IMG/VR virus record: IMGVR_UViG_3300017911_000967 | Coordinates: 32,942 to 96,941 of that record | From: a virus | Taxonomy: Duplodnaviria > Caudoviricetes | DNA: 64,000 bases | Strand: one strand, 5' to 3' | Part shown: piece after piece, positions 1 to 64,000 of the stretch | Position numbering within the stretch: position 1 is the first letter of the stretch | Layout of the letters: each line of letters begins with the position of its first letter | Made by a program: the position numbers and the translations under genes | Notes under the pieces: model-generated | What the model saw: only the letters and a program-made list of their open reading frames with translations | What the model was told of the DNA's origin: nothing | The model's database searches: none

Positions 1-4
1 ACAG

Positions 5-547
5 TTGGAGTCAGATGTCAAGAACTTTGATGCGAAAAAAGAACTCGAAGATCAACTCGACTCGATACAGAATGATATTATCACAGAGATAGGGGAGTTG
101 TCAATACCTTTGCCGTCACCTTTTAACATTAGTATTAACGATATGATGGGAGGAGAGATCGAAGGTAAGGTGCAGTGTCTGGAAGATAAGATACACCAGA
201 TGGTCACAGCAGCGAGAGACTGGAAGACAATCACTATGAAGGAACTGTTCAACATCTGGTTACGTAAGATCAAGAAGTTCCTGTCTGCGATCGGACTGGG
301 GAAACTGCTGGACTTCCTAGACCTTACACTGTGTGATGTCATGGGACTGGTGGGGTTGCCGATGGAGATAGAGATCCCTCTACCGGACCTCTCCATTATA
401 GGAGGGGGCCCCCTACTTATGGCGCTTGAAAGGGTCCCCCACGATATGGGGGGTTTACAACTCCCAAGTTTAGATGACATCAAAATCCCCGATACAGAAA
501 ACATGACCGAAGAAGAATTCCAAGAATTTATCGATGGTCTGGTATAA
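5..547 (+). CDS. Hypothetical protein, C-terminal part (probably truncated by the window start), upstream of gp25
   Basis: Frame is open from the window edge; acidic/hydrophobic 180 aa with no recognised motif; its stop overlaps a late promoter. Confidence 0.6.
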   Translation: MESDVKNFDAKKELEDQLDSIQNDIITEIGELSIPLPSPFNISINDMMGGEIEGKVQCLEDKIHQMVTAARDWKTITMKELFNIWLRKIKKFLSAIGLGKLLDFLDLTLCDVMGLVGLPMEIEIPLPDLSIIGGGPLLMALERVPHDMGGLQLPSLDDIKIPDTENMTEEEFQEFIDGLV

Positions 548-550
548 ATA
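543..550 (+). promoter_or_regulatory. T4-type late promoter TATAAATA
   Basis: Exact gp55 consensus just upstream of gp25. Confidence 0.8.
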
Positions 551-577
551 GAACAAAACACATTTCAGAGATCCACA

Positions 578-1021
578 ATGGCGACCACAGTATTCTCATT
601 AGAAGACAAGGACATTACCAAGCGTCCTATTACAAGTTCAAGTGCAGCGGAGAACTCCGACCTAGACTTGTCCTTTAGTGTGACCCCAAAAGGAAACCTC
701 TATAAGAAAACGTCGGTTGCATCCGTGAAACAGTCTATAAGAAAACTGTTGTTAACCAATCGCGGTGATATTCCGTTTCAACCATTGTTAGGCGCAGACC
801 TGAATCGTATTCTCTTTGAACTCTCTGCGGATCTAGATGAAGATGACATTGAAACGATTGTGACTGAGACGATACGACGTTACGAACCACGTGTGGGTAA
901 GTTAGAGGTGAGAGCAGATATGAGAGAAGATCAGAATGCATTGACCTTATACATTGTGTTTCAGATTGTAGAGAATTTAAGAACAGAGACGATGGAAGTG
1001 TCCATCTCAAGGATACGATAA
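578..1021 (+). CDS. gp25: Baseplate wedge subunit gp25
   Basis: DLDLSF...SVKQSIRKLLLTNRGDIPFQPLLGADL..LFE...IRRYEPRV motif; directly precedes gp6. Confidence 0.92.
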   Translation: MATTVFSLEDKDITKRPITSSSAAENSDLDLSFSVTPKGNLYKKTSVASVKQSIRKLLLTNRGDIPFQPLLGADLNRILFELSADLDEDDIETIVTETIRRYEPRVGKLEVRADMREDQNALTLYIVFQIVENLRTETMEVSISRIR

Positions 1022-2841
1022 TGGCAGTGAAGACAACCAACCTAGACTTTTTAGAGATCAAACAAAGTCTAAAACAACACTTTAAGAAGTATGATGACTA
1101 TAAGGACTATGACTTTGAAGGTTCGGGTCTCGCAAGTATTATGGATGTACTTGCCTATAATACTCATGTGAATGGTTTAATCGCGAACATGGCGATCAAT
1201 GAGTCATTTCTTAGTTCGTCACAATTACGTTCCAGTGCAGTCAGTCATGCGGAGACTCTGGGGTACACACCGAAGAGTAATACGGCATCGACGGCATACC
1301 TAGATCTCAGACTCACCACCGATACGAGTTCTATTCCTCAAAAAACCGTTCCGGGCGCGCCCAAAAAAATCGCGAAAGGACATGCATTCTTCGCAGAGGT
1401 GGGGGATACATCATACCGATTCGTAGCAACCGATGATACTTCGGCCGTCGGTAATGTATTCTCAGACGGGACAATCATCTATGACTGGACAGGCATCGAA
1501 GTCAAGGAAGGAACCTATCGCGAAAAAACCTTTTTAGTTTCATCCGAAACAGATGCCGTGTATGTTATACCAGATGTCAACGTAGACGTGTCTACAATGG
1601 TCGTCACGGTCTCGGAGAACGCAACTACCGATGAAGAGGTGTCATACTCTAACATCCTGTCAGTCGCAAGTATCACTCCAGACTCGCGTGTCTATATGAT
1701 CAAGGAGATCTCGAACGGATACTACGAGATGTTCTTCTCTGACGGTAATGTATTAGGACAGGCGCCCGCAGTGGGTTCGGTCATTAGAGTCTCATACCTA
1801 CAGACACTGGGTGAGAAGTCAAACGGTGCGGTGAACTTCAGTGCAGATCGTCTAGATGGTTTACAACTGAGTGTGACGAATACTACAGAAGCAGGCGGAG
1901 GTTCTGGTAAGGAATCCCTTGATTCGATTAAACGTAACGCACCAAGAGCGTTTGCTGCACAACAACGTTTGGTGACTGCCGAAGATTATGCGGCAATGAT
2001 TCAATCGAACTACGGAAACGATATTCAGAATGTGATCGCATGGGGTGGTGCAGATAACCAGCCACCACAGTATGGTAAAGTATTTGTCAGTCTAGATTTT
2101 TATGATGGGGTCCCATCTCAGAGACAAGACGCTGTAAAGGAATCCATTATATCAGATTTGACTTCGCATCTTTCTATTATGTCAATAGACACAGAGTTTG
2201 TCAACCCAGAGAAGACTTATCTCGAAATCAATACGGTTTTCCAGTTAGACGCAGTCTCTAAGATTGATACGCCCGAAGGACAAGCGAGTACGGTCATGCA
2301 GTTTATTGTTGACTATGTAAAAGACAACCTTGGAACCTTTGGTTCGGTATTCCGTCGTTCCAATCTACTCAGTGAGATTGACTCTATCCATCCTAGTATA
2401 CTCAACTCGCGTATGGTGGTCAAGGGTCAACAACGCATTACTGTGATAGAACCATTACCAATCAGTCATGTAGTTAACTATCCGTTTGCACTGGCGTCTC
2501 CAGACAAGGACACTCATACTGTTACGACATCTTCTTTCTTATGGCAAGGAAAAAATGTTGTCATTAAAAATGAATTAGGGTCCCATAAATTACAGATCTT
2601 TAACCTTGATGGAGATCTAGAGTTTGGTAACATTGGTCATTATGATGAAGCAAAAGGTCAGGTTCTAATCAGTGCATTAGAAGTACAGACAAACGACCTG
2701 CCTGTAGAGATCAAGATCTCAGTAGTCCCAGCAAACTCATCGACCATCCGACCATTACGTAACTATATCATAGAACTTGATGAGAGTGTGTCGACAACTC
2801 GTGCACTTGTTGATGAGGGAACAATTAAGGTCTCACTATAA
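1021..2841 (+). CDS. gp6: Baseplate wedge subunit gp6
   Basis: [11 protein letters not shown]...[19 protein letters not shown] and [32 protein letters not shown] motifs. Confidence 0.95.
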
Positions 2842-4601
2842 TGGCGATACAAATCGACGACCGTCGAAATCATGTTGCGTTACATTCGAATACGGTAAGG
2901 AATGCGCTACCTGAATTCTTCGTTGAACAATACCCAGAGTTTATTCAGTTCCTTGAAAGATACTACGAGTATATGGAAGGGAACGAGAGTGGTTCGTTTT
3001 CAAAACAGATACAGTCATTATATAATGTACGTACTATCAGTAGCATCAACGGGTCCCATCTAGACTCACTACTTGCAGAACTTGCAGAAGGGATTCAGTC
3101 AGACACATTCTATCAGAACCCTCAGTTGATGGCAAGACTTCTTGCAAACTTTTATCGTGCGAAGGGTACAGAACAATCGGTAGAACAGTTCTTCCGTGGA
3201 TTCTTCGGCGACACCGTAGAGATTGACTATCCGAAACGTAACATCTTTATTCTGAACGACAAGCCAGGTGGGTCTCTTATCGGACCAGAGAGTGTCAAGT
3301 TTATTGTTGACAATAAGAAGTATCAGATCTTCTCTATCTTATTGAAGACGGGAATGAGTCTCATAGACTACGAAGCAATCTATAAGAAGTTTGCACATCC
3401 CGCTGGTTTCTATCTTGCGGCAGAAGTGGCACTATTGTCACATGCGGTCATCGGTGTTCGTGCGGGTCCTACTACAGATCCACTAGAGACACCGAACTAT
3501 CCAGTGCCGGTAGGATCAGAAGTGGGTGGTATCAATCTACGTTCTACGTTTGCATTGATGACGTTGCGTGAAACGGATCCAGAAGACATCACATTTATTC
3601 TAAGTGCGTTAGAGACGTTAGAACGTTATGACGATATTACCATTGAACGTCTTGCAGAGGTTTATACAACAATCGCAGATTGGGCGTCGACTCGATCGTT
3701 CAGAATGAGCAACGATGAGATCCTCATGTCCGAAGACTTCGAGTTACTTGATGGAGGTGCGGCAGAGACTACGATTGATTTAAGTGTAGGGACTCCTACA
3801 AAACTTGAACCACCTCAACCTATGCCGACTCCAGATCCAGAACCTGAACCAGAACCTGAACCAGAACCTGAACCAGAGCCGGGTCCAGAACCTGAACCAG
3901 AACCTGAACCACAACCTGAACCAGAGGATGATCTGCCGGATAACGTAAGTCATTACAGATCGACATACCCAGAGTATTCATGGGAACAGTGGATACCGAC
4001 TCTTAGGGTTACGGTCAAGTGGAACGATGAAGTGATCTATGATATCACAAATCATGAAGACGGTTGGCCTACAAGACTGATTGGTCCAGATGGTCGCATT
4101 TATGAACGTGGTGATCAGGAGTCTTCTTATGGAAATGGAAATATGTTTGGTGTACTTCGTGTGGGTCCAACACCAGAACCGGAACCAGAGCCGGAACCAG
4201 AGCCGGAACCACAACCAGAACCACAACCAGAACCACAACCAGAACCTGAACCAGAACCACAACCAGAACCTGAACCGCAACCGGAACCTGAGCCGGAACC
4301 TGAACCGGAACCTGAACCGGAACCTGAACCAGAACCGGAACCATCGGACATACGATACTCTAAAGACTCTCCAAGATTCTATTGGTATCATGCAAACTTC
4401 TTCGACCCAAGAGATCGGGAGGCTATGGTCTACACGGCAGTCTATTGGGATGATGAGCTAATATTCTCAGGGAGTGGAATAAATGGAAGATCTTCTTATA
4501 CTATTGGTGGTGTGACCTATGTGCGTAGAGATCTAAGAGACTCTCAATCATATGGTTCTCAACAGAATCTGATTGAATGGTACGCCATCGAGAAATCTTA
4601 A
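2841..4601 (+). CDS. gp7: Baseplate wedge initiator gp7-like protein with Pro-Glu linkers and two small C-terminal domains
   Basis: [32 protein letters not shown]...FF, HPAGF motifs of marine T4-like gp7; position after gp6. Confidence 0.75.
3831..3926 (+). repeat. Coding (PE/PQ)n tandem repeat, linker 1
   Basis: ccagaacctgaa-type 6/12-bp units. Confidence 0.9.
4173..4343 (+). repeat. Coding (PE/PQ)n tandem repeat, linker 2
   Basis: ccagaaccggaa/ccacaa units. Confidence 0.9.
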
Positions 4602-4637
4602 TAAAAATAAATACTACTATTTTAAAGGGACAGACTA

Positions 4638-7600
4638 ATGTCAAGAAAAATCATTAATACAGGAACGGGAGTTAACGACGGGTCGGGTGACACGCTTCGT
4701 ACTGCCGGTGAAAAAATTAATGACAACTTCGCTGAGATCTATAGTCTTATAACAACCGACAGCGGGATTACATTACAAGAGATAACTGACTTAATCAATT
4801 CGTCAGTCCAAACCTCTATTGATGATATTGATTTTAGTGAGATTGTTTCAAGTGTTGATTTAATTGCAAACGTAGTTGCGCAACAAGGTCTTCACGATAA
4901 TATCATTAATAGTTTAAACGCAGACGTACAAACCCTATTGGCTGGTGGTGGTGCAGTGGGACCACAAGGTCCTGTTGGTCCACAAGGTGGAGTTGGTCTT
5001 CAAGGTGGGGTTGGTCCTCAAGGTAGTCCAGGCGCACAGGGTTTCCAAGGTGTCCAAGGTAACCCAGGCGAGATGGGACCTCAAGGCGCCCAAGGTGCTC
5101 AAGGTTTTCAAGGTGTCCAAGGTAACGTTGGAGAAATGGGTCCACAGGGTGCACAAGGCGCTCAAGGTTTTCAGGGGGTCCAAGGTAACGTTGGTGAGAT
5201 GGGACCACAAGGTGCACAGGGCGCTCAGGGTTTCCAAGGTGTTCAGGGCAACGTCGGTGAGATGGGACCGCAGGGCGCACAGGGTGCTCAAGGTTTTCAG
5301 GGGGTCCAAGGTAACGTCGGTGAGATGGGACCACAGGGTGCCCAAGGTGCGACTGGATTCCAAGGTGTGCAGGGCAACGTTGGAGAAATGGGTCCTCAAG
5401 GTGCACAGGGTGCAACCGGATTCCAAGGTGTTCAGGGCAACGTCGGTGAGATGGGTCCACAAGGTGCACAAGGTCCTCAAGGTTTCCAAGGTGTTCAAGG
5501 TAATGTCGGTGAGATGGGTCCTCAAGGTGCCCAAGGTTCAACTGGTTTCCAAGGTGTTCAAGGTAACGTTGGTCCGTTAGGTCCTCAAGGTGCCCAAGGT
5601 TCAACTGGTTTCCAAGGTGTTCAAGGTAACGTTGGTCCGTTAGGTCCTCAAGGTGCACAAGGTCCTCAAGGTTTTCAAGGTGTTCAAGGTAACGTTGGTC
5701 CACTAGGTCCACAAGGATCTCAGGGCGCACAAGGTTTTCAGGGGACACAAGGCAATCCAGGCCCACTAGGTCCACAGGGATCTCAAGGTGCTCAGGGATT
5801 CCAAGGTCTTCAAGGTAACCCAGGCCCACTAGGTCCACAGGGATCTCAAGGTGCTCAGGGATTCCAAGGTCTTCAAGGTAACCCAGGCCCAAGAGGACCA
5901 CAGGGACAACAAGGCGCAACAGGTAACAGAGGTGCGACGGGTAACGTTGGTGAAGTAGGACCACAGGGTCCTCAAGGTTCTCAGGGTTTCCAAGGTGTCC
6001 AAGGTGAGGTCGGTGACAAAGGTCCACAGGGATCTCAGGGCGCACAAGGTTTCCAAGGTGTCCAAGGTGAGGTCGGTGACAAAGGTCCACAGGGATCTCA
6101 AGGTGCTCAAGGTTTTCAAGGTGTAACCGGAGAGGTTGGTGATAAAGGACCACAGGGTTCTACCGGACCGATGGGTTCACAAGGTGTAACTGGAGAGGTT
6201 GGTGATAAAGGACCACAGGGTTCCACTGGACCAACAGGTTTCCAAGGTATCACGGGTAACCCAGGCCCACTAGGACCACAGGGCGCAACTGGTGCTACTG
6301 GTGAACGAGGATTGCAAGGCCAACCCGGCCCTGCGGGACCTCAAGGTGTAACTGGTGCTCAAGGTATTCAGGGACAGACCGGACCAGAAGGTCCAAGTGG
6401 TGCACCAGGCGATCCTGGCCCTCAAGGTCCAGCAGGAACTACTCCAGGCCCTCAAGGTCCAACGGGTAACACTGGAGAACCAGGCCCGCAAGGTCCAGCA
6501 GGAACTACGCCTGGCCCACAAGGACCTCAAGGTAATACGGGTGAACCTGGCCCACAAGGTCCACAGGGAAGACAAGGTGCAACTGGACCAGATGGTGTTC
6601 AGGGTGTTCAAGGTCCTCAAGGACAACAAGGTGTAACAGGATCTATTGGTGCGCAGGGTCCACAGGGACAACAGGGTCCTCAAGGTAGACAGGGCGCCAC
6701 TGGTTTTGTTGGACCACAAGGTGCTATCGGAGATCAAGGTCCTCAAGGACGACAGGGTGCTACTGGTGTCGTTGGACCACAAGGCACTACTGGTGAAACG
6801 GGACCACAAGGTTTTCAAGGTTCTACGGGTCCAGTTGGTCCACAGGGTGTCACCGGAGATCAAGGTCCGCAAGGTAGACAAGGCGCTACGGGTTCAGTCG
6901 GTCCACAAGGTGTTACCGGAGATCAAGGTCCTCAAGGACGACAGGGTGCTACGGGTCCAATTGGACCACAAGGGGTTCAGGGACAACAGGGTCCTCAAGG
7001 CAGACAGGGTGCCACTGGTGTTCTAGGTCCACAGGGAACGCAAGGTCCCCAAGGACAACAAGGTATTCAGGGACAGACAGGTAATGTTGGTCCACAAGGT
7101 GTTACCGGAGATCAGGGACCACAAGGTAGACAAGGCGCTACGGGTCCAGTCGGACCACAGGGGGTTCAAGGTCAACAAGGTCCGCAAGGTCGCCAAGGTG
7201 CGACAGGTAATGTGGGTCCGCAGGGTATCACTGGTGATCAAGGACCGCAGGGTCGCCAAGGCGCTACGGGTCCAGTCGGACCGCAAGGCATAACTGGTGA
7301 CCAAGGTCCACAGGGAAGACAAGGCGCAACTGGTGTCGTTGGACCACAGGGTATCACTGGTGATCAAGGACCGCAGGGTCGCCAAGGCGCTACGGGTCCA
7401 GTCGGACCGCAAGGCATAACTGGTGACCAAGGTCCGCAGGGTCGTCAAGGTGCAACTGGTGTCGTTGGACCACAGGGTGTGACTGGTGATCAGGGTCCTC
7501 AAGGACGACAGGGTGCTACGGGTCCAGTCGGACCACAGGGGGTTCAAGGTCAACAAGGTCCACAGGGAAGACAAGGTGCAACTGGTGTCGTTGGACCACA

Positions 7601-8786
7601 AGGTGTGACTGGCGACCAAGGCCCACAAGGTAGACAAGGTGCGACAGGTAATGTTGGACCACAGGGTGTCCAAGGACAACAGGGTCCACAGGGTCGCCAA
7701 GGTGCAACAGGTAATGTTGGACCACAAGGTGTTCAGGGACAACAGGGACCACAAGGCAGACAAGGTGCAACAGGTAATGTTGGACCACAGGGCGTACAAG
7801 GACAACAAGGTCCTCAAGGAAGACAGGGGGCGACAGGTAATGTTGGTCCTCAAGGTGTTCAGGGACAACAGGGTCCACAGGGTCGCCAAGGTGCAACTGG
7901 TAATGTTGGTCCTCAAGGTGTCCAAGGTCAACAAGGACCACAAGGTAGACAAGGTGCAACAGGTAATGTTGGACCACAAGGTGTCCAAGGTCAGCAAGGT
8001 CCTCAAGGAAGACAAGGTGCAACTGGTGTCACTGGTGCTCAAGGACAACAAGGTCAACAGGGTCCTCAAGGTAGACAGGGTGCCACTGGTGTCCAAGGTC
8101 AGCAGGGTCCACAAGGTAGACAGGGTGCCACTGGTGTCCAAGGTCAGCAGGGTCCACAAGGTAGACAGGGTGCCACTGGTGTCACTGGTGCACAAGGTGC
8201 TCAGGGACAACAGGGACCACAGGGTCGTCAAGGTGCAACTGGTGTCACTGGTGCTCAAGGTGCACAAGGTGCTCAGGGACAACAGGGACCACAGGGTCGT
8301 CAAGGTGCCACTGGACCAGATGGTGCGCAGGGACAACAGGGTCCTAGAGGTCGCCAAGGTAATCAAGGTCAACCAGGCCCAGACGGTCCTCAAGGTGCAA
8401 CAGGTGTTGCGGGTGTAACTGGTCAACAGGGTCCAGTCGGTGGATTCGGTAACGCAGTATTATTCAATACATCGACTTCGTTCCCATCGAATGTAAACGC
8501 AACAGCCTCCAGTGGAATTAAATCTTTCCGCACAGTTGATAAGATCTTTATCGGTGACGTTTGGTGGCACATCAATACGGGTCGAGTATTCAGATCAACA
8601 TCAAATGTGACTGGGTCAGGAAACGCTAACTTCACAGAGTTGACTAACAACCAAGGATTTGTTGATATGAGTGGTCTCCTAAATACAGGGACATCACCTA
8701 ATGAACGAATTGAGTTTTCGTCAACGTCTATAGACATTTATGATAACAGCAATAGTTTGAGGGTGAAGATCGGTAAGTTGAACTAA
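4638..8786 (+). CDS. Giant collagen-like fibre protein with gp9/gp10-like N-terminal baseplate anchor
   Basis: N-terminus [31 protein letters not shown] resembles the T4 gp9/gp10 N-terminus; ~389 Gly-X-Y triplets; C-terminal IYD...LRVKIGKL. Confidence 0.88.
4950..8456 (+). repeat. Gly-X-Y collagen repeat region ([18 protein letters not shown] blocks)
   Basis: Continuous triplets with only two single-residue interruptions (GTTP near 6434 and 6501). Confidence 0.95.
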
Positions 8787-8793
8787 TTGATAT

Positions 8794-8813
8794 CCCCCCC
8801 GCAAGGGGGGTTT
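8794..8813 (+). terminator. Hairpin CCCCCC-GCAA-GGGGGG plus short T run
   Basis: GNRA-loop stem right after the collagen stop codon. Confidence 0.5.
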
Positions 8814-8828
8814 AACCATAGGTATATA

Positions 8829-9383
8829 ATGTTTACTATAATTGAAGATTTTTATTCTAACCCAGATGCGGTTAGAGAATACGCCCTTAGTCAAGAGTTT
8901 AATGTTACAGGAAACTACCCAGGCCTCAGAACACAACCATGTTCTAATGAAGGTGGTTATCACGAACATCTAATCGAACACTTCCAATCCATCATAGGGA
9001 AAGAGATAACCCACTTCCCTACTGATAATTACAATACCGCATTCCAGTATACAACACAAGACTCTCGAACGTGGATTCACCACGATGAGATGTCTTACGC
9101 CGCAGTCATATACTTAACTCCCGACGCTCCACTAGATTCTGGTACTGCGATCTATCGCCATCGTCCCACTGGGATTATGCGACATGGTCCAGGCGTTGCA
9201 ATTGACTTCAACGAGTTTGAGTTCTTAGAATCAGACTGGGAGATGGTCGCAGAGGCAAAGAACATTTATAATCGCATGGTCATCTATGACTCGATGTATT
9301 ACCATCGCAGTGTAGTGCCCGGCTTTGGAACTGACCAATACAACGGTCGACTGTTCCAGACATTCTTTTTTGATGCGGAGTAA
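8829..9383 (+). CDS. 2OG-Fe(II) oxygenase-like protein (DUF6445-type)
   Basis: IIEDFYSNPDAVR..YPGLRT, WIHHD (HxD), AAVIYLTPDAP..SGT, YNRMVIY..YHRS, RLFQTFFF; ATG at 8829 preferred over 8787. Confidence 0.8.
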   Translation: MFTIIEDFYSNPDAVREYALSQEFNVTGNYPGLRTQPCSNEGGYHEHLIEHFQSIIGKEITHFPTDNYNTAFQYTTQDSRTWIHHDEMSYAAVIYLTPDAPLDSGTAIYRHRPTGIMRHGPGVAIDFNEFEFLESDWEMVAEAKNIYNRMVIYDSMYYHRSVVPGFGTDQYNGRLFQTFFFDAE

Positions 9384-9385
9384 TT

Positions 9386-10264
9386 ATGAAACTATTGACA
9401 ACCCTACTGACTTCTAATGACATTCCAAAGTTAGAGAGACTAATCAGATCTGTACAAAACGTTGTGAAAATATATCCCATCGAATGGGAAGTGGTGATTG
9501 TGGTCAATACCATTCATGAAGGATATTACGAACAGGTACTTGAGATAGACCAACCATTTCGTATCGTCAACACAGAGAGTAATGGTAAGCCGGGAATGGG
9601 CAAGAATGCATGTCTCGAAGTTTTCTTACAGAGCGATGCGGACTATGTTTCTCAGATTGACGGAGACGACTTCTTGTATCCTTCCTATCTCCAATCACTG
9701 TACAATCACATCAAACACTTCCCATGCATAGATGTCTTGGGTGTGATACCGTGCGACTGTATCTGTGACTACGCATTGCAGTCCGGTCACCGATGGTGGG
9801 TTAACGATGAATACCATGCGAGTGTGTGGGGAACTTCTATGTGCGCACCCGCCGATAACATGGGACCGCAGGTCAGTCATCTGTTTATAGATGAGAGACC
9901 AGTCTCCGTAGACTTCATCATTCTACAAAGCCGAAAGTCTGCGCAACATAGATTCAACACAGATATAGGTAATGGTGAAGATCACGCATACACCTACAAA
10001 CTTTTGGGAGAACACCAGAAAGGAAATCTCTGTTACTTCTTGTCAATGTCCAGCGACCTCTATTGTATCGACAGGACGACGGAGGGGAGCGCCCAGAAGG
10101 TTCACGACTATGACGAATACCTTGGACCTCTAAGAGAAGAGGCTTTGCGTCATGTCAGTCACCACAGAAGTAGTCCATATGAACTGCCTGTTATCTACAA
10201 AGAGTTATTGATGAATCACCTACAGAAAGAGACTTGGTTAAATAATTTTCTGAGAGACTCGTAG
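9386..10264 (+). CDS. GT-A fold glycosyltransferase (GT2-like)
   Basis: VVIVVNT, GKNACL, QIDGDDFLYP (DxDD), GED motifs. Confidence 0.75.
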   Translation: MKLLTTLLTSNDIPKLERLIRSVQNVVKIYPIEWEVVIVVNTIHEGYYEQVLEIDQPFRIVNTESNGKPGMGKNACLEVFLQSDADYVSQIDGDDFLYPSYLQSLYNHIKHFPCIDVLGVIPCDCICDYALQSGHRWWVNDEYHASVWGTSMCAPADNMGPQVSHLFIDERPVSVDFIILQSRKSAQHRFNTDIGNGEDHAYTYKLLGEHQKGNLCYFLSMSSDLYCIDRTTEGSAQKVHDYDEYLGPLREEALRHVSHHRSSPYELPVIYKELLMNHLQKETWLNNFLRDS

Positions 10265-10270
10265 AATCGT

Positions 10271-10278
10271 TATAAATA
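10271..10278 (+). promoter_or_regulatory. T4-type late promoter TATAAATA
   Basis: Exact consensus upstream of gp8. Confidence 0.8.
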
Positions 10279-10309
10279 TGAAATATTATTTCTATTCAGG
10301 AAAGATGAA

Positions 10310-11800
10310 ATGCCAGCTATTGTTAGACAATCATTGCGAACCTCACTTGCGAAAGATCTTTTAGCGAGTGTCCTTGGTCCCGAGTCTGACTACTACATCG
10401 GTATCGGCAAGTCTGATATCTTTGGTACAGACGATACGGTTCCGGCACCTATAGATTCTTCAGCAGAAGAAAGAGAGTTCAGAAACAATCTACAGTCCAT
10501 AAAGAAAGTCGAAGGCGCAGTAATGGTCACTCGCCGATACAACTGGACTAATGGTAACAAGTATCAGGGATGGGACGACAGTGTCTCACAAACAGGAAGT
10601 GAGTTTCCGTTTTATGTGATGAATGACGCAAAGGAAGTATACCTTTGTTTGTCACATGGTGTTGACGACACAGGAGCACACCAACCATCAACAGTAGAAC
10701 CGAACTACTATACGGACGCAGAACTAGATGTAACTCTTTCACCACCAGAACCGATGCAGTGGAAACCATTTACTCTATCTGACGGTTACACGTGGAAGTA
10801 CATGTTCTCTCTGACTCCTGAAAACATTTACACTTTCCTATCATCAAACCACATTCCAGTCCAACCTTTACAAGAGCCCGTAGACAGTAATGGGACGGGA
10901 CTTATCTACGGTGACTCTATTGAAGATCTACAATGGCATGTCGCAGCTAATGCGGTCGGTGGTCAGATTATCAGTATTGTAGTCACCGATGGTGGAAGTG
11001 GATATAATCCAAATGTCCCACCAACTGTAAAGATTGAGGGTGATGGTACTGGAGCATCCGCAACCGCAGTCGTTGATCAAAATGGACAGGTCGTAAGAAT
11101 TGATTTGGCATATCGCGATACTGTTGGGGATCTTGAGACTAGAAAGACCATCACATCATACGGATCAGGATATAGTCGTGCGGTAGTAACTATCGAAGGT
11201 GGTAATGGTGAAGGTGACGCAGATGCAAAAGCCCGTCCAGTCATTACAAGTTCTGTTGGTCTAGGTGCAGACGCTTCTTCTGATTTAAAAACAAGTTCAG
11301 TCCTAATGACGATCAAACCAAATGGAGATGAGAACAATAGGTTTATCTTAGAGAACTCGTTCCGACAGATTGGTATCCTCAAAGGTCCTAAGAAACAGGA
11401 CGGACAACCTTACACCGGAGCCGGTGACAAGTGTCTATCATCATTCACTTTAAATAACAATGCTCCGTTTGACCACGGAGAGTTAGTCGAGGCATCTTCA
11501 CCATCGGGTGACAGTAACACTCTTGTACCAACTGGTGCGATCGCATACGTGGATGAGGTTAAAGACAAGACGGTTTATTATCACCAGAACATGACTACGG
11601 GATTTGTTCCTTTCAGTCCCAATCAAGCTGTCACTCAGTTGGGAACAGGCGACGCTGGTAAATCTGGAGTCATTGACTTCGTTACTGTCACTTACGGAAT
11701 CGACCGATACACTGGTGAAGTATTATACATTGAGAACCATCCGCGTATTCGTCGCGATGCGGAACAACAAGAAGATATCAAAGTAGTCATCACGGTCTAG
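10310..11800 (+). CDS. gp8: Baseplate wedge subunit gp8
   Basis: YYIGIGKS, RRYNWT.G..Y, FYVMND..VYLCL, DGYTWKYMF, FRQIGI, GEVLYIENH.RIRR..EQQEDIKVVI. Confidence 0.9.
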   Translation: MPAIVRQSLRTSLAKDLLASVLGPESDYYIGIGKSDIFGTDDTVPAPIDSSAEEREFRNNLQSIKKVEGAVMVTRRYNWTNGNKYQGWDDSVSQTGSEFPFYVMNDAKEVYLCLSHGVDDTGAHQPSTVEPNYYTDAELDVTLSPPEPMQWKPFTLSDGYTWKYMFSLTPENIYTFLSSNHIPVQPLQEPVDSNGTGLIYGDSIEDLQWHVAANAVGGQIISIVVTDGGSGYNPNVPPTVKIEGDGTGASATAVVDQNGQVVRIDLAYRDTVGDLETRKTITSYGSGYSRAVVTIEGGNGEGDADAKARPVITSSVGLGADASSDLKTSSVLMTIKPNGDENNRFILENSFRQIGILKGPKKQDGQPYTGAGDKCLSSFTLNNNAPFDHGELVEASSPSGDSNTLVPTGAIAYVDEVKDKTVYYHQNMTTGFVPFSPNQAVTQLGTGDAGKSGVIDFVTVTYGIDRYTGEVLYIENHPRIRRDAEQQEDIKVVITV

Positions 11801-11808
11801 GATAAATT

Positions 11809-14800
11809 ATGACAACCGATAACAACATAGACAAACCACAACCAGTAACCGACACAACTTTCAAGACTGATTATCGTGACTACTACGATGAGAAAGATGG
11901 ATATCATCGTGTCCTATTCAATGCTGGTCGTGCATTACAAGCCAGAGAACTGATTGAACTACAGACAATAATTCAGGAAGAGATTTCTCGATTCGGTGGC
12001 AATGTATTTAAAGAAGGTGCGTTGGTAAAACCAGGCGGTGTCACTGTAGATAATAAAGTCGAGTTCGTTCGATTTACAGAAACTAGTGTAGTCCCATCGG
12101 ACATTCAGGTACTCACTCATGATGAAAGTGGTATCAAGGCAAAGGTACTTTCGGTAGATACAGAATCCAAAACTGTCTACGTACAATATACTGACACTTT
12201 AAACGCAGGTGGTGGTGAGACTGCTCCAAGGTTCTCTGTAGGTGATCGTCTTGAGGCAGGACAGGTAGAAGCGTCGGGTCTTTCGACTTGGGCATACTTC
12301 GCCTCTGGTGATTACTTTGTTCAAGGACATTTCGTCCATGCGGTTGGTGGTGAACTAATCATCGACCCAGAAGGTACCAGTTATCTGGACGCGGATGGTC
12401 GATCGATTCCCGTTGATATCGGTTTCAAGATTGAAGAAGTAATCTTCACAGAGGGTGAGGATCCAGATCTTTTTGATAATCAGGGCGAGTATCCTAACTC
12501 AACTTCTCCAGGCGCACACCGTTATAAAATCATATTAACACCATCCACTCGTGAACAATCTGACGAAAATAATTTTGTCTTCGTCGCTCGTGTTCTTAAT
12601 GGTGAGATCACACGCGAAGTAACTAGTCACGACGGATACAATCGTATCAACAAACTCCTTGCGCAACGTACCAAGGAAGAGTCTGGTGATTATGTTGTCC
12701 AAGATTTTACCGCAGTCTTCGAAGATAAGAATGATCAGGAACTAATACTAGATGTTTCTGAAGGTATCGCATACGTTGATGGATATCGACTAGACATCGG
12801 TCGTACAGAAATAACTGTACCTCGTGCACAGACTTCGAATAAAGTAGATCTGGAGAGTGTTCCAGCATCATACGGTAACTGGGTTTACCTAGACTTATCG
12901 GGTACTAATGGATTGGGAGACATCGCAAACTTCGGTAAACTTGATTTGATCGGTGCTGATGGAGATCCAACCAATCCTATAGGTTCAACTTTCTTACGTG
13001 GTATTGAAAAAGATCAGTCCGGTTTTCGTGCATACATCTTCAACACAGTAACTAACACCGATGTATCTTTCAGTCAAGTTCACGAAATGGTCACTCCCGA
13101 TGGATCGTCTGTATTAAAAGTAAGACGTGAATCAGATTCAGGAGCAACCATATACAGCACTTCTGATAATAATCTTTTATTTCCGCTGTCACAATCAAGT
13201 CCAGTTGCCAATACTCTAAACAAGATATCTTATACCCAACAAGTAATTAAGTCGGGGGAGTCTCCGGAAGACGACGGAACAATATCTATTCTTGATGGCC
13301 GAGAAACTCAGAGTTGGATTCTATCTAAAGATGGAGTTGGTATTCAAGAAGGAGAAGAATACGTCCCAACCTTGTCGGGAACTTATGAAAACCTTGATAC
13401 GAACGCGACGTACAGCATCCTTTATTATCAAACAACAGAACCTAGTAATAAGAGTAAAACTTTAAAAGACACTACTATAAATGTCACGAGTGGATACGAT
13501 CTTATTTCATCTAATGTTGTCGATGGATATGAAGTTGAAAATGTATTCCTAACAGTTGGGGACCAATCTTCAGACATCACCTTCATGTATGAAATGGATA
13601 ACGGTCAACGTGACAACTTCTATGACTTTGTTAGGTTTAAATTAAAGCCAGGTAATACTATACCAACCGGCGCGACTGTCTCTGTTACATTTAAATACTT
13701 TGAACACTCCACCACTGGAGGTTTCTTCTCCGCAGCATCATATGGAACAGGAGCAGAAGGTCAACTTTCTTATGATGAGATACCAACATACACCATGTCT
13801 AACGGCAACACGGTATCTTTACGTGACGTTATAGATTTCCGTCCATCAAGAAACTCGGATGGATCGTTCAAGGTGATGCCTTTACCCCAGAATGCATCTT
13901 CTCTTGTTCTAGATGATGTCGAATATTATCTACCTCGTATTGATGTCCTAGTGGCAAATGTTGTCGATAGTTATGGGGATGTTGGTTTTGGTGAATTACA
14001 AGTATTGCAGGGACAACCATCCACGTCTCCTAGACCACCACAGATTCCTACAGGGTCTCTTCCTCTATACGTCTATCAACTTAATGCATACACCTTCGAT
14101 TCAACAGATCTAACAAGTGAGAAACAATCTCACAAGAGATATACTATGAAGGATATCGCCAAGATCGAGAACAGATTGGAAGGTCTATATGAACTGACGA
14201 CTCTAAGTTTACTAGAGTCTAGTACGCAGTCACTAGATGTGTTGGACGCACAAGGAAACCCAAGAACCAAGGCTGGATTTATCGCGGACAACTTCTCCAC
14301 GTTTAACTTCTCCGATGTGAATAATGTAGACTACCTTGCGTCAGTGGAAACAACAAACGGAGAGTTACAACCATCGTTCAGAGAGAATCTTGTTAGGTTA
14401 AAATATGATGAGTCTCAAGGCAATTCTTCTCGCACTGGTGACTATGCAACTCTGCCTTACACACATGCTTCGTTTATAACGCAAGATGTTGCTACCAGCA
14501 CCATGAACATCAACCCGTTCGCGGTTATCACGCAGGAAGGTCACATTACACTATCACCTTCAAGTGATGAGTGGGTGGAGACCCAAACACTGCCACCAAT
14601 CATGCAGACAGTTGTACGTCGTACACCTAGAAACCCTCGCGATCTCCGCGCCGATGTAGGGTTCAACGACATGTGGAATGGTATTGCAAACTTCAATCGA
14701 AATATGTTGGCCGAACCAAACCTATTTGAAATACAACCTCTTGCTCGATCCGTCCAAGAGTTTGTTGGACAACGAGTCGCGGGTGTTGAAGTCATTCCAT

Positions 14801-16731
14801 TCATGCGATCACGTTTAGTCTCGTTCAAGGCAGAAGGTCTTCGTCCTAACGCTAAGGTATGGGCATACTTCGGTAACCGCAATGTATCCGAATGGTGTCG
14901 ACCAACGAACAGGTTTGTTGAGTTCTCAACTACAGATTCGGAAGTAGGATCAACTCAGTCTTCAGCAACAGGCATCGTTGGTTCTAGTCAGTTGACTACT
15001 AACGACAGAGGTGAAGTTGTTGGTGAGTTCTTGATCCCGAATACGGATGCATTAAGATTCCGAACAGGAACACAAGACTTCCAGATCTTAGACATCAATG
15101 TAGACACCACGTCTGCAAGACTAACAACAGAACAGGCGTCAGAGTCATTAACAAACTCTACTGCACCTTACACATCGACTGGAACTATTGAGTCCATCCA
15201 AAGAACTATCCGAACCACGCGTGTACCACAACGTGTGCGTGGTCGCCGCGATCCACTTGCGCAGTCTTTCTTTGTTGATCCAACGGAAAATCCAAACGGT
15301 ATCTTCTTAACTAAGGTGCGTGTCTATGTTCAAAGCAAAGACTCTACCATTCCAATGCAGGTACAAATTCGTCCAGTAGAGAACGGCATACCGACAACCA
15401 CTATTGTACCAGGCTCGGTGAAGTTTGTCAAACCAGATGACATCACACTTGCACCTAACACGGACATTGAAAGTATTCGGTCTAATGGAACCACCATTGA
15501 GTTCGATGAACCAGTATATCTAACCGCAGGTGAAGAGTATGCGATTGTCCTACTTGCCGAGTCAGTTGACTATAACGTATACGTAGCACAAACCTACGAG
15601 ACGATTATTGGTGGCAATGAAGGTAAGGTATCGAAACAACCTTCACTTGGTTCACTGTTCATGTCACAGAGTGGATCAACGTGGACACCAGATCAGACCA
15701 AAGATCTAATGTTCGAACTAGAACGCGCAGAGTTTGAATCGTCAGGAAATGTATATTTAATCAATGGAAGTCTACCTTTAGTATCACTGGAAGACTCTCC
15801 GTTCAGCACAACAGAATCGTCTAATCGAGTTTTGGTCCGACATGAAGGTCACGGTTTTACTAGATTTGATCAGGTAACATTCTCTGGGTCTACCGCAGTT
15901 GGTGGCCTTGATTTAAATTCAACATTTACTATTGACAATGTTACATCTACAGGGTATACTATCGTAACTGGTCAGACGAATACTGCTACATCAACTTCTG
16001 TTGGTGGTGGTAGTTCGGTCGTTGCAACTCAGAATGTCATGTTCGACGAATTCACTCCTCAAGTTTCATCTATTATGCCTAACGGAACATCTCTATCCGC
16101 TACATCGGATATGTGCAAAGGTGCATCGTATGGGGGAGATGGTGATAACGGTCGTAATCCAAATTCAAGTGGTCTTTCGTATAATAGAAATATTTCTCAA
16201 GAAGTCGTATTGAATGAAGTTAATACGGGATCACACCCATCTGTTGTCGCAACTACAGATAACAAACAGAGTCACAGTATTGAATTCAACTTGTCTCTTC
16301 AAACTTCTGACAGTAAAGTCTCTCCTTTAATTGATCTTCAACGAGTCTCCATGTTGGCTCTAGAAAATGTTATTGGTGATCAGTCAGAAGCACAACACAT
16401 CACAAGACCTACAACCATTGACGAAAGCTCGATTGGACTCAAAGTCATCTTTGGTGCAAACCGTCCAACCGGATCTTCGTTTGAAGTCTATGTTAAGACT
16501 TCTGCTGATGATGATTCGTTATCCGATGCACCTTGGACCCTAGTATCGATTGATAGTCCGGTACCTTCAGACGACAATGTATCGGTTTTCCGTGAGTATG
16601 AGTATACGCAAGAAAATCCAGATACCGTTGATTCCTTCAGTGCGTTCCAAGTAAAGGTTGTTATGAAATCAAGTAACTCATCTAAGTCTCCACGCATTCG
16701 AGACTTGCGTGTTATCGCACTGGTAACATAA
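11809..16731 (+). CDS. Large virion structural protein (VrlC/DUF4815-like)
   Basis: YHRVLFNAGRALQARELIELQTIIQ, PGAHRYKI, RYTMKDI..IENR, DPLAQSF, SLFMSQ...WT..Q..DL.F, PRIRDLRVIAL. Confidence 0.85.
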   Translation: MTTDNNIDKPQPVTDTTFKTDYRDYYDEKDGYHRVLFNAGRALQARELIELQTIIQEEISRFGGNVFKEGALVKPGGVTVDNKVEFVRFTETSVVPSDIQVLTHDESGIKAKVLSVDTESKTVYVQYTDTLNAGGGETAPRFSVGDRLEAGQVEASGLSTWAYFASGDYFVQGHFVHAVGGELIIDPEGTSYLDADGRSIPVDIGFKIEEVIFTEGEDPDLFDNQGEYPNSTSPGAHRYKIILTPSTREQSDENNFVFVARVLNGEITREVTSHDGYNRINKLLAQRTKEESGDYVVQDFTAVFEDKNDQELILDVSEGIAYVDGYRLDIGRTEITVPRAQTSNKVDLESVPASYGNWVYLDLSGTNGLGDIANFGKLDLIGADGDPTNPIGSTFLRGIEKDQSGFRAYIFNTVTNTDVSFSQVHEMVTPDGSSVLKVRRESDSGATIYSTSDNNLLFPLSQSSPVANTLNKISYTQQVIKSGESPEDDGTISILDGRETQSWILSKDGVGIQEGEEYVPTLSGTYENLDTNATYSILYYQTTEPSNKSKTLKDTTINVTSGYDLISSNVVDGYEVENVFLTVGDQSSDITFMYEMDNGQRDNFYDFVRFKLKPGNTIPTGATVSVTFKYFEHSTTGGFFSAASYGTGAEGQLSYDEIPTYTMSNGNTVSLRDVIDFRPSRNSDGSFKVMPLPQNASSLVLDDVEYYLPRIDVLVANVVDSYGDVGFGELQVLQGQPSTSPRPPQIPTGSLPLYVYQLNAYTFDSTDLTSEKQSHKRYTMKDIAKIENRLEGLYELTTLSLLESSTQSLDVLDAQGNPRTKAGFIADNFSTFNFSDVNNVDYLASVETTNGELQPSFRENLVRLKYDESQGNSSRTGDYATLPYTHASFITQDVATSTMNINPFAVITQEGHITLSPSSDEWVETQTLPPIMQTVVRRTPRNPRDLRADVGFNDMWNGIANFNRNMLAEPNLFEIQPLARSVQEFVGQRVAGVEVIPFMRSRLVSFKAEGLRPNAKVWAYFGNRNVSEWCRPTNRFVEFSTTDSEVGSTQSSATGIVGSSQLTTNDRGEVVGEFLIPNTDALRFRTGTQDFQILDINVDTTSARLTTEQASESLTNSTAPYTSTGTIESIQRTIRTTRVPQRVRGRRDPLAQSFFVDPTENPNGIFLTKVRVYVQSKDSTIPMQVQIRPVENGIPTTTIVPGSVKFVKPDDITLAPNTDIESIRSNGTTIEFDEPVYLTAGEEYAIVLLAESVDYNVYVAQTYETIIGGNEGKVSKQPSLGSLFMSQSGSTWTPDQTKDLMFELERAEFESSGNVYLINGSLPLVSLEDSPFSTTESSNRVLVRHEGHGFTRFDQVTFSGSTAVGGLDLNSTFTIDNVTSTGYTIVTGQTNTATSTSVGGGSSVVATQNVMFDEFTPQVSSIMPNGTSLSATSDMCKGASYGGDGDNGRNPNSSGLSYNRNISQEVVLNEVNTGSHPSVVATTDNKQSHSIEFNLSLQTSDSKVSPLIDLQRVSMLALENVIGDQSEAQHITRPTTIDESSIGLKVIFGANRPTGSSFEVYVKTSADDDSLSDAPWTLVSIDSPVPSDDNVSVFREYEYTQENPDTVDSFSAFQVKVVMKSSNSSKSPRIRDLRVIALVT

Positions 16732-16961
16732 TGAATAAATACCAGAAGGTCGAAGGACATACTAATCTAGTAAGAGACAAACAAACAGGGGCGATCCTGA
16801 ACACCAACCGTGCAGAGATCGCAAAGGCGAGAAAAATAAAAGAGGCTAAGAGACTAGAGACGGAAAGAATGAACTCACTCACGGAAGAGGTAACCACTCT
16901 GAAGAACGAGATGTCTGAGATCAAACAATTACTTACCCGTCTAGTGGAGAACAACGAATGA
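16731..16961 (+). CDS. Small conserved hypothetical protein following VrlC-like gene
   Basis: KVEGHTNLVRD..TGAILN motif plus C-terminal coiled coil; overlapping start/stop with both neighbours. Confidence 0.75.
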   Translation: MNKYQKVEGHTNLVRDKQTGAILNTNRAEIAKARKIKEAKRLETERMNSLTEEVTTLKNEMSEIKQLLTRLVENNE

Positions 16962-19900
16962 GTCACGGTGACGACACAATACAGATCATTAATCTCGCGG
17001 ATAACATCAACGCGGCGTTCGATAAGATCAACGAAAACTTCGAATTACTAGACGCAGGTTTAGATCGTGATGAAGTTATTGCTCTTATCACAGAACACTT
17101 GAACGACAACCCACACTTCTCTCTACAAGAGATTCGTGATCATATAGAGGGTGCCACTCTTGACATGAGTGGTAACAAAGTTTTATTCGGCAACGTGTAC
17201 CCTTCAGTATCAGACCTACCAGACGCGTCTGCTTATCATGGTATGTTCGCTCATGTTCATGACACTGGTGCTGCATACTTTGCGCACGGCGGTCAATGGG
17301 TAGAGTTAGCAAACAAGAGCGATGTGGGTACAGGGTCTTCGGACGTAGAATCTCTAGAAGACTTAGATGATGTCCAGTTTAGTTCTCCAGTGTTGGTCGG
17401 TCATGTCTTAAAGTGGGACGGAACCAAGTGGACTAACCTAGAAGACTCCAGTGGTGGCGGTGGTGGTCCAACAAATCCAGGCGAGAACGGAACCTCTTTC
17501 TATCAAGCGACAATCTACCAGAGATCTCCAACTCAACCATCGACCCCTAGTGGTGGTACATTCGACTTTCCTTCAGCTACACTAACCCCACCTTCAGATT
17601 GGTCAGGTACTATCCCAGAAGGTGATGATGACCTATGGGCATGTAACTTCCTATTCAGAGATTACCTATCGCAACAGGGAACGATTACCGCAACAGATTG
17701 GTCAGAACCATATAAGTTGGGCGGAATCGTTGATGCGAACAATGGTGATTCATATGCACAGGTTTCTATCTTTAAGAGATCGACAACATCTTTGACCGCA
17801 CCAACGGGTGGGTCGTTTGATTTTGGATCTCAGGTATTGACTCCACCGTCAGAGTGGTCTATTGTTCCCCCTCTACCTCAAGACGAAAATGGTAATCCAA
17901 CCGGAGATCTATATGTAAGTTCTGGCATCGCAACCAACGCTGGACTATCAGATCCTACGGGTAAAGACACAGACATCAACTGGACTAACCCAGTAAAGAC
18001 CTCTACAGGTCTCGACGGACAAGACGGTAAGTCTATCTTCGAGAAGGCAGTATACCGCAAGGTTCCTAAACCAGACGGATGGAAAGTTGGTGACGATATC
18101 CCAACTCCGTCTAAACCAGAAGGTGGTTTCTTCGACTTCGGTAACGAGGTGTTCGGTGGTGACCCACTAGATTCCGTTGCAGGAGAGTCGGGTGTTTGGT
18201 TCGAAGGAATCCCAGAAGGATCAGGTGACGTATGGTCATCTACCTATGCGTTCAGTGTTATCGGTGATACTGGAACAGATTATGCAGTCGTGGACGGATG
18301 GAGCGAACCTACACTAGGTATCATTGAGAGTGTATCAACATACTCCAAGGCTCTATACACACGATCTGCAACACCACCAAACCCGATCGCAAACAGTAAT
18401 GGTGTTGTCTATAACTTCACAGAAGATCGTTTTGAAAAGATAGGTGATACAGATGTCGTTGCTGGTGTAACCAATGGTACATGGTATGAAGAACCGCCAG
18501 AGTTAGACCTAGACAATCCTCTGAACTTATATGAAGTGAGGACAACTGCAAGTCTTATTGGGTATCTTGGTGTCGACAATACACTAACCTTCAGCGCACC
18601 TAAACTAGTAATGAACTATGCGGTCGACGCGGAGGATGGTTTCAGTTTTGTTCAGTTGAGTGTTTACAAGTGGTCGAATACTAGTCTTGATAATAATGCA
18701 GGCAAACCTTCAGGCGGTAGTTTCGACTTCTCAACGAAGACCTTTACACAACCAAGTGGGTGGTCTAAGACCATACCGGAGAACCCAGACGAAGACGACG
18801 CAAACATGAGGTTGTATGTGTCGTCCGGTATTGCTTCGACGCAACCAAACTCTGGTGACAGTACAGATCCAATCGTTGTCGATGATGTTATCGTTTGGTC
18901 TACACCAGACGTAACAACCGCCGGTGGTTCTGGTCGTGATGGTCGATCTACATTTAGAGCAGTTATTGTTCGAAGATCAGATCAAAATCCACCATCGAGT
19001 CCAACGGGTGGTTTTGTAAACTTCGGTGCTAATGCTGCAACAAAAACACAGGCAGAGGCTGCGGCAGCAAACGTCACGTCCAGTGGAACTCTAACGATCG
19101 CCGGTAACTCTTTAGTTCCACCAGACGGGTGGTACGATACCGTTGCAGAAATTCCATCGAGTCAAGCTCCGGACGGTAAGATCTGGGCAGTAGAATATCA
19201 ATTCGCCACAGATGGCGATACTGGTGTCGAGCCTGGTGGTACATGGTCTGCACCGTATGAAGATCACAACAATGGTGAGGACGGTTACTCAACCTTCTCC
19301 GCATCTGTTTATAAAAGAAGTGCCAACAAACCACCAGCAAGTGGTGGTAAGTGGGGCCCTGTCGGTGCAACATATAGTTTTACCAATGATCGCGTAGAGA
19401 ACTTGTCTGGCACTGGATGGACAGAAGATCCACAAGAATCCAATGAAGATCTCGATCCATTGTGGTTATGTCGTGCGACTGCGACTACGAAGGGACTTAC
19501 AGGAACCGACGCGACACTGACTTGGTCAGAACCAGTAAAGGTTTCAACCGATGGACAGCCAGGCGAAGTAGACCCAACTACTATACCTCAACAAGAGAAC
19601 GGTTATGTCTACTACCTAGTTGGGGACGGGACATCCGATGGTCCAGACACTCCAACCGCAACCAGTTTCAATTTCATAGGAACTGGAACGGTAGGCACTG
19701 ACGGAACATTTACTGGGCTAACAAACAACTGGTCTATCTCTCCACCGCAAGACACGAACCTAACCGGAAGTCTATGGGCAGCAAGATTCTTTGCAGTAGA
19801 AGATACTGCGGGAAGTCGAACTGCGACAACTGCCTCAGGTAACTTATTGTTCAGTCCTCCATTTAAGTCATACTCATTTGATGGTTTGGTAACCTTTACG

Positions 19901-20203
19901 AACACACAAGGTGCCCTGAGTCGAGACGATGGTGGCGCGACACGCATCGATGGTGGGTTTATCTCTGCAAATACCATCGAAGTAGAATCTATAAAAACCG
20001 ACGATCTAGATGCTAAGATTGCCACTGTCGCACAAACTTTAGTTGTCGGTGGTGCTGCAACGGACATAGATACTACGCAAGCGGACGGTTACTCATCATC
20101 GGGTGAGAGAATGGTTCTCACCGGAGAAAACATTAGAATTTATGATGCAAGCAGCACAGATGAATCTACAGGACTTCGCGTCAAACTAGGGAAACTTGTA
20201 TAA
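16958..20203 (+). CDS. Tail fibre protein with ~8 tandem ~95-110 aa repeats
   Basis: N-terminal FDKINENF and YHGMFAHVH motifs; repeats of the form Y.RS..P..P.GG.FDF...W...WS.P; C-terminal RIYDA...LRVKLGKL. Confidence 0.8.
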   Translation: MSHGDDTIQIINLADNINAAFDKINENFELLDAGLDRDEVIALITEHLNDNPHFSLQEIRDHIEGATLDMSGNKVLFGNVYPSVSDLPDASAYHGMFAHVHDTGAAYFAHGGQWVELANKSDVGTGSSDVESLEDLDDVQFSSPVLVGHVLKWDGTKWTNLEDSSGGGGGPTNPGENGTSFYQATIYQRSPTQPSTPSGGTFDFPSATLTPPSDWSGTIPEGDDDLWACNFLFRDYLSQQGTITATDWSEPYKLGGIVDANNGDSYAQVSIFKRSTTSLTAPTGGSFDFGSQVLTPPSEWSIVPPLPQDENGNPTGDLYVSSGIATNAGLSDPTGKDTDINWTNPVKTSTGLDGQDGKSIFEKAVYRKVPKPDGWKVGDDIPTPSKPEGGFFDFGNEVFGGDPLDSVAGESGVWFEGIPEGSGDVWSSTYAFSVIGDTGTDYAVVDGWSEPTLGIIESVSTYSKALYTRSATPPNPIANSNGVVYNFTEDRFEKIGDTDVVAGVTNGTWYEEPPELDLDNPLNLYEVRTTASLIGYLGVDNTLTFSAPKLVMNYAVDAEDGFSFVQLSVYKWSNTSLDNNAGKPSGGSFDFSTKTFTQPSGWSKTIPENPDEDDANMRLYVSSGIASTQPNSGDSTDPIVVDDVIVWSTPDVTTAGGSGRDGRSTFRAVIVRRSDQNPPSSPTGGFVNFGANAATKTQAEAAAANVTSSGTLTIAGNSLVPPDGWYDTVAEIPSSQAPDGKIWAVEYQFATDGDTGVEPGGTWSAPYEDHNNGEDGYSTFSASVYKRSANKPPASGGKWGPVGATYSFTNDRVENLSGTGWTEDPQESNEDLDPLWLCRATATTKGLTGTDATLTWSEPVKVSTDGQPGEVDPTTIPQQENGYVYYLVGDGTSDGPDTPTATSFNFIGTGTVGTDGTFTGLTNNWSISPPQDTNLTGSLWAARFFAVEDTAGSRTATTASGNLLFSPPFKSYSFDGLVTFTNTQGALSRDDGGATRIDGGFISANTIEVESIKTDDLDAKIATVAQTLVVGGAATDIDTTQADGYSSSGERMVLTGENIRIYDASSTDESTGLRVKLGKLV

Positions 20204-20571
20204 TGTCTTACGGAATAGAAGTCTACAATTCAGAAGGCACAAAGATTGTAAGTCCTAATAGTAGTTTAGGGACCATTATTGCATATGGAAGGGTTCCGGC
20301 CGATCGATCGAGATATGAGGCAATTCTTGAGGGAAACCCAAATGCGGGTAATATAATGAATGGAAATGCGGTATACATATGGGGTGAGTTGGTAGATATC
20401 CCAGTTTTTGTCCCTAACTTTATAAACGATTCTTTACATGAAATAATCATCGTTTGTCCCTCTAACATCATTGTTGGAAATGGTTCAATTGTAAGTAAAT
20501 CAAATGGAAGTTTTGTTCTTAGAAGAAATGATAAATTCGATGCGGCTTGGTATGTAGTGAGGCGAGGATGA
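20203..20571 (+). CDS. Tail fibre-associated small protein (MSYGIE..N.G family)
   Basis: Start overlaps the fibre stop; MSYGIEVYNSEG N-terminus shared with the next gene. Confidence 0.65.
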   Translation: MSYGIEVYNSEGTKIVSPNSSLGTIIAYGRVPADRSRYEAILEGNPNAGNIMNGNAVYIWGELVDIPVFVPNFINDSLHEIIIVCPSNIIVGNGSIVSKSNGSFVLRRNDKFDAAWYVVRRG

Positions 20572-22004
20572 GTTACGGAATTGAAATAAGAAATTCTGAC
20601 GGTAATATTATTATCGAAGATGGTTTTAAAAACTTTCAAGTAGTTGCCTTCGGCACTACCAGTGCTGGTTCGGTTATACCATATGGAAATAATTTTTTGA
20701 CCGGAGGACTCATTTTCGGTAAACCTTCTGGTGTAAACCAAAATGATTTTTATGGATGGCATATTGCAGGAAATAGTACTACTGGAAATTTTGTCGGCGT
20801 CGGTCGTGGATCTGTAAACCTAGTTGATCCAGTTCAAGAAAGACCTAACCCATTTAGTGGAAATACAACTACTTATGATTATACAACAACTCCTATAACT
20901 CTACCTAATGTTGGTAAGATGGCACCCAGTGTAGATTGGGTATATGTGGAACCTTCGGCAACTTCACCCAATCCATCTGATTATGGATTAGAGGTTTATG
21001 CGGCCGACGGAACCGTATCGTACACTAGTACAGTAGAAAGCGAGTTTGATCTAACCTCCGTTGTAACTATTACTAACTTCGATCCACCATATTACGGACA
21101 GGATGATTTTCACGCTACTGGATTCTTCAGCGCAAGTGACTCAGCATTTAATTATTATATGTGTCTAAGTAATCTTGTTTCGTTTCCTGTTACTACAATT
21201 CCTGGCCAGTATGGATGGGTGAATTCTGGAAGATGGACGGCTGGTGGAATAACATTTTACCAACCAACATGGAATATTGCGAACTTCACTAGTGTAGGAC
21301 AACAAATTCTTATAGGTAAATATGTAGGAACTTCTTCTGGCGCTGAATCTGGCGGAAACGAAACAGAGACACCGAATCTTGCGCCAACTTATATTTCTGG
21401 GGTTGCATCCTCTTATACATTAAATACTAATGGTACCACAATCACTCCGATTTTCAGTGATCCTGAAGGTGGTCAAATAACCATTACTTTTTACACTTCT
21501 GGAACTTTAGGTGGAGCATCAATTGAACTAATCAATAATGGAACACAGATTAGAATAGTTCCAGGCGATAACGATGCAAGTTTTTCTCTAACTATAGTTG
21601 GAAGTGATGGGACTCAAGGAACATCAAGGGTTGCAGCAATTAACTATACCGTACCGGCGTCATCAAACAATCCGCCAGTGATTGCTACAAACAGTGTAAG
21701 CAGTTCTTACTCATTGCAGGGAACTTCTGCAACAACAACCATATCACCTCTTGTTATAGAACCAGATGGTGACTCTTATACTCTAAGCGCTTCTGTCACG
21801 GGAAGTAGTACAGGAATGTCTGTGACTGTGAATCAAAATAATACTATTACTGTATCATGGAATGGTGCTATGGTCGGTCTGTCATTCACACTAAATATAA
21901 CCGCAGTGGATCAAAACGGTGCGGTTAGCAGTCCAGTATCTACAATTATAATTTGGGAGTCGGGTGGAGGTTTTCCTCCCATAGATCCAGGCGGATTGTT
22001 CTAA
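20568..22004 (+). CDS. Putative fibre-tip/receptor-binding protein with two C-terminal Ig/cadherin-like repeats
   Basis: MSYGIEIRNSDG start at 20568; internal YGLEVYAADG; N.AP/NNPP...DPEG/EPDG...F.L.I...D repeats; AT-rich. Confidence 0.6.
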   Translation: MSYGIEIRNSDGNIIIEDGFKNFQVVAFGTTSAGSVIPYGNNFLTGGLIFGKPSGVNQNDFYGWHIAGNSTTGNFVGVGRGSVNLVDPVQERPNPFSGNTTTYDYTTTPITLPNVGKMAPSVDWVYVEPSATSPNPSDYGLEVYAADGTVSYTSTVESEFDLTSVVTITNFDPPYYGQDDFHATGFFSASDSAFNYYMCLSNLVSFPVTTIPGQYGWVNSGRWTAGGITFYQPTWNIANFTSVGQQILIGKYVGTSSGAESGGNETETPNLAPTYISGVASSYTLNTNGTTITPIFSDPEGGQITITFYTSGTLGGASIELINNGTQIRIVPGDNDASFSLTIVGSDGTQGTSRVAAINYTVPASSNNPPVIATNSVSSSYSLQGTSATTTISPLVIEPDGDSYTLSASVTGSSTGMSVTVNQNNTITVSWNGAMVGLSFTLNITAVDQNGAVSSPVSTIIIWESGGGFPPIDPGGLF

Positions 22005-22038
22005 TCTAGTTTAATTTAAAAAATCAAAGGGAAATAAA

Positions 22039-22491
22039 ATGAAAATTTTGGCATATGTAGATCAAGGAACAGGACAGATAGTCTCAGTATCTAGCGTCTC
22101 AGTTAGTGCCCCTAGTCATGAAGATGGAAATATAGTAGATGGTTTCCTTGTTAAAGATATTAGTTTCGCAGGAACTTCTTGGCAAACTTTCGGAAAAGAT
22201 CATTGGTGGGACGGTGGAGAATGGGTAGAAAGGGGCGAACAACCAACCCAATATCATTCATGGTTAAATGGTGAGTGGGTGTTTGTTCAATCTTCATTTG
22301 AAACCTCAGTAAGAAACATTAGAGATCAACTACTTCAACAGTCGGACTGGACTCAGATTCCAGACGCCCCACTATCGACAGATATGAAGAACGCATGGGC
22401 GGGATACCGTCAAGAGTTGCGTGATATTACTTCAAACTTAGAAGGTTTGACTAGTTTAGAAGACGTAAACTGGCCAGAACCACCACAGTAA
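22039..22491 (+). CDS. Tail fibre assembly chaperone
   Basis: C-terminal VRNIRDQLLQQSDWTQIPDAPL...WAGYRQELRDIT...VNWPEPP. Confidence 0.85.
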   Translation: MKILAYVDQGTGQIVSVSSVSVSAPSHEDGNIVDGFLVKDISFAGTSWQTFGKDHWWDGGEWVERGEQPTQYHSWLNGEWVFVQSSFETSVRNIRDQLLQQSDWTQIPDAPLSTDMKNAWAGYRQELRDITSNLEGLTSLEDVNWPEPPQ

Positions 22492-22518
22492 TAGTTGACA
22501 CAAATATTTTTACAAAAG

Positions 22519-22549
22519 TGCGGTTACTTCGGTTCCCGCATTTTTTTTT
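22519..22549 (+). terminator. Rho-independent terminator
   Basis: TGCGG..AC-TTCG-GT..CCGCA hairpin followed by T9. Confidence 0.8.
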
Positions 22550-22551
22550 CT

Positions 22552-22559
22552 TATAAATA
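22552..22559 (+). promoter_or_regulatory. T4-type late promoter TATAAATA
   Basis: Exact consensus upstream of the 1602-aa repeat protein. Confidence 0.8.
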
Positions 22560-22610
22560 ACTGTTGTCATTAACCAATAAATCCTTTTAACTTAAAAGAG
22601 AGACGATATC

Positions 22611-25600
22611 GTGTCAGCATCTAGTATACCACTAAAAATTCAAAATGCTAATGGTGACCTACAAGAATTCACTCCATCGGACGAATTATTTCTTTCGTAT
22701 GCAGTGGGACAAGCATTAGTTGCGGCCGCATCTAATGACGTTGGTAATATCAGTTTGACTGAAGGCCAATCAATCGGTTCATTTGTAGATTCTTACTACA
22801 ATGAAATATCTGGCACCCACCCTGCTTCACAGATCACGGGTGCCTCAGTGACCACCACTCTGAAGCAAGTGAGTGGCCCAGCAGATGAATCCGGTGCAGA
22901 CTTTGTCCGTCCAGTAGGTTATTACGACGTTGATCCAAACCCAGGCTTCTACGAAATGGTAGACGGGGACTTGGACAACCTAGCAGGTCGTGTTCTGTCT
23001 AACTTAGTACAGAACGACTATATCGGTACTTTCAAACTGTCCGCTACCCAACCAAGTGCAGACTATACAAAGTTCATTGACTCTGTATTCTCCGACACTC
23101 ACGGTAATGGTGCAGGTGGTACCGTAGTAACAAACTACCACATTTGGATGCGTACTTCTATGACGGCGGTTGCTCCAGTTCGTCCAGTAGCGACAAGCTA
23201 CGACGGTTCTGGTTTCAACGGTCTACGTGAAATGACAGATGCCCAGATCCAGTACACACTAGGTCAACGCATCAAGTCACTTCGTGCTACTTCCGGAGCG
23301 ATTGGTTCATACCAACTACGTTCAACAGCACAGGGCGCACCAACAGTCCCAGGCACATGGGTGTCTGTAGGCACTGCACAGAACACACGTCGTACACCAG
23401 TTGACGTTGCATACGCAAGAACTCGCGTATCTTCATACAACCGTGCACGTGTTTCTGCATACACTCGTACTCGTACATCTTCATATACGCGTAACAGTGT
23501 CAGTACATTTACTCGCACATTCGTAGGAAACTACGTCGGTGCATATTCACGTGACTTTGTAGGCAACTACTCACGTGACTTTGTTGGGAACTACTCACGT
23601 ACTCGCCCATCATCGTACTCAGGTACATACGCACGTACTCGCGTATCATCGTATTCACGTACTCGCCTAACTGCGTTTACTGGATACTTCGCGGGAACTT
23701 ACTCACGTGCTCGTGTTTCGGTTTACACTCGTAACCGCGTCACACCATTCACTGGTACATTCTCACGTAACCGTACTTCATCGTACACTCGTGGCCGTGT
23801 ATCATCTTACGTAGGCACTTACGCTCGCACACGTGTATCTTCATACTCAGCAGATTACACACGTAACCGTGTATCAACATATTCAGGAACTTATGCGGGA
23901 ACATACTCCCGTCTACGTGTTTCTGCGTATGCTGGAACATACACGCGCAACCGTGTTTCTTCTTATGCTGGAACATACACACGCACACGCGTATCTGCAT
24001 ATGCGACAGACTTTACCCGCGTCCGTGAACAGAACTTCGCAGGGACTTACACTGGTTACTATACTGGCGTATTCTCTCGTGCTCGTGTATCAACTTATAC
24101 GCGTAACCGTGTAACAGGTTTCGCAGGTAACTTCATCGGAAACTACTCTCGCAACTTCCAAGGTAACTATTCACGTAACTTCGTGGGTAACTACTCTCGT
24201 GGATTTGCTGGTAACTTCGTAGGTAACTACTCTCGCGTATCAACACGTACATCAACTCGCACACGTTACAGTGCTTACGCTCGTACACGCATCACTAACT
24301 ACGTTGGTGACTTTGCTCGTGATCGCGTCACTAACTTTGCGGGTAACTTCGTAGGAAACTACGCTCGCACCTTCGTAGGTAACTACGGTGGTAACTATAT
24401 CGGAAACTACGCTCGTGACTTCGTTGGAAACTACGTTGGTAACTACGCTCGTGCATATGTAGGTAACTACTCTCGCGGATTCGTAGGTAACTACGGTCGT
24501 AACTTCCTTGGAAACTTTGTCGGCAACTACAGCCGCAACTTCCTTGGTGACTTCGTCGGAAACTACGCTCGTGGTTTCGTCGGCGACTTCGTTGGAAATT
24601 TCGTAGGTAACTATGCACGTACTTCAACTCGTACATCTACTCGTACTCGTTACAGTGCATACGCTCGTACTCGTGCGACAAACTATACAAGAACTCGTGG
24701 TTCTTCTTACGCTCGTACTCGTGTCACTAACTACGTTGGTAACTTCACGCGCACATCTACTCGTAGCAGACCATCTACGTTCTCTTACGCACGTACTCTA
24801 TACTACGCAGGTGACTTCGTAGGTAACTATGGTCGTACTCGCGTAACAAACTACACTCGTGCTTCAGCGGTAGGTGTAACCTATACAGGTAACTACACAC
24901 GTAACCTATACTACGTCGGTAACTATGCCCGTGCATTCGCAGGAGATTTCGTAGGTAACTATGCTCGTAACCGTGCGTTCTCATACGTAGGTAACTACGC
25001 TCGTAACCGTGCGTTCTCATACGCAGGTAACTACTCACGTACTCGTGTAACAAACTTTGCAGGGAACTTCGTAGGCAACTACGCTCGTAACTTTGTGGGT
25101 AATTATAGTCGACAAGCGGGATTCTCTCGTAACTATGCTGGTAACTATTCTCGTAACTTTACTCGGGCCCGTTCGTTCTCATTCGCAGGTAACTACACAC
25201 GTACTGTTACATCAACTCGAACTTCTACTGGTACCACATGGGTCAATTTGCCAAACGGATCGACAGGCCCTACCAGCGCTGGCCATACTTACATTTACTA
25301 TAATGAAGATAGAGATCGATGGATCGGTAAGATAAATGGTCAGTGGTTATACTCGAACTATTCCGGAAATAGATTCTACTACTTTGGTTCGACGCCAGGA
25401 GCTATCGGAACAACGTTCTCGACAGTAGCTTATAACGGGTCTCCGGCCGGATTCTGGCGAGTAGGTGTTTCCTATTATGATACGAACGATGATAGAGATT
25501 ATCACTATATTCAGCAACAAAGCACGAATTCCTACACCGGAAACTTTGTAGGTAACTTAACATACACGCGCACCCGTGCTGGTACCTATACTGGTAACTA

Positions 25601-27419
25601 CTCTCGCGCATATGTACGTTGGCGCAGTCAACAATATACACGTACTCAGAACTATTCAAGAACTCGAGCTGCGGCTTACACACGTGATCGAGTCACTAAC
25701 TTCGCAGGTAACTTCGGTGGTACGTATACGCGTACTCGTGCTGGTAACTACACTGGTAACTACGCACGTACTCGTGCTGGTAACTACACTGGTAACTACG
25801 CTCGCACGTCAACACGTACACGTTACTCTGCATACGCAAGAACTCGCGTTGCGACAGGTACTTACACGCGTAACCGCGCTGCGACACTATACTACACTGG
25901 TGACTTTGTAGGTAACTTCGCAGGTGCATACACACGCACATCAACACGTACATCTACTAGGCCTGGTTACTACACACGTACACTAACTTACGCAGGTAAC
26001 TACGTAGGTAACTATACGACAACGTTCACTGGCGACTTCGTCGGTAACTATGCGCGTAACTTTGTGGGTGACTATGTTGGTAACTTCGTAGGTAACTATG
26101 CGCGTGGATTTGCTGGTAACTTTGCTGGTAACTTTGTAGGTGAATATGCACGTACTCGTGTAACGAACTACACTCGTACTCGTAACTCTGCGTACACACG
26201 TAACCGCACACAGAACTTTGCGAACTCTTACGCTCGCACACGTGAAACAAACTTCACTGGTTACTACACACGCAACCGTGCATCCGCATACGCTCGTACT
26301 CGTTACAGCGCATACGCTCGCACACGTGTAACTAACTACGTAGGTGACTTCACACGCGATTCAACCCGCACATCTACTCGTAACCGTGTTCCGACATACA
26401 CTCGTGATCGTGTAACTAACTTCGCTGGTAACTTCGTAGGAAACTACGCAACAACGTTTACCGGAGACTTCGTTGGTAACTACGCACGTGGATTTGCTGG
26501 TGAATATGCTGGTAACTTTACTGGTAACTATGCTCGTACTTCAACGCGCACTCGTTACTCTGCATACGCACGTACTCGTGTATCTGCATACGTCCGCAAC
26601 CGTGGATCATCATACACCCGTGACCGTGTAACTAACTTTGCTGGTGACTTCGTAGGTAACTACGCTCGCACCTTCTCTGGTCAGTACACACGTCAGTTCG
26701 TTGGTGAGTATGTTGGTGATTACGTAGGAACGTTCGCAGGTAACTACGTTGGTAACTTCACTCGTGGATTCGGTGGAAACTACGTCGGTAACTATGCACG
26801 TGGATTTGCTGGTAACTACGTAGGAAACTATAACCGTAGTTTCTTAGGTGAGTACACTGGTGCTTACTCTGGTACTTACTCTCGTGGATTTGCGGGTAAC
26901 TATGTAGGTAACTACAACCGTGGGTTCGTTGGTGAGTACACTGGCGCTTACAACCGTACATTCACAGGTAACTACTCTCGTGACTTCTCCGGTCAGTACA
27001 CACGCGACTTTGCTGGTGACTTCGTAGGTAACTACAGTCGTCAGTTCGCAGGTGAGTACACTGGTGCTTATGCGCGTGACTTCGTAGGTAACTTCGTGGG
27101 TAACTACAACCGTGGTTTCGTTGGTGAGTACACTGGTGCTTACTCTCGTGACTTCGTAGGTAACTACTCTCGTGTCCGTGTATCTGCATACGCACGTATC
27201 AGAACGTCTTCTTACTCAGGAGCATACACACGTGACCGTGTTTCTTCTTACGTAGGTGACTTTACTGGTAACTATACTCGTAACTTTGGTGGTAACTACA
27301 CCCGTGACTTTGCTGGAAACTACGCACGTAGCTTCGTCGGTAACTACATCGGTGCAACCATCTCTGATACACAGACCCACGTTACTGATACATATACATT
27401 ATATGTAAGGGTTGCATAA
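22611..27419 (+). CDS. Giant tetrapeptide-repeat structural protein; predicted self-complementary antiparallel beta-hairpin fibre
   Basis: GTG start after a late promoter; ~270-aa base domain, arm 1 (res 269-872), ~100-aa tip, arm 2 (res 976-1579), short C-terminal strand; units xRxR, xSxY, xGNY, xRxF. Confidence 0.85.
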   Translation: MSASSIPLKIQNANGDLQEFTPSDELFLSYAVGQALVAAASNDVGNISLTEGQSIGSFVDSYYNEISGTHPASQITGASVTTTLKQVSGPADESGADFVRPVGYYDVDPNPGFYEMVDGDLDNLAGRVLSNLVQNDYIGTFKLSATQPSADYTKFIDSVFSDTHGNGAGGTVVTNYHIWMRTSMTAVAPVRPVATSYDGSGFNGLREMTDAQIQYTLGQRIKSLRATSGAIGSYQLRSTAQGAPTVPGTWVSVGTAQNTRRTPVDVAYARTRVSSYNRARVSAYTRTRTSSYTRNSVSTFTRTFVGNYVGAYSRDFVGNYSRDFVGNYSRTRPSSYSGTYARTRVSSYSRTRLTAFTGYFAGTYSRARVSVYTRNRVTPFTGTFSRNRTSSYTRGRVSSYVGTYARTRVSSYSADYTRNRVSTYSGTYAGTYSRLRVSAYAGTYTRNRVSSYAGTYTRTRVSAYATDFTRVREQNFAGTYTGYYTGVFSRARVSTYTRNRVTGFAGNFIGNYSRNFQGNYSRNFVGNYSRGFAGNFVGNYSRVSTRTSTRTRYSAYARTRITNYVGDFARDRVTNFAGNFVGNYARTFVGNYGGNYIGNYARDFVGNYVGNYARAYVGNYSRGFVGNYGRNFLGNFVGNYSRNFLGDFVGNYARGFVGDFVGNFVGNYARTSTRTSTRTRYSAYARTRATNYTRTRGSSYARTRVTNYVGNFTRTSTRSRPSTFSYARTLYYAGDFVGNYGRTRVTNYTRASAVGVTYTGNYTRNLYYVGNYARAFAGDFVGNYARNRAFSYVGNYARNRAFSYAGNYSRTRVTNFAGNFVGNYARNFVGNYSRQAGFSRNYAGNYSRNFTRARSFSFAGNYTRTVTSTRTSTGTTWVNLPNGSTGPTSAGHTYIYYNEDRDRWIGKINGQWLYSNYSGNRFYYFGSTPGAIGTTFSTVAYNGSPAGFWRVGVSYYDTNDDRDYHYIQQQSTNSYTGNFVGNLTYTRTRAGTYTGNYSRAYVRWRSQQYTRTQNYSRTRAAAYTRDRVTNFAGNFGGTYTRTRAGNYTGNYARTRAGNYTGNYARTSTRTRYSAYARTRVATGTYTRNRAATLYYTGDFVGNFAGAYTRTSTRTSTRPGYYTRTLTYAGNYVGNYTTTFTGDFVGNYARNFVGDYVGNFVGNYARGFAGNFAGNFVGEYARTRVTNYTRTRNSAYTRNRTQNFANSYARTRETNFTGYYTRNRASAYARTRYSAYARTRVTNYVGDFTRDSTRTSTRNRVPTYTRDRVTNFAGNFVGNYATTFTGDFVGNYARGFAGEYAGNFTGNYARTSTRTRYSAYARTRVSAYVRNRGSSYTRDRVTNFAGDFVGNYARTFSGQYTRQFVGEYVGDYVGTFAGNYVGNFTRGFGGNYVGNYARGFAGNYVGNYNRSFLGEYTGAYSGTYSRGFAGNYVGNYNRGFVGEYTGAYNRTFTGNYSRDFSGQYTRDFAGDFVGNYSRQFAGEYTGAYARDFVGNFVGNYNRGFVGEYTGAYSRDFVGNYSRVRVSAYARIRTSSYSGAYTRDRVSSYVGDFTGNYTRNFGGNYTRDFAGNYARSFVGNYIGATISDTQTHVTDTYTLYVRVA
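23415..25226 (+). repeat. Hairpin arm 1: 4-residue-period repeats
   Basis: ARTR VSSY NRAR VSAY ... VGNY ... TRTS; 604 codons. Confidence 0.9.
25536..27347 (+). repeat. Hairpin arm 2: 4-residue-period repeats complementary to arm 1
   Basis: TGNF VGNL ... ARSF VGNY; 604 codons. Confidence 0.9.
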
Positions 27420-27440
27420 GCGACCCTTCTATGTTATAAT
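27412..27440 (+). promoter_or_regulatory. Putative sigma70-type promoter TTGCAT-N17-TATAAT (extended -10 TGn)
   Basis: Spacing and extended -10 read directly from the sequence. Confidence 0.5.
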
Positions 27441-27455
27441 AGAAGTCTGAATACA

Positions 27456-27480
27456 GGTGGGTCTTCGGACCCACTTTATT
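27456..27480 (+). terminator. UUCG hairpin / probable terminator
   Basis: GTGGGTC-TTCG-GACCCAC followed by TTTATT. Confidence 0.7.
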
Positions 27481-27526
27481 AGTCATATACATAGATTTGA
27501 ATTGAACCCTTTTGGAGAATGAGTAA

Positions 27527-27988
27527 ATGAGTTATAGACGTTGGATGGACAACGCTTTTTGGGAAACAGAAGAGAAGAAAGAACTAAACTGTATCCTAGA
27601 AATGGAAGATGATGTGGGTCGTGTCACCCGTCAACAGATGTTGTTGGCAAGACATGATCGTGATGGAAATCCTAACGAGTTGTTTGCGGAAGTCGTGGAC
27701 GCACTTGGTGAAGAGTTGATCGATAAGGAAACTACCGATCGAGTCGAACGCAAAGCTGCGGAGGCGGAAGAAGAGAAACAACGTGAGTTAGAACATCAAA
27801 AGGCAAGGAAGCTTGAGAAACTGTTCAACTACAAACTAGAAGCGTTTGAGGTTGAAGAGATCAAGAACTCTAAGAACCGCAAGTTGAAGGCAAAATTGCG
27901 TCGTGCAAAATCAAAGATTGAAGTAGATATGTACTCAATCATGATTCTACAAGACCAACTAGAGGCCGAGACAGATGGAAAAGAGTAA
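27527..27988 (+). CDS. Hypothetical acidic helical protein (candidate fibre chaperone)
   Basis: GGAG upstream, 153 aa, charged helical C-half; function inferred from position only. Confidence 0.6.
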   Translation: MSYRRWMDNAFWETEEKKELNCILEMEDDVGRVTRQQMLLARHDRDGNPNELFAEVVDALGEELIDKETTDRVERKAAEAEEEKQRELEHQKARKLEKLFNYKLEAFEVEEIKNSKNRKLKAKLRRAKSKIEVDMYSIMILQDQLEAETDGKE

Positions 27989-28712
27989 AGGGTTTATTAT
28001 CGTTGCGTCAAAGAAGCGCAACTTTTATTTGTACGCAATCAATCTTGCAGAGTCTCTCAGGGACTACTATGAACCAGAAGAGGAATGCAAGATCTGTTTG
28101 GTGACTGAGGAACGATTCCTTGATGACCGTGGTCGAGATGTCGCAGACGATATTCTCTTATGTGACGATCACTACCGCGCTAAGTTATGGGGTATGGCGA
28201 AATCGCCGTATGACCTAACGATGTATATCGATGCTGATATGGAAGTAGAACACGAAGACATCTGTAAAGTTTGGGATGAAATGAAGGACCATGATGTGGT
28301 CTTTACTGCTTTGACAGATGATCGTGACTACATATATGCAGAACGTGACTTTGACACTCCAGAGGGTGTTTCTAAGTTCACACTATGCGGTGCAGTATGT
28401 TTATATGATATGTCCAAACCGATTGTGCGTGAATTCATGAATGATTGGTGGGACTTGACATTCAGACAGATGAATGACACTTGGTGGCCAGACGGGTATG
28501 CGGACAGTCTCAAATCTTGGGACCAGTTCTCACTCTGGTGGTTGACTGAGAAAGAAGAAAAGTATAAGGATCTCAAAGTTGGAATCTTTGATGACGACTT
28601 GAGATGGAACTACTACAACGCACTTAATTGGGCAATAACAAAACCAGAAACAGGGCCAGTGATTATCCGTCACTTCTCTGCTGGTCTTAATAAGGATACA
28701 CCAATCGTATGA
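27975..28712 (+). CDS. GT-A glycosyltransferase (GT8-like/nucleotide-diphospho-sugar transferase)
   Basis: AINLAESLR, K...MAKSPYDLTMYIDAD (DxD), WDQFSL, RWN motifs. Confidence 0.78.
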   Translation: MEKSKGFIIVASKKRNFYLYAINLAESLRDYYEPEEECKICLVTEERFLDDRGRDVADDILLCDDHYRAKLWGMAKSPYDLTMYIDADMEVEHEDICKVWDEMKDHDVVFTALTDDRDYIYAERDFDTPEGVSKFTLCGAVCLYDMSKPIVREFMNDWWDLTFRQMNDTWWPDGYADSLKSWDQFSLWWLTEKEEKYKDLKVGIFDDDLRWNYYNALNWAITKPETGPVIIRHFSAGLNKDTPIV

Positions 28713-29416
28713 CACAGTTAAACGACCAATATCTAAAGCACGTCGAAGTTAAGAACCCTGAGTTGCTTGCGATTCTGGACAACTACGCTGGACTACCGAA
28801 GATTCCTGGCTTTGCAGAGAACTGTCACTGCACTTCTCAGGAACGTATTCGTCAGCGTAACTGGTACGTTGGACCAAAGTACATGCAAGAGATTGTAGAT
28901 GAGGGAACGCAACACGAAGGTTTCCCAGATGAGATGGTAGGTTATAACTTTAAACTATCAGATCGCGCTCACCAGATGTTCGAGTCAGATGCAGATCCAA
29001 TCTTCAAGCGTGACATGACGCACATGTTGTCAGATTTAAACGACAAGATGATGAACTTCCTGTCAGTCAAGCACAATGCGCTTGCAGCGGTATACCCGCC
29101 AGGCGGTTTCATTGCATGGCACAACAACGCTAACGCGCCAGGATTCAATCTAATCTTCTCTTACTCAGAGAGTGGTTCAGGTTGGTTCGACTACATCCAT
29201 CCGGAAACTAAAGAAGTTATCCGTTGTCAAGACAAGCCAGGTCAGTGGACTTGCAAGGCAGCATACTTCGGACACTACGGAGAAGAAGAGAAACTAATGT
29301 ATCACGCTGCATCTTCAGAAGATGATTGGCGCGTAACAGTTTCTTACGTCTTCGACTGGTCTGAGACTTCAGAAGAATTCCGTGAGATGGTCTTAGAAGA
29401 CATCGCTTCAGAATAA
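28709..29416 (+). CDS. 2OG-Fe(II) oxygenase-like (DSBH) protein, paralog of 51798-52442
   Basis: YPPGGFIAWHNN...MYHAA...RVTVSY. Confidence 0.7.
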   Translation: MTQLNDQYLKHVEVKNPELLAILDNYAGLPKIPGFAENCHCTSQERIRQRNWYVGPKYMQEIVDEGTQHEGFPDEMVGYNFKLSDRAHQMFESDADPIFKRDMTHMLSDLNDKMMNFLSVKHNALAAVYPPGGFIAWHNNANAPGFNLIFSYSESGSGWFDYIHPETKEVIRCQDKPGQWTCKAAYFGHYGEEEKLMYHAASSEDDWRVTVSYVFDWSETSEEFREMVLEDIASE

Positions 29417-29442
29417 AACAAAATATCTCGCACCCTAAGTTG

Positions 29443-29450
29443 TATAAATA
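29443..29450 (+). promoter_or_regulatory. T4-type late promoter TATAAATA
   Basis: Exact consensus. Confidence 0.8.
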
Positions 29451-29478
29451 GACACAGAACGTTTATACACTTAGGGTC

Positions 29479-29838
29479 TTGATGACTATGGCAACTTACG
29501 AAGACTTCACAATTGATCAGGGTGCAGACCTAGCTCTACAGATAGAGTTAGTGAATCCGGACGGATCTAAGAAAGATCTTACTGGTTATACTGCCTATGC
29601 GAAGATGAAGAAGACGTATAGAAGTGAGGAGTCAATAGACTTCACTGCCGTGATTCCCGATCCTTCACTCGAAGGTATCGTCACACTATCCCTTACTAAT
29701 TTACAAACCGACGCTCTATCCACTCGTGGTAGATATGTCTATGATGTTGAAATTGCTTTCGTCGATCATGAAGGTCACACCATTATAGAAAGAATACTAG
29801 AAGGTAAGATAAAAGTCAACCCTTCTGTCACGAGGTAA
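29479..29838 (+). CDS. Ig-like virion protein (BppU N-terminal-like)
   Basis: IDQGAD...DLTGYTAYAKMKK...GIVTLSLT..QT..L..GRYVYDVEI...RILEGKIKVNPSVTR; true start may be ATG 29488. Confidence 0.75.
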   Translation: MMTMATYEDFTIDQGADLALQIELVNPDGSKKDLTGYTAYAKMKKTYRSEESIDFTAVIPDPSLEGIVTLSLTNLQTDALSTRGRYVYDVEIAFVDHEGHTIIERILEGKIKVNPSVTR

Positions 29839-29842
29839 CGAC

Positions 29843-30724
29843 ATGCCGATAAGAAGAATAGGTGGAACAACAGGCGTAGCATCCATAAGTGGTTTTGGTT
29901 CTGGAACCAAAGTCAAACGTGTTACTGTCGGTAGACCTATCAGTAATGTCGTACAGAATATCGGTGCGAACATCAAGACGTTTGATGGACTTGGTGATAT
30001 TCCCAGTATTGAAGAGTTAAAACTGGGCGAGATCGGTATAAATACTCAAGACGGCAAACTCTATATCAAACGTGAGTATGATGGTGGAGTTCAAACCATT
30101 GTGGAGATTGGCGCGGTAGGTGAAGGAAATCTATCTGCGACAACCACGTTCAACGCATACATCTATACCTCTGACGGAACACTAGAGGTTATTACGGGTG
30201 CAGACGATAAGGGAAACATACTACAGTATGACCCAGATCCGAATACACCATCTCGAATTCAAGTATATCTCAACGGTGTCTTACTCCACCAAGGAATGGA
30301 CTACGTTGCTGATGATGGGGTTTCAATAACCCTAACCCACGTAGTAGACGAAGAGCAAGTTATCCAAGTCGCTGCGTATAACTCAACAGGCGTTTCTTTT
30401 GGAAACGACTTAATCCTAGATGATCATTTTGCCTTTGTTGTAGGCACAAATGAAGAAACCCGACTCTATCATAATGGAACCGACACCGTCCTTAAACACT
30501 TGGGATTCAACGAAAGTCGGTTCAAGATTCAATATGAGAATGATGATAGATTAGTTATGAACGCTTCAGGTGTTCAGTTAAAGGGAAACTACACCCTCAA
30601 CGGACAACCCGTTGCAAGCCAAGTAGAAGTAGATGCTCTTAATGCTCGAATCGATGGTCTCGATTCTGACTTACAGGAAGTGACTGAACTACTACAAGAA
30701 CTACTTCAGTTCCGACAATCATAA
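29843..30724 (+). CDS. Virion fibre/adaptor protein
   Basis: LKLGEIGINTQDGKLYIK (Mtd-N-like), IQVYLNGVLL..G.DY domain, C-terminal coiled coil. Confidence 0.65.
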   Translation: MPIRRIGGTTGVASISGFGSGTKVKRVTVGRPISNVVQNIGANIKTFDGLGDIPSIEELKLGEIGINTQDGKLYIKREYDGGVQTIVEIGAVGEGNLSATTTFNAYIYTSDGTLEVITGADDKGNILQYDPDPNTPSRIQVYLNGVLLHQGMDYVADDGVSITLTHVVDEEQVIQVAAYNSTGVSFGNDLILDDHFAFVVGTNEETRLYHNGTDTVLKHLGFNESRFKIQYENDDRLVMNASGVQLKGNYTLNGQPVASQVEVDALNARIDGLDSDLQEVTELLQELLQFRQS

Positions 30725-30753
30725 AAATAAAGTGTGGTTGAACTCGTTTTTAG

Positions 30754-30761
30754 TATAAATA
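30754..30761 (+). promoter_or_regulatory. T4-type late promoter TATAAATA
   Basis: Exact consensus. Confidence 0.8.
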
Positions 30762-30797
30762 AAAACAGTATATTAACTACCCTTAGTACTCCAAGAT

Positions 30798-31157
30798 ATG
30801 ATCAATAATAAGTCCTTTAACAGGGTACTTGCCGAAAGTCTGTTCAATCTGGCTAAAAAGAAGCAGGAAGAAGTTTCCTCTACTCCAGGCCAAGAAAAGA
30901 TTTTATTCGAACTTATCGAAGGTACCTCATCATCAACAAATGATCGTACTGTCATTCCCGAAGCACAGGCGTTCATTGCTCCAGGCGACACCGCCCTATT
31001 CACATTGAACGGAACTCCGGCACGTGATGACTTAATTGATGTATGGGTTAATGATGTACTTCAACATCCTGAAGAAGTATATGAAACCATCGGAGATACT
31101 ATTCAATTTTATGAGATCCCCCCTCAAGGGACGGACATCTACATTAAATTTCGTTAG
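30798..31157 (+). CDS. Small virion protein with V..N.VLQ.P...Y domain
   Basis: FTL...IDVWVNDVLQHPEEVY...IQF...P..G..I domain also seen in 29843 and at the C-terminus of 31213. Confidence 0.65.
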   Translation: MINNKSFNRVLAESLFNLAKKKQEEVSSTPGQEKILFELIEGTSSSTNDRTVIPEAQAFIAPGDTALFTLNGTPARDDLIDVWVNDVLQHPEEVYETIGDTIQFYEIPPQGTDIYIKFR

Positions 31158-31212
31158 TATATTATTAAACGTTTAATAACCAATAACTCTAACCTAACTA
31201 GGAGATAACCTA

Positions 31213-34200
31213 ATGGCATTTAGGCAGATTAAATCCCCAGCATTAGCGGACAAGGCGGTAATCGATACCAAACTTGACGAAAGTGCGGTACAGGGACAAT
31301 CAACCCTTACAGGTATGACCGACCCATCATCGTGTTTTACACTTCTGTATGATGTAGCTTCGGACTCTCTAAAGAAGATCGGTGCTGATGCATTCTTCGC
31401 ATCATTCTCAACCGACGATCTAGCAGAAGGTTCAAATCTATACTACACCGCAGAACGTGCAAACGCTGATGTTGCTGCACAAATCGACGCAGATGTTCAA
31501 GTCGAAACAAATCGTGCGATAGCCGAAGAAGGTCGTATCGAATCAGAATCTAAGTCACGTGACAATAAGTTAGAAGGTCAAGATTCTGCATTAAGTAACC
31601 GTATCACAAACGAAGTAAATCGTGCGGAAAGTGTAGAAACTCGTATCGAAGACGAATCTAAGCAACGCGACAGCGCACTTGGTGTTCGTATCGACAACGT
31701 CCTAAACAACACGGACGAAGTTGCACTTAACTCTCTTGCAGAAATCGTTACTGCGTTCCAAAACGCAGATAGTGCACTTTCTGGTTCTATCATCCAGAAC
31801 GCTAATGATATCGTCGCAGAACGCGAACGTGCAGTTGCTCGTGAGAACCAGATCGAGACAGAATACCGTCTTGCAGATAGCGCACTAAGCGATCGTATCA
31901 TCGAGCGTAAGAACGCAACTGACAGTGATTTCACTCACTTCACACTTGCTGATCAAAATCTACAAAACCAGATCACGTCTAACGATGGCGACATCGCTAC
32001 ATTGTTCGCACAGGATTCTGCTGAAACGCAACGCGCTTCAGATGAAGAATCTCGTATCGAACAAAAACTTAATGAAGAAATCGCACGTTCTAAGGGCGTT
32101 GACTCAGCTCACAGTGCACAGATCACCGCTGCTAACCAAGCACGTGTTGCAGACGACAACGTTGTTCGTTCAGAGTTCGCTGCTGCTGACCAAGTAATCA
32201 AAGCTCAAGTAGAAGCACGTGACGACGCACTTATCGGTGACGCAAGTGTTGACGGAACTTCTGGAAACACAATCACCGATCGTATCGCAACTGCAAAAGC
32301 AGAAGCAATCCTCGAAGGTAATGATGTTGTTGCATTCGAGAACCAACAACGTCGTAACGCAGATAGTGATCTACAAGCACAGATCGATGCAGAAGTTGCT
32401 CGCGCAACTGCAGCAGAAGACGCACTGGGCGATCGTATCGATTCAGACTACACTGCTAACTGGGCAGACCACGCGGCAATCCGTGAAGAGTTTGCTGCTG
32501 GTGACGCAAACCTACAGTCTCAGATCGACTTCATCACATCTAACACAGACTCCGCTGCACTAGATTCTCTAACAGAGATCGTTGCAGAAGTTGCTCGTGT
32601 AGATGGAACAGTAAACGCATTGATCCAGACTAACGTCGGTGACATCGAAGCAGAACGTCTAGCACGTATCGCTGCTGACAGTGCATTGAGTACTCGCATT
32701 GATATCGAAGTATCTACACGTCGTGCTGGTGACTCTGCAGCTAACAAGCGTATCGACGACGCAATTCTAGATTACATTGCTCGCGATTCAGATGTTCTAT
32801 CATCTGCAAAAGCATACACAGATCAAGAAGCAGACGCACACCAAGCTGCTGGTGAAGAGTACACACGTCAGTATGTAACTCCACGCATCGGTGACGCAAC
32901 TGTCGACGGAACTGCTGGTAACACAATCACAAACCGCATCACCACTGCTAAGTCAGAAGCGATGACATACGCAGCGGGTCTAGATTCAGACGAACGCGCT
33001 CGTGCGACGACTGCTGAAGGTCTACTAAGTGGTCGCGTTGGTCACGTCGAAGGTCTACTAGACTCAGCGACATTCGAAACTGTTGCACAAACAGTTGTCC
33101 CAGCGATCAACGAACTACACGGTGATGCAGTATCATACGATCTACAATCGAAAGACCGCGACACTGCTCTTGGTCTTCGTATAGACCTACTAGAAGACGG
33201 AACTTCAATCGACGTTGAAGATCTAAATATTCGTCTTGGTATCGAAGAAGGTGTTCGTGAACGCGCTGACTCAGATCTACTTGCACGACTAATCGTTGAA
33301 GAGAACCGTTCTAAACTAGAAGACGGTCAACACGATTCGGACATTAGTGCTCTAGGTCTTGTCACTAGTGGTATCCGTGGTGATCTAACGATCGAAACCA
33401 CTACTCGTATCGACGAAGACACTATTTTACGTAACCGTATCGCTGCTGACAGTGATCGACTAACACTTCTAGATTCACAAGCTCACGTCCGTATGGATGT
33501 AATCTTGGCAGGAAGTGTAGCAAAAGATTCAGATCTACAATCACAGATCAACGCAGAAGTTGCTCGTTCAACCGCGAAAGATTCTTCACACGATTCTGAC
33601 ATCGCAGTACTATACAACCAAGTTGGTACAGATGTACAAGATCTACAGGATCAAATCGATGCCGAAATCGAACGTGCGACAGGTGTAGAGTCTAATCTAC
33701 AATCACAGATCACTTCAAACGATGGCGACATCACTGCACTACAAGCGAAAGATTCTGATCTACAAGCTCAGATCTCTTCAAACGACGCAGACATCTTTGC
33801 ACTACAAGCGAAAGATTCTAACCAGCACGCTACTGCAATGCAAGCGATCGCTGACGAAACACTTCGCGCTACTGGCATTGAAACTGGTCTACGTTCGGAT
33901 GTAGATAGTGCACACGCACGTATCGATCACATCCTAGACGGTTCTTCAACTGATCTAGATCAGATGCTAGAAATCGTCAACGCATTCCGTGACGCTGACA
34001 ATGACCTAGATGGTGTTATCACCAACAACACTGGTCGCATCACTACACTAGAGAATCGTGCAGACGAAACTGATGACGAACAGGTTATTCAGGATGGTCG
34101 ACTAACTTCACTAGAAGGTCGCATGACTGCGAACGAAGCTGTCGATTCAGATCAGTCAGTAACTCTTGGTGATCACGAATCTCGCATCACAGCGAACGAA

Positions 34201-36723
34201 ACTCGTATCGGTGATAAGTCACTTGTATTGAAGACTCCTTCACAGTCACTGTCTGAAGCAATCAACGATCTATACGACGACATCACAGCAGAAGGTACTT
34301 CTCTTGTTGGTGTAACTGATCGTGTTGAAGTTCTAGAAACTCGCGCTGATGCAGATTCAGACCTACAGGTTGTTCAAAATGCACGTCTAGATTCTGCTGA
34401 AGGTCGTTTGACTGTAAACGAAGGCGACATCGACGCACTAGAAACTAAGATGGGTACTGTTGCACTGGATACAACTGCACAAGCAGTACGTCCAGCAATC
34501 AACGAACTACACACTCAGATAGATAGCAACACTTCACGTGTTGGTGTCGTAGAGGGTCGTGCAGACGTAACTGATATCGAACAGGCTGCACAGGATGCAC
34601 GTCTAGATTCACTAGAATCAGATCGCGCATTCAACATCATCAAAGATACACAACAAGACACACGTCTTGATGGTCTAGAAAATCGTGTCGATATGGACAC
34701 AGTCTTCCAGACATCTGCAAACAAAGTTGTTCCAGCAATCAACGAACTGAAAGGTCGTCTTGATGCCGCTGATCAGTTTGCACAAGATGAGAAGGTGCGT
34801 CAAGATCAAGATTCTGATCGTCTAACGACAGAAATCGCTACTCGTGCGCAAGAAGACTCTGCACTTGAAGGTCGTCTAAACGGTCGTATCGATTCAGCAG
34901 AGAACAAGATCGCTGGGGACATCTCAGTATCTCTTGCAGAAGCAAAGGCATACACACGCGAATACGCAGATGACGCTGAGTCAGATGCACGTGCATATGC
35001 ACTTGGTTTGGTCTCTCAGGAGAACGAAGCACGTATTCTCAACCAGCAAGCTCAACGTCAGTTGATCGATGGTAACCACGAAATCGGCACACAGAGAGAT
35101 AACGCACAAGACCTACTAATCTCGGGTCTACAGTCAGAACTAGATGCAACTCAAGTGGGCGCTGGTCTAGGTCCAGATGGTGAATATCTAACTCCAGATT
35201 CTTCATCAACATACCTACAAGCAACTACTTCATTGATGAATGCGATCCTTACTCTTGATACTAACCTTGCGACAGTATCTGGTGTAAACAACAATGGTCG
35301 TAACAGTCTGCAACAACAGATCAACAATGAAATCACTGCTCGTCAGAACGGTGACTCAGATCTACTTGCACGTCTAATCGCTGAAGAAGTTTACACTAAG
35401 GCACAAGATTCTGCAATCAACGGTCGTATCGACAACACGAACACAGCACTTGCACGAGAAGTTGCTGATCGTCTAGCAGGTGATTCTGATCTACAAGCAC
35501 AGATCGACTTCATCACATCTAACACAGACTCTGCTGCACTAGATTCTCTAACAGAGATCGTTGCTGAGTTCCAACGTGTAGATGGTGGTCTATCTGGTCT
35601 AATTTCTGCTAACGCTGCAGAGATTGTCCGTGTAGAAGAGGAATCTAAGGAACGCGACTCTGACGAAGAAGCTGCACGTATCGCTGGTGACGCTGCTCTA
35701 CAAACTCAAGTAGACGCACGTGTCAAGAAGGCTGGGGACACAATGTCTGGTGACCTAGACATGACAGGTAACATGGTTACAGGTCTTGGTGTTCCAGTTG
35801 AAATGTCAGATGCGACAAACAAAGCATACACAGACGCACGTCTTGCTGAACAGCACATTTCGCAGTTCACTACAGACAGTCTAACTGAAGGAACACGACT
35901 ATACTTCACAGAGGCACGTGCTCGCGCGGCAGTCTCGGTGTTTGATGTAGACGGAGAAGGTGACGTTTCTTACGACGCTAACTCTGGTGTTATTTCAATC
36001 GCAACAGGTAAGAAGTTCGTAGAACTAGAAGATGTCGTAACATCTGAAATCACTGACAATATGGGCGGTTTCGTTGCTCGTGTCAAGACAGATGGTACAG
36101 GTATCGAACTAGTTCCACCAACACAACTAGCATTCAACGACGCTAAGCGCCAGACAATCAACGGTGACGGAATCGCGAGTACATTCTCACTAGATTTCTA
36201 CACTGCACAGATCAACGCTCTAGTATTCGTCGGTGGTGTTATTCAGGATCCGGGCGTACACTACACAATCAACTCAGGAACGCAAGAAATTACGTTCACA
36301 TCTGCGGTACCACTAGGTACACAGGCGGTAGTAATCGCACAGTCAACTAACTCAGTTGGTGTCCTAGATCCTAAGTCAGTAGGTGTTGAAACACTTGCAG
36401 ATAACCTAAAGGCATTCGAACACGGTCTAGACGTAGTTGCTGGTACTTCACCAACAGTCGTCTCTTCATTCGATCCAACAGTATATCGTTCTGCGAAGTA
36501 CGTTATCACTGTAGAACAGAACGGTGAGTTTGAGACTCGCGAGTGTATGGTTGTCCATGATGGAACAAGTGCTTACATTACCGAATACGGTATTGTCTTC
36601 ACAGGTTCTTCGTTACTAGGTGACACAGATGTACGTTTCATCAACAGCAATGTTGAACTAATGTACACTACTGAGTCTGGTGACGCAGTTGTTTCAGTTG
36701 CGGTAACTTACGTTAACGTATAA
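31213..36723 (+). CDS. Giant coiled-coil fibre protein (1836 aa), Asp-Ser rich
   Basis: Heptad E..RA...E/D..LQ.QI repeats, LDSLTEIV knots, DA.NK.Y.D motif, C-terminal YRSAKY.I....EYG domain. Confidence 0.8.
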   Translation: MAFRQIKSPALADKAVIDTKLDESAVQGQSTLTGMTDPSSCFTLLYDVASDSLKKIGADAFFASFSTDDLAEGSNLYYTAERANADVAAQIDADVQVETNRAIAEEGRIESESKSRDNKLEGQDSALSNRITNEVNRAESVETRIEDESKQRDSALGVRIDNVLNNTDEVALNSLAEIVTAFQNADSALSGSIIQNANDIVAERERAVARENQIETEYRLADSALSDRIIERKNATDSDFTHFTLADQNLQNQITSNDGDIATLFAQDSAETQRASDEESRIEQKLNEEIARSKGVDSAHSAQITAANQARVADDNVVRSEFAAADQVIKAQVEARDDALIGDASVDGTSGNTITDRIATAKAEAILEGNDVVAFENQQRRNADSDLQAQIDAEVARATAAEDALGDRIDSDYTANWADHAAIREEFAAGDANLQSQIDFITSNTDSAALDSLTEIVAEVARVDGTVNALIQTNVGDIEAERLARIAADSALSTRIDIEVSTRRAGDSAANKRIDDAILDYIARDSDVLSSAKAYTDQEADAHQAAGEEYTRQYVTPRIGDATVDGTAGNTITNRITTAKSEAMTYAAGLDSDERARATTAEGLLSGRVGHVEGLLDSATFETVAQTVVPAINELHGDAVSYDLQSKDRDTALGLRIDLLEDGTSIDVEDLNIRLGIEEGVRERADSDLLARLIVEENRSKLEDGQHDSDISALGLVTSGIRGDLTIETTTRIDEDTILRNRIAADSDRLTLLDSQAHVRMDVILAGSVAKDSDLQSQINAEVARSTAKDSSHDSDIAVLYNQVGTDVQDLQDQIDAEIERATGVESNLQSQITSNDGDITALQAKDSDLQAQISSNDADIFALQAKDSNQHATAMQAIADETLRATGIETGLRSDVDSAHARIDHILDGSSTDLDQMLEIVNAFRDADNDLDGVITNNTGRITTLENRADETDDEQVIQDGRLTSLEGRMTANEAVDSDQSVTLGDHESRITANETRIGDKSLVLKTPSQSLSEAINDLYDDITAEGTSLVGVTDRVEVLETRADADSDLQVVQNARLDSAEGRLTVNEGDIDALETKMGTVALDTTAQAVRPAINELHTQIDSNTSRVGVVEGRADVTDIEQAAQDARLDSLESDRAFNIIKDTQQDTRLDGLENRVDMDTVFQTSANKVVPAINELKGRLDAADQFAQDEKVRQDQDSDRLTTEIATRAQEDSALEGRLNGRIDSAENKIAGDISVSLAEAKAYTREYADDAESDARAYALGLVSQENEARILNQQAQRQLIDGNHEIGTQRDNAQDLLISGLQSELDATQVGAGLGPDGEYLTPDSSSTYLQATTSLMNAILTLDTNLATVSGVNNNGRNSLQQQINNEITARQNGDSDLLARLIAEEVYTKAQDSAINGRIDNTNTALAREVADRLAGDSDLQAQIDFITSNTDSAALDSLTEIVAEFQRVDGGLSGLISANAAEIVRVEEESKERDSDEEAARIAGDAALQTQVDARVKKAGDTMSGDLDMTGNMVTGLGVPVEMSDATNKAYTDARLAEQHISQFTTDSLTEGTRLYFTEARARAAVSVFDVDGEGDVSYDANSGVISIATGKKFVELEDVVTSEITDNMGGFVARVKTDGTGIELVPPTQLAFNDAKRQTINGDGIASTFSLDFYTAQINALVFVGGVIQDPGVHYTINSGTQEITFTSAVPLGTQAVVIAQSTNSVGVLDPKSVGVETLADNLKAFEHGLDVVAGTSPTVVSSFDPTVYRSAKYVITVEQNGEFETRECMVVHDGTSAYITEYGIVFTGSSLLGDTDVRFINSNVELMYTTESGDAVVSVAVTYVNV

Positions 36724-36743
36724 TCGAGACTTACATAATAGTC

Positions 36744-36766
36744 GGGGGGAGAATCAGTCTCCCCCC
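36744..36766 (+). terminator. GC-rich hairpin between the two coiled-coil fibre genes
   Basis: GGGGGGAGA-ATCAG-TCTCCCCCC; no strong T tract, so it may be a processing/stabilising hairpin. Confidence 0.45.
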
Positions 36767-36796
36767 AATCAACCAAAATTCTAAAAGGTAAACAAA

Positions 36797-39583
36797 ATGT
36801 CTACAAATAAAAAGTTTAGAATACAGAACGGCGTTGACGTAGCGGATGGTGGAATTTCGATCAACGACGTAACTGTAATCGGTGCAGACGGTAAGGTTGT
36901 ACCTGCCGCGATCGCTGATGCTGTCGCTGGTCTGACATCTTCTGATATCGCAGACCTACAGGCTCAAGTAAGTGCAATTCTGGGAACTTCTCCAGAGACA
37001 CTTGATACACTACAAGAAATTGTTAATGCATTCCAAGATGCAGACAACAACTTAACACAGGCAGTTGCTGATAACACTGCGGCACACACTGCAAACACTG
37101 CGGCAATCTCTGATGAAGAGACTGCTCGTATCGCGGGTGACGCAACAGTCCAAGCGGCAGTTGATGCAACTAACGCACGTACTGCTGGTATCAGCACTTC
37201 TTCAGGTTCATCTAACATCCAGATGACTGCTGAAGTTGACATGGACGGTAACGCAGTTACTAACATGGCAGATCCAACTGCGGCACAAGATGCGGCAACT
37301 AAGGCATATGTCGATACGGCAACTACTCTAGTTGCTGGTGATGGCGTTTCAGTTAACAATGACACTAACACAGTTGCACTAGATGGATCTTCGATCTCAC
37401 AAGATCTAGTACCATCTGAGGATAACACCTATACTCTAGGTTCTCCAGATAAGGTATGGAAGGATGTGTTCATCGGTCCAGGCTCTCTATACATCGGTGG
37501 TCAGAAGGTTATCGAAGATAACTCTGGTACGATCACGATTAACGCAGATCCAAACCAGAATCTAACAGTGCAAACTGCTGGTACTGGTAATGTTTCAGTT
37601 CAAACAACTGGATCAGGTAGTGTTAACATTGATGCAACAACAAACACAATTGATCTGAAGTCAGATGTCGTTATCACTAATGGTAAGACAATCAGCACAA
37701 CTGGTGGTAATGCTACTAAGTTTGGTGGTGATGTTGATATGGACGGCAACACAGTAGGTAATGTTGCTGATCCTGTTGCTGATCAAGATGCTGCTAACAA
37801 GCGATTCGTTGAGTCTTTCGTCAATACTCCTCACTCAGGTAGCAAGACGTTTAACAATGACGTTGTAATCTCTGGTGATCTAACAGTTCAAGGTACTACT
37901 ACAACTGTAAACAGTGAAACAATTAAACTTGCAGATAACTTGATTGACTTGAACTCAAACATGACTTCAGGAACACCAACTGAAGCAGGTGGTATCCGTG
38001 TCATGCGTGGTGATGAAGCAGCTGCTCAACTACGTTGGAACGAAACTTCTGATCAGTGGGAAACATATAACGGTTCTGCATACACTAAGATTGCACTAAA
38101 CACAGGTGATCTAGCAGAAGGTTCAAACCTATACTACACTGAAGCACGTGTAGATGCAAACGTTGATCCAAAGATTGCTGCTGAAGCATCTGATCGTCAA
38201 GTTGAAGATGCTAGACTACAAGGCAACATCGAAGCTGCGGAAGTAAGAGTAGAAAACTCAATAAACGTTGAGACTGCTCGCGCTGTTGCGGTAGAGGGTT
38301 CTCTACAGTCACAGATCGACTCAGTATCATCTACTGGTGTAAATGGTCGTCAGGCACTACAAGACGCGATCGACGCGGAAGAAGCTGCACGTATCGCTGC
38401 TGACGCGGTTCTACAAGCGAACATCGATGCAGAAGAAAGTGCTCGTATCGGTGGTGACGCTGCTCTACAGTCTAACATCGACACAGTATCTGCGGCAGTA
38501 TCTGCAATCACTAACGGTTCACCAGAAACACTGAACCAGTTGACAGAACTAGTTGCTGCATACGAAAGTGCTGACGAAAGTCTACAAACTCTGATCGATA
38601 ACCTAGGCGGTGACGCATCTGCTCTAACAGCACGTGTATCAACCCTAGAATCAGAGATGGATGACACAGAGACTCTGACTGCAACTAACGCATCTGCGAT
38701 CTCTGCGGAAGCAACTGCTCGTGCAACAGCGGATACAAGTCTATCAAACGACATCGCTGCAGAAGCAAGTGCTCGTGCAACAGCAGTCTCTGCTGAAACA
38801 AGTGCTCGTCAAACTGCGATCACCAATGAGACTAACGCTCGCATCCTTGCGGACAACGGTCTACAGGCACAGATCGACGCACTAGACACTTCAGTCGGTG
38901 GTGATGTTACTGATCTACAGGCACAGATCACGTCTAACGATAACGATATTGCTGCTCTACAGTCTCGTGCTGGTACAATCGAAGCTGATTACGCAACACA
39001 GGCATCACTGAACACAGAAATCGCACGTGCGACTGCTGCTGAAGGTGCTAATGCAACTGCTATCTCGAACGAAACAACTCGTGCGACTCAGGCCGAAGCT
39101 GCGATCGCTAATGATCTTGCACAAGAGATCCTTGATCGTCAAAACGCAGATGCAGCACTACAAAGTCAGATCGACTTCATTGAATCGAACACTGACGCTG
39201 CGGCATTAGATTCTCTAACAGAGATCGTTAGTGCATTCCAAGCGGCAGATAGTTCTACACTAGGTGTTGTTACTTCTAACACATCTCGCATCTCTGCACT
39301 AGAAAGTGGTGTAGTTGCAATCGAAGCATGGAATACCGATAACGTAGAAGAAGGTCAGGTCAACCTATACTTCACTGAAGCACGTGCGAAGGCATGTGTT
39401 GGTGCAGACGCAGGTTCTTGCATAGACTACAACCAGACTTCTGGTAAGTTCTCACTAGATCTATCAGAGACTGCCGTTGCTCTAGTACCAGACAACTCAT
39501 CTAACGCGGACAAACTAGACGGACAACACGGTTCACACTACCGTATCGATGTCTACGATGTCAACGGCACTGTTGTCAACTAA
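36797..39583 (+). CDS. Coiled-coil fibre protein (928 aa), paralogous modules to 31213-36723
   Basis: PETLDTLQEIV, DPTAAQDAATKAYVD, GDLTVQGTTTTVNS, LAEGSNLYYTEAR, NADKLDGQHGSHY motifs. Confidence 0.8.
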   Translation: MSTNKKFRIQNGVDVADGGISINDVTVIGADGKVVPAAIADAVAGLTSSDIADLQAQVSAILGTSPETLDTLQEIVNAFQDADNNLTQAVADNTAAHTANTAAISDEETARIAGDATVQAAVDATNARTAGISTSSGSSNIQMTAEVDMDGNAVTNMADPTAAQDAATKAYVDTATTLVAGDGVSVNNDTNTVALDGSSISQDLVPSEDNTYTLGSPDKVWKDVFIGPGSLYIGGQKVIEDNSGTITINADPNQNLTVQTAGTGNVSVQTTGSGSVNIDATTNTIDLKSDVVITNGKTISTTGGNATKFGGDVDMDGNTVGNVADPVADQDAANKRFVESFVNTPHSGSKTFNNDVVISGDLTVQGTTTTVNSETIKLADNLIDLNSNMTSGTPTEAGGIRVMRGDEAAAQLRWNETSDQWETYNGSAYTKIALNTGDLAEGSNLYYTEARVDANVDPKIAAEASDRQVEDARLQGNIEAAEVRVENSINVETARAVAVEGSLQSQIDSVSSTGVNGRQALQDAIDAEEAARIAADAVLQANIDAEESARIGGDAALQSNIDTVSAAVSAITNGSPETLNQLTELVAAYESADESLQTLIDNLGGDASALTARVSTLESEMDDTETLTATNASAISAEATARATADTSLSNDIAAEASARATAVSAETSARQTAITNETNARILADNGLQAQIDALDTSVGGDVTDLQAQITSNDNDIAALQSRAGTIEADYATQASLNTEIARATAAEGANATAISNETTRATQAEAAIANDLAQEILDRQNADAALQSQIDFIESNTDAAALDSLTEIVSAFQAADSSTLGVVTSNTSRISALESGVVAIEAWNTDNVEEGQVNLYFTEARAKACVGADAGSCIDYNQTSGKFSLDLSETAVALVPDNSSNADKLDGQHGSHYRIDVYDVNGTVVN

Positions 39584-39608
39584 TCCAAGTTCTTAGAACT
39601 TTGATGAA

Positions 39609-39635
39609 AGGGGGAGTCTTCGGACTCCCTTTTTT
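39609..39635 (+). terminator. Rho-independent terminator
   Basis: GGGAGTC-TTCG-GACTCCC + T6; identical stem at 51278. Confidence 0.88.
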
Positions 39636-39640
39636 ATGTC

Positions 39641-39662
39641 TATAAATAAAATCGTATAAATA
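39641..39662 (+). promoter_or_regulatory. Tandem T4-type late promoters (TATAAATA at 39641 and 39655)
   Basis: Two exact consensus copies upstream of gp13. Confidence 0.8.
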
Positions 39663-39695
39663 GAGAGACACACACGTAACTTCGAGACACATTAG

Positions 39696-40463
39696 ATGTA
39701 CGCTACTGACAGAGAAGAACTAATCGAGTATTGCCTACGTGCACTGGGGCACCCAGTCGTAGAGATCAATATCGACGACGAACAATTAGATGATCGTGTT
39801 GATGAGGCACTCCAATGGTTCCGTGAGAACCACCCAGACGGGTCGAAGAGATACTATCTCAAACACCAACTAACGCAACAGGACATCGACACACAGACCG
39901 TAGATCTACCGGATGACCTTGATTTGACTGCGGTGGTACGTATGTTACCAGTCACCCTATCGAACTCTCAGGGGTGGTTTAGTGACGCGTGGCAGTACCT
40001 ACAGTATACCATATCGGACTTCACTCGTGCAAACGGTGTGTTGGGCGATCTGGCCTACTACGAAGGTATGCAACAACAACTATCACTGCTTGATATGAAG
40101 TTGATGGGTCAACCACAGATGACCTTTGATCGACAGTACAATCGTGTGAATCTACTTGTTTCTAAAACGAAACTAACAGCGGGAGACTTCGTCGTGTTCG
40201 AGGTCTATGGTATTCGCAGTCCGGACGATACGGTATCCGAGTACAACAATCTATGGAATCATCGCTTCCTAAAAGAATACACAACCGCACTGATCAAACG
40301 TCAGTGGGGTATCAACCTAATCAAGTTTGACGGTATGCAGTTGCCTGGCGGGGTCACTATCAATGGTCGTCAAATCTATGATGACGCAATCGCAGACATC
40401 GACAAGATCATGGAGAAGTTCCGATTGGAAGAGGACGAAGGTCCAATGTTCTTTATGGGGTAA
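39696..40463 (+). CDS. gp13: Neck protein gp13
   Basis: REELIEYCLRALGHPVVEINIDDEQLDDRVDEALQ; ALIKRQWG.NL.KF.GMQLPGGVTING. Confidence 0.95.
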   Translation: MYATDREELIEYCLRALGHPVVEINIDDEQLDDRVDEALQWFRENHPDGSKRYYLKHQLTQQDIDTQTVDLPDDLDLTAVVRMLPVTLSNSQGWFSDAWQYLQYTISDFTRANGVLGDLAYYEGMQQQLSLLDMKLMGQPQMTFDRQYNRVNLLVSKTKLTAGDFVVFEVYGIRSPDDTVSEYNNLWNHRFLKEYTTALIKRQWGINLIKFDGMQLPGGVTINGRQIYDDAIADIDKIMEKFRLEEDEGPMFFMG

Positions 40464-40466
40464 ACC

Positions 40467-41348
40467 ATGGCGACTAATCCATATATCAGTCAAAAGAACC
40501 GATCCGAACAGAGTTTGTATGAGGACTTGATTATCGAGTCCATCAAGTTCTACGGACAAGATGTCTACTACCTACCGCGTGAGATCGTGGAGAAAGAGGA
40601 CATCTTCCTAGACAGCATCCAGTCTCAGTTCGGTGACGCATATAAGGTCGAGGTTTACGTCGAGAACTCAGAAGGGTTCGACGGAGAAGGAGACATCTTT
40701 ACCAAGTTCGGTATTGAGATCCGCGACCAAGCCACCTTTGTCATCGCACGTCGTCGATGGAGAGAACTAGTCGGTGATCGTCTTGCGGATGCGCAGTTCC
40801 GTCCACGTGAGGGTGACGTAATCTACCTACCCCTATCAGAGTCACTATTCCAAGTGATGAAGGTCGAGACCGAAACTCCATTCTACCAGTTGTCTCAACT
40901 TCCTACGTTCCGTATGCAGTGTGAGTTGTTCGAGTTCTCAGATGAAGACTTCGACACTGGCATTCCGGACATCGACAATGTCGAGGTCGAGGGTGCGTTC
41001 CAGTATGAACTACAAATGCCACCTTTTGTGGAGGGAGATGAAACTTACTATCTTGTTGGCGACGACGTTCAACAGGTATTCGACGACTACATACTAAATG
41101 GTGAAGTCACTTCATGGAACAGTGATACTCGCATGTTGAAGATCGCACACACAGGTGCGACCGATGGTAAGTATCACGAGTGGACGACGGATCGTCCAGT
41201 TGTAGGACCATCTGCACATATGACCCCAGAGTCTATCTACGAGAATGTAAATATGATACAGGTTGATGCGCAAAATGAAATATTCAATAATTGGGAAGAA
41301 GACTTCCTTGATTTCAGTGAGTCGAATCCGTTTGGAGATATAATCTAA
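40467..41348 (+). CDS. gp14: Neck protein gp14
   Basis: EQSLYEDLIIESIKFYGQDVYYLPR, RPREGDVIYLP, PFYQL, DFSESNPFG. Confidence 0.95.
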   Translation: MATNPYISQKNRSEQSLYEDLIIESIKFYGQDVYYLPREIVEKEDIFLDSIQSQFGDAYKVEVYVENSEGFDGEGDIFTKFGIEIRDQATFVIARRRWRELVGDRLADAQFRPREGDVIYLPLSESLFQVMKVETETPFYQLSQLPTFRMQCELFEFSDEDFDTGIPDIDNVEVEGAFQYELQMPPFVEGDETYYLVGDDVQQVFDDYILNGEVTSWNSDTRMLKIAHTGATDGKYHEWTTDRPVVGPSAHMTPESIYENVNMIQVDAQNEIFNNWEEDFLDFSESNPFGDII

Positions 41349-42127
41349 TGATGGGCGGACACTTTTATCACAAACGTGTGCGTACATGTGTTGCGTTGTT
41401 CGGATCTATGTTCGACGACATGCACATACTGCGAACCGCAGCGGACGGTAAGGTACTGTCTCAGGTCAAGTTGCCTCTGACATATGCGCCGCGTAGGAAC
41501 TTCATCTCGCGACTAGAGGAGATGAGTAAGGGAGAACAGTCCGAACGTAAGGTCGCACTGAAGTTGCCACGTATGTCTTTTGAAATCGTGTCAATCGCAT
41601 ATGACGCACCAAGGCAGTTACCGAAGATCAATCAGGTGAGTGTCGCCAGTCAAGGTGATGGAACTCGAAAGGATGTGTTCTGCGGTGTCCCTTACAAGGT
41701 CGGATTCGAACTGAATATCTACGCGAAGTCTCAGGACGACGCACTACAAGTGGTCGAACAGATATTACCATATTTTGCCCCTCAGTATTCTCTGTCGGTC
41801 AAACCTTTCTCCGACTACCCAGAGATCAAAGAAGACATCCCGATCACTCTGACAGGGGTCAACTTCTCTGATGACTTCGAGGGTCCAATCGAACAGAGAC
41901 GAACTATCATATACACTCTATCCTTTGATATGAATGCGAACTTCTACGGTCCTGTAAAGACAGGCGTGGAGATCCGCGAAGTAAATACAGAACTTAATGC
42001 CATCGTTTCAGATGCGGGAGATACAGATTTCCTAAGTAATGTACGTGTGACACCAGATCCGATCGACGTAAGTCCAGACGGAGACTTTGGTTTTAATATA
42101 GAGATAACCGATGACAGACAGTCATAA
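41348..42127 (+). CDS. gp15: Tail sheath stabiliser/completion protein gp15
   Basis: HFYH..R..VALFGSMF, LPRMSFEI, DDALQVVEQILPYF.P, RRTIIYTLSF. Confidence 0.95.
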   Translation: MMGGHFYHKRVRTCVALFGSMFDDMHILRTAADGKVLSQVKLPLTYAPRRNFISRLEEMSKGEQSERKVALKLPRMSFEIVSIAYDAPRQLPKINQVSVASQGDGTRKDVFCGVPYKVGFELNIYAKSQDDALQVVEQILPYFAPQYSLSVKPFSDYPEIKEDIPITLTGVNFSDDFEGPIEQRRTIIYTLSFDMNANFYGPVKTGVEIREVNTELNAIVSDAGDTDFLSNVRVTPDPIDVSPDGDFGFNIEITDDRQS

Positions 42128-42497
42128 CCCCCCATCAATTATCACGGACGAACAACGAAAGAACTTTGTTCACGAACAGGACTACGAGTACTCCCGTGAT
42201 ACCTACTATGATCTAATCGAAAAAGGTCGAGAATCGCTTGACCTAATGATTCAGGTCGCACGTGAATCAGAACATCCCCGAGCATTCGAGGTGTTGTCTA
42301 ATATGATAAAGGACATCGCTAACGTCAATGACAAGCTGATGGAACTTAACAAGAAACAAAAAGAACTGTTGCAAGACGACAAACCCAAAGAGACAAACAC
42401 CACGAATAACAATCTGTTCATCGGGTCGACAACTGAACTCCAGCGTTTCCTATTGGGGGACAAGGATGAGAAGGTCATAGACCAAGACGATGAGTAG
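42111..42497 (+). CDS. gp16: Terminase small subunit gp16
   Basis: DYEYSR..Y..LIEKG...A.ESEHPRAFEV, NNLFIGSTTELQ. Confidence 0.95.
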   Translation: MTDSHNPPSIITDEQRKNFVHEQDYEYSRDTYYDLIEKGRESLDLMIQVARESEHPRAFEVLSNMIKDIANVNDKLMELNKKQKELLQDDKPKETNTTNNNLFIGSTTELQRFLLGDKDEKVIDQDDE

Positions 42498-44109
42498 TTA
42501 TAGTAAGAACTCCTATCTAGGCAATCCTCAGATCAAACGAGATGGTGTCGCAGAAGAGTGGGACGCCACGAAACTCCGTGAGTATAAGAAGTGCATGGAG
42601 GACCCCTCGTACTTCTGTAAACAATACGTCAAGGTCATCCACCTAGACAAGGGTCTCGTTCCATTCGACCTCTATCCATATCAGGAAGACATGTTCGATC
42701 ACTTCGAGGAGAATCGATTCTCTATCGTCCTCGCGTGTCGTCAGTCGGGTAAGTCGATTAGTTCGGTTGGATACATCCTTTGGTATGCCCTATTCCACCC
42801 AGAGAAGACTATCGCGATTCTCGCGAACAAGGGTGCGACTGCACGTGAGATGTTGGCGCGTGTAACCTTAATGTTGGAAAACCTTCCCTTCTTTCTACAG
42901 CCAGGATGTAAGGCACTCAATAAGGGGTCCATAGAACTATCCAACAACTCGCGTATCGTTGCGGCGGCAACCTCTGGTTCGTCGATTCGTGGTATGTCGG
43001 TCAACCTACTATTCCTAGATGAGTTTGCGTTCGTAGAGAACGCGGCAGAGTTCTATACGTCAACCTATCCAGTGGTGTCGTCCGGTACGGACACCAAGGT
43101 GATCATCACGTCTACCGCGAACGGTATCGGTAACACATACCATAAGATCTGGGAAGGTGCAGTCCAAAACGTAAACGAATACAAACCATTCCGCGTGGAC
43201 TGGTGGGACGTGCCTGGGCGAGATGAAAGGTGGAAAGAGGAGACCATCGCGAATACATCCCAACTCCAGTTTGATCAGGAGTTTGGGAATACCTTCTTCG
43301 GGACGGGTGACACGTTGATCGAGGGCAATACCCTACTAGATCTACGTGCACGACAACCAATAAACTTATTGGAAGGTGGGGATCTCAAGGTATATGAGAA
43401 ACCCGTAAAAGATCATGAATATATCATGACCGTGGATGTAAGTAAAGGTAGAGGTCAGGATTACTCGACATTTACGGTAATCGATGTGTCACAAAGGCCA
43501 TTCAAGCAAGTGGCTGTATATCGAAACAACAATATTTCTCCCTTGCTCTACCCTAATATTATTTATAAGTACGCAAATCTTTATAACGAAGCGCTTTGTG
43601 TTGTGGAGAACAATGATGCGGGTATGCTCGTTGCGGTCGGTCTCTACCAAGACCTAGAGTACGAAAATATGTTCTTGGAGTCTGCAATCAAGTCCGACGC
43701 GATCGGTGTGACAATGACTCGCAAGGTAAAACGCATCGGTTGTTCGTCCATAAAGGATATCATAGAAAACAATAAATTGCAAGTGGTTGACGAAGAAACA
43801 ATTCTAGAGATCTCCACCTTCGTCTCTAAAGGTGTGTCCTACGAGGCAAGTGAAGGTAATCACGATGACTTGATGATGAACTTAGTGATGTTCGGATACT
43901 TCGTCTCCACTCAATCTTTCGGTGACAACTTCGATATGAATATCAAAAACCTTCTGTTCGAAGAGAGGATGGCCCAGATCGAGGAAGACTTACCACCGTT
44001 CGGTATCATCGACGATGGCAGAGGTCAGGTCGAAGCGCCGTCAACAGATGGTGCAGAATGGTCGAACTTTCAGACCCCATTCGATACAAATTACGGTGAA
44101 AACTGGTAA
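42490..44109 (+). CDS. gp17: Terminase large subunit gp17
   Basis: YLGNP, RQSGKS Walker A, LFLDEFAF Walker B, DVSKGRGQDYS, HDDLMM. Confidence 0.97.
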   Translation: MSSYSKNSYLGNPQIKRDGVAEEWDATKLREYKKCMEDPSYFCKQYVKVIHLDKGLVPFDLYPYQEDMFDHFEENRFSIVLACRQSGKSISSVGYILWYALFHPEKTIAILANKGATAREMLARVTLMLENLPFFLQPGCKALNKGSIELSNNSRIVAAATSGSSIRGMSVNLLFLDEFAFVENAAEFYTSTYPVVSSGTDTKVIITSTANGIGNTYHKIWEGAVQNVNEYKPFRVDWWDVPGRDERWKEETIANTSQLQFDQEFGNTFFGTGDTLIEGNTLLDLRARQPINLLEGGDLKVYEKPVKDHEYIMTVDVSKGRGQDYSTFTVIDVSQRPFKQVAVYRNNNISPLLYPNIIYKYANLYNEALCVVENNDAGMLVAVGLYQDLEYENMFLESAIKSDAIGVTMTRKVKRIGCSSIKDIIENNKLQVVDEETILEISTFVSKGVSYEASEGNHDDLMMNLVMFGYFVSTQSFGDNFDMNIKNLLFEERMAQIEEDLPPFGIIDDGRGQVEAPSTDGAEWSNFQTPFDTNYGENW

Positions 44110-44111
44110 GT

Positions 44112-44119
44112 TATAAATA
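44112..44119 (+). promoter_or_regulatory. T4-type late promoter TATAAATA
   Basis: Exact consensus upstream of gp18. Confidence 0.8.
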
Positions 44120-44185
44120 GTGTTATTGACGATATTACTCCGTATTATGTTTAACTTATTATACCTTAACTAGAAGGATACAATC

Positions 44186-45583
44186 ATGGCTCTTAAATCA
44201 AATGAGTCACCAGGCGTAACTATTAAAGAATTTGACTTGTCGGGAACTGTCCCTTCAGTCACTTCTACTACAGGTGCGTTTGTAGGTGACTTCGCATGGG
44301 GCCCAGTAGACACACCAGTTTTCGTTGCAAACGAGTCAGAACTGGTTGCTAAATTCGGGTCTCCAAAGGACGGAAGCAACTCAAAGGATTTCCTCGCAGT
44401 CGCTCAGTTCTTAAAGTATTCGGGTAGTGCATTTGTAACTCGTGTAAACAGTGGTGTTGCTGCAGCAGACGATGACGCTGTAGTCTCTGCAAAACACGTT
44501 GGTAAACAGGGTAACAAACTATCCGTAACAGTTTCGGGCGTAAGCCCAGACTTATCAGTCACTGTCTCATATGACGGTGAACCAGTCGAATTATTTGACT
44601 TCCTAAGTGCAACGGTCGGCGACGAACGTTATGTAGTCGAGTACGTAAACCGTCGTTCAAACTGGATTTCTTTACCAGATGTGCCAGTCGCGGGAACTTA
44701 TGACCTACAAAACGGAACAGACGGTGCAGGTAATAATCTTGCTGCAATTGACAGAGCATACGGTGATGTTGATCAAATTCAAATCGACTTCATTTGTGCA
44801 CACAACGTTGCAAACGACCAAGTATTTAACCTTGTTCAGATTGCAGAAGATCGTAAGGACTGTGTTGTTGTTGCATCACCAGATTTTGCTCCTACATCAT
44901 TAGAACACGTTACTGGTTGGGCGGTCACAAAGCCTTCATCTTCGTATCTAATCATGGACGGTAACTGGGTACAGGTATACAACAAGTACCTAGATAAGTA
45001 CGAAATGATCCCAGCATGTTCATCAACTGCGGGTATCATGGCGGCAACTGATCTGGAAGCGGCACCTTGGTTCTCCCCTGCGGGAACACGTCGTGGTCAG
45101 TACTTCGGTGTATCTGCACTTTCGTTCAATCCAACAAAGGGTGAACGTCATGAGATGTACAAGGCGCGTGTCAACCCAATCGTGTCTATGCCGGGCCAAG
45201 GAACCGTACTATTCGGTGACAAGACTGCACTATCACGTCCATCTGCATTCGACCGCATCAACGTTCGTCGACTATTCATAGTCATTGAACGCGCAATCGG
45301 CGAAGCTGCGAAGAACGTCATGTTCGAACTGAATGACGACTTCACACGTGCAGAGTTCACAAACATCGTAGAACCTTTCCTACGTGAAGTCCAAGGTCGT
45401 CGTGGTATCACTGACTTCCGTGTCGTTTGTGACGAAACAAACAACACACCAGAGGTCATTGACCGTAACGAATTCGTCGCGTCTTGCTTCATCAAGCCAG
45501 CACGTTCAATAAACTACGTCACTCTCAACTTCGTCGCAGTTCGTACTGGCGTCGAGTTTGAAGAAGTGGTCGGTCAAATCTAA
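44186..45583 (+). CDS. gp18: Tail sheath protein gp18 (compact, 465 aa)
   Basis: SPGVTIKEFDLS, FAWGPV, PWFSPAG..RG, FDRINVRRLF, IKPARSINYVTLNFVAVRTGV. Confidence 0.97.
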   Translation: MALKSNESPGVTIKEFDLSGTVPSVTSTTGAFVGDFAWGPVDTPVFVANESELVAKFGSPKDGSNSKDFLAVAQFLKYSGSAFVTRVNSGVAAADDDAVVSAKHVGKQGNKLSVTVSGVSPDLSVTVSYDGEPVELFDFLSATVGDERYVVEYVNRRSNWISLPDVPVAGTYDLQNGTDGAGNNLAAIDRAYGDVDQIQIDFICAHNVANDQVFNLVQIAEDRKDCVVVASPDFAPTSLEHVTGWAVTKPSSSYLIMDGNWVQVYNKYLDKYEMIPACSSTAGIMAATDLEAAPWFSPAGTRRGQYFGVSALSFNPTKGERHEMYKARVNPIVSMPGQGTVLFGDKTALSRPSAFDRINVRRLFIVIERAIGEAAKNVMFELNDDFTRAEFTNIVEPFLREVQGRRGITDFRVVCDETNNTPEVIDRNEFVASCFIKPARSINYVTLNFVAVRTGVEFEEVVGQI

Positions 45584-45594
45584 GGAGAACGATC

Positions 45595-46119
45595 ATGACA
45601 TTAAGAGTAGACGATTTTAAAGCAAAGTTGAAAGGTGGCGGTGCACGTCCTAACCTATTCCGTGTTCTAATGAACTTCCCTGCATACGCAGGTGGCAATG
45701 CGGAACTTGCGTCATTCATGTGTAAGACCGCACAGTTACCAGCATCAACTGTCGCGTCAGTTGACGTTCCTTTCCGTGGTCGTATTCTAAAGATCGCCGG
45801 TGAACGTACATTTGAGGATTGGGAGGTAACCATCATCAATGACACCGACTTCGCGGTTCGTGATGCACTAGAACGTTGGATGAACGGTATCAATGGTCAT
45901 AGTGCGAATACGGGTATTACATCACCAACACTTTATCAGGCAGACATGGTTGTCGAACAGTTAGATAAAGACGGAAGTGTCCTAAAGACATATAACTTCC
46001 GTGGTGCGTTCCCAATCAATTTGGGTTCTATTGAACTGGATTACGGAACTGGAGACGCTATCGAAGAGTTCACTGCATCTTTCGCAATCCAATACTGGGA
46101 GTCAAATACCACTAGTTAA
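45595..46119 (+). CDS. gp19: Tail tube protein gp19
   Basis: GGGARPNLFRV, VPFRGRILKIAGERTFEDW..TIIND.DF. Confidence 0.97.
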   Translation: MTLRVDDFKAKLKGGGARPNLFRVLMNFPAYAGGNAELASFMCKTAQLPASTVASVDVPFRGRILKIAGERTFEDWEVTIINDTDFAVRDALERWMNGINGHSANTGITSPTLYQADMVVEQLDKDGSVLKTYNFRGAFPINLGSIELDYGTGDAIEEFTASFAIQYWESNTTS

Positions 46120-46141
46120 AGGTATTATAAGTAAGTTTGAT

Positions 46142-46160
46142 GGGGGTGCCTTGCACCCCC
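46142..46160 (+). terminator. GC hairpin after gp19
   Basis: GGGGGTGC-CTT-GCACCCCC. Confidence 0.55.
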
Positions 46161-46182
46161 TTATACTTGAACTGAGGATCTT

Positions 46183-47688
46183 ATGGCAGATAACGACTCA
46201 AACGTTTTCTCTGCGTTCGGTTTCGAACTGAAGAGAACGTCTAAAGAAAAAGAGGACAAGAAGGTAACGTCTATCGTCCCTAAAGTGGATGAGGATGGTG
46301 CTGGTTACGTCACCGCGTCGGGTTCGTACTTCGGACAGTACATCGACATGGAAGGCGGTTCTGCAAAAGATAATCACGGACTCATCACTAAGTATCGACA
46401 GATCGCGGAACATCCGGAAGTCGATGCTGCAATCGAAGACATCCTAAACGAATCTATCGTTGCGGGTGAACTAGAATCTACTGTTGCGTTGAACCTAGAC
46501 AAGGTCGACACTTCAGACAAAATCAAAAACACACTACTCGAAGAGTTCGACAGCATCGTTGCGATGTTGAACTTCGAGGAGTACGGTCACGACATGTTCC
46601 GTTCATGGTATGTCGATGGTCGTCTATATCACCACCTTGTGGTCGACACATCTAATCCTAAGATGGGGATCCAAGAGATCCGTCCAATCGACGCTGCAAA
46701 GATCCGCAAGGTCAAAGAGGTGAAACACAAAACAGATCCAGCAACTGGTGCAAAACTGGTAGACAAGGTAAACGAGTTTTACATCTACCAAGACAAAGGC
46801 GGAACAGGTACTGGCGTCAAGTTGACCGCTGATTCTGTTTCGTATATCACTTCAGGTCTACTGGACAACTCAAAGAAGCGTGTCCTATCCTACCTACAGA
46901 AAGCAATCAAACCCGTAAACCAGTTGCGCATGATGGAAGACTCGTTAGTCATCTATCGTATGTCTCGCGCACCTGAACGTCGCATCTTCTACATCGACGT
47001 AGGTAACTTACCGAAGGGCAAATCAGAACAATACATCAAGGACATCATGGCGCGTTACCGCAACAAGATCGTCTATGATGCGAACACGGGTGAGATCAAG
47101 GATGACCGCAAGCATATGTCAATGCTTGAAGACTTCTGGTTACCACGTCGTGAAGGTGGTCGAGGAACGGAGATCAGTACACTACCAGGCGGAGAGAACC
47201 TTGGCCAGATCGACGATATCATTTATTTTCAAAAGAAGTTGTATCGTTCACTGAACGTACCTCTATCACGTCTCGAACAGGAACAACAGTTCGCGCTAGG
47301 TCGTGCGACAGAGATCAACCGTGATGAGGTGAAGTTCCAGAAGTTCATTGACAGGATGCGCCGCAAGTTCGCGAACCTGTTTACTGGTATCCTACGTAAG
47401 CAGTTGTTACTAAAAGGTATATGTACCGAACAAGACTGGGAGACGTGGAAGAACCACATCCAGATCGACTTCAACCGCGACAACCACTTTGTCGAGTTGA
47501 AGGAATCAGAACTACTGCGCGAACGACTACAGACTATGGATCAGATTTCCGGTTACGTGGGAGAGTACTTCTCACGTGAGTGGGTTATGAAGAACGTCAT
47601 GATGTTCAATGATGAGGACATTGCAGAGATGGCGAAACAAGTCGAAGCTGAGAATGCAAACAGCGACGATATGGATGATGACTTTTAA
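46183..47688 (+). CDS. gp20: Portal protein gp20
   Basis: WYVDGRLY, NQLRMMEDSLVIYR.SRAPERRIFYIDVGNLPK, EDFWLPRREGGRGTEISTLPGG. Confidence 0.98.
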   Translation: MADNDSNVFSAFGFELKRTSKEKEDKKVTSIVPKVDEDGAGYVTASGSYFGQYIDMEGGSAKDNHGLITKYRQIAEHPEVDAAIEDILNESIVAGELESTVALNLDKVDTSDKIKNTLLEEFDSIVAMLNFEEYGHDMFRSWYVDGRLYHHLVVDTSNPKMGIQEIRPIDAAKIRKVKEVKHKTDPATGAKLVDKVNEFYIYQDKGGTGTGVKLTADSVSYITSGLLDNSKKRVLSYLQKAIKPVNQLRMMEDSLVIYRMSRAPERRIFYIDVGNLPKGKSEQYIKDIMARYRNKIVYDANTGEIKDDRKHMSMLEDFWLPRREGGRGTEISTLPGGENLGQIDDIIYFQKKLYRSLNVPLSRLEQEQQFALGRATEINRDEVKFQKFIDRMRRKFANLFTGILRKQLLLKGICTEQDWETWKNHIQIDFNRDNHFVELKESELLRERLQTMDQISGYVGEYFSREWVMKNVMMFNDEDIAEMAKQVEAENANSDDMDDDF

Positions 47689-47700
47689 GGAGTATATGTA

Positions 47701-47979
47701 ATGAGCGAGAATGAAACAGTTGAACTATCCCCAACAGAAAATCTAGTCGCCGCGCTAGAGGTAGGAAACTTCACTTCTGCCGAGGAACTATTCAACACCC
47801 TTATGCACGACAAGGTGCAAGACGCACTTGACGCAGAAAAGGTTAGTGTTGCGGATCTGATTTTCAATGGTGTTGAAGAAGAAGATTTAGAAGTAACCGA
47901 CGAAGAAATCGACGCGGCACTAGAGTCTGATGACTTCGAAGACGTGGAATTCGGTGAAGAAGCGGACGATTTCGAATAA
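47701..47979 (+). CDS. gp67: Prohead core protein (gp67-like)
   Basis: Small acidic protein after the portal gene; assigned by synteny. Confidence 0.6.
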   Translation: MSENETVELSPTENLVAALEVGNFTSAEELFNTLMHDKVQDALDAEKVSVADLIFNGVEEEDLEVTDEEIDAALESDDFEDVEFGEEADDFE

Positions 47980-48003
47980 AATCGCGGTTAAAAACTTTCT
48001 GTG

Positions 48004-48011
48004 TATAAATA
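48004..48011 (+). promoter_or_regulatory. T4-type late promoter TATAAATA
   Basis: Exact consensus. Confidence 0.8.
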
Positions 48012-48030
48012 CTCTAATAGGGAGACAAGA

Positions 48031-48231
48031 ATGAAAACTTTTCAAGAAATTCGTGAATCAAAAGACAAGGTCGTTTTCAACAAGAAGATGTCCGGTTACC
48101 CTGTTGTCATCACTAAGACACCGAAGGGTTTTCATCTAACGATCGACGGAGACTCTGTCGATACGTTTAAGTCACAGAAAGAAGCGGAGACAACCGCTAA
48201 ACAAGTCTTAAAGGACTTAGGAAAACTATAA
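48031..48231 (+). CDS. Small prohead protein (gp68 position)
   Basis: MKTFQEIRE start after GGAG; between gp67-like and gp21. Confidence 0.6.
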   Translation: MKTFQEIRESKDKVVFNKKMSGYPVVITKTPKGFHLTIDGDSVDTFKSQKEAETTAKQVLKDLGKL

Positions 48232-48890
48232 TGAAACTGATTAGCGAATTCGTAGAAAACGACATTGAATGCATCGTTGAAGCCAAAGAGAACGGCGAGA
48301 AAAACTATGTCATTGAAGGTGTATTCGCTCAGGCAGACAAAAAGAATCGTAACGGACGTATCTACCCAAAACCAATTATGGAGAAGGCGGTAAATACGTA
48401 TGTTGAAAATCAGGTTAGCAAAAAACGCGCTGTCGGTGAATTGAATCACCCAGAAGGCCCGACTGTTAACTTGGACAAAGTTTCTCACCTCATTACTGAC
48501 TTGAAATTTGAAGGAAATGATGTGGTTGGAAAGGCGCAAATATTGGACACCCCAATGGGTCAGATAGTGAAAGGTCTCTTAGAGGGCGGTGTTCAACTAG
48601 GTGTGTCAACTCGTGGAATGGGAAGTCTTGAGAGTAAAAACGGCGTAATGTACGTCAAGGATGATTTTATTCTTGCTACGGTAGATATCGTACAAGATCC
48701 ATCGGCACCGGAAGCATTTGTTAATGGGATTATGGAAGGTGTAGATTGGGTGTGGAATAATGGAATCCTAGAACCTCAAGCTATTGAAGATATAGAGACT
48801 GAAATTAAGCAAGCACCTATCGCACATCAACCTGAAGTGCAGATTCGTGAGTTCAAGAATTTCCTCTCGTTAATCAAATCTAAACTATAA
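48231..48890 (+). CDS. gp21: Prohead protease gp21
   Basis: IEGVFAQA..KNRNGRIYP, GELNHP, LGVSTRGMGSL, DIVQDPSAPEAFV. Confidence 0.97.
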   Translation: MKLISEFVENDIECIVEAKENGEKNYVIEGVFAQADKKNRNGRIYPKPIMEKAVNTYVENQVSKKRAVGELNHPEGPTVNLDKVSHLITDLKFEGNDVVGKAQILDTPMGQIVKGLLEGGVQLGVSTRGMGSLESKNGVMYVKDDFILATVDIVQDPSAPEAFVNGIMEGVDWVWNNGILEPQAIEDIETEIKQAPIAHQPEVQIREFKNFLSLIKSKL

Positions 48891-48899
48891 GGAGTCACT

Positions 48900-49931
48900 A
48901 TGACTGATTTAAATCAAGCAGCAGAAAGTGAAATCCGCGATACCGAGATTGAAACTAACGAAATCGTGGAGGAAACTCTCGAAGAAGCAGCTCCAGAAAA
49001 TAAAGACGCGGTCACAGAACCAGAAGCAATCGCTTCGGTTGACAAGGCGGCTAATGCTGCTCCAAAGGCTACCCCACCAAAAACTAAAGCAGGCATGATC
49101 AACGCAATGCATAATAAACTAATGTCATCTTCTAAGGCAGAAGTAAAAGCTGCTTACGAGAAGATGTATGAAGAAGTTGCCAATGCTGGCGTTGAACTTG
49201 CAGTCGAGGAAGTAGATACTGCTTCTGAACTAGCTGCGATTGTTGAAGGTGAAGCGACTCTATCTGAAGAGTTCAAGCAAAAGACATCTGTAATCTTCGA
49301 AGCGGCTGTAAAGTCAAAGCTTTCTGAAGAGATCACACGTCTTGAAGAGAACTACGCGGTAGAACTTGCTGAAGAAGTCGAAACAATCAAAACTGACCTA
49401 GTCGGTAAGGTTGATTCATACCTAAACTATGTAGTTGAAACTTGGATGGAAGACAACAAAGTTGCAATTCAGAACGGTCTACGTACTGAAATCGCAGAGA
49501 CTTTCATGAACAACATGCGTGACCTATTCGTAGAGTCATACATCGAAGTTCCAGAAACCAAGGTCGACCTAGTTGACGAACTTGCAGGACAAGTAGAAGA
49601 GTTAGAAGAGCGTCTAAACAACACTACTGGCGATGCAATTTCACTAGCTGAAGAACTTGAAACTTATAAGCGTAACACTATCATCGCTGAGGCATCACGT
49701 GATTTAGCAGACACACAAACGGAGAAGCTAAAGGGTCTCCTAGAAAGCGTTGACTTCGAGAACGAAGAAACATTCGTTGCGAAGGTAAACACTGTCAAGG
49801 AATCATACTTCTCAAAAGAAATCCCAGAGCAACTTGAAGAATCTGTCGAAGAATCGTCAGAGGAAGAAGTAGAGGTTTCATCTGTAATGGAGAACTACCT
49901 ACACGCTCTTCGTAAAACCACTAAGCAATAA
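48900..49931 (+). CDS. gp22: Prohead scaffold gp22
   Basis: LSEEFK.K..VIFEAAV, KVDSYLNYVVE.WM..N..AI..GLR.EI.E.F. Confidence 0.95.
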   Translation: MTDLNQAAESEIRDTEIETNEIVEETLEEAAPENKDAVTEPEAIASVDKAANAAPKATPPKTKAGMINAMHNKLMSSSKAEVKAAYEKMYEEVANAGVELAVEEVDTASELAAIVEGEATLSEEFKQKTSVIFEAAVKSKLSEEITRLEENYAVELAEEVETIKTDLVGKVDSYLNYVVETWMEDNKVAIQNGLRTEIAETFMNNMRDLFVESYIEVPETKVDLVDELAGQVEELEERLNNTTGDAISLAEELETYKRNTIIAEASRDLADTQTEKLKGLLESVDFENEETFVAKVNTVKESYFSKEIPEQLEESVEESSEEEVEVSSVMENYLHALRKTTKQ

Positions 49932-49942
49932 GGAATACTAAA

Positions 49943-51247
49943 ATGCAATCATTCGATACATTGATTGAGAAGTGGTCACCAGTACTTAACGAAGAATCTG
50001 CTGGCGCGATCACTGATCCACTACGTAAGGCAGTAACTGCTGCCGTTCTAGAAAACCAAGAAAAGGCTCTAATGGAAGAGCGCGCTGCAACAGCAGGTTT
50101 TCTAACAGAAGCACCAACTAACGCAACTGGCAGTGCAGTCGCGAACTGGGATCCAGTTCTAATCTCACTAGTACGTCGCGCAATGCCAAACCTAATGGCA
50201 TACGACCTATGTGGTGTCCAGCCAATGTCTGGTCCAACTGGTCTAATCTTCGCGATGAAGTCACACTACGACTCACAGACAGGTCCAGAGGCACTAGGTC
50301 TTGACGAGCCTAAGTCAGGTTTCTCTGGCGCAGTTGGTCAACAAGGCGAATCTTCAGGTCTTGCTGGTCTACAGTCTGACGGTACAGGTCGTGAACTAGG
50401 TCTACCAGGCCGTCCAATGTCTACAGGCGCTGCTGAGTCTCTAGGTGAAGTTGAAGGTTCATTCAAGGAAATGGGTTTCTCAATCGAGAAGCAGAGCGTT
50501 GTTGCTAAGTCACGCGCACTAAAGGCTGAGTACTCACTAGAACTTGCACAAGACCTAAAGGCAATCCACGGTCTTGACGCAGAGACAGAACTAGCAAACA
50601 TCCTGTCTACAGAAATCCTTGCAGAGATCAACCGCGAAATCGTTCGCACAATCAACTCTCAAGCGGTTCTAGGTGCACAGACTTCTAACGTCGCTGCTCC
50701 AGGCATCTTTGACGTATCAACAGACGGCGACGGTCGTTGGTCTGCTGAGAAGTTCAAGGGTCTAGCAATGCAAATCGATCGTGAAGCAAACGCAATCGCG
50801 AAGGCTACACGTCGTGGTAAGGGTAACATCGTTGTATGTTCATCTGACGTTGCTACTGCACTTGCAGCTTCTGGTCAACTAGACTACACACCAGGCGCTG
50901 GTCTATCAGTAGATGACACTGGTAACACATTCGCTGGTACTCTAAACGGTCGCCTACGCGTATTCATCGACCCATATGCAACTGTTGACTACCTAACAGT
51001 TGGTTATAAGGGAACAAATGCATACGACGCAGGTATGTTCTACTGCCCATACGTACCACTACAGATGGTCAAGGCAGTTGCAGAAGATACGTTCCAGCCT
51101 AAGATTGGTTTCAAGACTCGTTACGGCATGGCTGCAAACCCATTCGTATCAGGTCCAGGCCAACACGACATGGCTAACACAGCAGGTGCGAACACATACT
51201 ACCGCATCTTCCGTGTTGACAACCTAATGGTTCAAGCAGGATCATAA
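49943..51247 (+). CDS. gp23: Major capsid protein gp23
   Basis: DPVLISLVRRAMPNL.AYDLCGVQPMSGPTGLIFAM, KSRALKAEYSLELAQDLKAIHGLDAE, FQPKIGFKTRYG. Confidence 0.99.
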   Translation: MQSFDTLIEKWSPVLNEESAGAITDPLRKAVTAAVLENQEKALMEERAATAGFLTEAPTNATGSAVANWDPVLISLVRRAMPNLMAYDLCGVQPMSGPTGLIFAMKSHYDSQTGPEALGLDEPKSGFSGAVGQQGESSGLAGLQSDGTGRELGLPGRPMSTGAAESLGEVEGSFKEMGFSIEKQSVVAKSRALKAEYSLELAQDLKAIHGLDAETELANILSTEILAEINREIVRTINSQAVLGAQTSNVAAPGIFDVSTDGDGRWSAEKFKGLAMQIDREANAIAKATRRGKGNIVVCSSDVATALAASGQLDYTPGAGLSVDDTGNTFAGTLNGRLRVFIDPYATVDYLTVGYKGTNAYDAGMFYCPYVPLQMVKAVAEDTFQPKIGFKTRYGMAANPFVSGPGQHDMANTAGANTYYRIFRVDNLMVQAGS

Positions 51248-51276
51248 TAAAAAGAACTATTCATTAGTCATTTTTA

Positions 51277-51302
51277 GGGGAGTCTTCGGACTCCCTTTTT
51301 TT
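51277..51302 (+). terminator. Rho-independent terminator after gp23
   Basis: GGGAGTC-TTCG-GACTCCC + T7. Confidence 0.9.
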
Positions 51303-51307
51303 ATGCG

Positions 51308-51315
51308 TATAAATA
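51308..51315 (+). promoter_or_regulatory. T4-type late promoter TATAAATA
   Basis: Exact consensus upstream of gp3. Confidence 0.8.
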
Positions 51316-51336
51316 AAGTGACTAAGAGGATACACT

Positions 51337-51801
51337 ATGAGCGTAACATCTAACACAAACTTCTTGCAACCTACGGGATTCCGTGTCGTCATCGAACGCG
51401 CAAAATACGGAAACCTAGAATTCTTTGCGCAGTCAGTAACTCACCCAGGCTCTAGTGCGAACGCAGTGGATCGACCGATCGCAAAGATTCAGAGATTCCC
51501 TGTTGCCGCAGACACCATCGAGTACACAGATCTATCGATGCAGTTGATCCTAGATGAAGACATGGTCGCATACAAGGAAATGCAGGATTGGATGCAACGC
51601 ACGGTAGACACCTCAGAAGATCTATCTCAAGACATTACGGTCATCATCCTAACCAGTCACAACAACCCAAACATAAAGATCAAGTATGAGGGATGCCTTC
51701 CTGTCCAGCTTGGATCTGTTGAATTGAATTCCACAATCGGAGACGTTGCATATATAACATACGACGCAACATTTAAGTACACTAAATTCACTATATCATG
51801 A
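51337..51801 (+). CDS. gp3: Tail tube terminator / head-proximal tail completion protein gp3
   Basis: NFLQPTGF, LEFFAQSV..PG, ILDEDM..Y.E...W; synteny after gp23. Confidence 0.85.
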   Translation: MSVTSNTNFLQPTGFRVVIERAKYGNLEFFAQSVTHPGSSANAVDRPIAKIQRFPVAADTIEYTDLSMQLILDEDMVAYKEMQDWMQRTVDTSEDLSQDITVIILTSHNNPNIKIKYEGCLPVQLGSVELNSTIGDVAYITYDATFKYTKFTIS

Positions 51802-52442
51802 TGGTAAAATTAGATATAAAGAACCGGAACCTCTTAGAGATTCTGGAGGATTTCCGATATACGTATCGAGAGTTGTACCAACCCGAACAGACAAACCGAT
51901 GTCTAGTCGAGGAGTTGCGCGGGCAGGCAGATTACTACACGGGTGATGAGGAGATGTGGCGAGTAATCGACGAAGGTCGTGGTCACAGAGGCGCCGCAGA
52001 GAACTCCGTCTGCCATCCAATCAAACCCGATCACTACTTCGGGACGCACCCAGAAGAATACCGCAAGACGTGGAACTCACTCAACTCCAGTTTGATGGAG
52101 GAACTGGGTGTGCAACACAGTGCACTCTCAACACTCTACCCGCCTGGCGGTTTCATCGGTTGGCATAACAACGCAGACGCATCCGCATACAACGTGATCT
52201 TCACGTGGTCCGAAAAAGGAGATGGATGGTTCAAGTATGTCGACCCAAAGACCGAACAGGTAATCGCGGTTCAAGATGAACAGGGGTGGAACTGTAAGGC
52301 GGGATACTTCGGTGACTATGACTCAGGTAATGTCGTTTATCATGCAGCTCGTACAGAATGTTACCGTATGACTCTTAGTTACGTGTTGGGTCACGACGAA
52401 GACTATTGGAAAGATTGTATTGAAACGATCACCAATATGTGA
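51798..52442 (+). CDS. 2OG-Fe(II) oxygenase-like (DSBH) protein, paralog of 28709-29416
   Basis: YPPGGFIGWHNNA...VYHAA...RMTLSY. Confidence 0.7.
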   Translation: MMVKLDIKNRNLLEILEDFRYTYRELYQPEQTNRCLVEELRGQADYYTGDEEMWRVIDEGRGHRGAAENSVCHPIKPDHYFGTHPEEYRKTWNSLNSSLMEELGVQHSALSTLYPPGGFIGWHNNADASAYNVIFTWSEKGDGWFKYVDPKTEQVIAVQDEQGWNCKAGYFGDYDSGNVVYHAARTECYRMTLSYVLGHDEDYWKDCIETITNM

Positions 52443-52448
52443 TATAAT
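52420..52448 (+). promoter_or_regulatory. sigma70-type promoter TTGAAA-N17-TATAAT
   Basis: Upstream of uvsY. Confidence 0.65.
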
Positions 52449-52476
52449 GTAGTTTTGAAAACTCCACGGATTATAC

Positions 52477-52923
52477 ATGCTTAATATTGAAGCGATACAC
52501 AAGGAGTGGGCAGAGGACTCTGTCATTCCTATGCACCAACTGGATGAGACATCACGTCAAATCCCCATGTTACACGCAAAGTATTTAGAGTACCTCACCG
52601 TAACCAAACTGTCACTACGTCGCGCAGAGGTTGCGCAGAAGATCCTGTTGAAGGAGAAGTGGTTGTACTATAATGGTAAGATGGACCCGCAGACTCTACA
52701 GGAGAAGGGGTGGGATCCAGATCCATTCAATGGTCTCAAGATCCTCAAGGGCGAGATGGACTACTACTATGACTCCGACCCAGAAATCTCTAAGTCTGAA
52801 GACAGAATCGTCGCACTTAAAGCGCAGATAGATAGTCTTACAGATATTCTTAACATGATCAAATGGAGGCATTCGACGATCAAGAACATGATTGATTATC
52901 GTCGATTCGAGGCTGGTGGATAA
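52477..52923 (+). CDS. uvsY: Recombination mediator UvsY
   Basis: W..DS.I....LD..S..IP.LH.KYL, KWLYYNGK, IK.R...IKN.I..RRFEAG. Confidence 0.9.
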   Translation: MLNIEAIHKEWAEDSVIPMHQLDETSRQIPMLHAKYLEYLTVTKLSLRRAEVAQKILLKEKWLYYNGKMDPQTLQEKGWDPDPFNGLKILKGEMDYYYDSDPEISKSEDRIVALKAQIDSLTDILNMIKWRHSTIKNMIDYRRFEAGG

Positions 52924-54439
52924 CAAGATACGCATTAGGATGAAGGACTACTCCCATTTTATGGTGGAGGCTCATCCTGCTCAAGAGAACGAGTTGAAGG
53001 AATACTTCTCGTTCTTTGTGCCCGGATACAAATACATGCCTGCATACAAGTCCCGACACTGGGACGGCAAAGTCAAACTGTACAATATGATGACCAAACA
53101 GATGAACGTGGGTCTCTATACACACCTACGTAAGTTCTGCGCGGATCGATTCTACCCGTTGGAAATCATTGAACATGAGACTTATGGAATCCCCTCTTTT
53201 AAGGAGGACATCGATCATCCAGCTCTTATCGATTTTCTATCTCTCCTTGATGCGCCATTCAAACCTAGAGATTATCAGTACAAAGCTATTTCGCACGGCG
53301 TCGAACACCGGCGTTGCATTCTACTTAGTCCTACTGGTAGCGGTAAGTCATTTATCATTTATAACCTACTACGATACTGTTACGAGGTCACCGAAGGAAA
53401 GATCCTAGTCATCGTCCCAACCACGTCGTTGGTAGAACAGATGTACAAGGACTTCGAGGAATACGGTTACGACGTAGAAGAGTTCTGTCACCGCATCTAC
53501 TCCGGTAAGGAGAAGGTCACGGACAAACGTGTCATCATATCCACATGGCAATCCATCTATAAATTCGGCAAGGAATGGTTCGAGCAGTTCGACTCAGTCT
53601 TTGGTGATGAGGTCCACCTGTTCAAGGCGAAGTCACTGACTACCATGATGGACAAGTGTATCAACGCAAAATACCGTTTCGGTCTTACGGGTACACTCGA
53701 TGGGACCGAGACAAACAAACTGGTTCTGGAAGGTCTCTTCGGTCCTACATTCACTGTCACACGAACAGTTGAACTTCAGAAAGAAAATCAACTTGCAGAC
53801 TTGGATATCTCTGTTCTACTATTGAGGTATCACAATGATGTCTGCCAACAAGTCAAGGAGATGTCGTATCAAGAAGAGTTGGATACGATCGTCACCTATG
53901 AACCCCGTAATCGATTTATCAGTAAACTGGCACTCGATCAAACGGGAAACACCCTCGTGATGTTCCAATTTGTTGAAAAACATGGTAAGGTTCTGTACGA
54001 GATGATCAAGTCTATGGCTGAAGAAGGACGTAAAGTATTCTACGTATCTGGTGAAGTAGATGCCACGGACAGAGAACAAATAAGAGGTATAGTAGAAAAA
54101 GAAAATGATGCAATTATCGTTGCTTCTCTTGGTACTTTTAGTACTGGTATTAACATCCGCAATCTGCATAATATTGTATTTGCGACACCGTCCAAATCTC
54201 AAGTCAAAGTTCTCCAATCGATTGGTCGTGGTCTTCGTAAGTCTGATGATGGTCGGACTACTCGACTTTTTGATATTGCTGATGATCTTCATATTAGGAG
54301 TCACAAAAACTTTACACTGAAACACAGCGCTGAAAGGATTAGGATATATACTAAAGAGGGATTCAGATATAAGATATATCCCATAAATCTAAAACCAATA
54401 AGAGTGGAACAAGATGTCGAAAGCAACCTCTTCGGTTAA
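52916..54439 (+). CDS. uvsW: SF2 helicase UvsW
   Basis: WDGKVKL, SPTGSGKS, DEVH, GLTGTL, FSTGINIRNLHN, QSIGRGLR; GTG start at 52916 inferred. Confidence 0.95.
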   Translation: MDNKIRIRMKDYSHFMVEAHPAQENELKEYFSFFVPGYKYMPAYKSRHWDGKVKLYNMMTKQMNVGLYTHLRKFCADRFYPLEIIEHETYGIPSFKEDIDHPALIDFLSLLDAPFKPRDYQYKAISHGVEHRRCILLSPTGSGKSFIIYNLLRYCYEVTEGKILVIVPTTSLVEQMYKDFEEYGYDVEEFCHRIYSGKEKVTDKRVIISTWQSIYKFGKEWFEQFDSVFGDEVHLFKAKSLTTMMDKCINAKYRFGLTGTLDGTETNKLVLEGLFGPTFTVTRTVELQKENQLADLDISVLLLRYHNDVCQQVKEMSYQEELDTIVTYEPRNRFISKLALDQTGNTLVMFQFVEKHGKVLYEMIKSMAEEGRKVFYVSGEVDATDREQIRGIVEKENDAIIVASLGTFSTGINIRNLHNIVFATPSKSQVKVLQSIGRGLRKSDDGRTTRLFDIADDLHIRSHKNFTLKHSAERIRIYTKEGFRYKIYPINLKPIRVEQDVESNLFG

Positions 54440-54842
54440 ACACCTAAAGTTAGTAACAGGTGAAGAACTGGTATGCGAGTTGATGAGTGAAACTGGCGAT
54501 TCAATCGTTATTCGAAATGCGCTATCTTTGATTGAGAAAGATCTCAGTAGTGGTGATAAGTACTATGCGTTCAAAACGTTTATGGTTTATCAAGACAGCC
54601 CTCAAAACGTTATTATCATTTTCTTCGATAAAATTATGTCTATTGCAGTCCCTACCGAGGAGATGCAAAGACAATATAGTGGTGCCATTGTTGAGATGAA
54701 AGAATACAATGAGGCACAAGAGTTGAAACAACAAGAACGTAGTGAATGGGAAGATGACCTGTCACTTGAAGAGTTCTTGAATGATATGGACCGTGAGAAT
54801 GACCTCATGGACTCCGATGTTGAAGGTATGGTGAAGAACTAG
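54414..54842 (+). CDS. Conserved hypothetical protein (Sm-like N-terminus) after uvsW
   Basis: KHLKLVTGEELVC motif; synteny in marine T4-like phages. Confidence 0.7.
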   Translation: MSKATSSVKHLKLVTGEELVCELMSETGDSIVIRNALSLIEKDLSSGDKYYAFKTFMVYQDSPQNVIIIFFDKIMSIAVPTEEMQRQYSGAIVEMKEYNEAQELKQQERSEWEDDLSLEEFLNDMDRENDLMDSDVEGMVKN

Positions 54843-54918
54843 GGGTATACTATTCTCCCCTTTGGTTAAAGAGATTATACAGTATAAATCAAATTCTGTC
54901 AAGCACTAAATTTAATTA

Positions 54919-54947
54919 TTGACAAACGAGTCAAATTTTGGTATTAT
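54919..54947 (+). promoter_or_regulatory. sigma70-type promoter TTGACA-N17-TATTAT
   Basis: Upstream of gp55. Confidence 0.75.
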
Positions 54948-54978
54948 TATACCTCAATTAAATCGGAAGTTGTATATT

Positions 54979-55569
54979 ATGAAACCTAAAGAAAAACCAC
55001 ATTACGTTAATAACAGAGAGTTCTCTGAAGCGGTAGTCGCGTATTGTACCTCTGTCCAAGAGGCGAAGGACGAAGGTAAATCTACACCGATTGTCACAGA
55101 TTATATCGCTTCCTGTTTTCTAAAGATCGCAGAGGGTCTCTCTCACAAGGCGAACTTTGTTCGTTACACTTATCGTGAAGAGATGGTCATGGACGCAGTT
55201 GAGAATTGTCTCAAGGCGATCGAGAACTACGACATCGAAGCTGCAACCCGTTCGGGTAAACCAAATGCATTCGCCTACTTCACACAGATTTCATGGTACG
55301 CGTTCTTGCGTCGGATTCAAAAAGAGAAGAAGCAACAGGACGTGAAGATGAAGTTCATCGCAGAGGCGGACGTAGCTGAGTTCCTTGATGATGAGGGTGA
55401 AGGATACGGACACATGCAACATGCGTCTCCCTTTGTAGATAATTTACGTATGCGCATCGATGCCGTGAAGAACGCTGACGACGAATTCAAAGAGTACGCA
55501 AAGGAAGAGAAGAAGCGTAAACGTCGTGCAGTGAATGTTGACTCAGACCTATCGGAGTGGATGGAATAA
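54979..55569 (+). CDS. gp55: Late-transcription sigma factor gp55
   Basis: HYVNNREF, FLKIAEGLSHKANFVRYTYREEMVMDAVENCL, NAFAYFTQI..YAFLRRI.KEKKQ. Confidence 0.96.
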   Translation: MKPKEKPHYVNNREFSEAVVAYCTSVQEAKDEGKSTPIVTDYIASCFLKIAEGLSHKANFVRYTYREEMVMDAVENCLKAIENYDIEAATRSGKPNAFAYFTQISWYAFLRRIQKEKKQQDVKMKFIAEADVAEFLDDEGEGYGHMQHASPFVDNLRMRIDAVKNADDEFKEYAKEEKKRKRRAVNVDSDLSEWME

Positions 55570-55582
55570 TTTCAGATTAAAC

Positions 55583-55611
55583 TTGACAGACCCCTTACAC
55601 TATAGTATAAT
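55583..55611 (+). promoter_or_regulatory. Perfect sigma70 promoter TTGACA-N17-TATAAT
   Basis: Upstream of the tRNA-like element and gp47. Confidence 0.85.
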
Positions 55612-55638
55612 GTGTGTCTAAATTAGTAAAAGTTTATC

Positions 55639-55707
55639 GCGGGAGTTCGTTATGGAGACAGTGAGTACCCCTCTCTGTAGTAGGTGAAATCCCTACATCC
55701 CGCTCCA
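55639..55707 (+). ncRNA. Degenerate tRNA-Gly-like RNA (69 nt, possible ACC anticodon)
   Basis: GCGGGA.../...TCCCGC-T-CCA acceptor, GTAGG-TGAAATC-CCTAC T-arm, AGTGA-GTACCCC-TCTCT anticodon arm, shrunken D-arm. Confidence 0.5.
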
Positions 55708-55721
55708 ATTACTGAGAGTTT

Positions 55722-56780
55722 ATGAAGATCGCTATATTGAATGACACTCACTGCGGGTGTCGCAATTCATCTGAAATTTTTATGGATTATCAAGAACGCT
55801 TCTATGGTGAGGTGTTCTTCCCGTATCTGTTAGAAAACAACATCACCCAGATCCTTCACCTTGGGGACTACTACGACAATCGTAAGACGGTCAACCTCAA
55901 GGCTTTAAGTCACAATCGTAGAATCTTCCTAGACAAACTGCGTGAGTATAATATCCACATGGATATCATTCCTGGCAACCACGATGTTTACTTCAAGAAC
56001 ACTAATGAACTAAACTCTCTAAAAGAATTGATGGGACATTACATGAACGAGGTCGACATCCTTATGGATCCTATCGTGCGTGACTACGATGGTGTCAAGT
56101 TTGGTCTCGTACCTTGGATATGTCCAGAGAATGAAGAAGAGATACAAACCTTCCTTGATAACTGCGGCGCGGATGTCATTGGTGGTCACTTTGAACTTGC
56201 TGGTTTCGAGATGGACAAGGGTCTTGTGTGTAAGGACGGTATGGATCCCAAGCCTCTGGAGAAGTTTGAGACGGTTCTGTCCGGACACTTCCACACCAAG
56301 TCGTCGCAAGGTAATATACACTATCTTGGTGCCCAGATGGAGTTCTTCTGGAACGACGCACATGACCCCAAATACTTCCACATCTACGATACGGAGACGC
56401 GTGAACTAACACCCGTCCGTAACGAGGTGTCTATCTTCCACAAGATCTACTACAACGAAGATGAGGTCAACTACTTCGAAGACCTGTCCTACCTTGACGG
56501 TAAGTTCGTCAAGTTGATCGTTGGCAACCGATCTGACATGAAGAAGTTCGAACGATACGTCGAACGCATCCAACAACAGAAGATCCACGAACTGAAGATT
56601 GCCGAAGACTTCCGCGAGTTCCGTGGTGAGAATGTGGGTGACAGTGAAATAAGCGTTGACGACACCGAAACTTTAATCTATAATTACATCCAAGATGTAG
56701 ACACGGACCTTGACAAAGACCGGATCAAAGGATTGGTTTCAGAGTTGATGGTTGAGGCGCAGAGCGTAGAGATTGCATGA
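55722..56780 (+). CDS. gp47: Recombination endonuclease subunit gp47 (Mre11/SbcD-like)
   Basis: DTH.G, HLGDYYD.RK, GNHD, GHFE, SGHFH. Confidence 0.96.
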   Translation: MKIAILNDTHCGCRNSSEIFMDYQERFYGEVFFPYLLENNITQILHLGDYYDNRKTVNLKALSHNRRIFLDKLREYNIHMDIIPGNHDVYFKNTNELNSLKELMGHYMNEVDILMDPIVRDYDGVKFGLVPWICPENEEEIQTFLDNCGADVIGGHFELAGFEMDKGLVCKDGMDPKPLEKFETVLSGHFHTKSSQGNIHYLGAQMEFFWNDAHDPKYFHIYDTETRELTPVRNEVSIFHKIYYNEDEVNYFEDLSYLDGKFVKLIVGNRSDMKKFERYVERIQQQKIHELKIAEDFREFRGENVGDSEISVDDTETLIYNYIQDVDTDLDKDRIKGLVSELMVEAQSVEIA

Positions 56781-58501
56781 TTAAATTCCAGAAACTCCGT
56801 TGGAAGAACTTTCTATCGACGGGTAACTATTTCAATGAGATTGACTTTCTAGAGAATCCAACGAACTTAGTAGTTGGTGAGAACGGTGCGGGAAAGTCCA
56901 CTATGTTGGACGCCCTGTCGTTCGCTCTCTTCGGCAAAGCTCATCGTAAGATTAATAAAGCACAATTAGTAAATACAATCAACAACAAGGACGCCCGATG
57001 TGAAGTAGAGTTCACAGTAAACGGTGTTCAATATAAAGTCGTGCGTGGAATCAAACCCGCAAAGTTTGAGATATGGAAGGATGGGTCTCTCATCAACCAG
57101 AACGCACACGCCCGCGAGTATCAAGAGATTCTTGAGAAGAACATCCTACAGATGTCTCACAAGAGTTTCCACCAAATTGTTGTTCTCGGCTCGTCGTCTT
57201 TTATCCCGTTCATGCAACTCAACTCTACTTCTCGACGTGACGTGATCGAAGACCTTCTTGATATTAACATATTTTCTAAAATGAATGTGATACTCAAGGA
57301 GAAAATCTCTCTCCTCAAAGGCGAGCTCGAGAACAACAACCATTCTATCGATATAGTCAAGGCGCAGATATCTTCTCAAAAGAAGTATATCCGTGACCTT
57401 AGTGCTATCAACACTGCGCACCGCAAAGAGAAAGAATCAGAGATCGAGTCTCTGAATGCGGACATCGCAACTTTCAATGAAGTCAACGCAGAACTTGCAG
57501 AAACCGTCAATAATTCGTTGCCTTCGGTTACAGAAGAATTAAGCAAGATTCGTACCAATAAACAGAAGTTAGAAAAGTATCGCACAAAGTTTGATACACA
57601 GGTCAAGTCGATTGTCAAAGAGGCAAAGTTCTTTGAAGACAACGAACATTGCCCTACGTGCGATCAAGAGATTGGTGACGACTTGCGTCACAGTAAACGC
57701 GCAGACGCGACCGAACGCGCACGTGAACTAAAGACTCTTATGGAACAGGCGGATGCGCAACTGGGAGAATATCAATCCAAGATGGAGTCTCTCGAAGAAA
57801 CGATGGCTGATCTGTTGCATAAACAAAACTTGATGAATAACAACGTCCAGTTGATATCGCGACTGACACAGAATGTCCAGAAGATCCAGAGTGACCTCGC
57901 CGACATGGAAGATAGTTCTGGTGATATGTCACAGGCGAACAAGGATCTCAATGATCTGGACAACTCTCTATACGAACTGAATGATGTCAAGTATACATTG
58001 AACGAGAAGTCCTCGTACAATCGTGTTGCGTCTGAACTGCTTCGCGACACCGGCATCAAGACTAAGATCATCAAACAATACATTCCGGTCATCAACGAAC
58101 TCACCAACAAGTATCTACAGACTCTGGACTTCTTCGTTCACTTCGAGTTGGATGAGAATTTCAACGAGACCATCCGATCGCGTTACCGCGACACCTTCTC
58201 CTACGACTCGTTTTCAGAAGGTGAGAAACAACGCATAGACCTGTCATTGTTGTTCACTTGGAGACACATTGCCAAGATGAAGAACTCTGTATCAACCAAC
58301 CTGTTGATCTTAGATGAGACGTTCGATTCGTCTCTCGATGGTGAGGGTGTCGACAACCTAATGAAAATCATTGACACACTCAAGGAAGACACCAACGTAT
58401 TTGTAATCTCTCACAAGACCGAACTGGAGGACGCCCACTTCGAACGCAAGTTGTCGTTCATCAAGGACAAGAATTTCAGTCGGATGCGAGATATTACTTG
58501 A
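56777..58501 (+). CDS. gp46: Recombination ATPase subunit gp46 (Rad50/SbcC-like)
   Basis: GENGAGKST, CPTC zinc hook, FSEGEKQRIDL, LILDETFDSSLD. Confidence 0.97.
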   Translation: MIKFQKLRWKNFLSTGNYFNEIDFLENPTNLVVGENGAGKSTMLDALSFALFGKAHRKINKAQLVNTINNKDARCEVEFTVNGVQYKVVRGIKPAKFEIWKDGSLINQNAHAREYQEILEKNILQMSHKSFHQIVVLGSSSFIPFMQLNSTSRRDVIEDLLDINIFSKMNVILKEKISLLKGELENNNHSIDIVKAQISSQKKYIRDLSAINTAHRKEKESEIESLNADIATFNEVNAELAETVNNSLPSVTEELSKIRTNKQKLEKYRTKFDTQVKSIVKEAKFFEDNEHCPTCDQEIGDDLRHSKRADATERARELKTLMEQADAQLGEYQSKMESLEETMADLLHKQNLMNNNVQLISRLTQNVQKIQSDLADMEDSSGDMSQANKDLNDLDNSLYELNDVKYTLNEKSSYNRVASELLRDTGIKTKIIKQYIPVINELTNKYLQTLDFFVHFELDENFNETIRSRYRDTFSYDSFSEGEKQRIDLSLLFTWRHIAKMKNSVSTNLLILDETFDSSLDGEGVDNLMKIIDTLKEDTNVFVISHKTELEDAHFERKLSFIKDKNFSRMRDIT

Positions 58502-58526
58502 CACGGAAGGGATGTTATTATATAAT
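58498..58526 (+). promoter_or_regulatory. Perfect sigma70 promoter TTGACA-N17-TATAAT
   Basis: Upstream of gp45. Confidence 0.85.
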
Positions 58527-58553
58527 GTCCCACATATTAACTGAGGAATCCAC

Positions 58554-59231
58554 ATGGAACTATCAACCCGAACTGTCGAGATTCTACGAAACTTCTCGAC
58601 GATCAACCAGAACATCGTAGTCAATGGCGGTAACGTCATCAAGACTATGTCTATCGCGAAGAACATCGTATCTCAGGCAGAGATCGAGGAATCTTTCCCC
58701 AGCTCATTCGGCATCTATGACCTGTCAGAGTTTTTGTCGGTCCTGTCTCTTGTAGACAATCCGTCAATCGAGTTCGGCGAAAACTTCTGTACCGTATCAG
58801 ACGGCAGTGGTCTTTCCTCAGTGCGTTACTTCTATTCAGACCCAGAGATGCTTTCTGCACCTAAGAAAGAGATCATCATGCCCGAGTGTGAGGTCAGATT
58901 TCTCCTCACTAACGAAACCCTAAGTAAGATCAAACGTGCCGCATCCGCACTGGGTTATGAAACTATTTCCATCCGACCCGATGGTAACTCTGTGCGTATC
59001 GATGTCGTTGATACAGAAAACTCAACGTCTAACTCATACTCGATTCAGGTCGAAGGTCAGTTCCCAGAGAACGCGGACTTCAACTTTATTATCGGTGTGA
59101 ACAACCTGAAGTTGTTGGGTGACGATTACGAAGTGTCGATTTCAACTAAGTTGATCTCCAGCTTCCGTTCGACATCTGGTAAGACAGAATACTTTATTGC
59201 ACTTGAAAAGTCATCAACATACGGAGCATAA
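58554..59231 (+). CDS. gp45: Sliding clamp gp45
   Basis: MELS..TVEILRNFSTINQNI, FGIYDLSEFL, YFIALE. Confidence 0.96.
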   Translation: MELSTRTVEILRNFSTINQNIVVNGGNVIKTMSIAKNIVSQAEIEESFPSSFGIYDLSEFLSVLSLVDNPSIEFGENFCTVSDGSGLSSVRYFYSDPEMLSAPKKEIIMPECEVRFLLTNETLSKIKRAASALGYETISIRPDGNSVRIDVVDTENSTSNSYSIQVEGQFPENADFNFIIGVNNLKLLGDDYEVSISTKLISSFRSTSGKTEYFIALEKSSTYGA

Positions 59232-59232
59232 A

Positions 59233-59445
59233 ATGACTGAAGACCAAGCTACATTTTACGACCTCGCAAACCGCGTTGCCCGATCATGTGTCGCAGTAGT
59301 TGATACTGTTGTAACACGTGGTGGGTTCAAGGGTGAGGAACTTACAACTATCGGACAACTGCGCGACCAATCAGTACAGGTTGTTGCACTTTATGAGAAG
59401 TTGGCAAAAGCACACGCAGAGGCTGAAGAGTCAGACTCTGAGTAA
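59233..59445 (+). CDS. Small hypothetical protein
   Basis: GGAG RBS; VVD.V.TRGGFKGEELTTIGQLRD. Confidence 0.7.
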   Translation: MTEDQATFYDLANRVARSCVAVVDTVVTRGGFKGEELTTIGQLRDQSVQVVALYEKLAKAHAEAEESDSE

Positions 59446-59451
59446 CCTTTT

Positions 59452-59518
59452 GGGGTGGTGGGATATTCTCTTTCACCGCGAACACTTTATTATGATCTAC
59501 CCATCGCCCCTTTTTTTT
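59452..59518 (+). terminator. Long-loop hairpin + T8 (terminator or structured RNA)
   Basis: GGGGTGGTGGG...CCCATCGCCCC followed by TTTTTTTT. Confidence 0.5.
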
Positions 59519-59767
59519 ATGAAACTATATGACCCCCTGATTGCAAAAGAGACCACAATCCACGTTGCGCTTGGGACGGTCATAAACTACCCACTTAACA
59601 TCTTCTATACATGGTTAGCGGTTGTTAAGTGGGGTATCACGGACCCGTTGATGTTGTCCACTATTCTTACTGTTGGAATATCCTTTGTCGCGTTCACTCG
59701 CATATACATAGTAAGGACTCTTACAGAAAGACGTAAGACAAAATTAAACCAAGAAACGCCGCTATAG
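59519..59767 (+). CDS. Small two-TM membrane protein
   Basis: Two hydrophobic stretches, R.Y.VR..; stop codon lies inside the tRNA 5' end; no obvious RBS. Confidence 0.55.
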   Translation: MKLYDPLIAKETTIHVALGTVINYPLNIFYTWLAVVKWGITDPLMLSTILTVGISFVAFTRIYIVRTLTERRKTKLNQETPL

Positions 59768-59833
59768 CTCAGCAGGTAGAGCAACTGATTTGTAATCAGT
59801 AGGTCCCGCGTTCGATTCGTGGTGGCGGCACCA
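59758..59833 (+). tRNA. trnT: tRNA-Thr (anticodon TGT)
   Basis: GCCGCTA/TGGCGGC acceptor, TAGCTCAG..GGTAGAGC D-arm, ACTGA-TTTGTAA-TCAGT, GTTCGATTC T-loop, encoded CCA. Confidence 0.96.
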
Positions 59834-59845
59834 TTTGGAGACACC

Positions 59846-60439
59846 GTGAATTTATCTACAAAAATCTCAGACCTATTTGCTCGGTCCATGACTGCGTTTT
59901 TCCGTCTGTTTGCAGATCTCTTTTTCCGCAAGCGTTACGGTCACCGAGCACTCGTTTTAGAAACGGTTGCGGGTGTGCCAGGCATGGTCGCGGGTATGAT
60001 GACCCACCTTTACAGTCTACAGGCGTTTAAGAGAGGTCACGGTACCAAGATTCATGAGATGCTTGCAGAGGCAGAGAACGAAAGAAAACACCTCATGTTT
60101 TTCATGGAGGTAATCAAACCTTGGTTCATTGAACGTATAATCATCATCGTTGCCCAGTTCATATTCTGGCATTACTATCTGGTGATGTTTGTTCTATTCC
60201 CCCGAACCGCACACCGCATGACTGGATACTTCGAACAGGAAGCGGTACAAAGTTACACAAACTATTTGGAACTGATTGAGTCGGGAGAGATCGAAGATGT
60301 TCCCGCGCCACAGATCGCGATTGACTACTACAGTGAACTCCACGAGTTCTCTAAGTTGTCTGATATGATTAAGTGCATCCGACGTGATGAGATGCACCAT
60401 GCTAAAGTCAACCACGCGTATGCGGATGGAAGACTATAG
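59846..60439 (+). CDS. aox: Alternative oxidase (AOX, ubiquinol oxidase), auxiliary metabolic gene
   Basis: LETVAGVPGMV, EAENERKHL, GYFEQEAVQSY, PAPQIAIDYY, IRRDEMHH diiron motifs; GTG start after GGAG. Confidence 0.92.
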   Translation: MNLSTKISDLFARSMTAFFRLFADLFFRKRYGHRALVLETVAGVPGMVAGMMTHLYSLQAFKRGHGTKIHEMLAEAENERKHLMFFMEVIKPWFIERIIIIVAQFIFWHYYLVMFVLFPRTAHRMTGYFEQEAVQSYTNYLELIESGEIEDVPAPQIAIDYYSELHEFSKLSDMIKCIRRDEMHHAKVNHAYADGRL

Positions 60440-60516
60440 TTTTTATTGATTAGGTTTATCGGAAATATCGATCCTATTTGTCTACTTTATGTGGATAAAT
60501 AGATTAAAGATTTCGG

Positions 60517-60545
60517 TTTACACGACGGGGACAATGCGGTATAAT
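60517..60545 (+). promoter_or_regulatory. sigma70-type promoter TTTACA-N17-TATAAT
   Basis: Upstream of gp44; followed by GTCCC like the gp45 promoter. Confidence 0.75.
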
Positions 60546-60573
60546 GTCCCCTTATTATATTATGGAGTGGTAA

Positions 60574-61521
60574 ATGAGTAACGAATTCTTGTGGGTGGAG
60601 AAGTACCGCCCGAAAACTGTATCCCAAACTATCCTACCCACAGATCTGAAGGCAACCTTTCAGAACATTGTGGACGGTGGAGAAATCCCGAACATGATGT
60701 TCAGTGGGACTGCGGGTACGGGTAAAACTACAGTCGCTCGCGCAATATGCGAAGAACTGGAGTTAGACTACATCGTGATCAATGGGTCAGAAGAAGGCAA
60801 CATTGACACACTACGAGGAAAGATCAAGCAGTTCGCCTCTTCTGTCTCGTTGTCTGGTAGTTACAAGGTCGTCATCCTTGACGAGGCGGACTATCTAAAT
60901 CCCCAGTCAACCCAACCCGCGTTGCGTGGGTTCATCGAGGAGTTCTCGAAAAACTGTCGGTTCATTATGACCTGCAACTTTGAGAACAAGATCATTGAAC
61001 CACTACACTCGCGGTGTACTAAGATCGCGTTCAGCGCAACCAAGAAGACGTTGCAGTCTCTCTCGGCGGAGTTTATGCAACGCGCTATGACCATTCTCCA
61101 GACGGAGGGTGTAGACTATAATAAGGATGTCCTTGCGCAGGTCATCATGAAACACGCACCAGATTGGAGGCGTGTCCTGAATGAGTTGCAACGTCACTCA
61201 ATCTCTGGCCAGGGCCAGTTGGAAACTACTGCTATCATTACAGACGTAAATGATAACTACAGTGTCCTGTTCAAGGCACTGAAGGACAAGGATTTCAAGA
61301 AGATGCGTTCTTGGGTCGTGAACAACATGGACGTAGAACCCGCGTCTATTTTCCGTGGCATTTATGATCGCATGTATGACCATGTTGCCCCGAACAGTAT
61401 CCCGCAACTAGTTCTCATTCTTGCTGACTATCAGTACAAGAACGCGTTCGTTGCTGATCATGAATTGAACCTAGTTGCCTGCCTTACTGAGTGCATGGCG
61501 AACGTAGAGATTAAAAGTTAA
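60574..61521 (+). CDS. gp44: Clamp loader large subunit gp44
   Basis: LWVEKYRP, GTAGTGKTT, ILDEAD, QPALRGFIEEFS.NCRFI.TCN, PLHSRC. Confidence 0.97.
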   Translation: MSNEFLWVEKYRPKTVSQTILPTDLKATFQNIVDGGEIPNMMFSGTAGTGKTTVARAICEELELDYIVINGSEEGNIDTLRGKIKQFASSVSLSGSYKVVILDEADYLNPQSTQPALRGFIEEFSKNCRFIMTCNFENKIIEPLHSRCTKIAFSATKKTLQSLSAEFMQRAMTILQTEGVDYNKDVLAQVIMKHAPDWRRVLNELQRHSISGQGQLETTAIITDVNDNYSVLFKALKDKDFKKMRSWVVNNMDVEPASIFRGIYDRMYDHVAPNSIPQLVLILADYQYKNAFVADHELNLVACLTECMANVEIKS

Positions 61522-62177
61522 TGTACACGACAAAATTATATGAAATGTCTCCAGCAGACAATGTGTTGTATTTTCCGAATAATATCGACGTTAGGATATG
61601 TCCTAAAAATGGTATGTCTTCACTGAAAGAACTGCATAGATTAAATCGTGGAGTGGATGAATACATCGGTCGTGTTGAAAGACTAAACAAAGTACGGAAA
61701 TTTGGGGATCAGTTTGATATCCCTTTTCGGACGGGCAGTTATCGTATTGCGGTAAAAAGAGACCCCGTAGACCGTTTCAAGTCAGCTTGTGAATATATTG
61801 TTGCCAATCATGCTAGGTACATCAAAGATGGTCGTGGTGATGAGTTGCCCAGTTTAGATCAAGAGTTAGATCAAGTTTTAACTAATATTGAAAATGGTAA
61901 TCTCAAGAACAACCACTTCTATACTCAAACTTGGTATCTAGGTAATCCTAAACAATATGATATGGTTGTGCATATTGACGAACTGCATCAACTTATGATA
62001 TTCTTAAACGAGGCGGCTGAGTTGGGTTTGTCTGAAAGACAGATTAATATTCACGACAATAAAACGATGTTGAAGATGTACGGAGATGCGTTGACTAATA
62101 TACAGCGACAGCGTATCAAAAAGTTTTATCGTAAAGATTATGAGAACGGGTGGTGTAAAATTGAAGACAAAATCTAA
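61521..62177 (+). CDS. Sulfotransferase (Sulfotransfer_2-like)
   Basis: PKNGMSSLK (5'-PSB), RDPVDRFKSA (3'-PB), HFYTQ, FYRKDY. Confidence 0.75.
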   Translation: MYTTKLYEMSPADNVLYFPNNIDVRICPKNGMSSLKELHRLNRGVDEYIGRVERLNKVRKFGDQFDIPFRTGSYRIAVKRDPVDRFKSACEYIVANHARYIKDGRGDELPSLDQELDQVLTNIENGNLKNNHFYTQTWYLGNPKQYDMVVHIDELHQLMIFLNEAAELGLSERQINIHDNKTMLKMYGDALTNIQRQRIKKFYRKDYENGWCKIEDKI

Positions 62178-62556
62178 CATAGGACCGTTTGACTTTATAA
62201 ACAGTATTAATAATACTAAAGTCAATCTCATGGACCAAGACGAAGACCTTGAGACTAAATACAACTCGTTTCTAACAAATCGGTCGCTATCGTACTTTCC
62301 GGATACTGTGTTGATTAGTAACGAAATGAACAGGTTGCATCACTTAGATGCGAGACTTCAGTACGACTTTCTTATAAATATTGTAAGAAAAAAGAAACGT
62401 TTCTCGAAATGGGACAAACCCCAGAGTACAGATATCGAGTGTGTCAAAGAGTATTACGGATATAGTGATTCCAAAGCGAAGCAGATTATTGGACTCTTAA
62501 CCTCGGAACAAATACAAGAACTCAAAAATAAGGTTAACAAAGGTGGAAGAGAATAA
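62161..62556 (+). CDS. gp62: Clamp loader small subunit gp62
   Basis: PFDFINSIN..K, Y..FL.NRSLSYF.DTVL..NEMN, LQYDFL.N.VRKKKRFSKW, VKEYYGYS..KA. Confidence 0.95.
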   Translation: MKTKSNIGPFDFINSINNTKVNLMDQDEDLETKYNSFLTNRSLSYFPDTVLISNEMNRLHHLDARLQYDFLINIVRKKKRFSKWDKPQSTDIECVKEYYGYSDSKAKQIIGLLTSEQIQELKNKVNKGGRE

Positions 62557-62953
62557 TCTAGTTCAATGGAACTCAGACATGATGCTAGAAATTACCCTAG
62601 CAGAACCTGATGATTTTCTAAAAGTTAGAGAAACACTTACCCGTATAGGGGTTGCTTCACGTCGCGACAACACCCTATTTCAATCGTGCCATATCCTACA
62701 CAAACAGGGTAGGTACTTTATTGTCCATTTCAAGGAGTTATTTTTATTGGACGGTAAGAAGTCAAACTTAGAGACGACGGATATGGAACGTCGTAACACG
62801 ATCGCAACCCTTCTACAGGATTGGGGTCTAGTATCAATCGTAAACCCAGAAGTTGCACAAGATTGCGCTCCTATGCGTCAGATTAAAATTATCTCGTATA
62901 AGGAAAAGTCAAAGTGGAATCTGCAACCGAAGTACAACATCGGTAATAACTAA
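62543..62953 (+). CDS. regA: Translational repressor RegA
   Basis: PDDFLKVRETLTRIGVASR...LFQSCHILHKQGRYFIVHFKELF.LDGK. Confidence 0.97.
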   Translation: MEENNLVQWNSDMMLEITLAEPDDFLKVRETLTRIGVASRRDNTLFQSCHILHKQGRYFIVHFKELFLLDGKKSNLETTDMERRNTIATLLQDWGLVSIVNPEVAQDCAPMRQIKIISYKEKSKWNLQPKYNIGNN

Positions 62954-63495
62954 TGGCTAATGAATATTATGACATTTTTGAAGGTCGCGATGATTACATC
63001 CGCGACAAGGTGCCATTCGTAGGTCGACTCCCGTTTGATATGGAGTCGACTTATGGATGGAACGAGTTCATGGAAATGATGGACTCTCACCCAGATGAAC
63101 TATACGATCGCAACTCAGATAAGATGCGAATCGGTCTAAACTCCTTCCATAGTCGCGGTAGTGCACCAGACTTTGCGAAGAAAATCTATGAAGAAATGCA
63201 AGACGTATTTACGCTCCACGAGAACAAGATCACTAACATTGCGTTTAGTGGGTTCGGTCGTGCGAGTGGATCTTATCCTTGGCACAAGGATTCGATGGAC
63301 GTGTTCTTGGTTCAGGTTATCTCTACTGTGGGTCTCAAGGTAGAACACATAAACAACGAGGAACCTTTTGATTTCGAGCCAGGCATGTTTGTCTACCTAC
63401 CAAGGGGCACCCACCACCAAGTGTTTCCTAGGGTGTCACGCGTTTCTTTTTCGTTCGGTGTGGAGGGTGGTCCGGACCCATCTAAGTACTACTAA
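62953..63495 (+). CDS. JmjC/cupin-4-like 2OG oxygenase
   Basis: WHKDSMDVFLVQV (HxD..D), EPG..VYLPRGTHHQV, RVSFSF. Confidence 0.78.
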   Translation: MANEYYDIFEGRDDYIRDKVPFVGRLPFDMESTYGWNEFMEMMDSHPDELYDRNSDKMRIGLNSFHSRGSAPDFAKKIYEEMQDVFTLHENKITNIAFSGFGRASGSYPWHKDSMDVFLVQVISTVGLKVEHINNEEPFDFEPGMFVYLPRGTHHQVFPRVSRVSFSFGVEGGPDPSKYY

Positions 63496-63505
63496 GGAAA
63501 TTCTC

Positions 63506-63751
63506 ATGTCTGATAAAAATGTAGTTTCGTTATCAGAAGTCTTGAAAAGAAAACAGGATAAAGAGAAAGAACTTGAAATGTATCGAAGACATCTCACAAT
63601 GATAGAAGACCGTATGGCTTTCTTGGAGATGGATCGAAAAGTTACGACGGAAATCATTGAGATGATCGAAAACGATGCCGTCGTAGTCGTTGATGATTCT
63701 CTACCTATTATACGTATAGATGATGACGACTATGATGACCTAGATGATTGA
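63506..63751 (+). CDS. Small hypothetical protein
   Basis: AAGGA RBS; VVSLSEV..RK..KEKEL..Y coiled coil. Confidence 0.7.
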   Translation: MSDKNVVSLSEVLKRKQDKEKELEMYRRHLTMIEDRMAFLEMDRKVTTEIIEMIENDAVVVVDDSLPIIRIDDDDYDDLDD

Positions 63752-63872
63752 ATAGTGAAATATTCACACATCTAGTGTTACCTTTATACTCATAACGAGT
63801 ATATATACTTACGACCTGCCACATAAGTGGGGGTTATTTAAAAAAACTTGCTTAAACTAAGGAGTTAGCAAC

Positions 63873-64000
63873 ATGACATTAACAGCAAAACAACTGTTCC
63901 CACGTTCAGCATTCGTCGGATTTGATACTATGATCGAAGAATTAGATAGAGTCGCACGACACTCGGGTGATACGTACCCCCCGCATACTATTCTAAAGAC
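63873..64000 (+). CDS. hsp20: Small heat-shock protein Hsp20/IbpA (5' partial, runs off the window)
   Basis: AAGGAG RBS; MTLTAKQLFPRSAFVGFD.....L....YPPH.I; usual position after regA. Confidence 0.85.
   Translation, partial: MTLTAKQLFPRSAFVGFDTMIEELDRVARHSGDTYPPHTILK

Follow-up and report, generated by a model that had tools for sequence, protein, structure and literature searches.

Background

Long, thin repeat shafts that carry a distal binding domain occur in the adenovirus triple beta-spiral, the T4 gp5/gp12 triple beta-helix and the collagen-like fibres, and the chains of trimeric beta-structured shafts run in parallel from base to tip with the C-terminus distal. Extended single-chain beta structure that has no conventional hydrophobic core is found in the central sheet of Borrelia OspA and in the G5-E repeats of staphylococcal SasG, but these are short or tandem local modules, none of them a single hairpin pairing residues about 1300 positions apart. 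The closest known topology to the one proposed here is that of T4 gp37, in which an element leaves a small base, bears the distal receptor-binding end and returns. Domain D10 of gp37 comprises residues 811-881 plus 1010-1026, and the needle D11 (882-1009), which has seven coordinated iron atoms along its length, is inserted in D10 (PMC6957217).

Here we analyse a gene from a 64,000-nucleotide stretch of viral DNA (IMG/VR record IMGVR_UViG_3300017911_000967; hereafter the window) whose product is very probably a fibre, expressed late by a T4-like cyanophage and made of one chain folded back on itself. The gene shares with that of gp37 a fibre-gene context in a T4-like myovirus, and in both proteins the C-terminus completes the base (in the new one, by prediction), although the likeness is one of topology only. 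The arms of the 1602-aa protein are about ten times as long (604 residues against about 64 in gp37) and neither contains a single His, whereas the gp37 needle has iron-coordinating HxH motifs; the new base consists of three repeats in a single chain, and register would come from Arg/Gly/aromatic complementarity. Unlike the trimeric shafts, the protein is predicted to have both termini at the base, and its arms are mutually complementary rather than identical. It has no Pfam, PHROG or PDB sequence match, including none to gp37/gp12 collar or fibre families. The original prediction had recognised no characterised phage fibre of this kind, which stands as regards sequence and metal sites, and probably as regards fold, but not as regards topology, D11 of gp37 also running out and back.

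Genomic context

The gene follows a late promoter motif closely:

22552..22559, + strand: T4-type late promoter motif TATAAATA, 52 nt 5' of the GTG start
22611..27419, + strand: probable fibre gene, GTG start, 1602 aa plus stop

T4-type late promoter motifs occur 13 times in the window against 1.66 expected, with 12 of the 13 on the + strand. The next recurrence of TATAAATA on that strand is at 29443, so that the motifs at 22552 and 29443 bracket the fibre gene and three downstream genes. By eye, a GC-rich stem and then a T run can be seen 5' of the promoter, but the terminator scan made no call. Upstream lie a fibre gene (phrog_9729) and a fibre-assembly chaperone gene (PF16778, E 1.5e-16), and downstream LtfC-like and fibre-like genes; with tail-fibre and fibre-chaperone genes on both sides, the neighbouring families and the late promoter motif set the gene in a late-expressed fibre module. 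Several further large fibres are encoded by the same phage.

The product has a pI of 10.2, lacks Cys and contains 193 Arg and Lys residues, only 6 of them Lys. Pfam returned no family at E <= 0.01 for the whole protein, and PHROG no match for base or tip. In the literature we found no mention of FVGNY, VGNYAR or YTLYVRVA in a comparable context or of phage C48C1, and nothing comparable among work on cyanophage fibres.

Complementarity of the two arms

The protein was divided as follows:

22611..22904, + strand: base repeat 1 (residues 1-98), predicted strand-strand-helix-strand plus closed beta-hairpin, from AF2 of the homologs L037 and P0010 and alignment
22905..23177, + strand: base repeat 2 (residues 99-189), from AF2; a short Gly-rich turn closes the predicted hairpin (..FSDTH-GNGAGG-TVVTNYHIWMRT)
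23178..23414, + strand: base repeat 3, first part (residues 190-268), from AF2; the outgoing hairpin strand is predicted to continue directly as arm 1
23415..25226, + strand: arm 1 (residues 269-872), 151 four-residue units, net charge +79, 91 Arg, 0 Lys
25227..25535, + strand: apex (tip) domain (residues 873-975), non-repetitive, aromatic-rich, symmetry centre 923.5
25536..27347, + strand: arm 2 (residues 976-1579), 151 units, putative partners of arm 1 at i+j = 1847
27348..27416, + strand: C-terminal tail (residues 1580-1602, ..DTYTLYVRVA), predicted return strand finishing base repeat 3
25023..25730, + strand: hypervariable distal cassette (about residues 805-1040), tip plus about 65 shaft residue pairs
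24627..24632, + strand: arm 1 indel site (before residue 674), 28 residues absent here and present in six close relatives
26097..26126, + strand: arm 2 indel site (about residue 1168; 674 mirrors to 1173), corresponding 28 residues absent

The original prediction parsed 23415-27347 (residues 269-1579) into four-residue units forming two 604-residue arms around a non-repetitive centre, and this parsing holds. Aromatic residues are spaced by 4 in 159 cases and by 8 in 47, the phase is constant over long stretches, and positions 1 and 3 of the unit hold small or semi-polar residues (V/A/T/S and N/T/S/D). Together the two arms contain 171 Arg but not one Lys, and their net charge is +132.

We compared arm 1 read forward with arm 2 reversed over 151 unit pairs (register 0). 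The arms are complementary far above chance. As had been claimed, xRxR/S units always lie opposite xGxY/F units (38/38 with the Arg unit in arm 1 and 28/28 with it in arm 2, together 66/66), and position-2 Arg never faces position-2 Arg: Arg units oppose each other 0 times at register 0 but 11-32 times when the register is shifted. Complementary pairs number 93 of 151 at register 0 against 23-58 in shifted registers, and make up at most 40% when the arms are aligned in parallel. None of 20000 shuffles of unit order matched either value, the best reaching 50 complementary pairs and the fewest clashes being 5. The companion rule, that xSxY faces xRx(F/Y), is borne out for 27 of 47 units (17/29 in arm 1 and 10/18 in arm 2) but fails for the remainder, which mostly lie opposite xGxY. 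The Arg-rich member changes arm 16 times along the shaft, so the proposed in-register swapping of Arg-rich blocks is also present. The counts of R:G, R:F, Y:Y and S:R pairs agree with an Arg-aromatic chemistry.

At the level of single residues, mutual information rises far above shifted registers on the antidiagonal where pairing had been expected (i+j of about 1847-1849), peaking at 1847 and 1849 with z of about 7 relative to same-phase registers. On both strand faces there is covariation at i+j = 1847: positions 2/4 reach z 8.3 and positions 1/3 z 4.1. Phase shifts of two residues are mirrored as well, QA at 835-836 facing QQ at 1011-1012.

Arms of the homologs

The complementarity rule is retained in over 20 relatives differing greatly in length, and this points to a single chain that doubles back to make an extremely long and thin fibre, apparently of a kind not described before. 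Counting R:R oppositions, which needs no trained matrix, gave 0-3 at the true register in each of 18 distinct proteins, compared with means of 15-42 and minima of 9-26 in same-phase shifted registers. Dynamic-programming (DP) self-alignment of 18 distinct homologs likewise yielded in each case a single ungapped antidiagonal across whole arms of 408-935 residues, so that the expected equality of arm lengths is found throughout this set. These antidiagonals begin at residues 261-273 and stop 19-27 residues short of the C-terminus, and they score 110-284, where the parallel control scores 9-16. Masking the repeats impaired the DP, because the aromatic period is missing from Arg-rich stretches, and the unmasked version was retained.

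Arm length reaches about 1000 residues in relatives. The giant homologs C48C1 (3347 aa), P0045 (3893 aa) and P0046 (3884 aa) score 189-247 against 13-20, and their inserted globular domains are confined to arm 2 and are skipped by the DP pairing; C48C1 (OQ984149) is the sole cultured relative. At the other extreme, the mini-homolog L037 (312 aa) has arms of about 25 residues each. Pairing scores of the short homologs P0008, P0010 and P0025 (12.6-22) are only modestly over those of controls (5.6-13). Where homologs lack a tip domain, extrapolation from the distant arms puts the centre at turn-like motifs (NPNMGE, PKSG and YGE).

Insertions and deletions are compensated symmetrically, as had been anticipated: six close relatives carry both a 28-aa segment at residue 674 in arm 1 and one of 28 aa at about 1168 in arm 2. 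In one metagenomic homolog, L021, arm 1 contains a stretch of 24 residues for which arm 2 does not compensate. Separate lineages have differing block patterns, each matched by its own exact complement. At the level of sequence, then, the antiparallel correspondence of the arms, their equal lengths and the mirrored indels are established.

Some relatives keep the base and tail but carry quite different repeat chemistries. For three of these (P0034, P0041 and P0042) an aromatic-coincidence scan, which is unspecific in 4-periodic arms, gave modest peaks (z 3.4-5.2) near the sum estimated from the base ends and the tail start.

Base domain and closure by the C-terminal tail

The three sequence repeats of the base share one predicted secondary structure. 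In the AF2 model of L037, strands 227-251 and 285-310 form the third of three equivalent hairpins. In that of P0010, a complete member of 711 aa, base and C-tail have pLDDT above 90, strands 251-262 and 264-269 are paired with 699-709 and 688-693, and the last two 10-residue blocks have pLDDT 95 and 89. The tail is similar to TNYHIWMRT, the return strand of repeat 2, and its conservation extends to all complete homologs. Taken together, AF2 and repeat homology place the tail firmly as the predicted return strand that closes the third base hairpin, and the pairing of the arms would therefore lie within one chain. Long-range antiparallel pairing in a single chain, as first suggested for this protein, is thus supported by the register statistics, the homologs and the modelled closure of the base. 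The AlphaFold check bore out the suggestion for the base, which is confidently closed by the C-tail, but not for the arms: those of P0010 have no modelled structure (pLDDT 25-35), and the distal mini-hairpin of L037 is below 50.

The best structural matches of the AF2 base, in two independent models, are pseudo-threefold beta-prisms, namely the Photorhabdus MACPF C-terminal domain (2qp2), Mp2Ba1 (8b6v) and a MABP domain (3tow). The Z scores of 5.0-7.2 lie in a range common for unrelated models (rmsd 3.6-5.9, identity 8-14%), and the alignments of 111-121 residues cover all three repeats and the C-tail. Unlike the 1602-aa protein, these domains have no extended hairpin. T4 gp11 (1el6), which has the collar fold in common with gp12 and gp10, matched the AF2 base with Z of only 2.3-3.4 over 45-49 aligned residues. 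A profile of 16 base domains found nothing among PDB sequences at E < 0.4, no entry of PDB or BFVD matched the base in Foldseek at E <= 0.001, and the hits of an ESM-Atlas feature search, all scoring below 0.9, were confined to unnamed viral clusters of about 310-330 aa. Neither Pfam and PHROG nor the PDB profile and the Foldseek searches detected any resemblance between the base and known fibre attachment domains.

Apex cassette

The apex domain (residues 873-975) had 0 matches among 1.84 billion representative proteins. Its tip sequences diverge among relatives that are otherwise about 85% identical. Defined against seven relatives with about 84-86% identity across the whole protein, the distal cassette is bounded at about 805 and 1040, and these boundaries are mirror-symmetric (sum 1841-1851). 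The apex is the most variable part and is swapped as a cassette among otherwise near-identical relatives, which commonly marks a specificity determinant; it is probably the host-recognition end.

Proposed architecture and alternatives

We propose that the base (residues 1-268) would comprise three tandem repeats with a beta-hairpin at the end of each, and that the hairpin of the third repeat would be hugely extended, running 604 residues out, through an apex of 103 residues, and 604 residues back in register i+j = 1847, after which the final 23 residues would rejoin the base as its last strand. Each four-residue unit of the shaft would demand a set partner, and the face with positions 2 and 4 would form a continuous Arg/aromatic ladder with the oppositions Arg:Gly, Arg:Phe, Ser:Arg and Tyr:Tyr, stabilised, as we infer from the sequence, by Arg-aromatic cation-pi chemistry. 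The 16 aperiodic exchanges of Arg-rich and Gly-rich blocks between the arms could act as a register barcode, since any slipped register sets many Arg against Arg and the low-complexity repeat would zip one way only. The apex with its adjoining shaft would be an exchangeable host-recognition end, and the strongly cationic shaft, roughly 150-200 nm long, would lengthen its reach. As AF2 gave the arms no structure, sequence logic is the sole basis of the ribbon geometry; we likewise infer the length, the barcode role and the function in adsorption.

The shaft could be a free-standing, single-chain two-stranded beta-ribbon of 150-350 nm whose register is set by an aperiodic strand-complementarity code, in which Arg faces Gly or Phe, Ser faces Arg, Tyr faces Tyr and Arg never meets Arg, a reading we consider a serious possibility that stops somewhat short of probable. 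To our knowledge no free two-stranded ribbon of about 200 nm has been described before, and the ribbons may therefore have to bundle to some extent. Three fold-back chains might form a six-stranded antiparallel tube, comparable to the T4 gp37 needle but very long and free of metal, in which the Val/Ala/Thr/Asn face (positions 1 and 3) would line the inside and the Arg/aromatic face the outside. Such a tube may well exist, although we would not call it probable. A lone ribbon of such length seems fragile, characterised phage fibres are nearly all trimers, and the small and semi-polar residues at positions 1 and 3 would suit a narrow core. D11 of gp37 is itself an out-and-back insertion within D10 (PMC6957217). 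Nevertheless, His and metal motifs are absent, and a base that already has three repeats in one chain, weakly like the pseudo-threefold beta-prisms, fits a monomer imitating a trimer. The covariation of positions 1/3 across the arms (z 4.1) also resembles that of direct cross-strand neighbours, although a core is still compatible with it.

Covariation at constant i+j fits pairing within a chain and head-to-tail pairing in a dimer equally, and arm 1 of one chain might therefore pair with arm 2 of another to give a double-length rod with a base at either end and both tips in the middle. This domain-swapped arrangement is very unlikely, because the homologous hairpins of repeats 1 and 2 are closed within the chain by turns of 4-6 residues, the arms of the mini-homolog are only about 25 residues long, tip-less homologs have turn motifs exactly at the predicted centre, and the centre is otherwise occupied by a hypervariable globular domain, as expected of a distal tip. 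That the mirror complementarity is a by-product of DNA repeats, for instance of an ancient inverted duplication read in another frame, and reflects no physical pairing is scarcely credible. Duplication does drive the evolution of repeat genes and short inverted matches are present, but these span only 14-25 nt, and when arm 1 is compared with the reverse complement of arm 2, identity stays at 0.34-0.36 over many offsets and does not rise at the pairing register; a DNA palindrome was accordingly rejected as the cause. Reverse-complement translation of the typical units ARTR and VSSY by hand gives TSTS or V*RY, unlike the observed partners, and the lineage-specific block patterns with their own exact complements, together with the mirrored indels, require ongoing selection.

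It is also conceivable, though unlikely, that the ribbon is real but the protein does not bind receptors as a fibre, and that it is instead a decorative filament or whisker, senses the environment, or acts as a cationic tether that binds polyanionic surface polymers through its shaft and not its tip. The net charge of the arms, the absence from the base of detectable similarity to known attachment domains and the presence of several other large fibres in the phage would all suit such a role. The exchange of the most variable part, the apex, as a cassette among otherwise near-identical relatives and the position of the gene among fibre and fibre-chaperone genes argue instead for the proposed host-recognition fibre.

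Significance

If our reading of the protein as a fold-back fibre holds, between 400 and about 1000 residue pairs would zip a single chain to itself, with register kept by negative design against slippage and not by trimer symmetry. Should both the ribbon and the strand code be true, they would constitute a new fibrous protein fold class and a natural case of programmable strand pairing in protein. AF2 performs well on the base (pLDDT above 90) and fails completely on the arms, so that architectures of this sort escape current structure-based annotation. Because a single scaffold comes with dozens of different arm lengths, with indels mirrored between the arms and with several repeat chemistries, the family is an unusually clean natural dataset from which rules of cross-strand beta-sheet pairing might be derived, and it may offer a template for long addressable protein ribbons. 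The adsorption apparatus of marine T4-like cyanophages is poorly understood, and the protein adds to it a fibre that probably recognises the host and whose apex cassette can be swapped.

Complementarity of the two arms

From residue 269 on, the window protein can be divided into units of four residues, the fourth being aromatic. We assigned the units to classes (xRxR/S, xSxY, xRxF and xGxY) and compared arm 1 (residues 269-872) read forward with arm 2 (976-1579) read backward. The original prediction that xRxR/xRxS units face xGx(Y/F) units held without exception, with such partners for 38 of 38 xRxR/S units in arm 1 and 28 of 28 in arm 2, and position-2 Arg indeed never faces position-2 Arg (0 oppositions of Arg units). 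The proposed pairing of xSxY with xRxF was seen in 27 of 47 cases and failed in the remaining 20. Arg-rich blocks do swap arms repeatedly, the Arg-rich partner switching 16 times. At the true register the arms form 93 complementary unit pairs out of 151, versus 23-58 complementary pairs and 11-32 Arg clashes in registers shifted by 1-12 units. Complementary pairs never exceeded 40% in a parallel alignment of the arms, and 0 of 20000 shuffles of unit order reached the observed complementarity and clash values.

Residue mutual information was maximal at i+j = 1847 and 1849, as anticipated for the antidiagonal. Because both strand faces covary at 1847 (z 8.3 and 4.1) and only one does at 1849, 1847 is the likelier direct pairing register. 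Its commonest pairs are Y:Y, R:G, R:F and S:R, and R:R scores −4.4 bits in the pair-count matrix (2 in a doubled count). Aromatic:aromatic pairs run on to 862:985. The two arms have a net charge of +132; between them they contain 171 Arg and are devoid of Lys and His. An inverted DNA repeat as source of the two arms was rejected by DNA comparison of the arms.

Homologs with equal arms and mirrored changes

An IMG/VR scan with the first 270 residues as query gave 37 loci; further homologs, both shorter and longer, came from protein searches. The N-terminal domain is present in every complete homolog, as is a C-terminal tail that ends in ..TYTLYVRVA or a closely similar sequence. Each homolog was aligned to its own reverse, scored with a pair matrix trained on the window protein; owing to this training, close relatives do not count as independent, and the argument is carried by distant lineages and a matrix-free R:R count. 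Eighteen distinct proteins gave a single ungapped antidiagonal over entire arms of 408, 442, 575-674, 761 or 935 residues, which start at residues 261-273 and stop 19-27 residues short of the C-terminus. Antidiagonal scores were 110-284, versus 9-16 for the parallel control, and R:R oppositions numbered 0-3 at the true register, whereas shifted registers of the same phase averaged 15-42. Block patterns vary by lineage, and each lineage has the exact complement of its own pattern; in homolog P0003 polarity at the base is reversed (outgoing arm Gly-rich, returning arm Arg-rich) and one dominant antidiagonal is kept. Short homologs gave weak pairing scores.

Symmetric compensation of indels, a check proposed with the original prediction, was found in six close relatives, which carry 28 additional residues at arm-1 position 674 and 28 at arm-2 position ~1168 (position 674 mirrors to 1173). 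Phase shifts of two residues also have mirror counterparts, e.g. QA 835-836 opposite QQ 1011-1012. The sole uncompensated indel seen is a 24-residue stretch in locus L021, whose arm 2 lacks 24 residues present in L019, leaving arm-1 residues 438-461 partnerless; the excess may be tolerated as a bulge, or L021 may be defective or misassembled. In locus L034, arm 2 is interrupted by 229 inserted residues. The homolog in cultured phage C48C1 (3347 aa) and the proteins P0045 and P0046 (~3890 aa) carry several globular domains, all in arm 2, and the repeat segments between these pair consecutively with an unbroken arm 1 (~1000 residues), the longest ungapped block spanning 415 residues.

The C48C1 homolog (L001:12001-22044) has four tandem arm-2 modules (residues ~2400-3255), each made up of a ~75-residue shaft segment and then a related globular domain (~150-175 residues). 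A larger domain lies at ~1807-2050. Its 75-residue stretch 2009-2082 is exactly repeated in tandem at 2084-2157, a duplication that may be genuine or may have arisen in assembly.

The metagenomic homologs P0032/P0033, P0034 and P0041/P0042 combine the same three-repeat base and a tail ..TYTLYVR/TYTLYCK with very different arm repeats (FAGVRSFSGPR.., DPTSFTTTDP.., QYTGQYTTQF...), and the base/tail scaffold seems to accept several shaft chemistries. An aromatic-mirror scan, the sole test on these proteins, gave modest peaks near our estimated sum for P0034, P0041 and P0042 and none near it for P0032/33.

Base, tail and probable single-chain pairing

The base consists of three related segments. 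In P0002, P0045 and P0046, ~470 residues with FG-GAP-like (PF14312) and LamG-like (PF13385) domains are inserted in its third repeat, between RPxAxxYD and FDGFKEMTD.

Pairing between two chains, as a head-to-tail dimer, is an unlikely alternative to a hairpin within one chain. In the AF2 model of the 312-aa mini-homolog L037, a strand-strand-helix-strand plus hairpin unit occurs three times, and the last of these hairpins (227-251/285-310) comprises the short arms and the C-tail. In the AF2 model of the 711-aa homolog P0010, the base and last 20 residues had pLDDT above 90, and strands 251-262 and 264-269 paired with 699-709 and 688-693. The C-tail also resembles the return strand of repeat 2, both in L037 (STYLWRKTA in repeat 2, KSLWVKTA in the tail) and in the window protein (TNYHIWMRT and TYTLYVRVA), and in tip-less homologs the centre calculated from the distant arms coincides with turn-like motifs. 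We therefore favour the single-chain hairpin over the dimer. Since the arms themselves were unfolded in both AF2 models, their probable beta geometry is suggested by strict two-residue alternation, beta-prone composition and pairing statistics.

Gene neighbourhood and late-promoter motifs

The gene is a single 1602-codon ORF that starts with GTG and lies within a series of + strand structural genes. Features of the window around it:

4638-8786, upstream: collagen-repeat protein, 1382 aa; T4 gp9/10-like N-terminus, then very long collagen triple-helix repeats (Pfam Collagen, E 2e-174)
11809-16731, upstream: DUF4815 giant, 1640 aa (E 6e-60), weak lectin-like match; syntenic hypothetical giant at the same place in C48C1
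Upstream: tail fibre, 1081 aa, phrog_9729
Upstream: fibre-assembly chaperone, 150 aa, PF16778
22611-27419 (+): predicted fibre gene
27527-29416: three overlapping genes, ending before the late-promoter motif at 29443
Downstream: LtfC-like protein, fibre-like protein, two very large ORFs
59758-59833: tRNA-Thr (anticodon TGT), among + strand phage genes

The window contains 13 copies of the T4 late-promoter motif TATAAATA, versus 1.66 expected; one copy lies 52 nt 5' of the fibre start codon and the following + strand copy at 29443. The sole cultured relative is C48C1 (Kyanoviridae), where the syntenic gene is annotated hypothetical. From the structural-gene setting, the promoter motifs and this relative, we infer that the window belongs to a T4-like cyanomyovirus.

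The products of the three overlapping genes are 153, 245 and 235 aa long. The 153-aa protein is charged and looks helical, the 245-aa protein has a YIDADME (DxD) motif and matches GT2 weakly (E 0.006, below cut-off), and the 235-aa protein matched no Pfam family. In L037 all three recur directly 3' of the mini-homolog (29-34% identity), and likewise in C48C1; they are therefore linked to the base/tail family rather than to arm length. Their products may be assembly or modification factors.

Comparison with known fibres and proposed mechanism

A literature search on the protein and its motifs found no mention of them. The nearest described topology is T4 gp37, whose needle D11 (882-1009) is inserted in the collar D10 (811-881 plus 1010-1026) and bears seven iron sites (PMC6957217). 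The window protein, in contrast, lacks sequence or profile similarity to gp37, has no His in its arms, which are ten or more times longer, and has a three-repeat single-chain base, for which pseudo-threefold beta-prism domains were the best, middling, structural matches to the AF2 model (Z 5.0-7.2). It would therefore work like a fold-back fibre tip, and it does not belong to the gp37 family.

The base would anchor the protein, with its third hairpin drawn out into the ribbon. One ribbon face would form an Arg/aromatic ladder, Gly leaving space opposite Arg, and the other would present small residues (V/A/T/S and N/T/S/D). The way Arg-rich and Gly-rich blocks alternate irregularly from arm to arm would be negative design, imposing a single correct register on a repeat that could otherwise slip. 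With 0.27-0.33 nm for each residue, the 604 pairs would span roughly 160-200 nm, and C48C1-type arms about 300 nm.

The apex (residues 873-975) is non-repetitive, with no homolog detectable among 1.84 billion representative proteins. Tips of relatives are unrelated, ranging from ~56 to 230 residues, or just an aromatic-rich turn. Tip-less L016, L019, L025 and L029 have a common aromatic-rich motif, Y(S/A)R(W/M/Y)..(G)..(Y/F)(F/Y)(Y/T)(T/L)(R/T)T, whose centre coincides exactly with the symmetry point and which may be a minimal binding tip. Compared with seven relatives ~85% identical overall, the window protein diverges only at residues ~805-1040; these boundaries sum to 1841-1851, so the exchanged unit is a hairpin-end cassette. 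Exchange of this kind typically marks a specificity determinant at a fibre's distal end.

Follow-up and report, generated by a model that had tools for sequence, protein, structure and literature searches.

A proposed fold-back tail fibre with mirror-placed breaks in two complementary tetrapeptide-repeat arms

How can two distant arms of one protein carry interruptions in exactly mirrored order, and how can one arm change in length while the other keeps the match? This question is raised by a gene in the 64,000-nucleotide stretch of phage DNA analysed here (the window). The encoded protein is composed of an N-domain, arm 1, a tip of ~107 residues, arm 2, and a C-terminal tail (Table 1). The gene product is probably a fibre of a marine T4-like myovirus that folds back on itself, so that the arms run antiparallel and in register as beta strands.

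Two repeat arms with mirrored breaks

Both arms consist of tetrapeptide units with a period of four, alternating faces, and Gly at every fourth to eighth residue, a pattern other than the heptads of a coiled coil. An 8-residue super-period (xGxY xRxF) is common. His is absent from both arms, and no His-x-His metal-coordinating motif was found in them.

The phase of the units is interrupted by 2-residue breaks. The original prediction listed six such breaks per arm, with their residues, and claimed that their spacings are mirror images. Parsing by aromatic phase and by units confirmed the breaks and their spacings, which are 1, 6, 2, 17, and 7 units in arm 1 and 7, 17, 2, 6, and 1 units in arm 2. 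The region originally given, 24771–25991 (aa 721–1127), corresponds exactly to the break zone. A recount likewise gave the predicted tally outside the breaks, with 114 units ahead of the first arm-1 break (aa 269–724) and 113 units plus IGAT past the last arm-2 break (aa 1128–1583), equal to 114 units in either arm. All six mirror pairs sum to i+j = 1852. Each arm has 33 units from its first to its last break, and one in 66,045 compositions of such a stretch is the exact mirror. The DNA of the gene contains no meaningful inverted repeat, as had also been predicted.

A few arm units carry a non-canonical fourth residue (S, V, L, A, G, or Q), and the outermost arm-1 break (TS), where there is no aromatic residue, is set by Arg spacing. 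Mirrored breaks also occur in relatives with other break numbers (L008, 5/5; L014, 5/5; L015, 7/7; L026, 3/3). The Viterbi phase parser uses a fixed penalty and overlooks one-unit excursions, so that the break lists for L017, L020, and L030 are partial.

Table 1. Coordinates of the fibre gene and its features within the window
Feature	Position (nt)	Residues (aa)	Strand	Details and basis
Tail-fibre assembly chaperone, PF16778	22039..22491		+	Upstream of the fibre gene; context only
Fibre gene (whole ORF)	22611..27419		+	1602 aa, GTG start; from translation
N-terminal base domain	22611..23414	1-268	+	Family search; AF2 model of P0042
Arm 1	23415..25214	269-868	+	147 tetrapeptide units and six 2-residue breaks; aromatic-phase and unit parsing
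Arm-1 site of second 28-aa copy	24627..24629	673	+	In L003, L004, L008, L011, L014
Arm-1 break zone	24783..25214		+	Six breaks; aromatic-phase and unit parsing
Arm-1 breaks	24783-24788, 24801-24806, 24879-24884, 24909-24914, 25119-25124, 25209-25214	725 SY, 731 YY, 757 TY, 767 YY, 837 GF, 867 TS	+	
36-nt tandem duplication, arm 1	24950..25041	780-810	+	2.6 copies, 92% matches
Exchangeable distal cassette	25056..25700	816-1030	+	DNA comparison with five close relatives
Non-repetitive tip domain	25215..25535	869-975	+	Unit parsing; homologue comparison
Arm 2	25536..27359	976-1583	+	149 units and six 2-residue breaks; aromatic-phase and unit parsing
Arm-2 break zone	25560..25991		+	Six breaks; aromatic-phase and unit parsing
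Arm-2 breaks	25560-25565, 25650-25655, 25860-25865, 25890-25895, 25968-25973, 25986-25991	984 TY, 1014 NY, 1084 TY, 1094 YY, 1120 YY, 1126 TY	+	
36-nt tandem duplication, arm 2	25731..25801	1041-1064	+	2.0 copies, 100% matches; mirrors aa 780-810
Arm-2 site of second 28-aa copy	26109..26111	1167	+	In L003, L004, L008, L011, L014
C-terminal tail (19 aa)	27360..27416		+	Conserved across the family

A residue code between the arms

Pairing of residues between the arms follows a strict code. No R:R pair occurs among 600 positions at i+j = 1849, and only one among 600 at i+j = 1847, compared to means of 21.6 (sd 6.3) and 25.1 (sd 4.6) over 152 other offsets in the classes of 1849 and 1847, respectively. 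When the units of arm 2 were shuffled 20,000 times, the mean number of R:R pairs was 15.2 and the minimum 4. Arg has an aromatic or Gly partner in 126 cases, whereas the arm-2 unit shuffles give 83 (sd 6). Among 5362 pairs pooled from eight homologues, the partner of an arm-1 Arg is aromatic in 500 cases, Gly in 277, and never any other residue (777/777). In the same pool, G:G pairs number 0 (74 expected) and aromatic:aromatic pairs 9 (210 expected). Blocks are complementary rather than alike, with Arg-rich segments opposite Gly-rich ones, and in P0003 the block types are swapped between the arms.

Each complete homologue (1163–2282 aa) has a single register with 0–2 R:R pairs, and the register sum minus protein length is 244–248 in all of them except L022 (268). 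Of 19 sequences, 17 give the same register independently in the proximal, middle, and distal thirds of the arms; for the 18 distinct complete homologues the number is 16. The distal third of a distant relative, L035, gave no clear register. In phage C48C1, the proximal part is highly periodic and local-window pairing there is ambiguous. The Arg-rich code is shown in the close subfamily only, and a cruder big/small score applied to the first 100 arm residues gave no register in Arg-poor family members or in the window protein.

The axis of symmetry inferred originally from the breaks holds at 1852 for the breaks themselves, but the physical register lies about one unit away (1849/1847). Mirror breaks are thus staggered by 3–5 residues and do not face each other exactly.

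Paired length changes and an exchangeable distal cassette

Comparison of relatives, which had been proposed as a check for co-occurring duplications, revealed length changes of this kind at mirror positions. In close relatives, a 28-aa tandem duplication at aa 673 is accompanied by a second one at aa 1167 (the mirror position of aa 673 is 1176), and the DNA identity between copies is 80% in both. More distant relatives have mirror-position indels of 16+16, 28+28, 8/8, 12/12, 20/20, and 18/18 residues, as well as some in several pieces (120+56 vs 176; 20+44 vs 64). The paired indels are of complementary type, equal in length, and mirror-placed. Mirrored duplications are also present within the window protein itself, where the 36-nt tandem duplications of the two arms mirror each other.

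The claim that the arms must change length together was borne out by these pairs but not without exception, as arm 2 of L022 carries a deletion of 24 aa that has no counterpart in arm 1, in an intact ORF. This deletion sits within a tandem array of 36 nt x 5.4, and the paired form is present in five other contigs; it may therefore reflect collapse of the array during sequence assembly or a recent slippage event. In C48C1, arm 1 has ~1029 aa, and the repeat segments of the return arm, which is interrupted by five globular inserts, total 1074 aa, or 1034 if a duplicated piece is left out. From the inserts in C48C1 and from L022, bulges appear to be tolerated.

The distal part of the fibre seems to be a replaceable module. 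The cassette listed in Table 1 shares no homologous DNA with five close relatives, which match the window at 88–91% on both of its flanks. Its breakpoints, 816 and 1030, sum to 1846, and a second mirrored pair lies at 804/1044. Divergence is concentric, and the identities of arm-1 and arm-2 shells are correlated (r = 0.85–0.93). Among relatives with a 95% identical N-domain, the tip is only 21–28% identical, and it is likely the receptor-binding module.

Paired change between arms so far apart had been regarded as an evolutionary puzzle. The paired change is real, but the puzzle is less deep than it was stated to be. Mirrored tandem duplications or deletions, together with the exchange of a nested cassette, are a plausible answer. 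Both arms are slippage-prone tandem DNA, and a duplicated facing segment automatically brings a complementary partner. In addition, bulges seem to be permitted, and exchange of the distal part involves a single contiguous, nested cassette whose breakpoints mirror each other.

Base domain, proposed fold and alternatives

At least 325 clusters (50% identity; E<=1e-3) belong to the family that is defined by the N-domain. A C-tail motif like YTLYVRVA is present in 59 of the best 150 members, and the insert between the ~265-aa N-domain and the C-tail varies from ~40 to >2000 aa. Armless homologues of 309 aa retain the N-domain and C-tail. For P0042, a homologue of 436 aa, AF2 gave a model with three beta-beta-alpha-beta-beta-beta repeats in the N-domain (pLDDT >90), with which the C-tail is packed (pLDDT 89–97). 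The arms begin in this model as two long strands, 260–293 and 399–434, at the place that is occupied by short hairpins in repeats 1 and 2. AF2 thus called the arm bases strands and not an alpha-helical coiled coil. Confident folding was limited to the base in this homologue; for aa 641–1208 of the window protein, a 17-sequence alignment gave an unusable model (pLDDT 31). Neither PDB nor BFVD gave a Foldseek match to the P0042 model at E<=0.001. The best VIA-align matches of the base, to beta-prism-like domains (MABP, MACPF C-terminal domain), had Z 5.8–6.0, below the noise level of Z 7–8, with an rmsd of 3.3–3.8 over 112–124 residues.

A mechanism can be proposed on this basis. The N-domain and C-tail would form a single base domain, from whose last beta-hairpin the chain would run outward for ~600 residues as arm 1, pass through the hypervariable tip, and come back over another ~600 residues as arm 2. 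At ~0.33 nm per residue, this shaft would be ~200 nm long. Both arms would be antiparallel beta strands in register over their whole length at i+j = 1849, with 1847 also constrained, as diagonal contacts would predict. One face (unit positions 2 and 4) would obey a strict size and charge code, in which Arg pairs with Tyr/Phe or Gly, and Tyr/Phe with Gly, Ser/Thr, or Arg; R:R and G:G would never be allowed and aromatic:aromatic almost never. On the other face, Val/Ala would lie opposite Val/Ala and Asn opposite Asn. A 2-residue break would shift the tetrapeptide phase by half a period, and the breaks would be mirror-placed because the code is preserved only by a matching shift of the facing strand at that rung. 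Arm length would change when tandem segments are duplicated or deleted at mirror positions of the two arms, and the distal cassette (arm end, tip, and arm start) would be swapped as a contiguous piece at mirror breakpoints.

Several other explanations have to be weighed against this fold. Non-canonical units and the weakly defined outermost break could hint that the mirror spacing is chance or a parsing artefact, but the odds of the mirror composition, the failure of any of 20,000 shuffles to match the observed absence of R:R, and the mirrored breaks in relatives with different break numbers lead us to reject this, its probability being negligible. It is also highly improbable that the arms have no mutual contact and each follow a third element acting as ruler or template, or that the mirror is a by-product of repeat homogenisation. 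Nothing specific favours this beyond the fact that both arms are tandem-repeat DNA; homogenisation predicts arms that are alike, not complementary, and the residue-level code at a single register, the lack of an inverted repeat in the DNA, and the reversed blocks of P0003 all argue against it. Pairing between two chains, in an extended head-to-tail dimer with bases at both ends and two tips in mid-fibre, would satisfy the constant i+j, the code, and the paired indels equally well through arm 1 of chain A and arm 2 of chain B, and sequence covariation by itself cannot tell antiparallel pairing within a chain from that between chains. We nevertheless consider such a dimer very unlikely. The C-tail lies in the base domain of the same chain in the P0042 model, the arms begin where repeats 1 and 2 carry ordinary intrachain hairpins, and armless forms exist. 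Furthermore, a phage fibre requires one attachment end, and a hypervariable tip within a mirror-bounded swappable cassette fits a distal end rather than mid-fibre. We infer that the pairing is intrachain and that the arms have the geometry of a beta ribbon.

How many chains make up the shaft is a separate matter. Three fold-back chains could form a six-stranded antiparallel needle, with 1849 and 1847 as the intrachain and interchain interfaces; we regard this as possible, if short of probable. Phage fibres are typically trimers, and the gp37 needle is six-stranded and antiparallel with a head at its end (PMC9659904). The adjacent registers 1849 and 1847 are both essentially free of R:R, and the small Val, Ala, Asn, and Thr residues of the other face could line a narrow core. 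On the other side, a plain two-stranded ribbon gives both registers too, as direct and diagonal neighbours, and the base as modelled in P0042 is already a pseudo-threefold arrangement of three repeats in a single chain, so trimerisation is not required. Iron is coordinated by His in the gp37 needle, and arms without His cannot form a metal ladder of that type. Alternatively, and just as tentatively, one polypeptide may form a single two-stranded beta ribbon without a hydrophobic core, held by an Arg/Tyr/Gly cross-strand code like base pairing. Such a ribbon would be a register-addressable zipper, tuned in length by mirrored slippage and tolerant of bulged globular domains. It would be ~200 nm long, and >300 nm in L017 and C48C1.

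Known systems share single features with the proposed fold-back fibre. The tip of T4 gp37 is a six-stranded antiparallel beta needle with a distal head domain, according to the account of Bartual et al. (2010) given in PMC9659904, where the whole receptor-binding part comprises the last 215 residues. The gp37 trimer would resemble the present protein, as judged from its sequence and the AF2 base only, in that the chain reverses at a distal receptor-binding head with N-side and C-side strands antiparallel, and in that the distal part is a variable module (host-specific in gp37). Unlike the gp37 needle, in which each chain contributes no more than roughly 100 residues and there is no tetrapeptide code, the arms here have ~600 residues each and carry such a code, and the fold-back would cover the whole shaft down to the base domain. 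No sequence or profile similarity to gp37 was found for the whole protein or the arms (Pfam, PHROG, PDB sequences). The closest evolutionary precedent for mirror-paired indels is, by analogy, the cytoplasmic hairpin of methyl-accepting chemotaxis proteins, a long antiparallel fold-back in which symmetric indels in both arms alter the length among relatives (heptad classes of Alexander and Zhulin, as presented in PMC5907407). That hairpin is an alpha-helical coiled coil of 7-residue units in a signalling protein, with arms merely equal in length; the present arms are predicted beta strands of 4-residue units in a virion fibre, compositionally complementary (Arg-rich vs Gly-rich), with indels of 8–176 aa rather than a heptad-based unit.

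Beta-only comparisons can also be made. The SasG G5-E repeats and the OspA central sheet are single-layer beta-sheet rods without a hydrophobic core. The fibre would share their thin, elongated, possibly monomeric form and cross-strand side-chain ladders in place of a buried core, but these rods consist of serial small domains or three-stranded sheets and not of one giant two-stranded hairpin, and we know of no pairing code or mirror indels described for them. The octapeptide repeats (VxGxxxxx) of the C-terminal triple beta-helix of T4 gp5 likewise have a short period, contain Gly, and belong to a T4-type virion protein. The strands of this helix are parallel, its three chains intertwined, and it has no return arm; a gp5-type fold was rejected, since antiparallel complementarity and paired indels are unexpected in it and Pfam gave no Gp5_C match. 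The arms may also be likened to an RNA stem-loop, in that two antiparallel arms follow a linear pairing code, changes are compensatory, bulges are tolerated, and the loop varies. Unlike in RNA, side-chain size and charge would pair on one face of a beta ladder, and neither arm serves as a template for copying the other.

Should the model hold, the protein would have a phage-fibre architecture not described before and would contain, to our knowledge, the longest intrachain beta-hairpin proposed for any natural protein. Compensatory mirror-placed indels would then act on beta structure as well as on RNA stems and helical hairpins, with residue pairing rules (Arg with aromatic or Gly, never R:R or G:G) readable directly from the sequence. 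Such rules may be useful to design long, thin protein rods of programmable length; for uncultured phages, they may allow fibre length, as well as the exchangeable receptor-binding cassette, to be predicted from sequence alone. The arms are also a demanding benchmark for structure prediction, which was unsuccessful for them here.

Profile searches of the fibre protein in Pfam (G5 included), PHROGs, and NCBIfam gave no match, nor did an NCBIfam search of the neighbouring genes, PDB sequence searches with the N-domain, tip, arm 1, and whole protein, or megablast of the gene against phage records. In the ESM Atlas, all matches were unnamed viral clusters, and literature searches on tetrapeptide-repeat or beta-ribbon tail fibres and on phage C48C1 found nothing relevant. 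The surroundings of the gene are a tail-fibre cluster, in which the PF16778 chaperone probably serves the preceding fibre and not the gene described here. The start position is common to the fibre genes of relatives, with GTG or ATG as the codon. In most proximal shells, nucleotide identity is 88–91% and amino-acid identity 93–100%, which indicates purifying selection on the fibre gene.

Mirrored breaks and residue complementarity in the arms

The best reading of the 1602-aa protein (table) is a fold-back beta fibre, with the ribbon either single or bundled. The protein had no match in Pfam, PHROG or PDB sequences. Both arms are built from tetrapeptide repeats, in which residue 4 is Tyr, Phe or Arg and residue 2 is Gly, Arg, Ser or Thr. 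The arms (window 23415-27359) contain 170 Arg and zero Lys, His or Cys, and acidic residues occur mostly in the Gly-rich blocks (12 in arm 1 and 27 in arm 2).

Features of the fibre protein and of its neighbourhood
Feature	Window (nt)	Protein (aa)	Strand	Remarks
Fibre ORF	22611-27419	1-1602	+	4809 nt, GTG start; contains the zone of mirror breaks
N-domain		1-268
Arm 1		269-868
Tip		869-975		non-repetitive
Arm 2		976-1583
C-tail		1584-1602
Collagen-like fibre gene	4638-8786			1382 aa
485-aa gene	20547-22004			upstream of the fibre ORF
Chaperone gene	22039-22491			PF16778, tail-fibre assembly
Six small genes	27527-31157			3' of the fibre gene; 153, 245, 235, 119, 293 and 119 aa
Giant ORF	31213-36723			1836 aa
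Giant ORF	36797-39583			928 aa

Breaks, which are two-residue shifts of the tetrapeptide phase, were located both by aromatic phase tracking and by parsing into units. The break residues and mirror spacings of the original prediction were exactly reproduced. The breaks in arm 1 are SY 725, YY 731, TY 757, YY 767, GF 837 and TS 867 (spacings of 1, 6, 2, 17, and 7 units), and those in arm 2 are TY 984, NY 1014, TY 1084, YY 1094, YY 1120 and TY 1126 (7, 17, 2, 6, and 1 units); i+j is 1852 for all mirror pairs. The outermost arm-1 break is defined by Arg spacing only. With 33 units separating the outer breaks, exact mirror spacing is one pattern in 66,045. The predicted counts outside the breaks (114 units versus 113 plus IGAT) were also recovered, with 114 proximal units per arm and IGAT closing arm 2, and, as had been claimed, no real inverted repeat was found in the fibre DNA. 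Relatives with other numbers of breaks are still mirrored (5/5, 5/5, 7/7 and 3/3). Phase lock is 0.83-0.92 in all tested homologues except the one in contig L035 (0.54). Half-period shifts at mirror positions would keep both strands in phase.

As a test independent of the breaks, every antiparallel register i+j=S was scanned. Arg faces Arg in 0/600 pairs at S=1849 and in 1/600 at S=1847, compared to means of 21.6 (sd 6.3) and 25.1 (sd 4.6) at the other offsets (152 per phase class), none of which falls below ~8; shuffling the arm-2 units 20,000 times gave a minimum of 4. Arg is opposite an aromatic residue or Gly 126 times, versus 83 (sd 6) in such shuffles. When eight homologues were pooled (5362 pairs), the partners of arm-1 Arg were aromatic in 500 cases, Gly in 277 and anything else in 0, while G:G pairs numbered 0 versus 74 expected and aromatic:aromatic pairs 9 versus 210. 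On the second face, Val/Ala is opposite Val/Ala and Asn is opposite Asn. Gly-rich blocks of one arm lie opposite Arg-rich blocks of the other, and the block types are swapped between the arms in P0003, a distant homologue. In the fold-back reading, a strict cross-strand code would join the arms. The predicted mirror order holds, but the complementarity register lies 3-5 residues off the unit-level axis (S=1849/1847 versus 1852); therefore, the mirror breaks are slightly staggered.

Paired indels and distal exchange among relatives

A search with the N-domain identified 37 viral contigs and at least 325 clusters at 50% identity. Complete homologues are 1163-2282 aa long, and the form in Phage C48C1 has 3347 aa. 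A 309-aa form in two contigs (L038, L039; 10001-10927) consists of the N-domain and C-tail without arms, and is the minimal form of the fibre family. Beside it are weak relatives (29-31%) of two genes that lie downstream of the window's fibre. For each complete R-rich homologue, the scan yielded one register, in which 0-2 of 420-980 pairs are R:R; the proximal, middle, and distal thirds each give the same register in 17/19 sequences. Register minus protein length is 244-248 in these complete R-rich homologues, except for a value of 268 in L022; pairing at the arm bases therefore has a constant position.

Paired duplications, which the original prediction had proposed looking for in relatives, were found with equal lengths at mirror positions. 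Five close relatives and the window differ at two sites: an Arg-type segment of 28 aa at aa 673, the mirror position of which is aa 1176, and a Gly-type segment of the same length at aa 1167. Each segment is a tandem duplication, and in either arm the copies have a DNA identity of 80%, which indicates duplications of similar age. As the relatives are 88-91% identical in nucleotides, the duplications predate their split from the window; one copy per arm has evidently been lost from the window and from L015. Further mirror-placed equal indels are 16+16, 28+28, 8/8, 12/12, 28/28, 20/20, 16/16, and 18/18, and composite ones are 120+56 versus 176 and 20+44 versus 64. Within the window, 36-nt tandems at 24950-25041 (92% matches) are mirrored by those at 25731-25801 (100%), and two more period-36 arrays have roughly mirrored positions. 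The claim that expansion in one arm must be matched in the other is borne out by paired indels throughout, except in L022. The L022 gene is 99.9% identical to that of L020, but 24 aa of arm 2 are missing (at L020 aa 1439). The deletion sits in a 36-nt x 5.4 tandem array, and the paired form occurs in five other contigs; either a collapsed assembly or a recent, uncompensated natural slippage variant may account for it.

The N-domain is 95% identical to that of close relatives, and most proximal shells exceed 90% (range 82-100%). Over the final 40-80 residues of each arm, identity declines symmetrically to 40-75%, and the tip reaches only 21-28%; arm-1 and arm-2 identities of mirror shells are correlated (r=0.85-0.93). 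DNA homology to five relatives (88-91%) ends at aa 815 and restarts at aa 1030-1031, and the block replaced in L015 runs between aa 804 and 1044. The boundary pairs sum to ~1846-1849. The contiguous distal end of arm 1, tip, and start of arm 2 form a closed hairpin in themselves, and are therefore swappable in a single recombination event that leaves proximal pairing undisturbed. The distal end would carry an exchangeable, putative receptor-binding tip.

Predicted architecture and the C48C1 homologue

AF2 failed on window aa 641-1208 (pLDDT 31). For P0042, a natural 436-aa homologue, the model had a pLDDT of 72.8 (N-domain >90; last 17 residues 89-97) and contained three beta-beta-alpha-beta-beta-beta repeats. 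Its two long strands, 260-293 and 399-434, lie at the position that short hairpins occupy in repeats 1 and 2. In this model, the giant hairpin looks like an extension of the base domain's last hairpin, which favours pairing within one chain. Antiparallel pairing of arms between chains runs against this arrangement and is considered very improbable. Fold searches returned only weak beta-prism-like matches (Z ~6, under the noise level of the tool). As a fold-back beta fibre, the protein would be ~200 nm long (600 residues x ~0.33 nm). Structurally, the gp37 needle (PMC9659904) comes closest, but its His ladder is missing from the window arms, which also have no sequence similarity to it. In evolutionary terms, the nearest precedent is found in chemoreceptor hairpins (PMC5907407) with their symmetric heptad indels, although these hairpins are helical.

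In the C48C1 homologue (L002:612-10655, WJE88074), a single register (S=2666) covers the distal 420 residues, and pairing at the base lies at length+246. Arm 1 has ~1029 aa versus 1074 aa for the summed return-arm repeats, or 1034 without the duplicated piece, an exact internal duplication of ~75 aa (aa ~2050-2124 repeats the following segment). Only the return arm is broken up, by five globular domains of ~140-245 aa. As the arm lengths match despite these inserts, bulges in the hairpin appear to be tolerated. P0002, a C48C1-like protein of 1798 aa that ends at the contig end, has a ~650-aa insertion within the N-domain, before its last repeat, which holds a LamG-like domain (PF13385) and a repeat block (PF14312).

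The virus and the fibre gene neighbourhood

The window derives from a 96.9-kb IMG/VR virus record and belongs to a T4-like myovirus, with genes for gp6- and gp8-like baseplate wedge proteins, sheath, portal, a gp23-like capsid protein, and terminase. Phage C48C1 (Kyanoviridae) is the closest named genome (capsid identity of 77%), followed by Pelagibacter and Methylophilales phages (~61%). The fibre ORF is surrounded by fibre genes, with the chaperone gene immediately 5' of it. Among close relatives, the chaperone is poorly kept (32-96% identity) and the 485-aa gene is often missing, whereas the fibre N-domain is 94-96% identical in the same relatives. By this comparison, the upstream fibre module seems to be exchanged independently of the giant fibre gene.

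The order of the six downstream genes is kept in nearly all relatives (51-100% identity, and one 45% match in L035). None was confidently placed in a family; the 245-aa gene has a weak GT2-like match. The 1836-aa and 928-aa ORFs, with no Pfam match and a marginal PHROG match only, are probably additional fibres. The collagen-like gene matches dozens of collagen-like tail-fibre PHROGs and is compositionally distinct, with a GC content of 0.57 versus ~0.45 elsewhere.

What the first reader, a model, noticed from the sequence alone, without database searches (positions are those of the whole stretch)
22611..23414. The 1300-residue hairpin is an insertion into a loop of a three-repeat base domain
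Seen: the N-terminal ~270 aa contain three related segments (PLK..GDLQEF; RPV..GFYEM; RPV..GLREM), each followed by a helix-like stretch and G(N/T/S)(I/F/Y)xL. Repeat 2 ends VFSDTH-(short loop)-TNYHIWMR. Repeat 3 runs TAQNTR-(whole hairpin)-DTYTLYVR, so the extreme C-terminus supplies the missing strand. Inference: both termini meet at the virion-anchored base, as a hairpin requires, and the fibre arose by elongating a pre-existing beta-hairpin loop.
Basis: partly seen in the sequence, partly recalled or inferred. Interest (0 to 1): 0.75.

Follow-up and report, generated by a model that had tools for sequence, protein, structure and literature searches.

The report
Fold-back fibre rooted in three-repeat base
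A marine T4-like phage encodes a 1602-residue fibre protein whose start and very end appear to fold together into one small three-part base domain. The 1300 residues in between would then be a giant outgrowth of a single hairpin loop, a fibre design with no described equivalent at this scale.

Summary

- **Gene:** the ORF at 22611-27419 (+) encodes 1602 aa. It lies in the baseplate/fibre module of a T4-like phage.
- **Three repeats:** residues 1-261 hold three homologous repeats. Profile-profile P is 1.5e-4 to 3e-7, and scores are 27-39 against 9-10 for column shuffles.
- **Family:** there are at least 329 cluster representatives, with no Pfam, PHROG or PDB match. All intact members keep the N-domain and an almost invariant C-terminal xTYTLYVRxA. 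The insert between them runs from about 93 to 3073 aa. No insert-less member was found.
- **Structure:** AlphaFold2 models of two natural short homologues (397 and 461 aa) give each repeat the same β-β-α-β-β-β pattern. The last strand of repeat 3 comes from the C-terminus (pLDDT 96-98). It runs straight into a two-stranded ribbon.
- **Register:** in the window protein a Gly/Arg mirror code has one best register, i+j = 1847. That is exactly W250 + L1597 of the base domain.
- **Fold:** the base resembles MABP-type β-prisms (Z 5.7-6.9).

First readers noted the same architecture in other genomes of this scan; none was checked.

The parts
22611..27419 (+). Whole gene: 1602-aa fold-back fibre protein (GTG start, stop included)
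   Evidence: Orthologues begin MSASSIPLK or VSASSIPLK, which supports the start.
22626..22886 (+). Base-domain repeat 1 (residues 6-92): β-β-α-β-β-β with a conserved 13-residue β4-β5 loop (xGTHPxSxIT)
   Evidence: hhalign. AF2 secondary structure of homologues.
22905..23168 (+). Base-domain repeat 2 (residues 99-186): same pattern, with a short β4-β5 loop (DTHGNGAGGTV)
23178..23393 (+). Base-domain repeat 3, N-terminal part (residues 190-261): β-β-α-β-β. Strand 4 (GTWVSVGTAQNTRR) runs out of the domain into arm 1.
   Evidence: In the models, E238-263 of P0122 and E250-273 of P0012 are single continuous strands. P244, G248, T249, W250, G254, A256 and T259 are invariant or nearly so.
23394..25226 (+). 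Arm 1 (residues 262-872): period-2/4 Tyr/Phe-Gly/Arg repeats
   Evidence: Aromatic periodicity power is 13-20 at periods 2 and 4, against <0.2 at other periods. Mirror register i+j=1847.
25227..25535 (+). Non-repetitive central knob (residues 873-975). The mirror centre at 923.5 lies inside it.
25536..27365 (+). Arm 2 (residues 976-1585), mirror-complementary to arm 1
   Evidence: At i+j=1847 there are 77 Gly/Arg pairs against 20.6 expected, 78 aromatic:aromatic pairs against 24, and 1 R:R pair against 11.9. The parallel control reaches at most 50.
27366..27416 (+). C-terminal tail (residues 1586-1602, ...DTYTLYVRVA): predicted fifth strand of repeat 3
   Evidence: T1594, Y1595, T1596, L1597, Y1598 and R1600 are at least 90% conserved across 128 sequences. 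The equivalent residues in the homologue models have pLDDT 96-98 and are in a strand. W250+L1597 = 1847, the arm register.

Best explanation
The protein is a fold-back fibre whose two ends form one domain.

**Base domain.** Residues 1-261 are three tandem homologous repeats. Each has the order β1-β2-α-β3-β4-β5, and together they pack as a pseudo-threefold β-prism-like base. In repeats 1 and 2 the β4-β5 hairpin closes with a loop of 13 residues or of 5-8 residues.

**Insertion.** In repeat 3 strand β4 (GTWVSVGTAQNTRR) does not turn back. It continues as arm 1 for about 610 residues, passes through a knob of about 100 residues, and returns as arm 2. Arm 2 is antiparallel to arm 1 and in register with it. 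The chain re-enters the domain as β5 (TYTLYVRVA) at the extreme C-terminus. Topologically the whole fibre of about 1330 residues is an insertion in one β-hairpin loop.

**Arms.** The pairing follows a mirror code: Tyr/Phe faces Tyr/Phe and Gly faces Arg. Fully extended, each arm would span about 200 nm.

**Inferred, not shown.**
- The conserved base is the virion-proximal end, and the variable knob or knobs bind the host.
- Length evolves by paired gain or loss of tetrapeptide units in both arms.
- The oligomeric state is open. I favour a single chain (about 55%), because the base already contains three copies of the unit.
For: 1. **Repeats are homologous.** hhalign P is 1.5e-4, 4e-6 and 3e-7. 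Scores are 27-39 against shuffles of 9-10 +/- 1.6.
2. **Family-wide pattern.** There are 329 representatives at 50% clustering. Of 292 fetched sequences, 204 are intact, and all 204 carry the N-domain and end in xTYTLYVRxA. Insert length among 128 of the intact members is 93-3073 aa, median 462. The phage C48C1 orthologue has 3347 aa with the same two ends.
3. **Two independent AF2 models.** P0122 (397 aa) has pLDDT 80.7, base 92-99, C-terminus 97-98. P0012 (461 aa, window clade) has base 95-98, C-terminus 96-98.
4. **Same pattern in every repeat.** Both models give β-β-α-β-β-β three times. The third repeat's β5 is the C-terminal strand, E368-395 in P0122 and E433-459 in P0012. It lies opposite a continuous β4, E238-263 and E250-273 respectively. 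In P0012 the strand ends give 273+433 = 706 = W250+L456.
5. **Arm register in the window protein.** Gly-Arg and Arg-Gly cross-arm correlations share one sharp peak at i+j=1847 (r 0.41 and 0.42, next best 0.26-0.29). That sum equals W250+L1597, so the arm register extrapolates exactly onto β4/β5 of repeat 3. There are 77 such pairs against 56 at the next register and at most 50 in a parallel control.
6. **Register across the family.** The best mirror register falls at offset 0 or +1 from the W...L anchor in 15 of 87 members, where 0.7 is expected. Several of these members are related.
7. **Fold.** Both models match the same MABP-type β-prisms: 8b6v Z 6.9/6.8, 2qp2 Z 6.9/6.3, 3tow Z 5.9/5.7, with 111-119 residues aligned. 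The next unrelated rows are at Z 2.8 or below. The aligned range runs to the last residue of each model. MABP is a three-repeat β-prism (PMC2881412).
Against: - No model of the window's own protein exists. It is too long at 1602 aa, and the two-chain docking job was unavailable.
- No coordinates are returned, so strand pairing is inferred from DSSP ranges, pLDDT and the aligned ranges.
- The distal arms are modelled at pLDDT below 50 in both models.
- Appending the true C-tail to the repeat-3 profile raises the hhalign score no more than appending 12-mers from arm 2: 41.3 against 40.5-41.0 for repeat 2, and 33.8 against 34.4-35.6 for repeat 1.
- By a crude gap measure, the largest non-repeat domain is off the midpoint by -81 to +171 aa in 13 members. 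Arms are therefore not always equal, and some globular domains must be lateral.
- β-prism Z scores of 6-7 lie in the range the tool calls 'common arrangement'.
- Virion attachment and oligomeric state are untested.
Confidence: 0.75

Rival explanations
1. Strand swap in trans. The arms pair antiparallel between two or more chains rather than within one. The C-terminal strand of one chain then completes repeat 3 of another. The result would be an extended antiparallel dimer or daisy-chain with a base at each end.
For: The mirror code (i+j constant) and the conserved tail fit pairing in trans as well as in cis. AF2 was run on monomers only, so it could not choose.
Against: Short members have Gly/Pro/Asn-rich turn sequences near the middle of an insert of 90-150 aa, for example YGGR in P0155 and NPNA...RGG in P0122. 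A turn needs these; an extended chain does not. AF2 closes the hairpin in cis with high confidence at the base. A fibre with identical bases at both ends has no obvious way to mount on a virion.
Confidence: 0.12
2. Conventional parallel fibre. The N-domain sits at the virion. The chain or chains run outward, and the conserved C-terminal motif lies at the distal tip, for instance as an assembly or chaperone-recognition signal. The termini never meet.
For: Most known phage fibres are parallel trimers with a conserved N-terminus. A tail-fibre assembly chaperone gene (PF16778) lies just upstream at 22039-22491.
Against: This reading does not explain the single mirror register that lands exactly on W250/L1597. 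It does not explain why a parallel register gives no comparable Gly/Arg signal. It does not explain the missing fifth strand of repeat 3, or the AF2 placement of the tail at pLDDT 96-98 in two models.
Confidence: 0.04
3. Same split-domain topology, but assembled as a trimer of hairpins. Three chains would form a six-stranded shaft like the T4 gp37 needle, with three base domains at the root.
For: T4 gp37 is a precedent. Its collar domain D10 is residues 811-881 plus 1010-1026, with the needle D11 between them, in a trimer (PMC6957217). The gene sits in a T4-like fibre module.
Against: The arms have no His and no HxH iron-binding motifs. The base already holds three copies of the unit in one chain, which removes the usual reason to trimerise. 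Only one of the three equivalent hairpins is extended. No multimer prediction could be run.
Confidence: 0.25

Closest known systems
T4 long-tail-fibre tip gp37: collar domain D10 with needle D11
   Same: The base (collar) domain is built from two discontinuous segments, 811-881 and 1010-1026. A fold-back fibre lies between them, so the last ~17 residues return to complete the domain (PMC6957217). It is a T4-type phage fibre. The C-terminal signature looks alike by eye: gp37 ends ...NYIVRLA, gp10 ...YRWIRIA, gp11 ...YHFERTA, and this family ...TLYVRxA.
   Different: gp37 is an obligate homotrimer. Its needle is a short (~130 aa) interwoven shaft held by His-coordinated iron. Here three copies of the base unit sit in one chain and only one hairpin is extended, by 93-3073 aa. 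The arms have no His and use a Gly/Arg-Tyr mirror code instead. No sequence or Pfam Collar match was found.
MABP (MVB12-associated β-prism) domains, especially MPEG1/perforin-2 with its elongated MABP β-hairpin
   Same: It is a type-I β-prism with three internal homologous segments (PMC2881412). These domains are the best structural matches of both models. In MPEG1 one loop of the prism has grown into 'an extraordinary elongated β-hairpin' (PMC6753088). That is the same principle, a prism hairpin elongated into a functional arm.
   Different: Each repeat here carries an extra β-hairpin and a helix. Sequence identity is 5-11% and no Pfam hit was found. Homology is unproven at Z 5.7-6.9. The MPEG1 hairpin is tens of residues long; this one has about 1330. 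The functions differ too: membrane binding in pore-forming proteins, against a phage fibre base.
T4 gp11 (baseplate wedge / short-fibre interface) head domain
   Same: It is the highest non-prism structural match in both models: 1el6_A at Z 2.8/2.7, 48-49 residues aligned, 27/20% identity. The match covers repeat 3 through to the C-terminus. By eye, the gp11 family reads ...GYGxWxxxGxQTxT-(7-aa loop)-PxxLYYFKRIA-COOH. This family reads ...GTWxxxGTAxDT-(fibre)-ETYTLYVRxA-COOH.
   Different: The statistics are weak. hhalign gives P=0.044 against the single gp11 sequence and P=0.062 over 13 columns against the gp11 family profile. HMMER ranks gp11 44th of 1959, mostly shuffles. This is a lead only.
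SMC/Rad50 and flagellin (own knowledge, as analogies)
   Same: The N- and C-terminal segments fold into one base or head domain. A long antiparallel fold-back arm carries a variable or functional apex.
   Different: Their arms are α-helical coiled coils, not a β-ribbon, and the families and functions are unrelated.

Membership tests
MABP-type type-I β-prism | Three homologous internal segments giving pseudo-threefold symmetry | tested here: met
   hhalign between the three repeats gives P 1.5e-4 to 3e-7, with shuffle controls. The secondary-structure pattern is identical in each repeat of two AF2 models.
MABP-type type-I β-prism | Structural superposition on solved MABP domains | tested here: inconclusive
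   VIA-align gives 8b6v Z 6.9/6.8, 2qp2 Z 6.9/6.3, 3tow Z 5.9/5.7 and 6sb1 Z 4.6/4.8, with 111-119 residues aligned at rmsd 3.5-6.0. These are the top rows, well above the rest, but fall below the tool's Z 8 caution line. Foldseek found nothing at E<=0.001.
MABP-type type-I β-prism | Sequence-profile match to the Pfam MABP family | tested here: not met
   hmmscan against Pfam at E<=10 gave no MABP hit for the N-domain or for four short homologues.
T4 collar / gp37 D10-D11 type fold-back fibre | Base domain made of two discontinuous segments that flank a fold-back shaft | tested here: met
   AF2 on two homologues, the mirror register that lands on the domain anchors, and the gp37 domain boundaries from PMC6957217.
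T4 collar / gp37 D10-D11 type fold-back fibre | Sequence membership in Collar (PF07484) or GP11 (PF08677) | tested here: not met
   No Pfam hit. No match to either family in the 97-kb virus record at E<=1. The gp11 profile comparisons gave P=0.044 and P=0.062.
T4 collar / gp37 D10-D11 type fold-back fibre | Homotrimer with His-coordinated metal ions along the shaft | tested here: not met
   There are 0 His and 0 HxH motifs in either arm. The oligomeric state itself could not be tested.
Phage tail fibre / virion fibre (generic) | Encoded in the structural module, with a conserved virion-proximal part and a hypervariable remainder | tested here: met
   The gene lies between gp8-like and gp13-like genes, beside fibre and chaperone genes. 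The N-domain is 68% identical to that of C48C1, while the middle cannot be aligned (1340 against 3070 aa).
Phage tail fibre / virion fibre (generic) | Presence in the virion and its attachment site | not testable with these tools
   No proteomic or EM data exist for this uncultured phage. No paper on phage C48C1 was found.

The most novel reading that the evidence does not exclude
A single polypeptide forms a two-stranded antiparallel β-ribbon about 200 nm long, in effect a protein 'stem-loop'. It is held in register over about 600 residue pairs by a Tyr:Tyr and Gly:Arg cross-strand code. It is rooted in a single-chain pseudo-trimeric β-prism that may descend from the trimeric T4 gp10/gp11/gp37 collar module by triplication. 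This would be a new class of fibrous protein, in which one chain replaces a trimer. Its length would be tuned by paired indels in the two arms.
Probability: 0.4. Interest if true: 0.88.

Novelty: new variant of a known kind. Interest (0 to 1): 0.68.

Why it matters
Phage fibres are taken to be parallel homotrimers. This family would show a different solution, and it is large: at least 329 sequence clusters from marine and aquatic viromes, all unannotated. Here a single chain's two ends form a pseudo-trimeric base, and its fibre is one hyper-extended β-hairpin.

- **Annotation.** Conserved N-domain plus a C-terminal TYTLYVRxA gives a simple rule for recognising hundreds of 'hypothetical' giant genes.
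- **Natural length series.** Inserts from 93 to about 3000 residues offer a way to study how long two-stranded β-ribbons stay in register.
- **Receptor-binding candidates.** The variable apex or lateral knobs are the likely host-binding modules of uncultured T4-like marine phages.
- **Tractable targets.** The short natural members of 362-400 aa suit structure determination.

Tried and rejected
- **ESM Atlas:** both the look-alike search and the 'atlas' fold library were unavailable or busy.
- **Library searches with no useful result:**
  - Foldseek against PDB and BFVD gave no match at E<=0.001.
  - Pfam and PHROGs gave nothing for the protein.
  - PDB sequence searches with the single sequence and with the family profile gave nothing at E<=10.
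  - tblastn against GenBank phages found only phage C48C1.
- **Tail-strand homology test:** the true tail scores no better than arm 12-mers. I therefore drop the claim that sequence alone shows the tail to be 'the missing strand'.
- **Aromatic-phase test** of the arm register against the W...L anchor: rejected as a test. Conserved junctions alone would give a conserved phase. Most of the family sits at phase +1, the window clade at 0.
- **Knob-at-midpoint test** across the family: it failed for the 13 members that had one dominant gap. The method is crude. It shows that equal arms are not universal.
- **Homology to T4 gp11, gp10, gp12 and gp9** by hhalign and HMMER: not significant, kept only as a lead.
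- **Insert-less homologues:** every hit under 360 aa was a contig-end fragment or a frameshifted gene call.
- **Literature:** searches for cyanophage hairpin or repeat fibres and for C48C1 found nothing relevant.
Full report
**What is there.** The window is part of a 96.9-kb IMG/VR virus record. All large genes lie on the + strand. They form a T4-like structural module:
- gp6-like and gp8-like baseplate wedge genes;
- a DUF4815-type giant protein;
- a tail fibre and a fibre-assembly chaperone;
- a gp13-like adaptor, the large terminase and the sheath.

The nearest GenBank phage is C48C1 (Kyanoviridae). The finding lies at the start of ORF 22611..27419, which encodes 1602 aa from a GTG start. 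Its layout is as follows:

| Part | Residues |
|---|---|
| Non-repetitive N-domain | 1-261 |
| Arm 1 (period-2/4 repeats) | 262-872 |
| Non-repetitive knob | 873-975 |
| Arm 2 (period-2/4 repeats) | 976-1585 |
| Tail, ending DTYTLYVRVA | 1586-1602 |

**Observation check.** I cut a 25-sequence family alignment into the three proposed segments and compared the profiles with hhalign:
- R1-R2: P=1.5e-4 over 85 columns.
- R1-R3: P=4e-6.
- R2-R3: P=3e-7.

Column-shuffled targets score 9-10 +/- 1.6 (maximum 14.6), against observed scores of 26.8, 33.5 and 39.1. The three-repeat claim therefore stands. The conserved domain ends at R261, not residue 268.

**The family.**
- An exhaustive HMMER search with the N-domain found 329 cluster representatives at E<=1e-3, 124 of them at E<=1e-30.
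- Two word-based searches added many short members.
- Of 292 sequences fetched, 204 are intact. All 204 carry the N-domain and end in xTYTLYVRxA.
- Nearly invariant positions cluster in repeat 3's fourth strand (P244, G248, T249, W250, G254, A256, T259) and in the tail (T1594-Y1598, R1600).
- Among 128 of the intact members the insert between these anchors runs from 93 to 3073 aa, median 462.
- The syntenic C48C1 protein has 3347 aa, with the same two ends and several extra globular domains.
- Every hit shorter than 360 aa is a contig-end fragment or a frameshifted call. Short inserts exist; insert-less forms were not found.
- The family has no Pfam, PHROG or PDB-sequence match. Only one of 50,697 GenBank phage records holds it.

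**Structure prediction.** The window protein exceeds the 1200-aa limit, and a fused construct cannot be submitted. I therefore folded two natural short homologues, each with a 108-sequence family alignment.

| | P0122 | P0012 |
|---|---|---|
| Length | 397 aa | 461 aa |
| Relation to window | ~36% identity | window clade, 59% identity in the N-domain |
| Mean pLDDT / pTM | 80.7 / 0.72 | 75.7 / 0.67 |
| pLDDT, base blocks | 92-99 | 95-98 |
| pLDDT, last 20 residues | 97-98 | 96-98 |

Both models give the same element order in each repeat, β-β-α-β-β-β. For P0012:
- Repeat 1: E8-10, E17-19, H22-37, E53-63, E77-86.
- Repeat 2: E101-105, E112-115, H118-134, E141-144, E152-163, E169-177.
- Repeat 3: E193-198, E201-207, H210-225, E234-238, E250-273, and then, after the insert, E433-459.

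Repeat 3's fourth strand is thus one continuous strand running out of the domain. Its partner is one continuous strand running back in to the C-terminus. The strand ends give 273+433 = 706 = W250+L456. The distal arms are modelled below pLDDT 50, so the models say nothing reliable about the shaft. No coordinates are returned. Pairing is therefore inferred from the DSSP ranges, the confidence values and the fold-search ranges.

**An independent sequence test of the topology.**
- In the window protein, the correlation between Gly in arm 1 and Arg in arm 2, and the reverse, was scanned over 200 antiparallel registers.
- Both correlations peak at the same single register, i+j=1847 (r=0.41 and 0.42; next best 0.26-0.29).
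- At that register there are 77 Gly/Arg pairs against 20.6 expected, 78 aromatic:aromatic pairs against 24, and one Arg:Arg pair against 11.9.
- The best parallel register gives only 50.
- The number 1847 equals W250+L1597, the invariant Trp of strand 4 plus the Leu of TYTLYVR. The register derived from the arms alone therefore extrapolates exactly onto the two base-domain strands.
- Across the family, the best mirror register lies at offset 0 or +1 from this anchor in 15 of 87 members with enough Gly and Arg to test. Only 0.7 would be expected by chance.
- The nominal binomial P is about 1e-15. It is inflated because some members are close relatives, although most of the 15 carry separate representative ids of the 50% clustering.

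**Fold comparison.**
- Foldseek finds nothing in PDB or BFVD.
- VIA-align, run against 48,161 representative chains, puts the same set on top for both models. These are the β-prism (MABP) domains of Mpf2Ba1 (8b6v, Z 6.9/6.8), Plu-MACPF (2qp2, 6.9/6.3), human MVB12B (3tow, 5.9/5.7) and perforin-2 (6sb1, 4.6/4.8).
- In these matches 111-119 residues align, and the model range always runs to the last residue. Everything else is at Z 2.8 or below.
- MABP was defined as a type-I β-prism with three homologous segments (PMC2881412).
- In MPEG1 one of its loops is 'an extraordinary elongated β-hairpin' (PMC6753088).
- The Z values are below the tool's caution line. I therefore call this a resemblance, not membership.

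**A T4 precedent and a lead.** In T4 gp37 the collar domain D10 consists of residues 811-881 plus 1010-1026, with the needle D11 between them (PMC6957217). That is the same split-base, fold-back topology, but in a trimer.

The next structural match after the prisms is T4 gp11 in both models (Z 2.8/2.7, 48-49 residues, 27/20% identity). It covers repeat 3 through to the C-terminus. By eye, the gp11 family reads GYGxWxxxGxQTxT-loop-PxxLYYFKRIA-COOH, which resembles GTWxxxGTAxDT-fibre-ETYTLYVRxA-COOH.

The statistics do not carry it. hhalign gives P=0.044 and 0.062, and HMMER ranks gp11 44th of 1959, mostly shuffles. This remains a lead.

**How it most likely works.**
- *Shown or well supported:* three homologous repeats; a conserved split base; a mirror-coded antiparallel register continuous with the base strands.
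- *Inferred from the conserved-ends/variable-middle pattern and the gene's position:* the base is the virion-proximal end, and the knob or knobs bind the host.
- *Inferred from paralogy and the length series:* the fibre arose by elongation of repeat 3's β4-β5 loop.
- *Open:* monomer or oligomer. The arms contain no His or Cys, so a gp37-like metal-bound trimeric needle is unlikely. No multimer job could be run.

**What weakens the case.**
- The tail's homology to strand 5 of repeats 1 and 2 cannot be separated from arm-derived controls.
- The largest non-repeat domain is off-centre in several members. C48C1 also has many extra domains in its second half. Arms are therefore not always equal, and some domains must bulge laterally.
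- The phase test was not a valid test.

**Novelty.** No paper, family model or solved structure describing this family was found (and the library searches above). Each principle has a precedent: gp37 D10/D11 for the split base, and the MPEG1 MABP hairpin for the elongated prism loop. The combination does not. It joins a single-chain three-repeat base, one hairpin elongated by up to about 3000 residues, and a Gly/Arg-Tyr mirror code.

First readers of this scan recorded the same reading on other genomes (e1-5881547, e1-5837825, e1-5837837). None of those notes had been followed up.

Noticed in passing
window 27527-29416 (three ORFs of 153, 245 and 235 aa): The three genes just downstream of the fibre gene are conserved in the same order next to a distant family member. 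In L002 (P0122 locus) they are 43%, 50% and 35% identical. L004 (P0025 locus) has genes of similar size further downstream, beside a 2OG-Fe(II) oxygenase gene; their homology was not compared. The middle gene has a weak GT2 hit. This may be a dedicated maturation or modification cassette for the fibre.
   Followed up: partly
P0017 and P0056 (metagenomic fragments of family members): A FG-GAP-like (PF14312) β-propeller segment is inserted in repeat 3, between its first strand and the GFxGLxEM motif. This is a second insertion-tolerant loop in the base domain.
   Followed up: no
P0123, P0142, P0169, P0170, P0173: In some family members the base domain starts only at residue ~170-250, after an N-terminal extension. 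P0169 also continues for ~25 residues after the TYTLYVR motif.
   Followed up: no
L001:2222-12265 (phage C48C1 orthologue, 3347 aa): It contains an exact tandem duplication of ~75 residues (KTRHRSYLYYSTDTSTNQQFF...NFSGQY, twice). At least five extra globular domains interrupt the second half of the repeat region, so its two arms cannot be simple mirror images.
   Followed up: no
P0005, P0014, P0213, P0218, P0273, P0292: Many metagenomic gene calls of this family end in out-of-frame sequence inside the tetrapeptide-repeat region. The cause could be assembly errors in the repeats or real frameshift variation; it was not resolved.
   Followed up: no
window 20000-30000 against OQ984149: Megablast finds no nucleotide match over the fibre gene body. 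It finds 78% identity from window ~27155 onward, covering the last ~265 nt of the fibre gene and the downstream genes. The arms and knob are a hypervariable island between conserved flanks.
   Followed up: partly
window residues 64-76 of the protein (nt ~22800-22840): The β4-β5 loop of repeat 1 carries a nearly invariant xGTHPxSxIT motif (G68 is at least 90% conserved across 128 sequences). It may be a functional or docking site on the base domain.
   Followed up: no
window 11809-16731 and L002/L004: A giant DUF4815/phrog_358-type protein sits directly after the gp8-like gene in the window and in L004. A shorter DUF4815 gene also lies upstream of the fibre gene in L002. It appears to be part of a conserved neighbourhood.
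   Followed up: no

Follow-up and report, generated by a model that had tools for sequence, protein, structure and literature searches.

The adhesins of T-even phages (gp37 and gp38) are mosaic proteins whose hypervariable segments lie between conserved motifs, and these motifs favor swapping by recombination. In phage T4, the tip subdomain of gp37 that binds the receptor is inserted in an antiparallel stem and makes up the distal pole (PMC6957217). How the abundant marine T4-like phages recognize their hosts is poorly understood, and most of their fiber genes lack annotation. The literature searched contained no description of the fiber family considered here, one member of which is encoded in a 64,000-nt stretch of the IMG/VR virus record IMGVR_UViG_3300017911_000967 (hereafter referred to as the window, to which all nucleotide positions refer).

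The window represents the structural region of a T4-like myovirus, and the sequencing runs containing the stretch are seawater metagenomes. The fiber gene lies in a baseplate and tail-fiber module that encodes baseplate wedge proteins, a collagen-like fiber, a giant DUF4815 protein, a tail fiber, and a chaperone, and the genes for the terminase, sheath, portal, and major head protein come after this module. Other fiber-like products of the window are the collagen-like fiber (4638-8786), the tail fiber (16958-20203), and large proteins (31213-39583). Phage C48C1, placed under Kyanoviridae in GenBank, is the sole relative that has been cultured or deposited. Since the major head protein of the window phage is nearest to that of C48C1 (77% identity) and then to that of the pelagimyophage HTVC008M (62% identity), the label of cyanophage was not adopted for the window phage.

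Directly upstream of the fiber gene is a gene for a tail-fiber assembly chaperone (22039-22491, plus strand; PF16778 Phage_tail_APC, E = 1.5e-16, and PHROG tail fiber assembly families), and the same order of chaperone and fiber is annotated in C48C1. Direct reading of the sequence between the two genes (22520-22559, plus strand) reveals a terminator-like hairpin (GCGG..CCGC, then a T run), followed at 22552-22559 by a TATAAATA box that precedes the GTG start of the fiber gene by ~52 nt. TATAAATA is the T4 late-promoter consensus, and the box is a T4-type late promoter. Located in the tail-fiber module, with a dedicated chaperone and late signals, the gene belongs by its context to the tail-fiber class, and the fiber that it encodes is probably attached to the tail.

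The fiber gene (22611-27419, plus strand; GTG start, stop codon included) was delimited from the list of open reading frames and its translation. Its 4,809 nt encode a protein of 1,602 aa in five parts, all on the plus strand. A non-repetitive N-terminal base domain (aa 1-264; 22611-23402), with 45-96% identity among homologs, is followed by an outgoing repeat arm (aa 265-872; 23403-25226) composed of tetrad and octad repeats of the FVGN-YSRx and RxRVSSY types, an apex (tip) domain (aa 873-975; 25227-25535), a return repeat arm (aa 976-1580; 25536-27350) that is mirror-complementary to the outgoing arm, and a C-terminal segment (aa 1581-1602, ..TYTLYVRVA; 27351-27416) conserved in all complete homologs. 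The arms measure ~605 aa each (outgoing ~608, return ~605) and contain no His, the His residues of the protein being aa 70, 164, 177, 892, 965, and 1590. The N- and C-terminus are common to the C48C1 homolog (CDS0201; 3,347 aa) and to 33 IMG/VR loci, which were fetched and their genes extracted to form the homolog set. No match to the whole protein was found in Pfam, PHROG, or NCBIfam and no significant sequence match in the PDB, and the base domain by itself likewise matched nothing in Pfam, PHROG, or the PDB. A coral-reef metagenome from a different study (run X4) covers the arms of the gene and not 25123-25545; its contigs diverge from the window from 25040 and up to 25587, and the absence of cover there is no evidence.

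The tip domain is in frame with the fiber open reading frame and comprises 103 aa that are charge-neutral, contain four Trp, and are predicted to be all-beta. The original prediction, made from the letters of the window, had described it as a non-repetitive, aromatic-rich domain of ~100 aa that differs from the arms in codon usage and is bordered by the most irregular repeats of the gene. Most of this description is correct. Repeat motifs are absent over aa 873-975, a segment that holds four of the five Trp of the arms and tip and has a net charge of -1, compared with +78 for the outgoing arm and +53 for the return arm. Richness in aromatic residues, the one mark that failed to distinguish the tip, amounts to 0.20 in tip and arms alike. 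The repeats nearest the tip are the most irregular, with 32-57% of the aromatic spacings within 150 aa of the tip not being multiples of four versus 0-20% further out. Models of the tip generated with AlphaFold2 were unusable, both with 100-aa flanks and 14 homologs (alignment A1; pLDDT 35.5) and for the tip alone (pLDDT 34.0).

The difference in codon usage is significant for Asn (AAC in 117 of 119 codons in the arms versus four of nine in the tip; p = 9e-6), Arg (CGT/CGC in ~92% of the codons in the arms versus none of five in the tip; p = 3e-6), and Asp (GAT in all six codons of the tip versus 7 of 31 in the arms; p = 7e-4). For Tyr it is marginal (TAT in 7 of 13 codons in the tip versus 40 of 153 in the arms; p = 0.05), and Gly GGA is nominally higher in the tip (0.38 versus 0.28 and 0.17 in the two arms). 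The GC content is 0.443 in the tip and 0.473 and 0.482 in the arms. A shift of this kind could easily be mistaken for a sign of horizontal or foreign origin, a reading that was rejected because all tips of the family show it. In 15 of 15 other family tips, codon usage is relaxed in the same manner relative to their own arms (AAT 31% versus 9%; non-CGY Arg codons 58% versus 8%), and it is the arms, not the tip, that deviate from the other genes of the window (p = 8.5e-22 for Asn in the arms). The shift therefore separates repeats from non-repeats and is silent on foreign origin, marking the arms as unusual rather than the tip as foreign.

The placement of the tip at the symmetry center of a hairpin, also part of the original prediction, agrees with two independent measures that locate this center at aa 923-924, in the middle of the tip. 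The first compares the local density of Gly minus Arg in one arm with that in the reversed other arm. Gly-rich and Arg-rich blocks are anti-correlated as mirror images in the window protein (r = -0.68), with the best center at aa 923. Of 20 unique complete homologs (1,163-2,282 aa; r ~ -0.7), 19 have their optimum no more than 1 aa away from the geometric midpoint of the repeats, and in the C48C1 protein (3,347 aa) the optimum coincides with the midpoint, inside the apex domain of that protein, once five lateral globular inserts have been excised. The second measure is the residue-level pairing of Gly and Arg across the arms, which peaks at i + j = 1847 in five of eight segments of the N-terminal arm, the remaining segments peaking at 1839 (one octad away) and 1849; the boundaries of the tip sum to 1848 (873 + 975). 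Mirror symmetry of the same type, with identical repeat types on both arms, gave best centers off the midpoint, and the arms are complementary, not identical. A palindrome in the DNA as the source of the symmetry was ruled out; as the fiber gene contains no DNA inverted repeat, the symmetry exists at the protein level only.

The arms are matched in length in every complete homolog (1,163-3,347 aa). Six close relatives carry two insertions of 28 aa each, one at aa 674 and the other at aa ~1168, at distances of 250 and 244 aa from the center, and one homolog (L015) lacks both of them, as does the window protein. Equal arm lengths, compensated mirror insertions and deletions, and a constant register are hard to explain unless the arms pair antiparallel, and to call the site of the tip a hairpin apex is justified on this comparison of sequences. 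We infer a nested fold-back topology in which the tip is inserted in an antiparallel stem.

Around the apex, the window protein departs abruptly from its closest relatives. Eight of these are 88-91% identical to it at the DNA level over aa 1-815 and again from aa ~1031 onward, and blastn detects no DNA similarity to them in the intervening cassette (aa 816-1030; 25056-25700, plus strand; delimited by the blastn breakpoints), which consists of the tip and ~55 aa of irregular repeats per side. At aa ~815 and ~1031, identity needs no more than 30 nt to drop from ~90% to background, and the two breakpoints are partners across the arms (816 + 1030 = 1846, with the register at i + j = 1847). Judged by these breakpoints, the unit replaced in the window phage is a self-contained end of the hairpin, made up of the tip and ~55 aa from either arm.

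The tip itself is only 17-27% identical to those of relatives whose N-terminal domains are 95-96% identical to that of the window protein. A similar pattern is seen between the homologs L006 and L015, with 100% identity in the N-terminal domain, 97% in the C-terminal part, and 30% in the tip. The opposite pattern is observed between L004 and L032, which share 63% identity in the N-terminal domain and 87% in the tip. In this pair, dS is 1.3-2.0 in the backbone and 0.055 in the tip, and nucleotide identity of 0.87-1.0 is restricted to ~100 tip codons; by this comparison, the tip alone was demonstrably transferred between divergent backbones in recent time. In four other pairs, dS of the tip is ~2-5 times that of the backbone. 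The omega values of two recently diverged pairs of tips are 1.24 and 3.7, versus 0.1-0.3 for their backbones (small samples of 86-94 codons each).

Short conserved motifs mark the two ends of the tip. The N-side motif S-T-R-T-S-T (aa 868-873; 25212-25229, plus strand) is conserved before every globular tip of any class, with T97, R98, and S100 as invariant columns of alignment A1, and the C-side motif Y-T-G-N-F (aa 975-979; 25533-25547, plus strand) is conserved behind every globular tip. All classes of globular tips thus have STR[TV]S on one side and Y[TA]GNF on the other, and these motifs are plausible recombination and structural junctions. The exchangeability of the tip is well supported by its low identity next to nearly identical N-terminal domains and by the transfer between L004 and L032, and across homologs the tip is less conserved than the base domain and has a shift in composition. 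The proposal that the tip is swapped by recombination in the flanking repeats stands in part; the tip at the apex is the variable and exchangeable part of the fiber, but the unit exchanged in the window phage is larger than the tip (aa 816-1030) and the codon shift is no evidence of swapping. We are highly confident of the position of the tip and of its exchange.

The apex is occupied by different structures across the family. At least three classes of apex domains that are unrelated in sequence can be told apart, in addition to minimal turns. Class A is related to class B (hhalign probability 80%, E = 1.4e-5), and class C has no detectable relationship to class A. These apex domains (classes A/B and C, and that of C48C1 CDS0201) resemble the window tip in their position at the symmetry center, their junction motifs, their codon relaxation, and their size (77-105 aa, compared with 103 aa). 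The window tip has no detectable similarity to other tips of the family; hhalign gives a probability of 0.1% against a profile of 14 family tips, and the core of the class A/B profile (W ... GGVTYYRG ... YGVTY) is not matched. Since the apex of several homologs (L017, L019-23, L028, L029, and L033) is only an aromatic turn of 20-35 aa, a globular tip is not required for the fiber to exist. Large extra globular domains are present along the return arm of C48C1 and L033, with six or more globular domains strung along the same scaffold in C48C1, and these lateral domains could be the actual binding sites in those two phages. Pfam searches with the other family tips and with the lateral domains of C48C1 and L033 returned nothing significant. 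Another virion protein apparently ends in a Pro-Glu linker that bears a related small domain.

The window tip is an orphan in the collections searched. No relatives were found among proteins of similar length (searched with region 850-1000), phage genomes (tblastn), IMG/VR, metagenome contigs, the rest of the 97-kb record to which the window belongs, or PDB sequences, and no family was found in Pfam, PHROG, or NCBIfam (the last at E values up to 1), with no match to a lectin, carbohydrate-binding module, or adhesin. The representative protein library was clustered at 50% whole-protein identity, which could hide identical tips on related backbones. The sole weak match across a library of 1.84 billion proteins was a bacterial RTX/cadherin-repeat protein (P0003; E = 9e-7). 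Residues 31-80 of the tip align to each of the ELWxxDGT-type repeat units of this protein with 32-34% identity (pairwise E = 2e-5). The match covers half of the tip, and the TIGR04534 (ELWxxDGT) model is not matched by the tip; the similarity may reflect the shared composition of beta-rich segments of Gly, Thr, and Tyr, and it is treated as a lead only.

The reading that we favor, to which we assign a probability of about 0.6, is that the exchangeable apex tip serves as a host-binding specificity module. The late-expressed fiber chain would leave the small base domain, extend for ~605 residues, and turn, and the ~605 residues of the return would pair antiparallel with the outgoing arm back to the base, with Gly-type tetrads of one arm opposite Arg-type tetrads of the other. 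The tip would form an exchangeable, fast-evolving module of specificity, and recombination within the population would act in two ways, swapping the tip by itself at the junction motifs or replacing it along with the stretch of stem matched to it (here aa 816-1030). Most likely, the tip would be the first part of the fiber to contact the host surface and would set the specificity of adsorption, as the nested needle tip of gp37 does. Binding of a receptor by the tip is suggested by its position, its variability, and the analogy to the needle tip of T4 gp37. In addition to this precedent (PMC6957217), the arguments for receptor binding are the tail-fiber context, the distal position, the confinement of exchange and diversifying change to the tip, and the retention of domains of 85-105 aa although a short turn would be enough to close the hairpin.

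The strongest of the other explanations, although an unlikely one, is that the tip is a structural cap or folding nucleus that closes the hairpin, sets the register of the arms, and binds nothing, a role in which almost any compact beta domain would serve, leaving the tip free to vary. The homologs that manage with a short aromatic turn at the apex fit this explanation, and the tip shows no signature of a binding family. Repeats that become irregular near the tip are as expected for a stem adapting to a cap, and a cassette that brings its own matched stem suggests structural co-adaptation. However, a cap does not account for the retention of domains of 85-105 aa when a turn of 25 aa suffices, and neutral drift does not lead one to expect omega values above 1 in tips that diverged recently, or that one tip should recently have swept across backbones with saturated synonymous sites. 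The small domain on the Pro-Glu linker, moreover, would have no hairpin to cap.

Binding of a weaker kind was also considered. Ig-like decorations on phage capsids have been proposed to adhere weakly and thereby raise encounter rates, and the tip could likewise bind polysaccharide, mucus, or particles weakly, raising the encounter rate and leaving the entry receptor to other fibers encoded nearby. The presence of several other fiber-like proteins in the window is compatible with such a division of labor, and the C48C1 fiber, with all its globular domains on one scaffold, resembles a multivalent display. An arms race with a variable host surface nevertheless agrees at least as well with the recent exchange of tips and the omega values above 1, and weak adhesion is judged slightly less probable than a cap.

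The contiguity of the tip with the arms was assessed with independent Logan contigs. Across 24700-25760 (arm, tip, and arm), those of two runs show zero differences from the window, and a third sample contributes a contig of 218 nt from within the tip; the three runs all belong to one seawater study, possibly the source sample. An origin of the tip as an assembly chimera or sequencing artifact, with unrelated DNA joined in a repeat-rich gene, is highly improbable. Misassembly is common with repeats, and the window tip was found in no other collection, but the reading frame is kept open, both junction motifs are preserved, the insert fits the register of the hairpin with exact symmetry, and the contigs of this one study bridge the arms and the tip.

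Taken as a host-binding module, the tip would be a precisely bounded candidate for the determinant of specificity, with conserved junctions and natural examples of exchange, through which hypotheses on the host range of uncultured phages become testable. The matched arms, compensated insertions and deletions, and cassette boundaries that are partners across the arms provide evolutionary support for an unusual fold-back fiber independently of any structure, and the evidence specific to the apex is what the present analysis adds for this family.

Compared with the needle and tip of T4 gp37 (D10-D11), the window fiber has, judged by its sequence symmetry, the same nested fold-back arrangement, running outward to a small distal tip and returning antiparallel, and it is likewise encoded in a T4-like tail-fiber module with an adjacent chaperone gene. 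The two proteins have no detectable sequence similarity, and gp37 has His-x-His iron sites, whereas the entire window fiber is devoid of HxH. The arms of the window fiber are ~605 aa each versus ~50 aa in gp37 (i.e., ~twelve times longer), and its tip has 103 aa versus 28 aa. Furthermore, unlike gp37, the window protein would in its entirety be one hairpin that its own two termini close, and within its family the apex can carry one or another of several unrelated domains. With the mosaic adhesins of T-even phages, the family shares variable segments with a short conserved motif at either end (here STR[TV]S and Y[TA]GNF) and exchange among otherwise divergent fiber genes, as between L004 and L032. 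The proteins and motifs are unrelated to those of the window fiber, and at its exchange site the window family carries whole unrelated domains or minimal turns, with an exchanged unit that can include a matched piece of both arms. We tentatively suggest, at somewhat less than even odds and with respect to the papers searched, that the family represents an undescribed design, namely a single-chain hairpin with arms of ~600 residues, kept in register by a code of Gly opposite Arg and aromatic tetrads. It would be a general scaffold on which small binding domains can be interchanged at the apex and, in some phages, along the side. The window tip would then be a receptor-binding domain with a fold lacking sequence relatives in ~15 billion proteins, located at a site where populations shuffle unrelated domains via the junction motifs. 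By analogy, the window fiber would work like the needle tip of gp37 and the mosaic adhesins of T-even phages while being a member of neither.

The repeat arms of the fibre gene (outgoing arm, 23403-25226; return arm, 25536-27350) have arginine as their sole basic residue (171 Arg and no Lys over both arms), and the net charge of the two arms together is +131. Codon use within the arms is far more uniform than in the remainder of the window, with AAC used for 117 of the 119 asparagines and approximately 92% of the arginine codons being CGT or CGC.

The fibre homologue of the deposited relative C48C1 (CDS0201; locus L002:112-10155) reaches 3,347 aa and contains five additional globular inserts of ~125-325 aa each, all confined to the return arm. 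A ~250-aa domain forms the first of these, with a partial second copy coming after it, and this domain type is also found in the homologue from IMG/VR locus L033; none of the five inserts had a match in Pfam. Exact arm symmetry is regained once the five inserts are excised, which shows them to branch off the hairpin sideways. Among the 20 unique complete homologues, the mirror centre differs from the geometric midpoint only in L021 (IMGVR_UViG_3300007548_000035; 958 versus 947). This fibre is 24 aa shorter than those of near-identical relatives, and the mismatch may reflect either a deletion that went uncompensated or a misassembly.

A domain resembling those of class A, one sequence class of apex domains in other fold-back fibres, is located elsewhere in the window. 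The 586-aa baseplate-wedge-like protein encoded at 2841-4601 has a C-terminus (4230-4601) in which a long Pro-Glu linker leads to a ~85-aa domain similar to class A (E 1.4e-4 in the search; 67% probability and E 5.4e-5 with hhalign). Judging from this resemblance, the small apex-domain family seems to be reused on a second virion protein in the same phage, yet the phage's own fibre carries an unrelated apex domain.

After the fibre gene come three small genes (27527-29416) whose size and order are conserved in C48C1 (462, 729, and 708 nt there). Pfam searches gave only sub-threshold hints for these genes (e.g., Glycos_transf_2 for 27975-28712, E 0.006), and they might have a role in fibre modification or assembly.

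The major head protein (49943-51247) is nearest to that of C48C1 (77%), followed by those of pelagimyophage HTVC008M and Methylophilales phage Melnitz (61-62%). Since classical Synechococcus and Prochlorococcus myoviruses are not its closest relatives, the Kyanoviridae label of C48C1 may be no sign of a cyanobacterial host.
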